Assembly (NCBI GenBank): GCA_040095065.1
Contig: JBBNGO010000019.1
Span: forward strand, 9,517 to 41,516
Source of the DNA: Hominicoprocola fusiformis
GTDB taxonomy: Bacteria > Bacillota > Clostridia > Oscillospirales > Oscillospiraceae
DNA length: 32,000 nt
Direction of reading: 5' to 3'
Position numbers and translations under genes: made by a program. This document shows positions 1-32,000 of this stretch, piece by piece. Position 1 is the stretch's first letter. Each line of letters begins with the position of its first letter. Below the pieces are notes generated by a model. The model did no database searches and was not told the DNA's origin. It worked only from the letters and a program-made list of their open reading frames with translations.

Positions 1-517
1 GAGGAAGCAGGATCGCCGCGCCCAAGACATTTGCTTGCCACTCGTTCCAGTCCTCGCGGGTTTTCAGCTCTCGCGGCGTATAGGCTGTCCGTGCGGAATA
101 TTTCATTTCGCAGGAAGCCTTTACCTCTTCCGATTCCAGTTGGAAGAGAATCTGATGGGCGCACTCGTGGGCAAGGGTAAATCTGCGCTTGGCGCAGAGC
201 CGCTGCACGTTGCCGGATCGAATGAAGCTCTCGTCCAAGATGACCTGATTACGCTTCAAAGCCAGTGTGCGCGTAATACCAAGTTCCGTGATCTTGTACT
301 CAGTGTCGGCATAGGCAGTGACACCGCAGATGCTTCCGTCCGGCGAGAGACGGGCGAATGATACGCGAAGACCGAGATAGTTCTTTGCAAACTGATCAAT
401 GGGTGTTGGCAAAGCTGATCGGTCGGGCTTGTCCGCCTCATCCCCGAAAAAGAACCGGTTGAAGTCCTTCGTTGTTGATGCTGCAATTTCTTCAAGTTGG
501 CGCTGGGATAAAATCAT
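1..517 (-). CDS. ImmA/IrrE-family (DUF955-like) zinc metallopeptidase, C-terminal end beyond left edge
   Basis: Absent from the ORF track because it runs off the edge. My minus-strand translation from ATG 517-515 gives MILSQRQLEEIAASTTKDFNRFFFGDEADKPD...KRRFTLAHECAHQILFQLES..., with an HExxH (HECAH) in ImmA/IrrE context. The start overlaps the stop of the upstream gene (ATGA at 514-517). Confidence 0.75.
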   Translation of the reverse strand, partial: MILSQRQLEEIAASTTKDFNRFFFGDEADKPDRSALPTPIDQFAKNYLGLRVSFARLSPDGSICGVTAYADTEYKITELGITRTLALKRNQVILDESFIRSGNVQRLCAKRRFTLAHECAHQILFQLESEEVKASCEMKYSARTAYTPRELKTREDWNEWQANVLGAAILLP

Positions 518-774
518 GAGCAGTTGTCCTCCTTTGCTTCGACGAACCACTTGTCTCCTTCGTGGAAAAGAAATGACTCCTTTCCGCGAATCTGAACTGT
601 GTAACGGATGCCTCCGCCCCCAACCTTTTTGGATGTGGCGCGGCATTTGTATAGAATCTGGTCGATTTGAAAGATTACACCGTTGTCCCACCAGATAAGG
701 CGAGGGAGGATTGCCCCCTCCTTGTCCACATCCAGCGTAACCGGGACGTATGCTTTTCTGTACTGTGTAGCCAT
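514..774 (-). CDS. Hypothetical 86-aa protein, translationally coupled to the ImmA-like peptidase
   Basis: Track frame 514..891. The internal ATG at 774 is preceded by GGAGTGAG about 8 nt upstream. Product is MATQYRKAYVPVTLDVDKEGAILPRLIWWDNG...; no HTH or other motif recognised. Confidence 0.6.
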   Translation of the reverse strand: MATQYRKAYVPVTLDVDKEGAILPRLIWWDNGVIFQIDQILYKCRATSKKVGGGGIRYTVQIRGKESFLFHEGDKWFVEAKEDNCS

Positions 775-888
775 TTCTGTTTTTCTCACTCCTGTTCCCT
801 CATACCGGTGTATGCCGGTACGGATGATCTTCGGCAGCATAAATGCCTGTCCATTTGAACTGCTCAAAAGATGTAACTTTTTCGTGTA

Positions 889-944
889 CAACTACTCATG
901 CCCCTTGACAGGATGAGCAATTCAGGATATACTATGAGTAGTTG
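889..944. promoter_or_regulatory. 11-bp perfect inverted repeat (CAACTACTCAT / ATGAGTAGTTG) bracketing the promoter; candidate repressor operator
   Basis: Left arm at 889-899 and right arm at 934-944 are exact reverse complements, 34 bp apart. They enclose the -35 and overlap the -10 end of the promoter below. Confidence 0.5.
905..933 (+). promoter_or_regulatory. Sigma-A type promoter for the XRE-ImmA cargo operon
   Basis: TTGACA (905-910), 17-nt spacer, TATACT (928-933). It lies about 110 nt upstream of the XRE start. Confidence 0.55.
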
Positions 945-1043
945 GATTGCTCAGTCATTATTATACGCACTTCAAGTGCCTTTGTCAATAGACTTGCGCA
1001 ATTTGATGTCGCAAACTTTTTGTGAACAGGAGTGATTACCAAA

Positions 1044-1472
1044 ATGACGTTTGGAGAGAAATTCAAGGCTGAACGGGAGAAGCGGAAGCTGACCCAGCAG
1101 GAAGTAGCCGATGCACTGGGGATCAACAGGCGTATGATTACCCGGTACGAGAACGGCATTTCCTTTCCCCGTACCAAGGACGCTTACAGAAAAATCGCGG
1201 AATACTTCAAGGTGGATGTGAACTATCTGCTGACCGAGGACGAAGAGTTTGTGGTTCAGGCATCCGAGCAGTACGGCTCCCGTGGCATGAAACAGGCAAA
1301 GGACCTGATTGAAGGGATGTCCGGTTTGTTTGCGGGCGGTACGCTGTCCGAGCAGGACAAGGATGCGGTGATGAAGGCGTTGCAGGATATATATTGGGAA
1401 TCCAAAGCCCGTAATGTTGAGAAATACACGCCGAAGAAATACAAGAAGACCGGTACGGACGCAGAGGAATAA
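1044..1472 (+). CDS. XRE-family helix-turn-helix transcriptional regulator (ImmR-like)
   Basis: MTFGEKFKAEREKRKLTQQEVADALGINRRMITRYENGISFP is a classic Cro/C1 HTH. ATG 1044 lies 11 nt after AGGAG; the track GTG at 1032 overlaps the RBS, so 1044 is preferred. Confidence 0.85.
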   Translation: MTFGEKFKAEREKRKLTQQEVADALGINRRMITRYENGISFPRTKDAYRKIAEYFKVDVNYLLTEDEEFVVQASEQYGSRGMKQAKDLIEGMSGLFAGGTLSEQDKDAVMKALQDIYWESKARNVEKYTPKKYKKTGTDAEE

Positions 1473-1540
1473 CTGTCTACGTCTCGGTTTCTTGACGGAT
1501 TTACTTTGACTGTTTTCAACATGAAAGGGGTGAAGGTCCC

Positions 1541-2077
1541 GTGATAATTCGCTCCGAGGAAATATACAAAAAGGCGAACAGCATTGTCAAAAGCTGTGGA
1601 ACAAGAGATACCTTGAAGATTGCCCGTGAGCTGGGCATTCATCTCCATTTTCTTGACAATCTGAACGATCTGCTCGGAATGTACACCTACCGCCATAAAG
1701 AGCGGCATATTCTTCTGAACTCCAACATGGAGTATCTGATCATGCAAATGGTTTGCGGTCACGAGATCGGGCATGATACCTTTCACCGTGATCTTGCCAA
1801 AGGAAACGAACCGCTCCCGGAGTTCGTGCTGTTCGATATGCGCACAAAACACGAATATGAGGCGAATGCGTTTGCCTCACACCTGATCATTGACGATGAT
1901 GAGCTGATTGACCTGATGAAGCAGGACTACGATGTGGTGCAGCTCTCGGCTGCAATGGGAACAAACATCAACCTGATGCTGATCAAGCTCAACGAACTGA
2001 ACCGCATGGGCTGGCAGCTCAACTTGCCTTATGTACCGCACTCTGACTTCCTGAAAAATGTCAGACCGGAGGGGTGA
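1541..2077 (+). CDS. ImmA/IrrE-family zinc metallopeptidase
   Basis: HExxH motif in MVCGHEIGHDTFH, with YEANAFASHLII downstream. The gene sits immediately after the XRE gene (canonical ImmR/ImmA pairing). GTG start follows an AAAGGGGTGA RBS. Confidence 0.85.
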   Translation: MIIRSEEIYKKANSIVKSCGTRDTLKIARELGIHLHFLDNLNDLLGMYTYRHKERHILLNSNMEYLIMQMVCGHEIGHDTFHRDLAKGNEPLPEFVLFDMRTKHEYEANAFASHLIIDDDELIDLMKQDYDVVQLSAAMGTNINLMLIKLNELNRMGWQLNLPYVPHSDFLKNVRPEG

Positions 2078-2101
2078 ATGAGGATGAAGGATAGTAATTA
2101 G

Positions 2102-2926
2102 ATGAACAATAACGACTATAAAGAAGCCCTTTTCTATGCTGCTTCCATCTTTAACGAACGCTTGGGGACGGAGTTCAGCGAGGACAACCTTGTGTTGCGT
2201 TGCTTTCAAACGGAAAATCAGCAGGAAGTCTTTGAGCAGTTCTGCAAGCAGTATTTCCCTGACCGTCTTGAAGACCGATATACAGAGGACGGCTATTTTG
2301 ACTTTCACGCCTCTGCATTCGTCGGCACAGGAGACGGCGCGGACGGAATCCTTCTGCGCACAGACATGGCACGTCATCCGGCAGAGTTGAAGCACATTCT
2401 TCTGCATGAGCTGGCGCATATCTTCTGCACCCGCAACGAGATTGACGGAGATAATTTCTTTGAGCGATACTGCATGGATGATACCATCAGCCGCGAAGAG
2501 GACGGAACCATTAACGCCGGTTATGCGGTCTGGCGGGAACTGATTGCGGAGCTGATTGCATTTGAACTGGATGACAACTGCGATGTAGTTCCGCTTCGTC
2601 GCAAGAAAGACCTACTCAGCTATTACGAAGGAGAACTCCTGACCGGCAACGGAAAAATGGGCGTCAGCATGATTCTCTGTGAGGCAATGACCAGTGCTGA
2701 GGGCGAAGCATCTATGACATGGGACGCTGCCAAAAGCAAGTTTACACGGTTCAAGCCCTTTGATGATTCACTGTACAGGGACTTGCTGGAACTGGTTTTT
2801 ACACACGTTAGAGAATACTTTATCGTGATCGACCGCGACTTTATCTATGAAATTGGAGTGTTATATCTGACCATTGCCGCGCAAGCGATGATTGCGTCCC
2901 TAAAGAACAGATTTCAGGAAGAATAG
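2102..2926 (+). CDS. Hypothetical protein with HExxH motif (putative metallopeptidase-like)
   Basis: 274-aa ORF with ILLHELAHIF and a downstream acidic WRELIAELIAFE. No further family recognised. Confidence 0.65.
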   Translation: MNNNDYKEALFYAASIFNERLGTEFSEDNLVLRCFQTENQQEVFEQFCKQYFPDRLEDRYTEDGYFDFHASAFVGTGDGADGILLRTDMARHPAELKHILLHELAHIFCTRNEIDGDNFFERYCMDDTISREEDGTINAGYAVWRELIAELIAFELDDNCDVVPLRRKKDLLSYYEGELLTGNGKMGVSMILCEAMTSAEGEASMTWDAAKSKFTRFKPFDDSLYRDLLELVFTHVREYFIVIDRDFIYEIGVLYLTIAAQAMIASLKNRFQEE

Positions 2927-2959
2927 GCAGACCGATAGAGAGAAAGGACGGGCAACGAT

Positions 2960-3265
2960 ATGAAATATAAGCTGTTTCGCTCCCCCGGTAATCTGGACAA
3001 GGCAGTCCGGAAGCACGAACTGGTTGCCGTGGAGACCGGCAAGAACATTGATGATGCGGCAGACGCGCTTATCCGTGCCGTTCGGGATGATCTTGCGGAA
3101 ATGCCGGAGTATGCGCACTGCGAAACCGCTGCGTATGCACCGGAACCAATTCAGGAGCATCGCCGCGTAAGACGTTATCAGTATGAGATGATGGGTGTTG
3201 TTTACCCGCAGTATGCGGAGAAGAACATCCTGATTGATTATGGCGTGATTGAAGAGGCGGAGTAA
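2960..3265 (+). CDS. Hypothetical 101-aa protein
   Basis: ORF with an AAAGGA RBS. Its stop overlaps the next start (TAATG at 3263-3267). Confidence 0.55.
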   Translation: MKYKLFRSPGNLDKAVRKHELVAVETGKNIDDAADALIRAVRDDLAEMPEYAHCETAAYAPEPIQEHRRVRRYQYEMMGVVYPQYAEKNILIDYGVIEEAE

Positions 3266-3951
3266 TGTCAAAGAGATATGCCAGACAACTACATAGTGCA
3301 GATGATTTGATTGCCGCTGTTGAAGAATACGGCTTTCTGCCCTTCTTTCGGAACGAGATTCACGGATTCTCCATCGAGGAACTTTGCCCACCTGAGTTAT
3401 GGTTTGCGGACGATGTAGATGGTCCGTGGGAGTGGAAAGGTCCGGCTGCACGGAGCGGCAAATGTCTCTACGGCAAACTTTTCAACAAGAAGGCTGGCTT
3501 TGTGAGCCGGGAGTGGATACCGGACTTTGCAAACTTCCGGCGTGACGGCTATGACTTTGACGCCCGTTGGGATGACGGCTTGGCGTCCTACAAGGACAAG
3601 GAGCTATATGAAGCCATAGCCGGTGAAGGCAGGATGCTTTCCAAACGGCTGAAAGAGGCTCTGAACTACCGCAAGGGCGGCAACACCGGTTTTGAGACCT
3701 GCATCACGCGGCTGCAAATGCAGAGCTATGTCTGCATCGCGGATTTCGTCTATATGCAGGACAGATACGGAAGATCTTATGGCTGGGGTGTCGCAGAGTA
3801 TGCGACGCCGGAAGAACTTTTCGGGTACGACCTTATCACATCTGCATATCAGCGAGACCCGCAGGAATCCAAAGAGCGCATGATGCAGCATCTTTCCTCC
3901 ATCCTGCCGGGTGCGTCTGCACAGCAGCTTACGAAGATATTGAAAGGATAA
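3265..3951 (+). CDS. AlkZ-related / winged-helix (YcaQ-like) family protein, tentative
   Basis: 228 aa: EEYGFLPFFRNEIHGFSIEELCPPELWFADDVDGPWEWKGPAA...YGKLFNKKAGFVSREWIPDFANFRR. This resembles short AlkZ-related proteins from memory. Coding is well supported; the function call is about 0.45. Confidence 0.7.
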   Translation: MSKRYARQLHSADDLIAAVEEYGFLPFFRNEIHGFSIEELCPPELWFADDVDGPWEWKGPAARSGKCLYGKLFNKKAGFVSREWIPDFANFRRDGYDFDARWDDGLASYKDKELYEAIAGEGRMLSKRLKEALNYRKGGNTGFETCITRLQMQSYVCIADFVYMQDRYGRSYGWGVAEYATPEELFGYDLITSAYQRDPQESKERMMQHLSSILPGASAQQLTKILKG

Positions 3952-3957
3952 AACACC

Positions 3958-4437
3958 ATGAGCAAGAAACTTGTAGCGTATTTTTCTGCGTCCGGCGTGA
4001 CCGCGAAGGTTGCCGAGACGCTGGCAGAGGCAATCGGCGCGGACATCTTTGAGATTGAGCCGAAGGTGCCTTACACGGAAGCTGATCTGAACTGGATGGA
4101 CAAGAAAGCCCGCAGCACGATTGAGATGAACGATCCTGCCTCCCGTCCTGAGATTGCCGTCAAGCGGGACAACATGAAGGACTATGATACCATCTTTGTG
4201 GGCTTCCCGATCTGGTGGTACGTCGCGCCGACGATTATCAATACGTTCCTTGAGAGCTATGATCTGACCGGCAAGACGATCATCCCGTTTGCAACCTCCG
4301 GAGGAAGCGGCATTGGCAAGACGAACGAACGCCTTGCGCCGAGCTGCAAAGGTGCAAAACTGCTGGAAGGCAAGGTCTTCAAGAGCAGCGTCGGGCATAA
4401 AGAACTGGCAGCGTGGGTTGATGGACTGAAACTTTGA
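3958..4437 (+). CDS. Flavodoxin
   Basis: MSKKLVAYFSASGVTAKVAETLAEAIGADIFEIEP...FVGFPIWWYVAPTIINTFLE...IIPFATSGGSGIG is the typical clostridial flavodoxin FMN-binding signature. Confidence 0.9.
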   Translation: MSKKLVAYFSASGVTAKVAETLAEAIGADIFEIEPKVPYTEADLNWMDKKARSTIEMNDPASRPEIAVKRDNMKDYDTIFVGFPIWWYVAPTIINTFLESYDLTGKTIIPFATSGGSGIGKTNERLAPSCKGAKLLEGKVFKSSVGHKELAAWVDGLKL

Positions 4438-4471
4438 GAGTCGTACAAATCGGAAGTTGTGGAGGTGCTTT

Positions 4472-4891
4472 ATGAACGAGAGAGAAAAAATTATCCGATT
4501 ATGGTTTGATATGTGGATTAAGAAAGCAGATTTAGGAATTGACAATATTTTTACAGATGATGTTGTATATACTGAGAGTTGGAGTCCTAAATATGAAAAC
4601 CGCAAAACGGTAAAGCACTGGTTTGACGAATGGAATACACGCGGAAGTGTTCTTGTCTGGGAGATTAAGCAATTTTTTCATCAAGGCAATCAAACAATCG
4701 TGGAGTGGTATTTTAAAAACAAAATGAATAATGGAAATGTTGAAGAATTTGACGGAATATCTTTAATTGTATGGACACAGGATAACAAAATAAAATCATT
4801 AAAAGAGTTTGGTTGCAATCTTCATAATTACAATCCATATCGAGATAGTGATATTCCCGTATTTCGAGAAGAAAAAGCAAATTGGTTTTGA
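4472..4891 (+). CDS. NTF2-like / SnoaL-like family protein
   Basis: MNEREKIIRLWFDMWIKKADLGIDNIFTDDVVYTESW...VEWYFKNK...ISLIVW. ATG 4472 lies 5 nt after GGAGGTG. The gene is about 30% GC, versus about 50-55% in the flanks. Confidence 0.75.
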   Translation: MNEREKIIRLWFDMWIKKADLGIDNIFTDDVVYTESWSPKYENRKTVKHWFDEWNTRGSVLVWEIKQFFHQGNQTIVEWYFKNKMNNGNVEEFDGISLIVWTQDNKIKSLKEFGCNLHNYNPYRDSDIPVFREEKANWF

Positions 4892-4935
4892 GAGGACTAT
4901 AAATTCCAGTTTAACGAACAGGAGATGATGAACGC

Positions 4936-5145
4936 ATGAAGATCCTATATGAACTATCTTGGCTATGGGAAACGCTGGGCATTGCACTTGTGGCTGCGGC
5001 TGTCTGCATGGCTTGCGCCGCGCTGATCTGCAAGGCAACGAAGAAGAAACTCAGCAAAAAGCTGTTGGCTGTCATAGGGGCTGCGGCATTTGTGGGCGCA
5101 ATTCTGGCGGTCATTCTGATTGCCCGGACGCCGATGCCGCTTTGA
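4936..5145 (+). CDS. Small membrane protein (two predicted TM helices)
   Basis: Two hydrophobic stretches, [18 protein letters not shown] and [20 protein letters not shown], separated by [19 protein letters not shown]. Confidence 0.55.
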
Positions 5146-5164
5146 TAGGACGGAGGATAGAATA

Positions 5165-6211
5165 ATGCCGCTTCAAATTGTCAGAAATGACATCACAAAA
5201 ATGAAGGTGGACGCCATCGTCAACGCTGCCAACGAGTCGCTGCTGGGTGGCGGCGGTGTGGACGGCTGCATTCATCGCGCTGCAGGACCGGAGCTGCTGG
5301 CAGAATGTGAAACGCTCCACGGCTGCAAAACCGGGAGCGCAAAAATCACGAAGGGCTATGAGCTGCCATGCAAATATGTCATTCACGCAGTCGGTCCGCG
5401 CTGGTACGACGGAAAGCATGGGGAACGTGAACTCCTGATCTCCTGTTATCAGACTTCGCTCATGCTGGCGAAGGAATACGGCTGCGAATCGGTTGCCTTC
5501 CCGCTGATTTCCTCCGGTATTTTCGGCTATCCGAAGGATCAGGCTCTCAAGGTTGCGATTGATACCATCAGCAGCTTCCTTCTCGAAAACGAAATGACGG
5601 TGTACATCGTCATCTTCGACCGCAAAGCCTATCAAATCAGCGGCAAGCTGTTTGCCGACATTGCTTCATACATAGATGACCGCTATGTGGACGAACATAC
5701 CGATAGTCGTTCTGAGCGGCTGCGCAGAATGAGTGCCTTCCGGATGGAAGAGCCGATGCCCTGCGAGTCATCCGTCTGCGATGAAGATGCAATCGAACAG
5801 CTCATCCCTCCTGTCTCTGCGGCAGTTGCTCCTAAAAAGGCGGCGACCCTTGATGACGCACTGGGACAGATCGATGAGAGCTTTTCGGAGATGCTTCTGC
5901 GGAAGATTGACGAGCGCGGCATGACGGACTCGCAGTGCTACAAGAAGGCAAATATTGACCGGAAGCTCTTCTCGAAGATCCGCTCGGACAAATCATACAA
6001 GCCTTCCAAGCCCACCGTAATTGCATTTGCCATCGCCCTTGAGCTGCCACTTTCCGAAATGAAGGATATGCTCATGAAGGCGGGCTTCGCGCTCTCCCAC
6101 TCCAACAAGTTTGACATCATCGTGGAATATTTCGTGGAGCATGGGAATTATAACGTCTTTGAGATCAACGAGGCTCTGTTTGCATTTGACCAGAGTTTAA
6201 TAGGAGCATAA
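5165..6211 (+). CDS. Macro domain (ADP-ribose binding/hydrolase) protein fused to a C-terminal HTH-like domain
   Basis: [45 protein letters not shown]...VIHAVGP...[14 protein letters not shown] is a canonical MacroD/YmdB-type signature. The C-terminal roughly 110 aa ([40 protein letters not shown]) look XRE-HTH-like. ATG 5165 is preferred over the track start at 5120. Confidence 0.9.
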
Positions 6212-6216
6212 GGTCT

Positions 6217-7749
6217 ATGGATAAAGTATTTCAGAAATTTTTGCGAAGTGGTATTGAACTCTCTGTCGTAGGAGTGGAGTGTCGTGAAGATAACAACCCT
6301 TACTTTTGCACGCCCAAAGGTGCATCTATTTTTGGCTGGGCTGGCGTGGATGGCATTCACTTCTGCTTTGTTCGAGGCTTCGGCAGTATGGTATTTTCCG
6401 TCAGCCCCATGAACTCGGCTCCGGATTTCGTTCATCCGCTGGCAAACAATTTTGCAGACTTTCTGAGGCTGCTCCTTGCTTGCGGTGATTCGGCAGCGTT
6501 GGAACAGGCGTGGATGTGGGATAAAGCCCAATTTGAAGCCTTTTTGCGGGACAACCCTCCGACGCATGAACAGAAAAAAGAGCTATCAGAGCTTGCCGAG
6601 AAAATGAAATTGACGCCTATGGAACAACCGTGGGCATACATCAAAAAGCTGCAAGCATCCTTTGATTATAGCAAGATCAAGTACACCGAGGACTATTATG
6701 ATGTTGATATGAACCCGGAAGCAGAACCGACCATACCTGAATGGAAGGTCTACTTTGATGGAGACTTCTGGGGACATTCAGGAAAAGACCGTTCCGGAAC
6801 GGAACTCCGGTTGAATAAGCAATTTGACTGGGCAGGACATCATTGGGTTATTCCTGCGGCGTATTCTTGCAGCAAGGGACTCGTCATGGACTTTTGTATG
6901 CGCACCCCAGAGGATGACATCCGCAAGTTCATGACGAAATGGGATTTGCACCCCGAAAACGACTCCTGCGAATACTTCACGCAGGAGCAGCAAATGCAAA
7001 TTGATTTAGACAATCCGCTTTGCCTTGACTTTATTCCTCGTTTGGAATTGAACGGGAAAACAATGCGAACCTCCCACGGCTGCTCGGTGGTTTATAATCC
7101 GTGTTTGCCGGATGGGATGATCAATGAATTGGAAGCAAAGTGGGCGTTGGAACACTATGACTTGGATATATCCTATGGATGGATGATTTTTCGGGCAGCT
7201 TTTCCGTGGGCAAGCAAACGCCGTACTGAAATAAAATCCCTCTCCTTTACGATGGAGCAGCGGTCATGCCGTGTCCCAGGACCACATTTCAAGACACACG
7301 CTCCCGGCGATTCGTTTTCTTTCACCCATCCGGTCAGCGGCACAAAATACACATTAACCGTACAGGAATTGGAGCGGCAGACAATTTCCGAAAAGCGTTT
7401 CGGCTCTGACCGCTGGTTTTATCCGACGTATTTTACCGCCATGAGCTATACGCTTTCTCCTGAACCGGACAGCGATATTTCGATCTGTGATTGTGCTGAG
7501 GGGGACAAGCCTTTGGAAATTGCGCCATGCTCTGACCGCTATGCACCGGAGGCACGAAACGATATGGCTTGTATCGGCATTATCGGCGGCGCGGACGGTC
7601 CAACCGCAATCGTATGTGGAGGCAGCTCGAAGGAAAAACTCCATGCAGCTTGTTCCGCTCTACACTTTGAGCCGGTGGAGGGTGATATTGAATGGCGTAT
7701 CGTATTCAACATCAAAAACTCCAATGAAATGTCATTAGAGCTAATCTGA
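6217..7749 (+). CDS. Hypothetical 510-aa protein
   Basis: Long ORF starting 5 nt after the macro gene stop, with no competing frame. No catalytic motif recognised. Confidence 0.75.
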   Translation: MDKVFQKFLRSGIELSVVGVECREDNNPYFCTPKGASIFGWAGVDGIHFCFVRGFGSMVFSVSPMNSAPDFVHPLANNFADFLRLLLACGDSAALEQAWMWDKAQFEAFLRDNPPTHEQKKELSELAEKMKLTPMEQPWAYIKKLQASFDYSKIKYTEDYYDVDMNPEAEPTIPEWKVYFDGDFWGHSGKDRSGTELRLNKQFDWAGHHWVIPAAYSCSKGLVMDFCMRTPEDDIRKFMTKWDLHPENDSCEYFTQEQQMQIDLDNPLCLDFIPRLELNGKTMRTSHGCSVVYNPCLPDGMINELEAKWALEHYDLDISYGWMIFRAAFPWASKRRTEIKSLSFTMEQRSCRVPGPHFKTHAPGDSFSFTHPVSGTKYTLTVQELERQTISEKRFGSDRWFYPTYFTAMSYTLSPEPDSDISICDCAEGDKPLEIAPCSDRYAPEARNDMACIGIIGGADGPTAIVCGGSSKEKLHAACSALHFEPVEGDIEWRIVFNIKNSNEMSLELI

Positions 7750-7771
7750 GAAGAAATCGGAGGCGCAGAAG

Positions 7772-9280
7772 ATGAAGCAGCGCATATACATTGCAATCGA
7801 CCTGAAATCTTTCTATGCCTCCGTGGAATGCCGTGAGCGTGGCTTAGATCCTCTGGACACAAACCTCGTTGTCGCAGATGAGAGCCGGACGGACAAGACC
7901 ATCTGCCTTGCCGTTACTCCCTCCCTCAAAAGCTACGGCATCTCCGGACGCGGACGGCTGTTTGAAGTCAAGCAGCGTGTGAAGGAATCAAATGCCGGAC
8001 GGCAGCACGACGCGCCGGGACACAGGCTGGACGGCACATCACACTTCTTCTCGGAGCTGCAAGCAAACCCGTCTCTGGCGATTGACTTCATCATCGCGCC
8101 GCCTCGAATGGCGTACTACATGGAGTACAGCACCCGCATCTATCAGGTCTACCTCAAGTACATCGCGCCGGAGGACATCGTAGTCTACTCCATCGACGAG
8201 GTGTTCATGGACGTGACGGACTACCTGAACACCTACAAGCTCTCCGCCCATGATCTCGCCATGAAGATCATCCTCGATGTGCTTGAAACAACCGGCATCA
8301 CAGCAACCGCAGGAATCGGCACGAATCTTTTCCTCTGCAAAGTGGCAATGGACATTGTGGCAAAGCACATCCCCGCCGATAAGAACGGCGTCCGCATTGC
8401 AGAGCTGGATGAGATGAAGTTCCGACGTGAGCTTTGGTCTCATCAGCCTCTCACGGACTTCTGGCGCGTGGGTCGGGGCATTGCCAAGAAACTTGAGCAA
8501 AATGGGATGTTTACGATGGGCGATGTTGCCCTCTGTTCAGAGCGGAACGAGGACTTGCTTTACAAGCTGTTCGGCAAGAATGCGGAGTTGCTCATCGACC
8601 ATGCGTGGGGCTGGGAGCCTACGACCATTGAGGCAATCAAGGCGTACCGTCCCAGCTCCAACAGCCTCAGCTCCGGTCAGGTATTGCACTGTCCCTATGA
8701 GCCGCAGAAGGCGAAGCTGGTTGTCCGGGAAATGACGGACTTGCTTGTGCTGGACTTGGTGGACAAGGGGCTTGTCACCGATCAGATGGTTCTCACAGTT
8801 GGCTACGACATTGAGAACCTGACTGATCCGGCGCGACGGGCAAAGTATCACGGTGCGGTTGAGACAGATCATTATGGGAGGCAGATTCCGAAACAGGCGC
8901 ACGGCTCTATCAACCTCGACGGTCACACATCATCTACCCGCAAAATAATGTGTGCTGTGTCAGAACTCTTCGACCGGATTGTTGACAAGAATCTGCTTGT
9001 CCGCCGTATGTATGTTGTTGCAAATCATGTGCTGCCGGAAGCTGATGTACCGAAGAAAAACGACGGTGCAGTCCAGCTCGACCTCTTTACCGACTATGCC
9101 GCCGAAGAGGAAAAACAGAAAGCCGAAGATGCCGCTTTGGAGCGTGAGCGGAAGATACAAGCCGCCACGCTTGCCATCAAGAAGAAGTATGGAAAGAACG
9201 CCATCCTCAAGGCAATGAATCTTGAAGAAGGTGCAACCGCGAAAGACCGCAATGCGCAGATTGGAGGGCATAAGGCGTGA
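7772..9280 (+). CDS. Y-family (DinB/UmuC/UvrX-like) translesion DNA polymerase
   Basis: IYIAIDLKSFYASVECRERGLDP and YSIDEVFMDVTDY contain the catalytic Asp/Glu motifs. GIGTNLFLCKVAMD is also present. Followed by a YolD-like gene, as in the Bacillus uvrX-yolD and yqjW-yqzH pairs. Confidence 0.92.
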   Translation: MKQRIYIAIDLKSFYASVECRERGLDPLDTNLVVADESRTDKTICLAVTPSLKSYGISGRGRLFEVKQRVKESNAGRQHDAPGHRLDGTSHFFSELQANPSLAIDFIIAPPRMAYYMEYSTRIYQVYLKYIAPEDIVVYSIDEVFMDVTDYLNTYKLSAHDLAMKIILDVLETTGITATAGIGTNLFLCKVAMDIVAKHIPADKNGVRIAELDEMKFRRELWSHQPLTDFWRVGRGIAKKLEQNGMFTMGDVALCSERNEDLLYKLFGKNAELLIDHAWGWEPTTIEAIKAYRPSSNSLSSGQVLHCPYEPQKAKLVVREMTDLLVLDLVDKGLVTDQMVLTVGYDIENLTDPARRAKYHGAVETDHYGRQIPKQAHGSINLDGHTSSTRKIMCAVSELFDRIVDKNLLVRRMYVVANHVLPEADVPKKNDGAVQLDLFTDYAAEEEKQKAEDAALERERKIQAATLAIKKKYGKNAILKAMNLEEGATAKDRNAQIGGHKA

Positions 9281-9699
9281 ACGGAAAATACGACGAGATC
9301 ATGGGACTTCCTCACCACGTTTCCAAAACGCGACCACAAATGCCGATGTCAGATCGTGCAGCGCAGTTTGCGCCCTTTGCCGCCCTCACCGGCTATGATT
9401 CTGCAATCAAGGAAACCGGACGTCTGACCGACGAAAGGCTTGAGCTTGATGAGGGAGCCTTGACCGCTTTGAACATGAGGTATCAGCTCCTCATGGATGC
9501 CCTTGATGAAGAGCCGGAGGTTGAAATAACCTACTTCAAACCTGATGAGCGCAAAGCTGGCGGTGCGTATGTAACTGCAACCGGCGCAGTCATAAAGGTT
9601 GATGACTTTGAGCGCCTGATTACAATGCAGGACGGCACGAAGATTCCGATGGATGACATCTTAAGCATTGACGGAGAGCTGTTCTTGTCCTTAGAATAA
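9277..9699 (+). CDS. YolD-like protein (accessory to Y-family polymerase)
   Basis: RPQMPMSDRAAQFAPFAALTGYDSAIKE is the YolD-family signature. The GTG start overlaps the polymerase stop (GTGA); ATG 9301 is an alternative start. Confidence 0.8.
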   Translation: MNGKYDEIMGLPHHVSKTRPQMPMSDRAAQFAPFAALTGYDSAIKETGRLTDERLELDEGALTALNMRYQLLMDALDEEPEVEITYFKPDERKAGGAYVTATGAVIKVDDFERLITMQDGTKIPMDDILSIDGELFLSLE

Positions 9700-9741
9700 T
9701 GTCGCTTGCCATGCGACCAAATGAAGTGAATACCGAAGTAC

Positions 9742-9781
9742 AATATGACTGTAAGGTGAGACACCAAGCAGTCATATTTTT
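9742..9781 (+). terminator. Weak hairpin plus T-run between yolD-like and vWA genes (attenuator or partial terminator)
   Basis: AATATGACTG (9742-9751) pairs with CAGTCATATT (9769-9778) across a 17-nt loop, followed by a T-run through 9781. The stem is AT-rich, so this is a weak call. Confidence 0.3.
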
Positions 9782-9800
9782 ATATACGGAGGTACAAAAC

Positions 9801-10457
9801 ATGAGAAAGAACTTGACGGAGATCGTATTCATCCTTGATCGCAGCGGCTCTATGAGCGGACTGGAAACAGACACCATCGGAGGATTCAACTCCATGATTG
9901 AAAAGCAGAAAAAAGAGAATGGCGAGGCATTGATCTCTACCGTTCTCTTTGACAACGTGAGCGAGGTTATCCATGACCGTGTGCCGGTTCAGAAGGTGGA
10001 GCCGATGACCGACAGGGACTATTCCGTTCGCGGCTGCACCGCGCTTCTGGATGCTATCGGCGGAGCGATTCATCACATTGGAAATGTCCATAAGTACGCA
10101 AGAAAAGAGGATGTCCCTGAACACACACTGTTCGTCATCACAACGGATGGCATGGAGAATGCAAGCCGCCGTTATGACAGCGAGAAGGTCAAGAAGATGA
10201 TTGAACGACAGAAGAAAAAGTACGGCTGGGAGTTTCTTTTCCTCGGTGCAAACATTGATGCAGTTGAGACGGCAAAGCATTTTGGAATTGGAGCAGATCG
10301 AGCGGTCAATTACCACTCTGACCGCGAGGGAACGCAACTCAACTATGAAGTTCTGAGCGAAGCGGTTTCCGCTGTCCGATGCAGCGTACCACTGGGTACG
10401 AATTGGAAAAAACGTATTGATGAGGACTTCAATTCCAGAAAGGACGGGAGAAAGTAA
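9801..10457 (+). CDS. von Willebrand factor A (vWA) domain protein, cytoplasmic
   Basis: MRKNLTEIVFILDRSGSMSG carries the MIDAS DxSxS motif. GCTALLDA and FVITTDGMEN supply the remaining MIDAS Thr/Asp. ATG 9801 lies 6 nt after ACGGAGGT. No signal peptide. Confidence 0.85.
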   Translation: MRKNLTEIVFILDRSGSMSGLETDTIGGFNSMIEKQKKENGEALISTVLFDNVSEVIHDRVPVQKVEPMTDRDYSVRGCTALLDAIGGAIHHIGNVHKYARKEDVPEHTLFVITTDGMENASRRYDSEKVKKMIERQKKKYGWEFLFLGANIDAVETAKHFGIGADRAVNYHSDREGTQLNYEVLSEAVSAVRCSVPLGTNWKKRIDEDFNSRKDGRK

Positions 10458-11116
10458 TGAGAACAATCACCGTAAAAGGGACAGGCAATGTCTCCGCAAG
10501 ACCGGATTACATCATCCTATCCCTGAACATTGAAGTCTTATCTGAAACCTATGACCGCGCAATGTCGGAAGCTGCCGAGAGAATCGAAAGACTGCAAGGT
10601 GCCGCAGTCCGCGTTGGGTATCGCAAGGAAGACCTGAAAACCACGAGCTTTGATGTCCAGACAAGGTACGAGAATGTCAAGGATCGGCAAGGAAATTACA
10701 AGCGAGAGTTTGCCGGATATGCTTGCAGCTATCGCTTGAAACTTGCCTTTGACTTTGACAGCAAGCAGCTTGCAAAGGTCATTTCTGCGATTGCGGATTG
10801 TGGGGCGCAACCAGAACTCAGCATTGCGTTCACCGTGAAAAACCCGGCAAGAGTCAGCGAAGAGCTGCTGATCAATGCGACGGAGAACGCCAGGGCAAAG
10901 GCGGAGATTCTTTGCAAAGCATCAGGCAGTACGCTTGGGCAGTTGCTCAACATCGACTACAACTGGGGCGAACTCAATGTTTTTTCCAGAACAAGCTACG
11001 ATGTTGAAGACTGCATTCAGCCTCTCATGGCGATGAGCAAGTGCGCCGCACCTGAGATTGAGCCGGTTGATATTGATGTGACAGACACAGTGGCTTTCAC
11101 ATGGGAAATCCAATGA
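10457..11116 (+). CDS. SIMPL / DUF541 domain protein lacking a signal peptide
   Basis: MRTITVKGTGNVSARPDYIILSLNIEV...AMSEAAERIERL...NATENARAKAEILCKASG is the SIMPL (YggE-like) pattern. The start overlaps the vWA stop (TAATG). Confidence 0.78.
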   Translation: MRTITVKGTGNVSARPDYIILSLNIEVLSETYDRAMSEAAERIERLQGAAVRVGYRKEDLKTTSFDVQTRYENVKDRQGNYKREFAGYACSYRLKLAFDFDSKQLAKVISAIADCGAQPELSIAFTVKNPARVSEELLINATENARAKAEILCKASGSTLGQLLNIDYNWGELNVFSRTSYDVEDCIQPLMAMSKCAAPEIEPVDIDVTDTVAFTWEIQ

Positions 11117-11225
11117 TTTTTTGACTTTTTTGAAATCCGGTACTCAACAAACGCCCTTTTTGTGTCCGTTGTAAAGTGAAGGGACATTTCACGGAGGAAT
11201 CTTCGGGGAATACGTTTTGGGAGAT

Positions 11226-11305
11226 TAGCAAGCAAATCCGGTGAGTACCCACCGGAGAAAAATCAGTTAAGGAGACCCTGCCCTTAACATCAGATTTTTG
11301 CTTGT
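11226..11305 (+). other. Candidate oriT: nested inverted repeats upstream of mobC/relaxase
   Basis: Hairpin CCGGTG-AGTACC-CACCGG at 11238-11255. Hairpin GTTAAGG-N9-CCTTAAC at 11266-11288. Both are enclosed by an imperfect outer repeat, AGCAAGCAAATC (11227-11238) and GATTTTTGCTTGT (11293-11305). Nick site not identified. Confidence 0.45.
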
Positions 11306-11351
11306 TGGGATAGTCCCAAACCCTTCTAATCTTTACGACGGAGGGCGCAGC

Positions 11352-11681
11352 ATGGTACGAAGAACACGAGACATTCAGAAGAAGATTTGGCTGACACCAC
11401 AGGAAGAACGGACGATTGCAAAGAAGATGGAAATGATCGGCACAGAGAACTTCGGTGCGTATGCAAGGAAGATGCTGATTGACGGCTACATCATTGTCGT
11501 AGACTACACAGAGCAGAAAAAGCTCGCCGCCGAAATCAACAAGATCGGCGTGAACATCAATACCGTCTGCCGCAGGATCAACTCGACGGGACGATTCTAT
11601 CAGGACGATATTGACGAGCTGAAAGAAAAGATGGACGCGGTATGGCAGTTACTAAAATCAAAGCAATCCGAGGAACTTTGA
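11352..11681 (+). CDS. mobC: MobC-family relaxosome accessory protein
   Basis: MVRRTRDIQKKIWLTPQEERTIAKKMEMIGTENFGAYARKMLIDGYII...NKIGVNINTVCRRINSTG is the typical MobC pattern. ATG 11352 follows GGAGGG. The gene overlaps the relaxase start. Confidence 0.8.
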   Translation: MVRRTRDIQKKIWLTPQEERTIAKKMEMIGTENFGAYARKMLIDGYIIVVDYTEQKKLAAEINKIGVNINTVCRRINSTGRFYQDDIDELKEKMDAVWQLLKSKQSEEL

Positions 11682-13006
11682 GCAAGGCAATCGCGTACAT
11701 TCTGAATCCCGAAAAGACCGACGAGAAGCTGCTGGTCTCGTCCTACGGCTGTGCCAGCGAGACCGCAGCGCGGGAATTTGAATGGACGCGGAAAATAGCC
11801 GAGCAAAAAGGGATGACTCCGGTCAGGATCATAGCCCGTCATGTGATCCAGTCCTTTGAAATCGGAGAGGTCACGCCGGAGCTTGCCCACGAGATCGGCA
11901 AGCAGTTCGCAGATGAAATCCTCGAAGGAAAATATGAGTATGTGCTGACCACTCACATTGACAAAGACCATGTTCATAACCACCTGATTTTCAATGCGGT
12001 TGACTTCGTGGACTACCACGCATACAAGAGCTACAAGCGGATTTACTACGATATGCGCGAGGTCAGCGACCGGCTCTGTAAGGAAAACGGTCTCTCTGTT
12101 ATCCCTCCCTCTCAGAACAAAGGCATGAGCTACAAGGAGTACACCGAAGCCAAACGCGGCACGAGCTGGAAGCAGAAACTCAAGCAGACCATCGACCGGC
12201 TTGTCATCACGGCGAAGGACTACGATGATTTTCTGCGGCTCATGCAGGAAGCCGGTTATGAAATTAAACCCGGCAAATACATCTCCTTCCGCGCTGAAGG
12301 TCAGGAGCGGTTTACCCGTTCTAAGACCATCGGAGAGAACTACACCGAGGAACGCATCAAGGAGCGGATTGCCGGACGGACGCCCCGAAGAAGTCAGAGA
12401 CAGACCACGCCGAAGGGCATCTCTCTCATCGGAGATATTCAGGAGCGGATCAGGCTTATCGACAGCAAGGGTTATGAGCATAAATCAAAGCTCACTATCC
12501 TCAAGGAAGCGGCACGGACGCTCAACTATCTCACAGACAACAACTTGCTCCAATACGCCGATCTTGAGAAGAAGGTCGAGGATGTTCACAGCTCCTATGA
12601 TCGTACCGGCAAGGAGCTGAAAGGCGTTGAAGCGCGGCTGCGGGAAGTCCAGCCGCTTATCAAAAACATCTCCAACTACCAGCGCCTAAAACCTGTATAT
12701 GACGCTTTCCAGAAGGCAAAAGATAAGCCGGGTTTCAAGGCAAAGCATGAGGCAGAGCTTGTGATCTTCGAGGCGGCACGGAGTACGCTGCTTGCCATGC
12801 AGGGCGATGAAAAACTGCCGAGCTTGAAGACGCTGCAAGCGCAACAGCAGCGACTTCTCGATGAGCAACAGCGGCTCTATGATGAACGTGCGAAGCTCAA
12901 AAAAGAAGTAAAACAAATAGAGACGATCAAGTCTAATGTTGATACGTTTCTCGCTCCTTCTGCTGACCATGACCGTGATCATCTGCGCAGCACACAGCGC
13001 GAATAA
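11642..13006 (+). CDS. Relaxase / mobilization nuclease (MobA/VirD2 family, PF03432-type)
   Basis: N-terminus is MAVTKIKAIRGTLSKAIAYILNPEKT. The histidine triad is THIDKDHVHNHLIFNAVD. The C-terminus is coiled-coil. Confidence 0.92.
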   Translation: MAVTKIKAIRGTLSKAIAYILNPEKTDEKLLVSSYGCASETAAREFEWTRKIAEQKGMTPVRIIARHVIQSFEIGEVTPELAHEIGKQFADEILEGKYEYVLTTHIDKDHVHNHLIFNAVDFVDYHAYKSYKRIYYDMREVSDRLCKENGLSVIPPSQNKGMSYKEYTEAKRGTSWKQKLKQTIDRLVITAKDYDDFLRLMQEAGYEIKPGKYISFRAEGQERFTRSKTIGENYTEERIKERIAGRTPRRSQRQTTPKGISLIGDIQERIRLIDSKGYEHKSKLTILKEAARTLNYLTDNNLLQYADLEKKVEDVHSSYDRTGKELKGVEARLREVQPLIKNISNYQRLKPVYDAFQKAKDKPGFKAKHEAELVIFEAARSTLLAMQGDEKLPSLKTLQAQQQRLLDEQQRLYDERAKLKKEVKQIETIKSNVDTFLAPSADHDRDHLRSTQRE

Positions 13007-13017
13007 TCTCGTCAAAA

Positions 13018-13051
13018 GCAGGGCATCTCCGATCAACAGGAGATGCCCTGC
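13018..13051. terminator. Perfect 13-bp stem hairpin after the relaxase gene
   Basis: GCAGGGCATCTCC, 8-nt loop, GGAGATGCCCTGC. There is an A-run (CAAAA) on the 5' side and no T-run on the plus side, so efficiency as a plus-strand terminator is uncertain. Confidence 0.45.
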
Positions 13052-13109
13052 ATCCTTGAGAGAAGGTTCGAGAAATTGAAACTTTTTCTTTAATTTCTGC
13101 ATCAACGGA

Positions 13110-13138
13110 TTGCTTTTGAGAATGAAATCCAGTATAAT
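13110..13138 (+). promoter_or_regulatory. Sigma-A type promoter upstream of the HTH-hsdM operon
   Basis: TTGCTT (13110-13115), 17-nt spacer, TATAAT (13133-13138). It lies about 35-45 nt upstream of the HTH gene start. Confidence 0.5.
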
Positions 13139-13173
13139 ATTATAAACGATGTTGAATGCAAGCAAGCGAAAGG

Positions 13174-13395
13174 ATGGTTGCCGTGCGCATAAGCTATAAG
13201 AAACTATGGATGCTTCTTCTGGAACGCGACATAAAGAAGGCTTCTCTACGACATGAAGTAGGGCTGTCTGCCGGAACATGGACAAAACTGAATAAGGGGG
13301 AAGAAGTGTCCCTCTCTATTTTGCTGCGCATTTGTGATTACTTGAACTGTGACATCGGAGATATATGTGAGGCTGTGCGAACGGACAAGAACTGA
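13174..13395 (+). CDS. Small XRE-type helix-turn-helix protein at the head of the R-M operon
   Basis: RISYKKLWMLLLERDIKKASLRHEVGLSAGTWTKLNKGEEVSLSILLRICDYLNCDIGDICE is the short HTH family. The true start may be GTG 13183, which has better spacing from AAAGGA. Confidence 0.8.
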   Translation: MVAVRISYKKLWMLLLERDIKKASLRHEVGLSAGTWTKLNKGEEVSLSILLRICDYLNCDIGDICEAVRTDKN

Positions 13396-13464
13396 GTCCG
13401 GTTTTTCGTACAGCTCTTTTTGTAGAATAGTAAGTGTGAAACTATAACTTTGGAGGTTGCTGAA

Positions 13465-14967
13465 ATGGCTGAAAATAACACAAGCAATATCGGCTTTGAA
13501 AAACAAATCTGGGATGCGGCTTGCGTCCTGCGCGGAAACATCGACGCATCCGAATATAAGTCGGTCGTTCTCGGACTGATTTTCCTGAAATACATTTCAG
13601 ATCGCTTTGAGGCAAAGTACAAGGAGCTGGTTGAAGAAGGCGATGGATTTGAAGAAGACCAGGACGAATACACTGCCGAAAACATCTTCTTTGTCCCTGA
13701 GAATGCACGATGGAGCGCGATTGCTGCTGCCGCTCATACGCCGGAAATTGGCACGGTGATTGATGATGCAATGCGCAGTATTGAGAAAGAAAACAAGCGT
13801 CTCAAAGATATTCTTCCTAAGAACTTCGCCCGTCCAGAGCTGGACAAGCGGCGTCTTGGTGAAGTGGTTGATCTCTTCACCAATATTCAGATGATCGAGC
13901 ATGGAAACAGCAAGGACATTCTTGGTCGCACATACGAATATTGCCTCTCCAAGTTTGCCGAGCAAGAAGGCAAACTTGCCGGTGAGTTCTATACTCCCTC
14001 TTGCGTTGTGCGTACCCTTGTTGAAGTGTTGCAGCCGTTTAATGGGCGTGTTTATGACCCGTGCTGCGGCTCTGGCGGTATGTTTGTTCAGTCCGCAAAG
14101 TTCATCGAAAATCACGGCGGCAACATCAACAAGATTTCTGTTTTTGGTCAGGACTCTAACCCGACCACATGGAAGATGGCGCAGATGAATCTTGCCATTC
14201 GCGGTATTGAAGCCGACCTCGGCAAGTTTAATGCGGACACATTCTTTAACGATTGTCACCCGCAGCTCAAGGCAGACTTTATTATGGCGAATCCTCCCTT
14301 CAATCTTTCTGGCTGGGGTGCAGATAAACTCGTTGATGATGTCCGTTGGCAGTATGGTACGCCTCCTGCTGGAAATGCAAACTTCGCGTGGTTGCAGCAC
14401 ATGATCTGGCATCTCGCTCCGAATGGACGTATCGGTATGGTGCTTGCAAATGGTTCGCTTTCTTCGCAGTCCGGCGGTGAAGGTGAAATCCGCAAGAACA
14501 TTATCAATGCTGACCTTGTGGACTGTATCGTTGCAATGCCGACGCAGCTATTCTACACGACGCAGATTCCGGTATCGCTCTGGTTCCTTGCAAAGAACAA
14601 GAAGCAAAAAGGCAAAACGCTGTTCATCGACGCACGGAAACTCGGCACTATGGTTACGCGGAAGCTGCGCGAACTGACGGATGAAGACATCAAGAAAATT
14701 GCCGACACTTATAATGCCTTCGGTGATGGAACACTCGAAGATGAAAAGGGCTTCTGTGCTGTTGTCACTACACAGGACATTGCAAAGCAGGATTACATTC
14801 TCACTCCGGGACGCTATGTTGGTATTGAGGAACAGGAAGATGACGGCGAGCCGTTTGAAGAGAAAATGGGGCGTTTGACTTCTGAACTTTCTGAGCTCTT
14901 CGCAAAGTCCCATGAACTTGAGACGCAGATCAAAGAACGACTGGGGGCGATTGGATATGGGCTATGA
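13465..14967 (+). CDS. hsdM: Type I restriction-modification system, DNA methyltransferase subunit M
   Basis: N-terminus is IGFEKQIWDAACVLRGNIDASEYKSVVLGLIFLKYISDRF. Other motifs are FYTP, the SAM motif DPCCGSGGM and the catalytic NPPF (FIMANPPFN). ATG 13465 follows GGAGG. Confidence 0.95.
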   Translation: MAENNTSNIGFEKQIWDAACVLRGNIDASEYKSVVLGLIFLKYISDRFEAKYKELVEEGDGFEEDQDEYTAENIFFVPENARWSAIAAAAHTPEIGTVIDDAMRSIEKENKRLKDILPKNFARPELDKRRLGEVVDLFTNIQMIEHGNSKDILGRTYEYCLSKFAEQEGKLAGEFYTPSCVVRTLVEVLQPFNGRVYDPCCGSGGMFVQSAKFIENHGGNINKISVFGQDSNPTTWKMAQMNLAIRGIEADLGKFNADTFFNDCHPQLKADFIMANPPFNLSGWGADKLVDDVRWQYGTPPAGNANFAWLQHMIWHLAPNGRIGMVLANGSLSSQSGGEGEIRKNIINADLVDCIVAMPTQLFYTTQIPVSLWFLAKNKKQKGKTLFIDARKLGTMVTRKLRELTDEDIKKIADTYNAFGDGTLEDEKGFCAVVTTQDIAKQDYILTPGRYVGIEEQEDDGEPFEEKMGRLTSELSELFAKSHELETQIKERLGAIGYGL

Positions 14968-15520
14968 AACGTATCGTATTGCTGACCTAATTGATGAAAT
15001 TGCGATGGGTCCATTCGGATCAAATATTAAAGTCTCGTGTTTTGTGGATAGTGGCGTACCTGTCCTAAATGGTAGTAATCTTGAGGGCTTTTCTCTATCC
15101 GAAAAGACATTCCGCTATGTCACAAGGAAAAAAGCTGACTCTCTTAACAAGGCAAATGCACATCGCGGGGATATTGTAATAACACACAGAGGAACGCTTG
15201 GGCAAATAGTGTTTATTCCTCAAGATTCAAAATATGACCGGTATGTGATTTCGCAATCTCAGTTTAGGGTGCGATGCAACGACAAGGTTTTGCCCGAATA
15301 CCTTGTCTATTACTTCCACACTCCAATAGGACAGCATAAACTTCTAAGCAATGCCTCACAGGTTGGCGTCCCTGCATTGGCGAGACCATCTTCGACCTTT
15401 CAACAGATTGAGGTCGTATTGCCTGAATTAAGTATTCAGAAATGTGTTGTCGAGATTATTTCCACAATCCAAAAAAAGATTGTGAACAATCAAGAGCTAA
15501 ACGATAATTTAGCAGCTTAG
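14957..15520 (+). CDS. hsdS: Type I R-M specificity subunit, half-size (single TRD 'A1', ends ...NDNLAA*)
   Basis: MGYETYRIADLIDEIAMGPFGSNIK...PALARPSS...LPELSIQKCVVEIISTIQKKIVNNQELNDNLAA. There is one target-recognition domain, then the central conserved helix, truncated 2 codons after the 15-bp core repeat. The start overlaps the hsdM end by 11 nt. Confidence 0.85.
   Translation: MGYETYRIADLIDEIAMGPFGSNIKVSCFVDSGVPVLNGSNLEGFSLSEKTFRYVTRKKADSLNKANAHRGDIVITHRGTLGQIVFIPQDSKYDRYVISQSQFRVRCNDKVLPEYLVYYFHTPIGQHKLLSNASQVGVPALARPSSTFQQIEVVLPELSIQKCVVEIISTIQKKIVNNQELNDNLAA
15498..15512 (+). repeat. Shufflon core repeat copy a (TAAACGATAATTTAG)
   Basis: Exact 15-mer encoding (L)NDNL at the end of half hsdS A1. 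It is followed by CAGC, then TTA (reverse complement of the stop of cassette B2). Confidence 0.85.
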
Positions 15521-16203
15521 AGCTGGACAGCAGACACATCGATCTCGCCAGACATCAGTTTGGGCAGCAAATTATCTCTCAATGTCGCAAGCGATTGATT
15601 CTGCTCTTCCAAAATACGTTGCTGTGCAAAGATAGGAGCGCAAAAGTCGCTGAATTTGGCAAGAGTTTCAGCGTCAGGAATAACCGCCGGGACATTTTTC
15701 ATAGTGCTGCCAGATACTTCTTTGAATGTTGACCCGGATGCCATGCCTTCAATGACCGGGAGAGTGTTTTTCAAAAAGAAGTAAACAAATGGTGTTCCAA
15801 TTTCCGGCTTAGGCACAACCGATTTGAAACCTTGATTTGTTGTTACTTCACCAGCGGCGATAGCAATATAACCTATTGGCGCACGAGATGAGAACAACAC
15901 TGTTCCTTCTGGCATGATTGCTGCGCTGCTGTTCTTCAAACCAAGTTCAGTTATGTCATTCTCACCATGAGAAACGAACTTCGACTTGTTGATAGATAAA
16001 TCTTTCGGGGTTATCCATGCTATACCGGACTCCGTGTAATACTCAGGTTTAGCTTTTGAAGGTGTACTGCCTCCAACAACAGTACCAAGATCGCTAATTG
16101 TTCCGATAGCCCATTCTGGATCAGCATTATCAACAAATAATTCTTGAAAATAGGATTGAGCTTGCTGCTCTAAATTATCGTTTACCGTCTGAATAACTCT
16201 CAC
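15517..16203 (-). CDS. hsdS: Inverted hsdS half-cassette (TRD 'B2' plus C-terminal conserved region), apparently silent in this orientation
   Basis: Minus-strand translation is ...VNDNLEQQAQSYFQELFVDNADPEWAIGTISDLGTVVGGSTPSK...ITPKDL...LFSSRAPIGY...LATLRDNLLPKLMSGEIDVSAVQL*. It begins with the core repeat and lacks a TRD1. Only a GTG at 16203 could act as a start. The track extension to 16389 is antisense to the integrase 5' end. Confidence 0.8.
   Translation of the reverse strand: MRVIQTVNDNLEQQAQSYFQELFVDNADPEWAIGTISDLGTVVGGSTPSKAKPEYYTESGIAWITPKDLSINKSKFVSHGENDITELGLKNSSAAIMPEGTVLFSSRAPIGYIAIAAGEVTTNQGFKSVVPKPEIGTPFVYFFLKNTLPVIEGMASGSTFKEVSGSTMKNVPAVIPDAETLAKFSDFCAPIFAQQRILEEQNQSLATLRDNLLPKLMSGEIDVSAVQL
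16170..16184 (-). repeat. Shufflon core repeat copy b (inverted)
   Basis: CTAAATTATCGTTTA is the reverse complement of the core. The extended match to copy c is 25 nt with 1 mismatch (16160-16184 vs 17785-17809). Confidence 0.85.
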
Positions 16204-16273
16204 CAGTGGCGAGAGTTTTACAAAAGGGACTGCCACTGAATGTCGTTCTCTTACCTCGAAAGGAGACACGACA

Positions 16274-17257
16274 ATGACAGAACAACTCATCACGGAGATA
16301 CAGCGAAAAATGCTGCCGTATCTTAACAACGAACAACTCATGCACCTTCGGGATGCAATGGCTGAGACATTGGAAGGGGCAACGATCACCTATGATAGTG
16401 GCTCAATTCCAGCAGACGAAGCAGATGCAGTCGAAGCATTTATCACGGCAAAGCGGATCGAAGGCTGTTCGGAGAAAACCCTGAGCTACTACCGGAAGAC
16501 GATTGAGGCTCTAATTGCCGGAGTTGGAAAGGCTGTGCGACAGATCACCACAGATGATTTGCGCCGCTATCTGACAAACTATCAAGTTCAGCGCAGGTCG
16601 AGCAAAGTGACCATAGACAACATCCGCCGGATACTGTCCAGCTTCTTCTCATGGCTTGAAGATGAGGATTTCATTGTGAAAAGCCCGGTACGCCGTATTC
16701 ACAAAGTTAAGACTGCAAAGGTGGTCAAGGACACCTACACCGATGAAGTGTTAGAGCTGATGCGTGACAACTGCACAACAGCACGAGACTTGGCGATGAT
16801 TGATCTTCTGGCTTCCTCTGGAATGCGTGTTGGTGAGCTGGTCACACTAAACCGCGAAGACATCAACTTCAATGAGCGCGAATGCGTTGTTATCGGCAAG
16901 GGTAATAAAGAACGATTGGTCTATTTCGACGCAAGGACGAAAATCCACCTTCAAAACTACCTTGAGGGGCGAACGGATGAAAACCCAGCTTTGTTTGTTT
17001 CCCTGAAAGCTCCCTTTGACCGATTGATGATTGGCGGAGTGGAGACACGCCTTCGGGAGCTGGGAAAGCGTCTGAATATCCCGAAGGTTCACCCTCACAA
17101 GTTCAGGCGTACACTGGCTACAACTGCCATAGACAAAGGAATGCCCATAGAGCAAGTCCAGCAGCTCTTAGGGCATCAGAAAATCGACACCACCATGCAC
17201 TATGCAATGGTGAAGCAGCAGAATGTGAAGCTGGCACATAGAAAATACATCGGTTAG
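16274..17257 (+). CDS. Tyrosine site-specific recombinase (XerC/XerD-like) of the hsdS shufflon
   Basis: The catalytic set is readable: SSGMRVGEL (Arg), HPHKFRRTLAT (H-x-x-R) and LLGHQKIDTTMHYA (His...Tyr). There is an N-terminal SAM-like core-binding domain. AAGGAG RBS. The gene sits between hsdS cassettes. Confidence 0.92.
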   Translation: MTEQLITEIQRKMLPYLNNEQLMHLRDAMAETLEGATITYDSGSIPADEADAVEAFITAKRIEGCSEKTLSYYRKTIEALIAGVGKAVRQITTDDLRRYLTNYQVQRRSSKVTIDNIRRILSSFFSWLEDEDFIVKSPVRRIHKVKTAKVVKDTYTDEVLELMRDNCTTARDLAMIDLLASSGMRVGELVTLNREDINFNERECVVIGKGNKERLVYFDARTKIHLQNYLEGRTDENPALFVSLKAPFDRLMIGGVETRLRELGKRLNIPKVHPHKFRRTLATTAIDKGMPIEQVQQLLGHQKIDTTMHYAMVKQQNVKLAHRKYIG

Positions 17258-17258
17258 G

Positions 17259-18425
17259 ATGGTGGGTAGTATGAATGGAACAATATATATGCCCGTTGGT
17301 GAAGTTTGTTCGTCTATTTCGGACACTTATCGCGAAAAAAAGAATATGGTGACGCTTATCAATACCTCGGACGTTTTAGAGGGTAGAGTTCTCAACCACG
17401 AACGAGTTCCAAACTCCAATTTGAAAGGGCAGTTCAAGAAGACTTTTCAGCGAGACGATATTTTATATAGCGAGATCCGTCCACAGAACAGGCGGTTTGC
17501 CTATGTGGATTTTTCGCCCATAGACTATATCGCTTCAACTAAACTGATGGTAATTCGTGCAAAAAAGGATGTGGTATCTCCTAAGTACCTATACTATTTC
17601 TTGAAGAATAGTTCCACAGTTGCAGAACTTCAACTGTTAGCTGAAACGCGATCTGGCACATTCCCTCAGATTACATTTTCCGAAGTTGCCAATTTGACCA
17701 TACCCGTTCCTTCGCTTGCTGTACAAGAAGTTATCGTACAAACGATGCAATGCCTCGAAGATAAGATCACCTGCAACGAGCAGATAAACGATAATTTACA
17801 GCAGCAAGCAGCCGCATTGTTTTCAAGCCTCTATGATCGGTCAAACACCGAGGTTAGATTCACCGATTTGATACAGATACTCGGCGGTGGGACACCGAAA
17901 ACAGGCGAAAACACTTATTGGAACGGTAATATTGCCTTCTTTACCCCAAAAGATGTTGGCATACCATACACCCTTATCACAGAAAAGACTATCTCAAAAG
18001 AAGGCCTTTCACATTGTAACAGCCGACTGTATCCTGTGAACACCGTTTTCGTCACTGCAAGAGGCACTGTTGGTAAAGTTGGTATGTCCGGAGTTCCGAT
18101 GGCCATGAACCAATCCTGCTACGCGCTTGTCGGTAAAGAGACGCATCAACTTCTTGTATATTTCTACACACTCAAAGCTGTTGATAGGCTCAAGCACAAA
18201 GCAAGTGGAGCCGTATTTGATGCGATTACCACCAGAGATTTTGAATCAGAGCAAATCATGAAACTCTCTGATGATGATGCTACGGCGTTTCTCCGTGTTG
18301 CAGAACCCATGTTTCAGGAGGTACTTAACAACAACATCGAAAACTTGCGACTTTCAACACTACGGGATTCATTGCTACCTAAGCTCATGTCCGGCGAGAT
18401 TGATGTCTCCGCCGTCCAACTCTAA
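17259..18425 (+). CDS. hsdS: Type I R-M specificity subunit, full length (TRD 'C1' - NDNL core - TRD 'C2')
   Basis: TRD1 is followed by ...CNEQINDNLQQQAAALFSSLY. TRD2 is (GGGTPKTGENTYWNGNIAFFTPKDV...VTARGTVGKV), followed by ...LSTLRDSLLPKLMSGEIDVSAVQL*. The gene starts 1 nt after the recombinase stop. ATG 17271 is an alternative start. Confidence 0.9.
   Translation: MVGSMNGTIYMPVGEVCSSISDTYREKKNMVTLINTSDVLEGRVLNHERVPNSNLKGQFKKTFQRDDILYSEIRPQNRRFAYVDFSPIDYIASTKLMVIRAKKDVVSPKYLYYFLKNSSTVAELQLLAETRSGTFPQITFSEVANLTIPVPSLAVQEVIVQTMQCLEDKITCNEQINDNLQQQAAALFSSLYDRSNTEVRFTDLIQILGGGTPKTGENTYWNGNIAFFTPKDVGIPYTLITEKTISKEGLSHCNSRLYPVNTVFVTARGTVGKVGMSGVPMAMNQSCYALVGKETHQLLVYFYTLKAVDRLKHKASGAVFDAITTRDFESEQIMKLSDDDATAFLRVAEPMFQEVLNNNIENLRLSTLRDSLLPKLMSGEIDVSAVQL
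17785..17798 (+). repeat. Shufflon core repeat copy c (TAAACGATAATTTA, 14/15)
   Basis: Located in the central conserved region of full-length hsdS. Followed by C, then AGCAGCAAGC, which matches the flank of copy b. Confidence 0.85.
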
Positions 18426-18429
18426 GCCG

Positions 18430-18444
18430 CTAAATTATCGTTTA
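18430..18444 (-). repeat. Shufflon core repeat copy d (inverted, 4 nt after hsdS stop)
   Basis: CTAAATTATCGTTTA. With its flank it shares 17 nt with copy b (CTAAATTATCGTTTACC). Read on the reverse complement, it mirrors the copy a context: TAAACGATAATTTAGC[G/A]GCTTAGAG. Confidence 0.85.
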
Positions 18445-18464
18445 CCTGATTTGGAGGTTGTACC

Positions 18465-18824
18465 ATGTTTGATAAAGTTCAGGAGAGCTTGAAAAAAAGC
18501 AAAGACGAGCGCCAGAAAAAGCGTCTTGAAAAGGAACGGGTTCGTCTTGAGAAAGCCGCAGCAGAAGCAGTTCGTGAGAAAGAGCGGCTTCAACAGGAGG
18601 CGGAAAAGATACAGGCTGAAAAAGACCGTCTTCTCTCCCTCGATGATAAGGGGCTGATGGTAGAATTGATTCTGGCAGTGCGAGGTCTATACTCACAAAT
18701 GGAGTACATTCAAAGTCAGCAGGCTTCTTTATCCGAGCGGGTTGACGATATTGAGTCGGACATCTCTTCCATCCGCAGCGATATTTCAGATTTGGAAAGC
18801 AGACTGGGCTCGTCCGATCAGTAA
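18465..18824 (+). CDS. Hypothetical 119-aa coiled-coil protein
   Basis: GGAGG RBS. The protein is heptad-rich and charged (KKRLEKERVRLEKAAAEAVREKERLQQEAEKIQAEKDRL ... DDIESDISSIRSDISDLESRL). No enzymatic motif. Confidence 0.7.
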   Translation: MFDKVQESLKKSKDERQKKRLEKERVRLEKAAAEAVREKERLQQEAEKIQAEKDRLLSLDDKGLMVELILAVRGLYSQMEYIQSQQASLSERVDDIESDISSIRSDISDLESRLGSSDQ

Positions 18825-18847
18825 AACTCAATGAAGGAGGCGCAGAC

Positions 18848-20671
18848 GTGATTATTTCACCACAATCTCTTGATACAAACCTAAGTCAGCTTTTAGCGGA
18901 GGTTAAGTCCGGCTCAATGCAGTTGCCGGAGTTTCAGCGCGACTGGACTTGGGATGATAACCGAATTAGAGGAATTATCGCCAGTTTGTCGCAAGGCTAC
19001 CCTATGGGTGCCATTATGCGGCTACAATACGGTAATCCGGACATTCAATTCAAATACCGCACAATTACGGGCGTAAAAGGCGTCTCAGTAAAGCCGGAGC
19101 ATTTGATTCTTGATGGACAGCAGCGACTTACTTCCATCTATCAGGCAACATCCTCTAAAGAGCCGGTCTCGACCAAAACAGAAAAAGGCAAGGCTATTAA
19201 GCGTTATTACTATCTCTCAATGGAGAAGTGCCTTGACGATGATGAGGATCGTTTTGATGCAGTCTTGTCTATTCCGGAAGACCGCAAGATCAAAGAAAAC
19301 TTTGACCGTGATGTGAAGCTCGACCTCTCAACCAGAGAATATGAATACGAGAATAAGCTGTTCCCGGTCAATATTGTGTTCGATAGCAACGCCGTTATGG
19401 ACTGGTTCATGGGCTACATGACGCACTATGGAATGAAGCCGGAGGCAATGGACGAGTTCAAGCGTTTTCAGGCAGATGTGCTGAATACAATTTCCGGGTA
19501 TAAGCTGCCTGTGATTACGCTGGACAAGTCCACGCCGCGAGAGGCAGTGTGCAAGGTGTTTGAGAACGTCAATACCGGTGGTGTTCCTCTCACGGTGTTT
19601 GAGCTTGTTACCGCAACTTATGCCACAAGAGACTTTGACCTGAGAAAAGACTGGGTGCAGTGTCGAAATACAATTTGCGGTTTCGGTGACACGCTGAGAA
19701 CAGACCTGTTCGATGGGATTGATGAGACTACCTTCCTGACAACGGTTTGTCTCTATACAAGCTATTTGAACAAGCAGTCTGGAAAGACAAACACAATCTC
19801 CTGCAAAAAGAAAGATGTTCTGGGACTTCCTTATGAATCGTACATAGCGAACCGGGATGCAGTGCTGTCTGGGTTCAAAATCGCAAAGGAGTTTCTTCTT
19901 CGGGATCAGTGCGTTTTCCGTCAAAGAGATTTGCCCTATACAACGCAGTTGATTCCACTTGCGGCAATCTGCGCTGTTCTCGGAAAATCCAAATGCAATG
20001 AGCCAAACACAATCAAAACTCTTTCTCGGTGGTATTGGTGCGGGATTTTGGGTGAGATGTATGGCGGTGCGAACGAAACCCGCTATGCCTATGACATTGA
20101 GGACATGGTTGAAGAGGTCAATGGACGTCCGAATGCAATGCACACGATTAACAGCGCAGTCTTTTCTTCTACGCGGCTACTAACCCTTCAAACTCGCTTG
20201 AGCGCGGCATATAAAGGTATAATGGCTCTTCTTTACAAGGAGAAGTGTCGTGACTTTATGAACAACACGACGATTGACATTGTAAACAGTATGCTTGAGT
20301 CTCCGGATATTCACCATATATTCCCCGAAGCATATTGCGAGAAAATGGGCATCAAGCGCGAACGGTATAATTCCATCATTAACAAGACCCCGATTCTTCC
20401 AGCCACCAACCGCTCGATTGGCGGAAATGCGCCGAGTGAGTATCTGGGGGCAATTCTAAAGAAGGTTGATGGACTGACCGAGAATGAGTTGCAAGCACGG
20501 GTGGAATCGCACTTTATCAACTTTGCAGAATTGAAGGCAGATGACTTCAATGGCTATTTCATCGACAGAGCAAAAAGCCTTCTAAACCTAATTGAAAAAG
20601 CGATGAATAAGCCCGTCACTGACAGAGATGCAGAAAACACGTTGGATCAGTTCGGGGCGAGTCTGGCGTAA
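18848..20671 (+). CDS. DUF262 (ParB-like NTPase/nuclease) plus C-terminal DUF1524-like His-Me finger protein, GmrSD-like
   Basis: LPEFQRDWTWDDNRIRGIIASLSQGYPMG and ILDGQQRLTSIYQ are DUF262 DGQQR signatures. The C-terminus has DIHHIFPEAYC...NKTPILPATNRSIGGNAPSEY (HNH-like). GTG start lies 7 nt after AAGGAGG. Confidence 0.88.
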   Translation: MIISPQSLDTNLSQLLAEVKSGSMQLPEFQRDWTWDDNRIRGIIASLSQGYPMGAIMRLQYGNPDIQFKYRTITGVKGVSVKPEHLILDGQQRLTSIYQATSSKEPVSTKTEKGKAIKRYYYLSMEKCLDDDEDRFDAVLSIPEDRKIKENFDRDVKLDLSTREYEYENKLFPVNIVFDSNAVMDWFMGYMTHYGMKPEAMDEFKRFQADVLNTISGYKLPVITLDKSTPREAVCKVFENVNTGGVPLTVFELVTATYATRDFDLRKDWVQCRNTICGFGDTLRTDLFDGIDETTFLTTVCLYTSYLNKQSGKTNTISCKKKDVLGLPYESYIANRDAVLSGFKIAKEFLLRDQCVFRQRDLPYTTQLIPLAAICAVLGKSKCNEPNTIKTLSRWYWCGILGEMYGGANETRYAYDIEDMVEEVNGRPNAMHTINSAVFSSTRLLTLQTRLSAAYKGIMALLYKEKCRDFMNNTTIDIVNSMLESPDIHHIFPEAYCEKMGIKRERYNSIINKTPILPATNRSIGGNAPSEYLGAILKKVDGLTENELQARVESHFINFAELKADDFNGYFIDRAKSLLNLIEKAMNKPVTDRDAENTLDQFGASLA

Positions 20672-20687
20672 AAGGGAGTGACAAACT

Positions 20688-23600
20688 ATGGCAGGATATT
20701 TTACAGAATCAAATTACGAGAACGCTGTCTTGCAGCTTCTCAATGAAGAACTGGGCTATAACTATATCTATGGACCGGACGTGGAGCGCGATTATCACTC
20801 GCCGCTTTATGAGGATGTTCTGCTGCCTTCCTTGCAGCGGATCAACAAGAGCCTGCCTATGGACGCTCTGACGGAGGCAATCTATAAGCTCAAGAACTTT
20901 GAAACTGGAACGCTCTTGCAGAAGAACATGGTCTTTATGGACTACCTCCAAAACGGAGTCCCGGTAAAATACTATGACAAGGGTGAAGAACGCTCTACCC
21001 TTGTTTACCTTGTAGACTTCAAAAATCCTGCCAGTAACGAGTTCACAGTTGCGAATCAATGGACTTTCATTGAGAACTCCGAAAAAAGACCAGATGTGAT
21101 TCTCTTTGTCAATGGTCTCCCGCTCGTCATTGTGGAGTTGAAGTCTCCGTCCCGCGAAGAAACCGACGCTTCCGCAGCATACCGCCAGCTCCGGAACTAT
21201 ATGTATGAGATCCCCTCTATGTTCATTTATAATGCGGTATGTGTCATGAGCGACTTGACCACTTCAAAGGCTGGTACAATCACGTCCGGCGAAGACCGCT
21301 TTATGGAGTGGAAAACAACAGACGGCAGCTATGAGAATACGCAACACGCATCATTTGACACATTCTTTGTAGGACTGTTTGAGAAGACCCGCTTCCTTGA
21401 CATCGTGAAAAACTTCATCTGCTTTAATGTGGATGGACAGAATACATTCAAGATACTCGCTGGGTATCATCAGTATTTTGCAGTCAAAAAGGCGATTGAG
21501 TCTACGAAGCACGCGACTGTGACAGACGGCAAGGGCGGCGTCTTCTGGCATACACAGGGCAGCGGAAAATCGTTGTCTATGGTCTTCTATGCTCATTATC
21601 TGCAAGAAGCGTTAGAAAGCCCCACTATCGTTGTCATTACCGACCGTAACGATCTGGACGACCAGCTTTACGGACAATTCGCCCGCTGCAAGGACTTCCT
21701 CCGGCAAACGCCGCAGCACGCTGAGAGCCGCAAGAATCTGAAAGAACTGCTTGCAAACAGACAGGCAAACGGCATAATCTTCACGACCATGCAGAAGTTT
21801 GAAGAAAGCAACGAAGCTCTTTCGGAACGCCGGAACATTATCGTGATGGCTGATGAAGCGCATCGTGGGCAATATGGTCTCAATGAGAAGGTTGTGGTCA
21901 AGCAAAAGGACAACGGCGAAGTCGAGGCGAAAACCGTTATCGGCACTGCCCGCATTATAAGAGACACGCTTCCTAATGCGACCTACATTGGATTCACCGG
22001 AACACCGATCTCCACAAAAGATCGCAGCACACGAGAAGTCTTCGGTGATTACATCGACATCTATGATATGACACAGGCAGTTGAAGACGGAGCTACAAGA
22101 CCCGTCTATTACGAGAGCCGTGTGATTCACCTGAAACTCGACGAGAACACCCTCCATCTGATCGATAATGAGTATGATATTATGGCTGACAACGCCGATC
22201 CGTATGTCATTGAAAAGAGCAAAAAGGAACTTGGTCAGATGGAAGCAATCCTCGGTGCCGACCAGACGATCAATTCCTTGGTAAATGACATTCTTGATCA
22301 TTACGAGAATTACCGTGAGAATATCCTGACCGGCAAGGCGATGATCGTTGCTTATTCGCGTCCCATAGCAATGAAGATTTATAAGCGCATTCTTGAGCTA
22401 CGCCCAGCGTGGACGGAAAAGATTGCAGTGGTCATGACGCAAGGCAATAACGATCCCGAAGAATGGCGTGAGATTATCGGCAACAAAGCTCATAAGGACG
22501 ATATGGCGCGGAAATTCAAAGACAACAACTCTCCGCTGAAAATCGCCATCGTCGTGGATATGTGGCTGACCGGCTTTGATGTTCCCTCCCTTGCTACGAT
22601 GTATGTCTATAAGCCGATGGCTGGACACAACCTGATGCAAGCTATCGCCCGCGTCAATCGTGTCTTCAAAGATAAAGAAGGCGGTTTGGTTGTCGATTAC
22701 GTTGGTATTGCGGCTGCACTGAAACAGGCAATGAACGACTATACTGCCAGAGACAAGAAGAACTATGGTGATACAGATGTAAGCAAGGCTGCATATCCGA
22801 AGTTCCTTGAAAAGCTCTCTATTTGCAGAGATTTGTTCCACGGATTCAGTTATGAGAAATTCATGACCGGAAGCGACCTTGACAGGGCGAAGCTCATCAG
22901 CGGCGGAGTGAACTTCATACTCGGCAAGAGTGTTGCAGAGTACGAGCTTCCCGACCACGAGAAGACACAGAATGTGTTTATCAAAGAAGCCCTGCTTCTC
23001 AAGCAGGCACTTTCGCTGTGCAGCAGCTTGGTAGACGAGCAAACTCGCATGGAGGCAGCTTTCTTCGAGTCCGTAAGAACAATGACCGTGCGCTTGGTTT
23101 CAGGCGGTACCGGAAAGAAGTTTACGCTTCCGGAAGTAAATGAGCGCATTAACGAGCTTTTGAAGCACAGTATCAAAAGCGAAGGCGTTATCAACCTTTT
23201 CTCTGATGTCCAGACTGAGTTTTCGTTGTTCGATCCGAAGTTCCTTGAAGAAGTGGCAAACATGAAGGAGAAGAATCTTGCAGTCGAACTCCTGAAAAAA
23301 CTGATTTCCGAACAGGTCTCTGTTTACCGCCGAACAAATATCGTCAAGTCTGAGAAGTTCTCCGAAATCATTCAGAGCGCAATGAACCGCTATTTGAACG
23401 GAATGCTGACCAACGAGGAAGTCATTCAAGAATTACTCAAGCTGGCGAAAGACATTGCCGCTGCTGCCGCCGAGGGTGAAAAACTCGGATTGACAACGGA
23501 CGAACTTGCTTTCTATGATGCTCTGACGAAGCCGCAAGCAATCAAGGACTTTTACGAGCATGATGAGCTTATTGCTATCACGAAAGAACTGACAGATTTG

Positions 23601-23777
23601 CTTCGCAAAAACCAGACAATAGACTGGCAAAAGAAAGAGAGCGCAAGAGCAGGAATGCGCCGTCTTGTCAAAAGGCTGCTGAAAAAACACAAATATCCGC
23701 CTGAGGGTATGGATGATGCTGTCCAGACTGTCATGAGCCAGTGTGAGATGTGGACAGACAATGTAATGACCGCTTAA
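20688..23777 (+). CDS. hsdR: Type I restriction enzyme, R (endonuclease/translocase) subunit
   Basis: The N-terminal PD-(D/E)xK region is RPDVILFVNGLPLVIVELKS. Walker A is HTQGSGKSLSM and the DEAH box is MADEAHRGQ. Also present are FTGTPI, and LTGFDVPSL...QAIARVNR. Length is 1029 aa. Confidence 0.95.
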   Translation: MAGYFTESNYENAVLQLLNEELGYNYIYGPDVERDYHSPLYEDVLLPSLQRINKSLPMDALTEAIYKLKNFETGTLLQKNMVFMDYLQNGVPVKYYDKGEERSTLVYLVDFKNPASNEFTVANQWTFIENSEKRPDVILFVNGLPLVIVELKSPSREETDASAAYRQLRNYMYEIPSMFIYNAVCVMSDLTTSKAGTITSGEDRFMEWKTTDGSYENTQHASFDTFFVGLFEKTRFLDIVKNFICFNVDGQNTFKILAGYHQYFAVKKAIESTKHATVTDGKGGVFWHTQGSGKSLSMVFYAHYLQEALESPTIVVITDRNDLDDQLYGQFARCKDFLRQTPQHAESRKNLKELLANRQANGIIFTTMQKFEESNEALSERRNIIVMADEAHRGQYGLNEKVVVKQKDNGEVEAKTVIGTARIIRDTLPNATYIGFTGTPISTKDRSTREVFGDYIDIYDMTQAVEDGATRPVYYESRVIHLKLDENTLHLIDNEYDIMADNADPYVIEKSKKELGQMEAILGADQTINSLVNDILDHYENYRENILTGKAMIVAYSRPIAMKIYKRILELRPAWTEKIAVVMTQGNNDPEEWREIIGNKAHKDDMARKFKDNNSPLKIAIVVDMWLTGFDVPSLATMYVYKPMAGHNLMQAIARVNRVFKDKEGGLVVDYVGIAAALKQAMNDYTARDKKNYGDTDVSKAAYPKFLEKLSICRDLFHGFSYEKFMTGSDLDRAKLISGGVNFILGKSVAEYELPDHEKTQNVFIKEALLLKQALSLCSSLVDEQTRMEAAFFESVRTMTVRLVSGGTGKKFTLPEVNERINELLKHSIKSEGVINLFSDVQTEFSLFDPKFLEEVANMKEKNLAVELLKKLISEQVSVYRRTNIVKSEKFSEIIQSAMNRYLNGMLTNEEVIQELLKLAKDIAAAAAEGEKLGLTTDELAFYDALTKPQAIKDFYEHDELIAITKELTDLLRKNQTIDWQKKESARAGMRRLVKRLLKKHKYPPEGMDDAVQTVMSQCEMWTDNVMTA

Positions 23778-23802
23778 CTCCCCTACGAGAAAGGAGTAGA
23801 TC

Positions 23803-25194
23803 ATGGGCAATTCAGTCATGTTGAATGGCGTCGAATATGCCGGAGAACAGATTGCCTACAAAGACAGCACCTACGAGCTTGTATCGAAGGTTGCCTACCT
23901 GATCGGCGTCCCGCTCCGTATTTTTCAAAATGAACACGAGCCGCCGAAGATAGAGATATACAACCGGCTTGAGCAGGATAAAAATGCCCGAATTATCCGA
24001 AATCTATGTATCATCCGCACCGCCATCGAGCGCAACTACCGGAAAATAAATGACATCATGCGGATGGAGTATCGAGGGCTGCTTTCAATGCCAGAGATCA
24101 TCCCGGCTTCCAGTATGCAGCAGCTTTCAAACGACGGAATCAGCTTTATCAAAAAGTCGAGTACAAAGCTCTGCCACCACATTATCGAGATTAACCGGCT
24201 GATTTCAGACCGCATTAACAACTGCAAAAGCCTCTTTCCAATCTGGATTAACTGGACGTACATAAAAGAGCTGTTCATCATGCCAAACGGCTTGACAGAG
24301 GACGGAACGAAAGATGCTGCGGACATCTATTACGCAAGTCTCTCCTACTACCCCTATCAAATGTACATCAACTGGGTACCGATGGACGAGGGCAATGTCC
24401 TCTATAATGATAAGAAGTTTGCTACCCTGCTTTATCAATGGCATTGCGACGCCTTCACGGAATACAGTAAAGTCTCCGATGCAGGGGCTTTTGTAAAAAA
24501 CAATATCTACGACTTCATAGATGACAGTGAGAAGACCGTATTGGTAGTGGACTGCGAAAACTCTGACCCGTACAAGCTGTGCGCCACGCTCAAAAACCTT
24601 GATTATGAGGTCATGCAGAAAATTACGGCGATCATTCTCTTTGATGACGTACACACCGCTACGGCATGGCGGATTCTTGAAAACTACACCCGCATCCCCG
24701 TTGAACATATCATGATTGAGCGGATCAAGCAGAACAAATCACTGGTAGACATCAAGCTCACCGCAAGAGCCTGTCAGGAACACTACCAAAAGCAAGTGGA
24801 TTCCTTCGTCATCGTCTCAAGCGATTCCGACTACTGGGGGCTGATTTCTTCCTTACCGGACGCCAGATTCCTTGTCATGATTGAGCGGGAAAAATGCGGA
24901 CCGGATATGAAGGCAGCACTTGCAGAATCCGGGATATTCTACTGCTATCTGGATGACTTCTACTCCGGCAACAGCGAGGACATCAAGAAAAACGCACTGT
25001 TCAAGGAGATGTACCGCTGGATTGACAACTCCGTTCACCTGAACGTCAACGATATGTTTGATGCAGCTCTGCGAAACACCAGGATCGAAATGTCTCCCGC
25101 AGAGCGGCGGCAGTTCTATGAAAAGCACATCAGGCACATGACGCTGACTATCGACGAGAACGGAAACGTCAGCATTGAACTGAAACGCGGATAG
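23803..25194 (+). CDS. NYN/LabA-like (PIN-fold) nuclease domain protein with unknown ~240-aa N-terminal region
   Basis: The C-terminal half has VLVVDCENSD ... FVIVSSDSDYWGLISSLPD, the acidic NYN signatures. AAGGAG RBS lies 7 nt upstream. The gene starts 25 nt after the hsdR stop. Confidence 0.8.
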   Translation: MGNSVMLNGVEYAGEQIAYKDSTYELVSKVAYLIGVPLRIFQNEHEPPKIEIYNRLEQDKNARIIRNLCIIRTAIERNYRKINDIMRMEYRGLLSMPEIIPASSMQQLSNDGISFIKKSSTKLCHHIIEINRLISDRINNCKSLFPIWINWTYIKELFIMPNGLTEDGTKDAADIYYASLSYYPYQMYINWVPMDEGNVLYNDKKFATLLYQWHCDAFTEYSKVSDAGAFVKNNIYDFIDDSEKTVLVVDCENSDPYKLCATLKNLDYEVMQKITAIILFDDVHTATAWRILENYTRIPVEHIMIERIKQNKSLVDIKLTARACQEHYQKQVDSFVIVSSDSDYWGLISSLPDARFLVMIEREKCGPDMKAALAESGIFYCYLDDFYSGNSEDIKKNALFKEMYRWIDNSVHLNVNDMFDAALRNTRIEMSPAERRQFYEKHIRHMTLTIDENGNVSIELKRG

Positions 25195-25223
25195 CCTTGG
25201 TTTCTATTCCGGGAGGAATGTGG

Positions 25224-27272
25224 ATGGACAACAGATTCTATTTTGGATTCAATACATCGGAGGAACGGAAAAAGCGCAGAAAAGCAGAGCTGTACTCCAT
25301 GAGTGAGCAAGTCAGCACCTTCTTTTGGGATGAAGCCCCGCAGCATGGATTGGAAATGCGTGAGGGGCAGCAGGATATGTCTTTTGAGATTGTGGACGCC
25401 CTCATAAACGATCAGCATTTTGCGATTGAAGCTGGCGTGGGCATTGGCAAGTCCTTTGGCTATCTTGTGCCGGTGCTGCTGTACAGCAAACGCATGAATA
25501 AGCCGGTTATCATCGCAACCTCGACCATTGCGCTTCAAGAACAGCTCTGGCGCGATGTCCACGCGGTAATGCCCCTTCTTGGGCTGAACAGAGATGTCAT
25601 CCTCGCAAAAGGACAGACCCATTATCTCTGCAACAAACGCGCAGATGAGTATATGTGTGACCCGAAAGCAGACCCACCGGACGCGCTCAAAGAAGGAATC
25701 AAGCAAGGGTATGAGGAACGCAAGGATTTCCCGGAGGTTTTGCCGCAAGGCGTCTGGGACAAGGTAAACGTGCAGCGGTTCAGCATGAAGAATTGCGGCT
25801 CCTGTGAAAAGAAGTGCAAATATTACAAAGTCCGCGCAGCATTAAAGTTTACGGATGGAGTGGTACTGTGCAATCAGGATTTTCTAACCCAACATCTCAT
25901 GAAACTCCGGCGCGGTCAGGACGGGCTGATTAACGCCGCCGCTGATCTGCTTGTCGTGGATGAAGCGCACAACTTAGATGATAAGGTGCGTAGTGCTACA
26001 ACGGAACGTTTCGGACAGGGTATGCTCTTTGGGATGATCAAGAGTGCATTCTATGAGCTGCGGTCCTCTGACCAGAGCAGTGTGTCCGGTGAAAAGCGAG
26101 AGGCAGAGAGCGCGATCATCGCCTTCTATAACTGCCTGAAAGCGCAAGTCAAAAAGCAGATCAACGAGGCAGAACAGGATATGCGCTATGCTGACCGCTT
26201 TTTCTTCGACCAAAACGGCAGTGCGGTTGAGCTGCTTACCGAGATGAACGCCGCCATACATAACCTTTCGTCCAGCATTCAGATTTATTCCAGCATGGAT
26301 TTCAGAAACAACCGTTCCTTTGCTGCCTCTGACGATCTGGATGCGGTCAGCGAGTCCCTTTCGGAGCTTCTTGACCGGATAGATGATATGTTGATCTGGA
26401 TTGAGCAGCACGGCAGCAACACGGAACTTGTCTATTGCCCTAAAAACACAAGGGAAATTGTTAGCCGCCTATACTTCAATGGTGATGAAAGAACCATCTT
26501 GACCTCTGCCACGCTGACGAACGCCACGAGCGGGTCTCTGGAAGAACAGTATTCCTACTTTATCAGCAATACCGGCTTTCCGGTTGGTGAACGCGGCTGC
26601 TTATCCGAACCGAAGCCTTCCCCATATCCATACGATGAACACGCCATGATCTACTATTGCGACGATCTCCCGCACCCGACCAGAGAACATGAAGCCTTCA
26701 TTGAAAAGGGTGTGGAGCGACTGCTTGAGATCCTGAGCATTTCCAATGGAAAGGCACTCGTGCTGTTTACGGCAAAGACCGACATGGAAGAGGTCTACTC
26801 CATTCTCAGCGAGAAAAATCTTCCGTACAAAATCCTGATGCAACAGCCGGGATCGTCGCAGGACAAGGTGCTGAATGAGTTTAAGGAAGATACGAACTCC
26901 GTGCTTCTGGGGACGGGCGCATATTGGGAAGGTATCAGCATTGAAGGAAAAAGCCTTTCCAATGTGATCATTTTCCGGCTTCCGTTCCCTGTCCCCGATC
27001 CAATTATCGAGTATAAGTGTTCCGTCGCAAAGGACGCTCTGATGGATGTTCGCGTTCCCGAAATGATTATCAAACTCAAGCAAGGCATCGGGCGATTGAT
27101 CCGCAATTTCACAGACACCGGCATTGTCTGCATCATCGACCGAAGACTGCTGGATGAGCCGCCGGAACGCTATCATGACATTACATGGGACTCCCTGCCT
27201 ATCAAAAATCGGACAAGCAGTTTGGGCGAACTTAGGAAGTTTTACGAAGGTCTGCCCTCAGCCAAGGAATGA
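25224..27272 (+). CDS. DinG/XPD (Rad3)-family SF2 DNA helicase with Fe-S-type cysteine cluster
   Basis: REGQQDMSFEIV, Walker A EAGVGIGKSFGY, DEAH box LVVDEAHNLD. Cysteines between motifs I and II are YLCNKR, YMCDP and NCGSCEKKCKYY. The C-terminus has LLGTGAYWEGISIEG and motif VI QGIGRLIRN. ATG 25224 lies 6 nt after GGGAGGA. Confidence 0.9.
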   Translation: MDNRFYFGFNTSEERKKRRKAELYSMSEQVSTFFWDEAPQHGLEMREGQQDMSFEIVDALINDQHFAIEAGVGIGKSFGYLVPVLLYSKRMNKPVIIATSTIALQEQLWRDVHAVMPLLGLNRDVILAKGQTHYLCNKRADEYMCDPKADPPDALKEGIKQGYEERKDFPEVLPQGVWDKVNVQRFSMKNCGSCEKKCKYYKVRAALKFTDGVVLCNQDFLTQHLMKLRRGQDGLINAAADLLVVDEAHNLDDKVRSATTERFGQGMLFGMIKSAFYELRSSDQSSVSGEKREAESAIIAFYNCLKAQVKKQINEAEQDMRYADRFFFDQNGSAVELLTEMNAAIHNLSSSIQIYSSMDFRNNRSFAASDDLDAVSESLSELLDRIDDMLIWIEQHGSNTELVYCPKNTREIVSRLYFNGDERTILTSATLTNATSGSLEEQYSYFISNTGFPVGERGCLSEPKPSPYPYDEHAMIYYCDDLPHPTREHEAFIEKGVERLLEILSISNGKALVLFTAKTDMEEVYSILSEKNLPYKILMQQPGSSQDKVLNEFKEDTNSVLLGTGAYWEGISIEGKSLSNVIIFRLPFPVPDPIIEYKCSVAKDALMDVRVPEMIIKLKQGIGRLIRNFTDTGIVCIIDRRLLDEPPERYHDITWDSLPIKNRTSSLGELRKFYEGLPSAKE

Positions 27273-27349
27273 TGATACAAACGGCAGTCTCTTCGGAAAC
27301 ATAGAGCAACCCCCCCAAAAAAACGACAATCAGAAAACGGAGGTGTATC

Positions 27350-27961
27350 ATGTTGTACAATGAAAATCTGCACGAAGAAGAACAACATCTGATCCAGCAA
27401 ATTGCCGAGCAAACAGAGAGAGGAAAAATCGACTGGGAACTAACAGAGTACAATCCGCTGTCCTTTCTGAATGAGGACAAGATAGACAAGAACCCAGCAG
27501 TAATCTGTCAGTCCTTCTCCTTTGAGGCGATCATCGGCGGCTCCCGTTACGAGCTTGATGTCATGGAGAATATTGATGTGCCGTCCGGTATGGGAGACTA
27601 CACCATAACCTTGACACGGGATGAAACCGAAAATTATCTTAAAATTGAGGATGCGCTTTCCTTTGACTGTGACCGCTATGAATGCACACCGGAGGAAGTC
27701 GCAGAGCGATTTGCGGACAGCCCCATTGTCCGTCTCTGCAACGCCATCATTCCTGCCACGCTTGGGCAGGAGGATTTAGAAGAGGTCTTCACATGGGCAA
27801 GGTTTTTCAACGAGACTGGCATTTCTGCAAAGCTGATGAATCATCCACTGACCAAGCTCTGTGAAAAGCTGTTCGACGAACACCGTCTGATGGACTTCCA
27901 TCGCTGCGTCTTGGATGTGGGCTATCGAAAGCTGCTCCTAAATGAACTGGCTCATAACTAA
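27350..27961 (+). CDS. Hypothetical acidic 203-aa protein
   Basis: GGAGGTG RBS. The protein is D/E-rich (LHEEEQHLIQQIAEQTERGKIDWELTEYNPLSFLNEDKIDK...). It is the last gene before the strong terminator. Confidence 0.7.
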   Translation: MLYNENLHEEEQHLIQQIAEQTERGKIDWELTEYNPLSFLNEDKIDKNPAVICQSFSFEAIIGGSRYELDVMENIDVPSGMGDYTITLTRDETENYLKIEDALSFDCDRYECTPEEVAERFADSPIVRLCNAIIPATLGQEDLEEVFTWARFFNETGISAKLMNHPLTKLCEKLFDEHRLMDFHRCVLDVGYRKLLLNELAHN

Positions 27962-27971
27962 GACACGGAAA

Positions 27972-28014
27972 AACGCCCCCGACACTGTGCCAGACGCACA
28001 GTGCCGGGGGCGTT
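27972..28014. terminator. Strong GC-rich hairpin between convergent transcription units
   Basis: AACGCCCCCGACACTGTGC, 5-nt loop, GCACAGTGCCGGGGGCGTT (19-bp stem, 1 mismatch). On the minus strand it is followed by TTTTTCC; on the plus strand by TTCCCGTTTCC. Confidence 0.7.
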
Positions 28015-28237
28015 CCCGTTTCCAGCGATTTATTTTTCTCTCGGCAAGGGACTGTTCATAAGGTGACACTTTCCGTTTTACGAAGCCGTGAAAATTCGAT
28101 GTGTTCCGTGGAGATGTTCACTGGGCAGCATACACCGTACACGTTTCCAATAACCACCGAGTAGTGCAATGTGTATTCACTATCGGGAAATACTTCACGG
28201 TTTTCGCAACGCTTGATTCAGGAGTGGGATTTTTGCC

Positions 28238-28813
28238 TTATTCCCGCGTGACATCAAGGGAAACCGGATTGATAACGATGATAGGTTTGCCCTTTTTGTG
28301 GGCATATCTCACGGTGTTCCCGGTACCGCTGGGGCATCCATTCCATACTGCGAGAATATAATCGGCGTGATCTACCATGTACCGATTTCTCTTGTCCATG
28401 CAGTCCGACGTGTACTCCCGTTGCAGCATGGTCTCCTTGTCACACTTTGCCGCGATATTATAATACCGTTCCCGTGAAGCCACAGACCATTTGATCGCTT
28501 GTGTCTCACAAGGGATTGCGCTTTCCAGAGTAATGTGAGGGTATTTTGATTTTAGATCGAGTACAATTTCCGCAGCATACATGTCGACGCCAAGAGCCAT
28601 GCCGGTAATAAAATGCGTGACGCCCTCGTTCTCGATGAGTGCTACAATCTGATCCCGCATAACAGATTTCAAAGAAGTACAACGCTTATCGGATTCATCA
28701 AAGCCGAACGGAAGACTCTGCGGTCTATGACCGGTAAACGCACAAGTCTTGCCTTGAACGGATTGCTTTGCAGCTTTTTGAGCAGACTTTCTAAACTCAA
28801 TAATGCGCGACAT
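28238..28813 (-). CDS. SLOG-family / DUF1273 (YpsA-like) protein
   Basis: GKTCAFTGHRPQSLPFGFDE...THFITGMALGVDMYAAEIVL...LESAIPCETQ...ADYILAVWNG.PSGTGNTVRYA is the DUF1273 signature (TGHRP). Confidence 0.85.
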   Translation of the reverse strand: MSRIIEFRKSAQKAAKQSVQGKTCAFTGHRPQSLPFGFDESDKRCTSLKSVMRDQIVALIENEGVTHFITGMALGVDMYAAEIVLDLKSKYPHITLESAIPCETQAIKWSVASRERYYNIAAKCDKETMLQREYTSDCMDKRNRYMVDHADYILAVWNGCPSGTGNTVRYAHKKGKPIIVINPVSLDVTRE

Positions 28814-28964
28814 GACACCCCTTCTTTCACTCTTTTGGTAGGTAACTCCATTCTATCACCCTCATCACGGACAGTCAATGCAATGTCGTTAGTAAAATCA
28901 ACGACGGCGTACCGTGGATAATGACACCGCCGTTAGGTACACTAAATGCAAAGGTGGTGAGGCT

Positions 28965-29294
28965 ATGCGAGAGAAGAAGGACATCAATATTGAAATCGGC
29001 GGCAATATTCAAGTGGCAAGAGAACAGGCGGGCTATACGCAGGACACGCTCTCAGAAATGCTTGGCATGACGCCGAATCACCTGAGTGCCATTGAGCGTG
29101 GTGCATCCGGTATCTCTCTTGAAGCCTTGCAGCGTCTTTGCCGTTTGCTCGGCGTCAGCGCAGACCGAATTATCTTTGGGACTGACGAGCCAGAAGAGGA
29201 AGCCCTTGCGCTTGCCAGACGTATTTCGGATATAAAGCCGGAATACCGGCAACAGGTTCAAGAGCTGCTGTCCGCAATTTTGAATATGTCATAA
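28965..29294 (+). CDS. XRE-family helix-turn-helix transcriptional regulator
   Basis: IGGNIQVAREQAGYTQDTLSEMLGMTPNHLSAIERGASGISLEALQRLCRLLGVSADRIIFG. ATG 28965 follows GGTGGTGAGG. The gene is divergent from the SLOG gene. Confidence 0.85.
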   Translation: MREKKDINIEIGGNIQVAREQAGYTQDTLSEMLGMTPNHLSAIERGASGISLEALQRLCRLLGVSADRIIFGTDEPEEEALALARRISDIKPEYRQQVQELLSAILNMS

Positions 29295-29299
29295 AAAAA

Positions 29300-29342
29300 G
29301 AGCCTCTGCCGATACCCAAACCGGGCATCGACAGAGGCTTTT
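29300..29342. terminator. Bidirectional rho-independent terminator
   Basis: AGCCTCTGCCGAT, loop, ATCGACAGAGGCT. It is flanked by A7 (29293-29299) upstream and TTTT (29339-29342) downstream. It serves the XRE gene (+) and the ArdA operon (-). Confidence 0.75.
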
Positions 29343-29437
29343 GGTTCGTTTTCCGAGCATTCAAACAAGTGCCGAAATCAACACTTATTTCCGCACTAAA
29401 GAAGAAACTGCGCAGGGAATACAATCACTTAGGTTGG

Positions 29438-29659
29438 TCAATTTGCGTCGCGCTGAGGCTTGCAATCATGGGCTTTTTCGCCCCCTAACTGTCTACACCG
29501 CGATGCCTTGCGGGAGAAGTGCGGACAGGCGATGAGATCCGCACGGAAGCTCTGCTTGCAGCTATGGACGCAGCGGACGCAGAAGCGGTTGTACTTCCGG
29601 CGTCCGCTGTCCCCGATGAAGAATGACCACTCCTGCCGCCATTTCTGACTTCTGCTCAC
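29438..29659 (-). CDS. Possible small Cys-rich protein (73 aa), low confidence
   Basis: The GTG start overlaps the stop of the ArdA polyvalent gene (GTGA). The ORF contains FCVRCVHSCKQSFRADLIACPHF, a Zn-ribbon-like spacing. It has no internal Met and no clear RBS, and it is Arg-rich. Confidence 0.3.
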   Translation of the reverse strand: MSRSQKWRQEWSFFIGDSGRRKYNRFCVRCVHSCKQSFRADLIACPHFSRKASRCRQLGGEKAHDCKPQRDAN

Positions 29660-31428
29660 AGCTCAATCTCTCCTTTGTGCTTTTTGGGAGGGCAGCATTC
29701 CTTCTGCTTTTCAGCCTTTGCAGACTTGAGCCTGTCCATGATGGAGGACTTTTCGCCGGTTTCGGGGGCTTTGACCTCTGCGGTCTTGTCCTCCTTCGGA
29801 CCGTTGTTGATGATCCCGTCAATCATGCCGTAGTCATCCTCCATCGACATCTCTGCCGCCTTGAGGTAGTTTTCCTTCTCAAGTGCCGCCATCCAGCTTT
29901 CCTTGCTGATACCAAGCATTCCGCCCTTTGCCACATGATCGGCAATCTCTTTGGCATCTACGCACAAGCCCTCGGTGTTATCGGAATAGAGGCGGTAAAC
30001 CTCGCAGCCCTTCTCCAAAGCCTTCTCAGCCGCTTCCTGACCGGCGGGAAGAACGCCAGCCCATGCGTAGCCGTAGTCCTTCATATCCTGAACGGAGAGC
30101 GTGGGATCGGGCATTTCCGGCACTTCCTTGACTTCAAGGTCAAGAAGGCGGAGTGTGTCATCGTCAAAGCCGTTGTAGACATCATCAAGGACAAGTTTGC
30201 CGCGCTCATCGACAATGACACAGGCAGCTTCATCGCCGTAGGTGTCATGCTCCATCAGATAAAAGCTGTGACCGCCGACTTCGTGCTGGTCAATGGTGTG
30301 CCACGTCCCGATGTGACCGGCAACCGTCAGACCGGAGGTGTCGGCATTCATCTCAAAGTCCTTCTGCTCGATGCTTTCCTGCTTCTGCTGCTCCTTCGAG
30401 ATCATGGGAATCGCCACAATCTTATCGCCCAACTTAACAAACTGCTCCGGCACCTTGAAGTGGTCAGAGAACTTCTGCATCTGCTCTACGGTCAGAGAGC
30501 CGAAGCTGTCATCCGTCAAGCCAACTACCATGAATGTTCCGGCAACAACGTCGTAGATGTCACCGTCCTCATCACGCAGAGCGCGGTTCAGGGGCAAACC
30601 TTCCAGCTTGCCTTCCTCGTTGCAGACTAAAGCAACCGGGTCTTCGTAGGGGTAAATCGCCTCGATGCAGCCGCCGACCTCATGCTGCAAGGACTCAAGA
30701 CCGGAGTCAATCTCCTTCACATAAGGCTCCTTTCCCGGCTCAACGACGAGAACTGCAATAGTGCTGTCACGCTCGGCGGCTTCCCCTGAGCCGGTAATCC
30801 GGTATTCATCGGGAATATCATCAAGCTCCCCGTTAAACTGCCTGTCCCAGCGTTCGCTTGCGACACGGACATAGCCCTCATCGGTGAATCGCCCCTGCTC
30901 ATCCATCGCAATGTCGCGCCCATAGCGTTCATAGTCGATGTAATTTGCCAGAGGACCGAGATCCTTTTCAGAGTAGATACCGGCTTCGTGTGCGTAATAA
31001 TAGCCGAGATCGGATTCGTCGTTGATACCGGGCATGATGTCGTAGCAGTCCAGATTGAACGTCAGGTTGATGAGATCGTCGATGTCGCTGACCTCATCGC
31101 AGCCAGCCTCCATAATGGCAGCGAGCTTTTCCTGATCGCTCAGGGAAAGCTCGTCAATTAAAGCGGCAAGGTAGTTGAGCTTATCAAGGCTTTCGTACTC
31201 GCCAAGCAGCTTCTGGACGCCGTAGATCGGGCATTCGTAGTCGGTGATAAACCACTCTTCATAGGGCTGACCGAACTCATCCTGCTTGCCGATTCCGATG
31301 CGCTCAAAGACCTTCTGCATCTCTTCTTCGGTGGTGGGCAGCTTCACCCACTCACCGACCAGCATACCCTCGTTGTACTTGCCGAGGTTTGTGACGAAGG
31401 CTTCAAAATTACCGTCTAATACGGGCAT
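29656..31428 (-). CDS. ardA: Polyvalent conjugation-associated protein: N-terminal ArdA antirestriction domain plus DUF3846-like and further C-terminal modules
   Basis: FEAFVTNLGKYNEGMLVGEWVKLP...ITDYECP...LANYIDYERYGRDIAMDE closely parallels Tn916 ArdA (ANLGKYNEG..LVG / NYIDY..YGRD). It is followed by VLVVEPGKEPYVKEID...ALVCNEEGKLEGLPLNR (DUF3846-like) and more domains. ATG 31428 lies 6 nt after AAGGAGGA. Confidence 0.9.
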   Translation of the reverse strand: MPVLDGNFEAFVTNLGKYNEGMLVGEWVKLPTTEEEMQKVFERIGIGKQDEFGQPYEEWFITDYECPIYGVQKLLGEYESLDKLNYLAALIDELSLSDQEKLAAIMEAGCDEVSDIDDLINLTFNLDCYDIMPGINDESDLGYYYAHEAGIYSEKDLGPLANYIDYERYGRDIAMDEQGRFTDEGYVRVASERWDRQFNGELDDIPDEYRITGSGEAAERDSTIAVLVVEPGKEPYVKEIDSGLESLQHEVGGCIEAIYPYEDPVALVCNEEGKLEGLPLNRALRDEDGDIYDVVAGTFMVVGLTDDSFGSLTVEQMQKFSDHFKVPEQFVKLGDKIVAIPMISKEQQKQESIEQKDFEMNADTSGLTVAGHIGTWHTIDQHEVGGHSFYLMEHDTYGDEAACVIVDERGKLVLDDVYNGFDDDTLRLLDLEVKEVPEMPDPTLSVQDMKDYGYAWAGVLPAGQEAAEKALEKGCEVYRLYSDNTEGLCVDAKEIADHVAKGGMLGISKESWMAALEKENYLKAAEMSMEDDYGMIDGIINNGPKEDKTAEVKAPETGEKSSIMDRLKSAKAEKQKECCPPKKHKGEIEL

Positions 31429-31441
31429 AAGCATCCTCCTT

Positions 31442-31657
31442 TCAGTCATCCACCATGCCGTCCGGCATGATATACAGTTCCTCAAACTCCGCGTCGGTCA
31501 TGGCTTCGAGCTTCCGGACGGTCTTATACATCAGCTCTGCGATCTCGCCGTCCATGTCGTTCAGGGTGACGCCCTTCATATCGTCGATCAGCCGCTTCCG
31601 GCTGGATGTGTTGAAGCAGCACATCAGGTTGATTTCTTCCACGGTAAAATTCTTCAT
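31442..31657 (-). CDS. Transposon-transfer assisting family protein
   Basis: MKNFTVEEINLMCCFNTSSRKRLIDDMK...TVRKLEAMTDAEFEEL matches the roughly 70-aa family common in Clostridia ICEs (recognised from memory). Confidence 0.78.
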   Translation of the reverse strand: MKNFTVEEINLMCCFNTSSRKRLIDDMKGVTLNDMDGEIAELMYKTVRKLEAMTDAEFEELYIMPDGMVDD

Positions 31658-31658
31658 A

Positions 31659-32000
31659 TCAGAGTTCCATATCCTTTCCTTTGTTCTTTTGCGGCTTCGG
31701 TGTGTGGGGCGGCTGTGCCTTCTGTGCGGATTTCAGCTTGTCACGGATGGATTCACGGGCAGCGGGCTTCTTCGGGATGGTGTCGTAGATGGCAGTCCCG
31801 GCGTCTTCCACATAGGAGCGGACATACTGGATGCTCTCAGAAAAGCGAATGGGGCGGTTCTTGTCCTCGATATTCGTCAGCCGGACTTCATCGGCGGCAA
31901 AATCAACCGCGTCGATTCTGCACTTGATCCCATCCACATTCAGCGTCGCACCGACAGGAATGTAATCTGCGGCTTTGAGTTCCTTGAAGGTCTCGCCGTC
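31659..32000 (-). CDS. C-terminal end of a protein whose start lies beyond the right edge; function unknown
   Basis: The frame stays open to position 32000 (DGETFKELKAADYIPVGATLNVDGIKCRIDAVDFAADEVRL...). The track start at 31937 is only an in-frame GTG. The stop is 1 nt before the next gene start. Confidence 0.6.
   Translation of the reverse strand, partial: DGETFKELKAADYIPVGATLNVDGIKCRIDAVDFAADEVRLTNIEDKNRPIRFSESIQYVRSYVEDAGTAIYDTIPKKPAARESIRDKLKSAQKAQPPHTPKPQKNKGKDMEL

Follow-up and report, generated by a model that had tools for sequence, protein, structure and literature searches.

The shuffling of hsdS genes by site-specific recombinases is a known phenomenon, and the four-site, two-cassette layout with half-gene states considered here is a variant of it. 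Among the characterized systems, the tvr locus (SpnIV, with the recombinase TvrR; Kwun et al. 2018, PMC6265443) shares with the present locus the order hsdM, TRD sequences, recombinase, TRD sequences and hsdR, as well as the pairing of a short repeat at the midpoint with a longer one at the tail end, the two having a core in common. Deletion forms and circular forms with the recombinase are a possible further point of likeness, the circles in our case being candidates that could be assembly artefacts. In tvr, an RNA structure 5' of the recombinase, an attenuator, limits its expression, and a predicted pseudoknot with a Shine-Dalgarno hairpin may do so here. However, the tvr repeats are all direct and act by excision and reintegration, whereas the cores of the present locus alternate in orientation (> < > <) and inverted states are seen; in these respects the locus departs from the tvr/SpnIV type. 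Further, tvr encodes a phd-doc toxin-antitoxin pair, for which there are no ORFs between 15520 and 18465 here, and both its N- and C-terminal TRDs move, while here only the TRD2 cassettes do so, with C1 inverting together with the recombinase and each TRD1 toggling between full-length and half forms.

The pneumococcal ivr/cod locus (SpnD39III; CreX/PsrA), which yields six alternative HsdS proteins (PMC4190663, PMC4948785), likewise inverts hsdS segments by means of a locus-encoded tyrosine recombinase, and it, too, has a repeat of just 15 bp. It has one expressed hsdS with silent partial copies, three repeat pairs (15, 85 and ~300 bp), swapping of both TRD1 and TRD2 and alleles that are all full-length, as opposed to two expression sites with two parking sites, a single core at four ports, movement of TRD2 cassettes only and half-gene states in the present case, which sets the latter apart from the ivr/SpnD39III type. 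In the hsd loci of Mycoplasma pulmonis and the phase-variable Type I system of Bacteroides fragilis, too, several specificities arise through site-specific inversions that join different hsdS halves, and in M. pulmonis each locus holds two hsdS genes that both vary. The M. pulmonis loci use two kinds of site (vip and hrs) and a recombinase encoded elsewhere, and the B. fragilis system combines a single expression site with several silent halves. Neither is known to possess parking ports outside coding sequence or half products that are programmed.

Two further precedents bear on the half-gene states. The multi-hsdS loci with a “clade-2 invertase” of Huang et al. 2020 (PMC7672463) are described as widespread in Firmicutes, with hsdS genes in mixed orientation, inversions that would mostly result in truncated HsdS and recombinases suggested to act in both inversion and excision. 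It is by this description that they are likened to the present locus; the treatment is a survey-level remark predicting ON/OFF switching, and it does not set out a four-port, two-cassette logic, a single core, a conserved two-codon stop or a leader RNA (PMC7672463). The second is NgoAV of Neisseria gonorrhoeae, which phase-varies between a two-TRD HsdS reading an asymmetric site and a one-TRD HsdS that ends in the central helix, dimerizes (M2S2) and reads a palindrome, much like the truncations of EcoDXXI and EcoR124I; helix length decides the activity of its HsdS (bioRxiv 10.64898/2026.01.10.698759). The pair of full two-TRD and one-TRD forms ending in the central helix is common to NgoAV and our locus, but the NgoAV switch is a poly-G frameshift and not recombination, and the activity of the half subunit, demonstrated there, is proposed by analogy here.

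The domains of HsdM, the two TRDs of HsdS and the helicase-nuclease domains of HsdR identify the locus as a Type I restriction-modification operon running from hsdM to hsdR, which is carried in gut Clostridia by an element that is mobilisable or conjugative (coordinates in the table refer to the window, i.e., the whole stretch of 32,000 nucleotides that was analyzed). Gene callers in the related loci L001-L030 take an ATG start for hsdM, giving 500 aa, as against the ORF start listed. The A1 half gene, which overlaps the end of hsdM, encodes TRD1 and most of the central helix and ends in ELNDNLAA and a stop, while the product of the full-length C1-C2 gene matches the solved HsdS structures 1YF2, 5YBB, 3OKG and 7BST. 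The insert of orf119 and the GmrSD_N gene occurs only in close relatives with recombinases 96-100% identical (L032, L033, L035, L037, L038 and L085); three others in this identity range (L034, L036 and L031) either lack it or are too short for a call.

Table. Features of the hsd operon in the window
Feature	Coordinates	Strand	Remarks
hsdM (Type I methyltransferase)	13450..14967	+	Pfam N6_Mtase (PF02384) 6e-112, HsdM_N (PF12161) 3e-28
A1 half hsdS, expression port a	14957..15520	+	Methylase_S 7e-10; 187 aa; stop 15518-15520
Extended inverted repeat I1, left arm	15495..15591	.	core and conserved hsdS 3' tail read backwards
Core a	15498..15512	+	TAAACGATAATTTA + G, exact TAAACGATAATTTAG; terminates half hsdS A1
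B2 mobile TRD2 cassette, reversed (silent)	15513..16169	-	Methylase_S 4e-20
Core b	16170..16184	-	exact TAAACGATAATTTAG; non-coding parking port 5' of recombinase; heads B2 cassette
Invertible middle segment	16185..17784		recombinase and C1
Structured leader of recombinase mRNA (predicted)	16185..16273	+	fold z = -2.56; 28-sequence alignment
Leader P1	16197..16201 / 16211..16215		predicted pairing
Leader P2 (pseudoknot)	16204..16210 / 16232..16238		predicted pairing
Leader P3 (hairpin)	16241..16252 / 16261..16273		predicted pairing; Shine-Dalgarno sequence buried
Tyrosine recombinase (327 aa)	16274..17257	+	Pfam Phage_integrase 1.5e-33 and SAM-like N-domain
C1, TRD1 of second hsdS, expression port c	17271..17784	+	ORF and Pfam reading
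Full-length hsdS C1-C2	17271..18425		two Methylase_S stretches; stop TAA 18423-18425
Core c	17785..17799	+	14/15 match, last base C for G; mid-gene in full-length hsdS
C2 mobile TRD2 cassette, forward, fused to C1	17800..18429	+	Methylase_S 2.8e-33, two stretches
Extended inverted repeat I1, right arm	18351..18447	.	complementary to left arm
Core d	18430..18444	-	exact TAAACGATAATTTAG; non-coding parking port 20 nt upstream of orf119; begins 4 nt past C2 stop
orf119 (no family match) and GmrSD_N-domain protein (607 aa)	18465..20671	+	insert between hsdS and hsdR
hsdR (1029 aa)	20688..23777	+	HSDR_N, SWI2_SNF2, ResIII, T1RH-like_C domains

A preliminary description of this DNA had placed a tyrosine recombinase between two hsdS loci, and this is confirmed by the Pfam match, an NCBIfam XerA-like score above the cut-off and an intact gene in which the catalytic residues R...K...HxxR...H...Y are readable. 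Two hsdS genes and an invertase homologue thus occur in one Type I locus, the combination used by Huang et al. 2020. The exact recombinase protein is indexed in 2881 assembly blocks, and 427 relatives are found in species-representative genomes.

That description had also reported four copies of a 15-bp core, a count that stands: three copies are exact and the fourth, core c, matches at 14 of 15 positions, its end lying at 17799 and not at 17798 as given (the positions of the other three were correct). A search permitting up to two mismatches recovers only these four, against 0.05 expected by chance, and none of 100 shuffles reaches four. The cores alternate in orientation, such that each TRD2 cassette is indeed bracketed by inverted copies, as had been proposed, with the B2 tail adjoining core a and its head adjoining core b (NDNL-EQQAQSYFQELF...); likewise, the two tails share the stop-proximal context TAAACGATAATTTAGC[A/G]GCTTAGAG as claimed. 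Beyond the core, b and c share a repeat of 25 nt (96% identity), the flank GAGAGTTATTCAGACGG of core b is invariant in all related loci, and the inverted repeat I1, which had been overlooked, extends over 97 nt at 78% identity. The hsdS sequences are hence flanked by inverted repeats in the manner of a recombinase-driven hsdS inverton. The same layout (> < recombinase > <) recurs in 57 species-representative loci with recombinases 69-100% identical. Four core variants exist across these loci, their differences all confined to the central CGATAA, and the four 13-mers are identical to one another within the locus in 55 of the 57. As the motif, where it lies in an hsdS reading frame, encodes the NDNL of the central helix, the cores might be regarded as a mere conserved coding motif with no role in recombination. 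This view is refuted, as near to certainty as such data permit: two of the four copies are non-coding in each locus, variants including the synonymous AAT for AAC are common to all four copies in those 55 loci, and every rearrangement breakpoint maps to the core.

Taken as a whole, the specificity genes are very probably rearranged at the four cores by the locus-encoded tyrosine recombinase, with two mobile TRD2 cassettes. In the scheme that we propose, there are four fixed ports, each ending in the 14-nt core TAAACGATAATTTA: two are the 3' ends of TRD1 half-genes, namely A1 after hsdM and C1 after the recombinase, and two are non-coding, with b preceding the recombinase and d preceding orf119. 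Each of the cassettes B2 and C2 lies between two ports, its head carrying the reading frame on past NDNL and its tail, read backwards, supplying two codons and then a stop. Recombination between any two cores would swap port attachments: a×b or c×d would flip a single cassette, b×c or a×d would flip the segment of recombinase and C1 or the whole block, and a×c or b×d, acting on direct repeats, would excise as a circle or delete a 2.27-kb unit of recombinase, TRD1 and cassette. A TRD1 joined to a head would thereby give a full-length HsdS and one joined to a tail a cleanly terminated half.

The arrangements expected of such a scheme are found in nature. Loci 99.7-99.9% identical to the window outside the cassettes display seven arrangements of modules that are ~100% identical. 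These are A-half with B2 reversed and C1-C2 (the window, L004, L007 and L021-L030); A-half with C2 reversed and C1-B2 (L002, L003, L005 and L009); A1-C2 with C-half (L006 and L233); A1-B2 with C-half (L011 and others); both genes full (L015 and L235); the middle segment flipped (L014, L240, L139 and L208); and a recombinase-less deletion (L012, L231 and L232), which attests to a×c and b×d, the reactions between direct repeats, these possibly also yielding circles. Exchange of cassettes between the two hsdS loci is evident in L002, L003, L005, L009, L006 and L011; the 650-nt B2 recurs at 100% identity in other loci, in each of the two slots and in each orientation, and C2, too, occupies other slots and orientations. 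Both orientations of the flanked segment, the observation called for by Huang et al. 2020, are represented among isolates and assemblies of independent origin. Chimeras can arise in metagenome contigs at the 650-nt shared cassettes, and ~10 of 120 contigs have “impossible” layouts; the main states also occur in isolate or complete genomes (L009, L019, L236 and accessions of F. prausnitzii L2-6). Brotocaccenecus cirricatena CLA-AA-H272 is another carrier.

At the protein level, the four full-length and two half specificities foretold in the preliminary description all exist verbatim in public sequence: the A1-half (187 aa) and the C1-half are each on at least 1000 contigs, A1-B2 on 283, A1-C2 on 487, C1-C2 on 749 and C1-B2 on 476. 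Inversion a×b performed in silico gives the anticipated in-frame A1-B2 of 402 aa, consistent with the loci in which both genes are full, while c×d yields the expected C1 tail, ...INDNLAA and a stop; no instance of the both-half state that c×d would produce from the window arrangement turned up for these alleles, and across the family this state is rare (2 of 95 complete loci). The predicted flip of the recombinase with C1 by b×c is likewise real, but it does not account for the commonest C1-B2 loci, in which the recombinase segment is unflipped, so that they call for two inversions, a×d as well as b×c, or for some equivalent route. A1-C2, for which sequential events had been invoked, exists in the arrangement of L006. 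This locus is the window with its cassettes swapped and unflipped, which a single excision and reintegration would also give, and cassettes might accordingly move mainly through an excised and reintegrated circle of recombinase, TRD1 and cassette, as in tvr, and not by successive inversions. Cores a and c, and b and d, are direct repeats as this would require; the recombinase-less deletions fit it, L136, L182 and L201 are one-turn circular permutations of the 2.27-kb unit, and the unit is tandemly duplicated in the isolate L110, with two recombinase copies, and in L135. We nonetheless consider this route unlikely as the main one: flipped middle segments, i.e., inversion intermediates, are seen directly in ~10% of loci (~10 of 95), contigs that look like cycles can arise as assembly-graph artefacts when populations are mixed or cassettes duplicated, and the characterized tvr repeats are all direct, as against cassettes lying between inverted cores.

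The exchange point lies inside the core. Every rearrangement breakpoint falls there, and base 15 (G or C) keeps to its cassette in 1712 of 1720 contigs (487 to 2, 749 to 5 and 476 to 1); since this base travels with the cassette, the crossover is within the 14-nt core. The recombination site is probably TAAA-[CGATAA]-TTTA with a 6-bp overlap, and the exchanges are likely to be catalyzed by the local recombinase. Further, of 376 core sites, 41 are no more than 60 nt away from the end of a contig, about 6 times the 1.8% expected, and in the isolate assemblies L031, L048 and L107 the middle segment forms a contig of its own that ends exactly at cores (1600 nt in L031). These assembly breaks are indirect signs that different orientations may coexist within one clone, and switching is probably frequent enough for phase variation. 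An opposing interpretation would see the arrangements as fixed strain differences arising from rare recombination or horizontal exchange: each long contig has one arrangement, the census is strongly skewed, and loci that share an identical recombinase flank carry 24 cassette types between them, which shows exchange between elements. This seems quite improbable to us, since loci of different arrangement are no more diverged than those of the same arrangement (in its fixed flanks, the same-state locus L004 is no closer to the window than different-state loci), the contig breaks at cores are exact even in pure-culture assemblies, an intact recombinase with co-varying sites is kept across 57 species, and the breakpoints fall within 14 nt. 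Such a length is too short for RecA-type recombination.

The states are far from equally frequent, and hence some reactions are slow or selection acts against some states. Loci with one full and one half gene predominate (84 of 95 complete loci), and in 84 of 95 the two cassettes are inverted relative to each other, against 50% expected if the 16 linear states were equally likely (Fisher p = 2e-14, relatedness ignored). These figures can be read in terms of either function or stability. On the functional side, reading from NDNL into a cassette tail meets a stop after exactly two codons at 320 of ~335 tail junctions (~95%), across many cassette types and including variants with other stop codons. 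Moreover, the half HsdS ends two residues after NDNL, at a point that the alignment places in the last quarter of the 1YF2 central helix, such that most of the dimerisation helix is kept. By analogy with other truncated HsdS, the half subunits may dimerize on symmetric sites. The earlier suggestion that a stop set beside the repeat looks designed is upheld only in part, in that the clean stop is conserved across the family, the half subunits being putatively active by this analogy. We entertain, as a possible though doubtful extension, a programmed two-gene toggle in which the TRD1s alternate between a full subunit for an asymmetric site and an active, dimerizing half for a symmetric site, with a leader RNA setting the rate. 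Were this so, cells would normally express one specificity of each kind, at least six would be available from two cassettes, and two different halves might heterodimerize; carried on a broad-host-range element, the system would be a widespread and uncharacterized cause of heterogeneity, both epigenetic and in phage defence, among the Clostridia of the human gut.

Structural stability, however, offers another explanation of why loci with one full and one half gene prevail, and under it the half needs no function. When the cassettes share an orientation, their conserved heads (25 nt) and tails (~100 nt) form direct repeats around the recombinase, which would make such states prone to deletion. 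The half HsdS could accordingly be an inactive by-product, with same-orientation states being lost by deletion and the stop merely barring antisense translation, an account to which we assign somewhat less than an even chance. It draws on the excess of mutually inverted cassettes, the recombinase-less deletion products, the pneumococcal tvr locus, whose sole active hsdS is the one upstream of the recombinase (PMC6265443), and the inactivity of NgoAV HsdS truncated with too short a helix (bioRxiv 10.64898/2026.01.10.698759). It sits less well with the exactness of the two-codon stop, the retention of most of the dimerisation helix, the persistence in genomes of all-half loci (L081 and L110) and the activity of the truncated HsdS of NgoAV, EcoDXXI and EcoR124I on palindromic sites.

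With regard to the control of the recombinase, its gene is preceded by a predicted conserved pseudoknot and a hairpin predicted to hide the ribosome-binding site, a structured leader that might limit recombinase translation. If the toggle holds, this would be a previously undescribed form of switch-rate control; the leader has no match in Rfam. Across the 28 aligned sequences (alignment A1), the proportion of paired cells is 95%, compared with 40-65% in slid controls, and compensatory changes affect 12 of 24 pairs, a level reached by none of 500 shuffles.

Inspection of the window sequence bears out the positions and gene contexts that the preliminary description gave for four copies of a short core lying in and around the hsdS genes of a restriction-modification locus of Type I. 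The cores end four ports (A1 end, recombinase-upstream, C1 end and orf119-upstream, respectively a to d). They separate two TRD1 half-genes, the hsdM-linked A1 and the recombinase-linked C1, from two mobile TRD2 cassettes, B2 and C2, whose head continues the reading frame and whose tail supplies a stop. Against an expectation of 0.05 core matches in the window, four are found, a count reached by none of the shuffles. A 25-nt repeat (96%) relates ports b and c, and a further repeat that the earlier description did not mention (97 nt, 78%) comprises the core plus the conserved hsdS 3' tail. The recombinase exceeds the NCBIfam cut-off for XerA-like tyrosine recombinases, with the catalytic R, K, HxxR, H and Y legible in its sequence. 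The locus is a Type I system and, by the definition of Huang et al. 2020 (PMC7672463), an hsdS inverton associated with a recombinase; the initial observation is confirmed and its interpretation supported with four amendments, which are taken up where they arise below.

Table. Features of the window discussed in the text
Feature	Position	Strand	Context or basis
hsdM	13450-14967		Pfam
Core a, TAAACGATAATTTAG, exact	15498-15512	+	closes 187-aa half hsdS (ending ELNDNLAA-stop) that overlaps the hsdM end
Core b, TAAACGATAATTTAG, exact	16170-16184	-	head of minus-strand TRD2 cassette
Recombinase leader	16185-16273	+	89 nt, core b to recombinase start codon
Tyrosine recombinase with SAM-like N-domain	16274-17257		Pfam
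Core c, C as last base	17785-17799	+	middle of full-length hsdS (17271-18425)
Core d, TAAACGATAATTTAG, exact	18430-18444	-	starts 4 nt past the stop of full-length hsdS (17271-18425)
Methylase_S domains			half gene, reversed cassette and full gene; Pfam
97-nt repeat	15495-15591 and 18351-18447		
Promoter-like match, port a	15480-15508	+	into cassette
Promoter-like match, port b	16203-16174	-	into cassette
119-aa ORF plus GmrSD_N gene	18465-20671		between hsdS and hsdR
GmrSD_N protein	18848-20671		Pfam
hsdR	20688-23777		Pfam
Putative mobile-element cargo	7772-13006 and 23803-31485		neighbouring genes
609-aa ArdA antirestriction-polyvalent protein	29656-31485	-	

The six proteins predicted by the shuffling model, four full-length chimeras and two halves (hsdS cut off after NDNL plus two codons), were built and searched for by exact sequence in public data, and every one of them was found. 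The A1-half (187 aa) and C1-half (178 aa) each occur in at least 1000 contigs, C1-C2 (384 aa) in 749, A1-C2 (393 aa) in 487, C1-B2 (393 aa) in 476 and A1-B2 (402 aa) in 283, with sources that include Faecalibacterium prausnitzii L2-6, Brotocaccenecus cirricatena, Coprococcus intestinihominis, Ligaoa zhengdingensis and a Lachnospiraceae isolate. Mapping of the window modules onto contigs encoding the exact recombinase, A1-B2, C1-C2 or A1-C2 shows that the flanks of all four ports are fixed in every mapped locus, with change confined between cores.

With modules approximately 100% identical to those of the window, several arrangements were recovered among the public loci (designated by L numbers). 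The order A-half, reversed B2, recombinase, C1-C2 is that of the window, L004, L007 and L021-L030; A-half, reversed C2, recombinase, C1-B2 is seen in L002, L003, L005 and L009; A1-C2, recombinase, C-half, reversed B2 in L006, L233 and 11 similar places; and A1-B2, recombinase, C-half, reversed C2 in L011 and others. The outcome predicted for a x b inversion, with both genes full-length, is realized in L015 and L235, and the predicted b x c flip, which inverts the recombinase and C1 relative to hsdM, in L014, L240 and L139. In L012, L231 and L232 hsdM, A1 and a cassette are followed directly by orf119, the recombinase, C1 and one cassette having been lost. Isolate or complete genomes (L009, L019, L236 and the F. 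prausnitzii L2-6 accessions) supply several of the arrangements, which hence cannot be put down to assembly. When 5.9 kb of fixed sequence is compared with the window, differently arranged loci show 99.7-99.9% identity, and L004, which shares its arrangement, is no closer. The proposed shuffling scheme is accordingly supported, with the amendment that the common form of inter-locus exchange takes two events. Deletion between direct repeats also occurs, perhaps together with excision, and the states are strongly biased. Recombinase-less "locked" loci (hsdM, full-length hsdS, one core, orf119), the product expected of recombination between direct cores, made up 4/48 of the contigs read in two of the contig look-ups.

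The position of the crossover can be narrowed from the last base of the core, which is G with B2 (NDNL-E) and C with C2 (NDNL-Q). This base keeps to its own cassette in 1712/1720 contigs (A1-C2 487:2, C1-C2 749:5, C1-B2 476:1); it thus travels with the cassette, which places the crossover within the first 14 nt. Among 57 species-representative loci the core takes the forms AAACGATAATTTA (33), AAATGATAATTTA (18), AAACAATAATTTA (3) and AAACGATCATTTA (1), and in 55/57 the four copies within a locus are identical, including the two non-coding ones. Identity is kept at the DNA level, as it would be between recombination partners. The variants differ from one another only within the central CGATAA; TAAA and TTTA on either side of it are invariant and mutually inverted, a pattern that suggests a putative site of the form TAAA-[6-bp overlap]-TTTA. 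By eye, no dyad symmetry beyond TAAA/TTTA is evident in the port-side versus cassette-side flanks. In one metagenome contig (L002, 5896-5910) the non-coding copy at port b carries an extra A (TAAAACGATAATTTA), which could reflect faulty sequencing or be a scar left where coding imposes no constraint. The core also contains GATAAT, a -10-like hexamer, which together with an upstream TTGTGA or GTGAGA forms, at ports a and b, the promoter-like matches directed into the cassettes; a promoter and terminator scan was uninformative, giving a site count equal to that of shuffles, and matches of this promoter-like kind are no more numerous overall than in shuffles.

The cleanly defined truncated state that had been read from the window proves to be a conserved property of the family. 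Past NDNL, the frame runs either for more than 170 codons (head) or to a stop after exactly two codons (tail), the latter at 193/377 sites in the metagenome set and 127/271 in the species set, with about 15 intermediates. The two-codon stop arises because the cassette end ...CTC TAA GC(C/T) G plus the reversed core reads ...GC(G/A) GCT TAG on the opposite strand, and it is retained in variants using TAA or TGA. The truncation point aligns to the last quarter of the central helix in the M. jannaschii HsdS structure 1YF2, which leaves a half with one TRD and the greater part of that helix. In NgoAV, EcoDXXI and EcoR124I, dimers of truncated HsdS act on symmetric sites, and for NgoAV activity depends on helix length (bioRxiv 10.64898/2026.01.10.698759, for NgoAV). 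If the halves were active here, asymmetric and symmetric specificities would be coupled in one switch.

The distribution of states was surveyed in contigs containing all four sites and of known orientation, with the hsdM-linked (A) and recombinase-linked (C) ports counted irrespective of TRD1 allele. A-half/C-full was found 26 times in the metagenome set and 24 in the species set; A-full/C-half 9 and 17 times, plus 2 of unknown orientation in the latter; both full 5 and 0 times; both half 0 and 2 times; and the middle segment (recombinase plus C1) flipped 7 and 3 times. In a test that ignores relatedness, the cassettes are mutually inverted, giving one full and one half hsdS, in 84/95 complete loci, as compared to the half expected were all 16 linear states equally likely; just some 10% carry the recombinase segment in flipped orientation. 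An early rule of always one full plus one half gene and a never-flipped recombinase, which held in the initial 11/11 loci, was overturned by the both-full L015 and L235, the both-half L081 and L110, in which every TRD1 is truncated, and flipped loci including L014, L240 and L139; only the strong bias remains. This bias might be explained if, in cassettes of the same orientation, the conserved heads and tails with their attached cores become direct repeats flanking the recombinase. Recombination of like ends would then delete or excise the middle instead of inverting it, and deletion products do occur. Such an account by way of deletion-prone states would need no function for the half, and for this reason an inactive half HsdS stands as a serious rival view. 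The suggestion that the half-gene state is designed has partial support only: the clean stop is conserved.

Further signs point, indirectly and from assembled sequence, to ongoing switching. Of 376 core sites, 41 fall no more than 60 nt from the end of a contig, as against 1.8% expected, and about 10 contigs have layouts impossible for any single linear state, as mixed populations or circles would give; switching would also explain the assembly fragmentation of these genomes at the locus. Pure-culture assemblies give the middle segment a contig of its own. That of B. cirricatena CLA-AA-H272 measures 1600 nt and extends precisely from the first base beyond core b to the last base ahead of core c; that of F. 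intestinale CLA-AA-H281 measures 1666 nt, with core-containing 27-nt inverted repeats at its ends, and that of Eubacterium sp. OM08-24 1668 nt. Three metagenome contigs of 2.2-2.3 kb (L136, L182, L201) are one-turn circular permutations of a 2.27-kb recombinase-TRD1-cassette unit. By mapping these have a 10-nt overlap or a 16-95-nt gap, and terminal overlaps of at least 15 nt were absent from the cycle-like contigs. A further contig, L135, presents a double turn of the recombinase-TRD1-core-cassette-core unit. Excision as circles, tandem duplication or cycles in the assembly graph could each account for these four. Additionally, the isolate Lacrimispora sp. 210928-DFI.3.58 (L110, 4773-10416) has a six-site locus with the unit in tandem: two 329-aa recombinase genes, three TRD1 genes, all truncated, and three cassettes, all reversed. 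The permutations and this tandem unit fit excision and re-integration, and are suggestive of it.

The leader between core b and the recombinase start codon folds better than shuffles (z = -2.56), and its conservation is striking, extending to relatives whose recombinase is 69% identical. A structure drawn up from an alignment of 28 relatives (alignment A1) comprises a 5-bp stem (P1), a 7-bp pseudoknot from the loop of P1 to a downstream GCCACUG (P2), and a 12-bp hairpin pairing UCUCUU with the AAGGAGA ribosome-binding site (P3). Across the 28 sequences it is 95% paired, versus 40-65% with slid partners, and 12/24 pairs show compensatory changes; shuffles reach none of these measures. The frequent G-U pairs indicate that it is the sense strand that folds. 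A search of 15400-18600 against Rfam at E <= 1 gave no match. The GAGAG of P1 was also considered as an anti-sequestor of the Shine-Dalgarno hairpin and rejected, as P1 covaries to GGGUG/GGAAG while the Shine-Dalgarno partner remains UCUCU. By analogy with the attenuator upstream of tvrR (PMC6265443), the leader could limit recombinase synthesis and hence the switching rate, making it a candidate regulatory RNA.

The mechanism class is already known; the architecture, a new variation on it, is widespread in gut commensals. Loci with "clade-2" recombinases have been noted to have mixed orientations that would yield truncated HsdS (Huang et al. 2020, PMC7672463). The present locus is not of the ivr type, which has one expression site, several different repeats and full-length alleles only, nor of the tvr type, with direct repeats only and a toxin-antitoxin pair, although it resembles the latter in gene order, in a core common to the midpoint and tail repeats, and in deletion forms and putative circle forms. 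In contrast to the loci that have been studied, a single 14-nt core serves four ports, of which two are non-coding parking places, and two expression sites share two cassettes, such that each gene toggles between full and cleanly truncated. Literature searches found no paper describing this core, element or logic and nothing relevant on hsdS inversion in Faecalibacterium, and full-text search with the core in either orientation returned unrelated papers only.

This recombinase, matched exactly, occurs in 2881 indexed assembly blocks, and 427 relatives were found in species-representative genomes. The best 80 of the 427 (69-100% identical) come mostly from Oscillospiraceae, Ruminococcaceae and Lachnospiraceae living in the guts of humans and animals, and 57 of these 80 show the > < recombinase > < layout in full. 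Among the hosts are Faecalibacterium, Gemmiger, Coprococcus and Ruthenibacterium, with a few recombinase matches in Desulfovibrio, Synergistaceae and an Enterococcus MAG. A metagenome scan with the recombinase-upstream flank plus core yielded 120 human-gut contigs from different assemblies, sharing a common recombinase and carrying many other TRD1 alleles; their 172 cassettes (L111-L230) fall into 24 TRD2 types at 90% identity. This diversity behind an identical recombinase flank shows that the cores also bound cassette exchange between elements. The family is abundant in human gut commensals, and the literature searches found no dissection of it; recombinase-driven hsdS shuffling is well known in pathogens. 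Mixed methylomes are predicted for isolates, as are barriers of varying strength against phage and genetic tools in gut anaerobes that are hard to transform, and the locus offers a small, well-defined putative recombinase/site pair for experiment. The close matches to the recombinase and the four-site locus outside Clostridia (Desulfovibrio L093 and L094, Synergistaceae MAG L063, Enterococcus MAG L102 and the Bacteroidota MAG bins L034, L041 and L082) could represent genuine cross-phylum transfer or MAG binning error; that in Desulfovibrio piger comes from an isolate.

Between hsdS and hsdR lie a coiled-coil-like 119-aa ORF without a family hit and the Type IV restriction-like GmrSD_N gene. 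Most of the closest relatives (recombinase 96-100% identical) carry both, L034 and L036 being exceptions, and the pair is in none of the more distant relatives, in which other genes or none occupy the position. Farther out, neighbouring genes on both sides point to mobile-element cargo, encoding a relaxase with a NikA-like partner, a Y-family polymerase, macro-domain and AlkZ-related proteins, an NYN-domain protein and a DEAD_2 helicase. With the ArdA gene, one element thus carries an anti-restriction function as well as a variable Type I system.

Follow-up and report, generated by a model that had tools for sequence, protein, structure and literature searches.

The three genes that lie directly downstream of hsdR in the stretch of DNA analyzed here (32,000 nucleotides, hereafter the window) constitute an undescribed cassette, whose products are an NYN-domain protein (g1), a DinG-type helicase (g2) and a small acidic protein (g3). 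Our favored but tentative reading, to which we give a probability of roughly 0.4, is that this trio is an accessory helicase-nuclease cassette for nucleic-acid processing that serves the mobile element carrying it, and not the adjacent R-M system; defense against phages or plasmids follows closely behind. The carrier belongs to the A-type Tn1549-family ICEs found in gut Clostridia, a type very common in the gut, as judged by features described for this family (PMC12084326). Its mobC and relaxase genes, whose identification is also backed by the RefSeq annotation of a 97-98% identical Vescimonas copy, head a co-directional gene string that has the trio at its end.

Table 1. Positions of the cassette and its neighbors in the window
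Feature	Positions	Strand	Description
mobC/NikA-like relaxosome gene	11298-11681	+	Pfam NikA-like/MobC
MOBP-type relaxase gene	11642-13006	+	Relaxase PF03432
HTH gene	13156-13395	+	Cro/C1-type, 79 aa; Pfam HTH_26, E 2e-19
Cargo insertion (10.3 kb)	13430-23770	+	hsdM, hsdS shufflon, tyrosine recombinase, GmrSD-like gene, hsdR
g1	23803-25194	+	463 aa, NYN/PIN-like nuclease protein
g2	25224-27272	+	682 aa, DinG/YoaA/XPD-family SF2 helicase; four invariant Fe-S cysteines
g3	27350-27961	+	203 aa, acidic protein; small family without Pfam, PDB or BFVD match
GC-rich hairpin	27972-28014	unstranded	between trio and convergent YpsA gene; -42 kcal/mol, z = -8.2
YpsA/SLOG (DprA-like) gene	28238-28813	-	Pfam YpsA; convergent with trio

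The original prediction described the trio as hsdR-linked and placed it at the end of an R-M operon, and neither description survives comparison with related ICEs. Three of these (L106, L020 and L192) have an empty site, where the gene order is mobC-relaxase-HTH-NYN-DinG-g3, R-M genes are lacking and the trio begins 70 nt past the HTH gene. Specifically, window positions 12887-13429 align with 12001-12543 of L106 (97%) and positions 23771-23923 with 12549-12700 (91%), with no cargo between these two blocks in L106, L020 or L192. These alignments show that the R-M block of the window is a 10.3-kb insertion into the HTH/NYN spacer. The gene natively upstream of the trio is thus the HTH gene, whose protein is 98.7% identical to its L106 counterpart and may regulate the trio. 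Pfam and PADLOC identify the inserted block as a type I R-M system plus a GmrSD-like gene; its hsdS region contains inverted repeats, forming an invertible shufflon associated with the tyrosine recombinase. In other ICE copies the trio remains syntenic, and what stands immediately upstream of it is BREX, McrBC or a type I R-M system unlike that of the window; an insertion junction at the same spot was mapped for both the window R-M system and a second type I R-M system. Because the cargo varies while the trio stays, the hsdR linkage is incidental, an accident of cargo insertion, and the R-M block is no part of the trio.

As predicted, three same-strand open reading frames follow the end of hsdR (23777), with gaps of 25 nt before g1, 29 nt between g1 and g2, and 77 nt between g2 and g3. 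The longest reading frame of g2 opens at an alternative start, TTG 25197; we place its start at ATG 25224 because a ribosome-binding site (GGGAGGA, 25211-25217) and the N-termini of homologues point there, which yields the 29-nt gap. A plus-strand scan of 23777-27972 found no terminator-like sites, in agreement with the terminator-free stretch claimed to reach as far as the hairpin, which is itself a strong fold of 18 bp with one mismatch. Because its better U-tract lies on the minus strand, this hairpin is likely a shared or bidirectional terminator of the convergent operons. The dN/dS values of 0.04 for the NYN gene, 0.06 for the DinG gene and 0.35 for g3 (dS ~0.35) indicate that each of the three is a genuine gene maintained by purifying selection, with g3 evolving 6-9 times more quickly than its partners. 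RefSeq labels their products 'NYN domain-containing protein', 'ATP-dependent DNA helicase' and 'hypothetical protein'.

The NYN/PIN-fold acidic signatures proposed for g1 are borne out by a Pfam NYN match that passes the gathering score (residues 254-353, E 1e-6), by seven residues invariant among 92 homologues (D250, E252, N253, D333, S340, D341 and D343), which include the catalytic D/E/N positions, and by an AF2 model (pLDDT 86) that resembles the LabA-like NYN structure 2qip and the NYN domain of MARF1. In this model, an all-helical N-terminal domain (~20-240) precedes the NYN/PIN-like nuclease domain (~245-385), and three helices with a beta-hairpin make up a small unit at the C-terminus (~389-459). 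The N-terminal ~240 aa, in which the original prediction recognized no motif, likewise gave no Pfam match, and structure comparisons revealed no recognizable fold relatives of this domain.

For g2, Pfam matches to Helicase_C_2, DEAD and DEAD_2 accompany intact Walker A, DEAH and motif VI sequences. The predicted Fe-S cluster stands in the form of four cysteines (C136, C191, C194 and C198, numbered from ATG 25224) that are invariant in 60-100% identical homologues and sit in an insertion between motifs Ia and II; the cysteine of 'YMCDP', which had been counted with them, is not conserved. The best NCBIfam model is YoaA (320 bits, equivalog cut-off 680), and the DinG model gives 268 bits (cut-off 789); both scores fall far under the cut-offs. 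The protein is ~27% identical to E. coli YoaA, its best PDB match is 8zef ('3'-5' exonuclease DinG'), and no chi (HolC)-like partner was recognized. PADLOC typeIV_DinG profiles match g2 (best E 9e-90). The window nevertheless holds no type IV CRISPR system: g2 scores 115 on TIGR03117 cas_csf4 (cut-off 400), and a search of the window found no Csf1, Csf2, Csf3, Csf5, CRISPR array or Rfam match.

The third protein is, as claimed, strongly acidic (pI 4.46, net charge -23). Relatives of g3 at 30-45% identity also occur without NYN and DinG genes. One of these, 30% identical, lies in another conjugative element amid genes for an orphan C5 methylase, Toprim/DUF3991, DUF5688 and a NikA-relaxase. A separate g3 relative, 35% identical, is located directly 3' of an NYN gene on a different mobile element backbone.

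Do these genes form a unit? Of 63 metagenomic g3 loci with sufficient flank, 61 have NYN and DinG genes upstream of g3. Diverged ICE lineages also share the trio, with gaps of 11-77 nt and in either of two gene orders that match two NYN clades, and this recurrence argues for functional coupling. Thus, the predicted three-gene module holds as a recurring, tight, same-strand set, but as an obligate unit it is weakened, since each gene is also found without the other two. Of 64 dereplicated NYN loci, about 50 have neither DinG nor g3 within 10 kb. Such solo NYN orthologues (54-86% identical to g1) reside in vertically inherited chromosomal synteny (dapA-dapB-ypsA-sigma-NYN-NUDIX), among other settings, and in one case beside PolA, VapE, VRR_NUC and SNF2 in the replication module of a prophage. 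Furthermore, clustering of NYN neighborhoods reveals no universal partner gene. YpsA, the constant neighbor of the trio in the ICE, has counterparts at other NYN genes: 14 of 66 dereplicated loci, the chromosomal synteny included, have a YpsA-like gene no more than 7 kb from NYN. One could therefore propose an autonomous NYN gene, common in Clostridia and mobile elements, and a separate repair helicase with or without g3, made neighbors by history alone. We regard this explanation as improbable: wherever flanks are available, g3 relatives of at least 35% identity adjoin NYN, the independent gene orders and NYN lineages preserve the trio, and no internal terminator was found.

If the trio does function as a cassette for the element, then the Fe-S helicase would, like E. 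coli DinG and YoaA, move 5'->3' and open up DNA duplexes, forks or RNA:DNA hybrids. The exposed single strands could then be cut by the NYN (PIN-like) protein acting as a metal-dependent nuclease, while g3, acidic and quickly diverging, might tune or target the two as their adaptor, regulator or inhibitor. In this manner, the cassette may process or repair DNA or RNA of the element itself during transfer, replication and DNA damage. Since NYN domains are known chiefly as RNases, assigning DNA repair to the pair is speculative.

Several observations favor this element-processing reading. The trio occupies the constant side of the cargo hot spot, co-directional with mobC-relaxase-HTH, and is retained while varied cargo (BREX, McrBC and two type I R-M systems) swaps upstream of it. 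Its NYN family is not restricted to defense, and the three-gene coupling spans both NYN lineages and both gene orders. DNA-damage genes are also found nearby: a 61%-identical DinG gene, with NYN and g3 absent, adjoins genes for a Y-family polymerase, an S24 peptidase and SIMPL, and the window carries genes for an IMS (Y-family) polymerase, YolD, SIMPL, an AlkZ-like glycosylase (AlkZ-rel) and a Macro-domain protein. In related ICEs, NYN lies directly 3' of the relaxase gene. On the opposing side, five sister ICEs (L029, L044, L046, L043 and L052) keep NYN and lack DinG and g3, which are consequently dispensable for transfer; this fits cargo equally well as element function. Moreover, the upstream neighbors of the trio are nearly always defense systems, the dN/dS of g3 is as expected of an arms-race component, and neither the N-terminal domain of g1 nor g3 as a whole has recognizable fold relatives.

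The position of the trio in the variable region of the ICE, beside type I R-M, BREX, McrBC and GmrSD-like cargo, and the fast evolution of g3 would suit an undescribed defense system, carried as cargo, that protects the host, and hence the ICE, from competitors. In such a system, the helicase would load on phage or plasmid DNA or R-loops and feed the NYN nuclease, with g3 as a sensor or specificity subunit. A helicase, a nuclease and a small partner make a typical defense architecture, type IV-A CRISPR uses DinG/XPD-like 5'->3' helicases as effectors, and g2 scores 300 bits on the PADLOC profile 'typeIV_DinG associated'. DinG and g3 are also patchy among related ICEs, and the combination persists across reshuffled gene orders and different NYN lineages. 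However, the adjacency to defense genes stems from a single insertion hot spot, and the trio sits on its invariant flank, even at the empty site. Among the loci examined, Tn1549-type ICEs and a single other mobile element were the sole carriers of the trio, with no chromosomal defense island among them; nor does PADLOC match g1 or g3. NYN orthologues as close as 81-86% identity stand alone, and their family extends to conserved housekeeping synteny. Overall, we consider defense possible, though somewhat unlikely.

Less plausible still is a counter-defense or establishment module that acts in the recipient, complementing the ArdA and ArdC polyvalent proteins. The pair might dismantle intermediates of host interference such as crRNA:DNA R-loops, retron or guide RNAs, and DinG is known to unwind R-loops; alternatively, g3 could be an acidic DNA-mimic inhibitor. 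The acidity and rapid evolution of g3 and its relative beside an orphan methylase would fit such a module. Every copy has the trio beside a downstream block for YpsA (DprA-like), TTRAP, MutS_I, TopB and the polyvalent proteins ArdA and ArdC. Yet the trio is convergent with this block, on the opposite strand, and runs with the relaxase gene; the g3 model resembles neither ArdA nor Ocr nor anything else in PDB or BFVD, and solo chromosomal NYN genes fit poorly with a dedicated anti-defense enzyme.

The location of the trio, between the convergent mobC-relaxase pair and the remaining backbone, corresponds to the variable region of Tn1549-family ICEs, and ArdA and ArdC polyvalent proteins lie beside it. 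Polyvalent proteins, methylases and dyad proteins (methylase-helicase) are listed for these regions but no NYN or DinG genes, and neither 'NYN' nor 'DinG' appears in the main text of that report (PMC12084326). Among nucleases, g1 shares its fold and conserved acidic pocket with LabA-like/MARF1-type NYN proteins and, with HEC-09, the arrangement of a non-catalytic N-terminal domain ahead of a C-terminal NYN domain; the ~240-aa helical domain without Pfam match sets it apart from both. HEC-09, the only published NYN single-gene candidate, is embedded among defense genes and gave no phage protection in reported tests, a result that counts against the defense reading. The g1 family is largely chromosomal or solo, and g1 matches no PADLOC HEC model. 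A literature search likewise found no NYN-DinG system, which agrees, as does PADLOC (generic DinG profiles on g2 and a marginal DrmD match), with the original prediction that no named system joins NYN, Fe-S DinG and an acidic partner.

Hachiman, Gabija, Nhi, Hna, Mokosh and DdmDE exhibit the same helicase-plus-nuclease logic in variable regions of mobile elements, but their families differ from those of the trio, their PADLOC models do not match it (E <= 0.01), and the likeness is by analogy only. Type IV-A CasDinG (Csf4) is, like g2, a DinG-family helicase on a mobile element. The SF2 motifs, DEAD_2, Helicase_C_2 and four-cysteine insertion of g2 are common to the DinG/YoaA/XPD family, although its gene is borne by a mobile element and the DinG/YoaA genes are core chromosomal. 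Finally, pairing of DinG with a nuclease is known from DnaQ-exonuclease-DinG fusions of Firmicutes, and RadC fusions to DinG/RAD3-like helicases are positional equivalents of other nucleases (PMC5512222); the trio instead encodes its nuclease separately, as an NYN protein and not as a DnaQ domain.

The link between hsdR and the three genes that follow it, which encode an NYN protein (g1), an Fe-S DinG-type helicase (g2), and an acidic protein (g3), is shown by gene-order comparisons to be incidental, and the original prediction of an hsdR-linked module therefore does not hold in this respect. Specifically, the order mobC-relaxase-HTH (79 aa)-NYN-DinG-g3 is found in three copies of the same conjugative element (ICE) that lack any restriction-modification (R-M) system, namely Vescimonas fastidiosa pMM35_01 (L106) and loci L020 and L192, in which the HTH and NYN genes are separated by a 70-nt spacer. 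Window positions 12887-13429 align with L106 12001-12543 at 97% identity, and positions 23771-23923 align with L106 12549-12700 at 91%. The sequence between these flanks, window positions 13430-23770, is therefore an insertion of 10.3 kb into the HTH|NYN spacer; it carries hsdM, an hsdS shufflon with a recombinase, a GmrSD-like gene, and hsdR. The empty-site comparison rules out the trio as accessory subunits of the R-M system or as a component of a type I R-M operon. Rather than standing at the end of such an operon, as had been proposed, the trio borders a cargo hot spot, on the side that stays constant.

The HTH|NYN spacer is a precisely placed hot spot for cargo insertion, where R-M, BREX, and McrBC systems accumulate. 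Among 46 metagenomic copies with enough flanking sequence, the gene located 5′ of the trio is this hsdR in 21, another hsdR in 19, a BREX gene in five, and some other gene in one. BREX or McrBC plus hsdR lie immediately 5′ of the trio in other copies. Junctions were mapped for two unrelated type I R-M cassettes, that of the window and that of loci L009 and L013 (hsdR 32% identical), which share an insertion point to within ~20 bp, and no obvious direct or inverted repeats flank the junctions in the window. The trio occurs independently of hsdR, both in diverged ICE lineages and in the empty-site copies.

The organization of the three genes is as first described (see table). Their positions and the intergenic gaps of 25, 29, and 77 nt are confirmed, where the gap values follow from placing the start of g2 at ATG 25224. 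This codon is preceded at a distance of 7 nt by a GGGAGGA ribosome-binding site, and g2 homologues align from the same methionine. Likewise, no plus-strand terminator-like site occurs inside the trio block before the hairpin that follows g3, a highly stable structure (-42 kcal/mol; z = -8.2 relative to shuffled sequences). The better U-tract of this hairpin belongs to the minus strand, and the structure therefore divides two convergent transcription units. Within hsdR, at its 3′ end and ~280 nt ahead of g1, there is a promoter-like site of sigma-70 type that is close to consensus (TTGACA-18-TATGAT, 11 of 12 matches). The trio could be driven from this site, independent of the inserted R-M cassette.

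Features of the window, in nucleotide positions of the whole stretch
Feature	Position	Strand	Remark
HTH_3/HTH_19 repressor-like gene, then Peptidase_M78/IrrE-like gene	1032-2077		
DNA-damage or genotoxin-related cargo run	3265-11116		upstream of mobC
AlkZ-related glycosylase	3265-3951		
Macro-domain protein	5120-6211		
Y-family polymerase IMS	7772-9280		
YolD-like partner of IMS	9277-9699		
SIMPL/DUF541	10457-11116		
Inserted R-M cargo	13430-23770		junctions 13429/13430 and 23770/23771
Type I specificity locus	14912-18425		phase-variable
Methylase_S ORF	14912-15520	+	
Methylase_S ORF	15517-16389	-	
Tyrosine recombinase	16274-17257		
Methylase_S ORF	17259-18425	+	
Acidic coiled-coil ORF	18465-18824		119 aa
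GmrSD_N protein	18848-20671		607 aa
hsdR	20688-23777	+	precedes all three trio genes
Promoter-like site	23490-23519		sigma-70 type
g1 (NYN)	23803-25194	+	463 aa
g2 (DinG-type helicase)	25197/25224-27272	+	likely start ATG 25224
g3 (acidic protein)	27350-27961	+	203 aa
Hairpin	27972-28014		

The assignment of g1 as an NYN/PIN-like protein with acidic signatures stands. Its NYN domain (residues 254-353) matches Pfam PF01936 with 29.6 bits (cut-off, 24.2), and the acidic metal-binding positions are preserved: across 92 aligned homologues of 51-86% identity, D250, E252, N253, D333, D341, and D343 never vary, and neither does S340. This alignment was broadened with the NYN sequence of L081, taken instead of that of L087, which has an internal stop. 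In an AF2 model (pLDDT 86), the N-terminal domain (~20-240) is entirely helical and precedes a Rossmann-like NYN core, and the C-terminal unit is made of three helices and a beta-hairpin. Foldseek matches are confined to the NYN part (2qip, E 2e-4; MARF1 NYN, 5yaa). The ~240 residues preceding the NYN domain, in which no motif was recognized at the outset, have no Pfam match even at E <= 1, and a whole-protein profile gives no significant match in the PDB.

The second protein is a DinG/YoaA/XPD-family helicase. Matches to PF13307 (E 9e-34), PF06733, and PF00270 all exceed their cut-offs, the first two having been named in advance as checks, and the helicase motifs AGVGIGKS, VDEAHNL, and QGIGRLIR are invariant in five homologues, with Walker A, DEAH, and motif VI intact. 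Four cysteines (C136, C191, C194, and C198) are invariant across homologues of 60-100% identity and form a predicted 4Fe-4S cluster site inserted in helicase domain 1. The cysteine cluster first proposed is upheld for these four residues but not for the cysteine of 'YMCDP', which is not invariant; C145 is variable. The best NCBIfam scores are to the YoaA and DinG models, the protein also matches the PHROG DNA-helicase family 2488, and its best solved relative is DinG. Regardless, it is not an equivalog (E. coli orthologue) of YoaA or DinG, because its scores fall far under the NCBIfam equivalog cut-offs (YoaA, 319.9 versus 680 bits; DinG PRK08074, 268 versus 789; PRK11747, 226 versus 598).

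The third protein is strongly acidic, as predicted (pI 4.46, net charge -23), and has no matches in Pfam, NCBIfam, PHROGs, or PADLOC. In its AF2 model (pLDDT 77), a single long helix accompanies a five-stranded antiparallel sheet and a helical bundle, and Foldseek finds no significant match to this model in the PDB or BFVD; a profile search of PDB sequences is also empty. Identity of g3 across lineages drops from 75 to 67, 52, and 37%, compared with 91, 91, 68, and 73% for NYN and 89, 89, 75, and 70% for DinG. For two moderately diverged copies (dS ~0.35), the dN/dS values are 0.04 for NYN, 0.06 for DinG, and 0.35 for g3, which indicates that all three genes are functional and that g3 is far faster-evolving. 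In a few proteins the g3 domain is fused to an XRE-type HTH_3 domain (P0343), to an HTH_17-like domain (P0336), or to an N-terminal CxxC...CxxC zinc-ribbon-like segment (P0318), which suggests that DNA-binding regulators can use it as their sensor or effector domain. Three small proteins in comparable positions are not g3 homologues: a 211-aa protein after a prophage NYN gene, a 212-aa protein after BrxL, and a 218-aa SIMPL protein after a solo DinG gene.

The conserved trio cassette is real. With short gaps between genes, the order NYN-DinG-g3 is found in the window, L091, and L094, and the order DinG-NYN-g3 in L001-L006, L088, and L199. The two orders fall into separate clades of the NYN tree, interspersed with partnerless NYN genes. 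NYN and DinG genes lie upstream of g3 in 61 of 63 metagenomic loci that have at least 3.6 kb of upstream sequence. In the two exceptions, L120 and L160 (1-8000), an IS30-family-like transposase and an inverted, rearranged type I R-M system replace NYN and DinG, leaving g3 alone beside YpsA, apparently as a rearrangement remnant. Where flanking sequence is available, g3 at 35% identity or above accompanies NYN; a 35%-identical relative lies directly 3′ of NYN in another mobile element with WYL, LexA-like, PemK, and serine-recombinase genes.

Against a single unit, each of the three genes is also found on its own. Among 64 dereplicated NYN loci, DinG is present in five and g3 in four. NYN is mostly solo, in some cases beside housekeeping genes (L007, L100), and in sister ICEs it stands directly 3′ of the relaxase gene, with a type I R-M system following. 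A 61%-identical DinG accompanies Y-family polymerase, S24-peptidase, SIMPL, and WYL-WCX genes where NYN and g3 are absent. Relatives of g3 at 30-45% identity are found without either partner beside an orphan C5 methylase and NikA-relaxase, beside an Exo_endo_phos nuclease, or solo. We consider it unlikely that the three genes do not form a functional unit.

Chromosomal NYN orthologues of 54-57% identity occur in a dapA-dapB-ypsA-sigma70 family-NYN-NUDIX arrangement (L074-L087; for example, L074 6558-11350) that spans ~10 Clostridia species and has queA, miaA, and a gene for a class I tRNA synthetase in its vicinity. YpsA/SLOG genes flank both chromosomal and ICE-borne NYN genes, a pattern that hints at a possible functional link between NYN and YpsA. 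YpsA is near NYN in only 14 of 66 loci, and for this reason we do not take the two as a defining pair. In a prophage-like replication module (L096-L099, 7546-10046), NYN has a gene for a PemK-family toxin on one side and an unrelated 211-aa ORF on the other, after which come HNH and ParB-methylase genes.

The trio-bearing element can be classed as an A-type Tn1549-family ICE from its relaxase, MobC, and convergent block, with VirB4 and VirD4 lying outside the window. It encodes a MobC/NikA-like protein and a PF03432 relaxase, convergent with a block that includes YpsA-SLOG and an ArdA-DUF3846-LPD18 polyvalent protein. In relatives this block adds TTRAP, MutS_I, an ArdC polyvalent protein, TopB, and CD1107-like T4SS genes. 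This content fits the family definition of a MOBP7 relaxase (PF03432) and MobC convergent with a TopB/T4SS backbone (PMC12084326). Copies that are 98-100% identical occur in more than 10 genera of gut Clostridia, and a single 90%-identity cluster of g3 has more than 10,000 member sequences. A scan of JGI metagenomes with g3 alignment A2 as query, which recovered near-identical copies only, gave 374 relatives, and the best 80 are 99-100% identical and come largely from records titled human-gut metagenome assemblies. NYN/DinG fragments of 99-100% identity are also present on short contigs of a Paratractidigestivibacter bin (L011) and an Alistipes communis bin (L023). These actinobacterial and Bacteroidota occurrences are most likely mis-binned ICE sequences rather than true cross-phylum carriage. 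Tn1549-family elements also carry vanB vancomycin resistance.

Several other features of the window deserve mention. The type I specificity locus has a tyrosine recombinase gene amid its Methylase_S ORFs, inverted repeats of 97 nt (78% complementary) and 25 nt (96%), and an identical C-terminal peptide in two hsdS copies; the hsdS block of L093 is inverted relative to those of L091 and L092. Between hsdS and hsdR lie the acidic coiled-coil ORF and, after it, the GmrSD_N gene, whose product gives PDC-M55C, HEC-05, and BrxU-like matches in PADLOC; a type IV restriction-like gene is thus nested in a type I operon. Near the start of the window, the repressor-like (capH-like in PADLOC) and peptidase (capP-like) genes form an ImmR/ImmA-type pair that likely regulates the ICE or its cargo. 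The IMS polymerase has a homologue named 'DNA methylase' in RefSeq, which looks misannotated, and the Vescimonas copy of the element also carries a ClbS/DfsB-family gene.

We favor an element-serving role in nucleic-acid processing or repair, to which we assign a probability of about 0.4. The biochemistry can be predicted with moderate confidence: g2 would act as a 5′->3′ Fe-S helicase that opens DNA or RNA:DNA structures, g1 as an NYN nuclease that depends on metal and cleaves single strands, and g3 as an acidic adaptor or regulator. The element-serving role is placed first because the trio lies on the invariant flank, co-directional with mobC-relaxase-HTH; because NYN orthologues are mostly in non-defense contexts; because the nearest solo DinG sits with translesion-synthesis genes of a type that this ICE has as well (IMS and YolD, SIMPL, AlkZ-related, and Macro genes); and because the opposite flank carries DNA-processing and anti-restriction genes. 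The trio might instead be a counter-defense module on an element that bears such anti-restriction genes, an idea that we regard as improbable.

A close second, and tentative, is the possibility that NYN, Fe-S DinG, and the fast-evolving g3 make up a new three-component immune system. The DinG-type helicase would then serve as a CRISPR-independent interference motor and g3 as an invader-sensing or specificity subunit, and Tn1549-family ICEs, ubiquitous in the human gut, would spread the trio against phages or rival plasmids and ICEs. The helicase-plus-nuclease architecture, the fact that DinG and g3 are present in only some sister ICEs, the defense-rich neighborhood, and the rapid evolution of g3 all fit this proposal. 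On present evidence, a defense role is somewhat less likely than an element-serving one.

Regardless of which role holds, a conserved helicase-nuclease cassette on a very widespread ICE is a concrete target. A defensive trio would be a further system, DinG-based and CRISPR-independent, and would help account for the competitive success of these ICEs; a trio that acts in transfer or repair would reveal new accessory functions in Tn1549-family elements. The HTH|NYN hot spot is useful for mining more cargo. The cassette gains interest from how abundant it is in the human gut and from the clean architecture of the hot spot, and loses some because its components are separable and its functions are predicted from sequence.

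Comparison with known systems agrees with the original view that no named system consists of NYN, an Fe-S DinG, and a small acidic partner. PADLOC-DB v2 yields no named system, with no matches for g1 or g3 at E <= 0.01, and a literature search found no paper describing an NYN-DinG system; RefSeq annotates the genes generically. The candidate NYN defense gene HEC-09 is rejected as an identity for g1, since no PADLOC family matches g1 at that threshold. For g2, PADLOC returns only generic 'typeIV_DinG' profiles and a marginal DrmD profile. Type IV-A CRISPR (CasDinG) is likewise rejected: g2 scores 115 bits against a cas_csf4 cut-off of 400, the 16 window proteins compared with PADLOC include no Csf or other Cas genes besides the DinG profiles, and the window has no tandem array and no Rfam CRISPR repeat family. 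The joining of a DinG-type helicase to a nuclease is a recurrent theme, seen in DnaQ-DinG fusions and in fusions of RadC to DinG/RAD3-like helicases (PMC5512222). The trio resembles these in its helicase-nuclease pairing, but its nuclease is a separate NYN protein and it has an extra acidic partner. Among such arrangements, the trio is a previously undescribed cassette of the helicase-nuclease kind.
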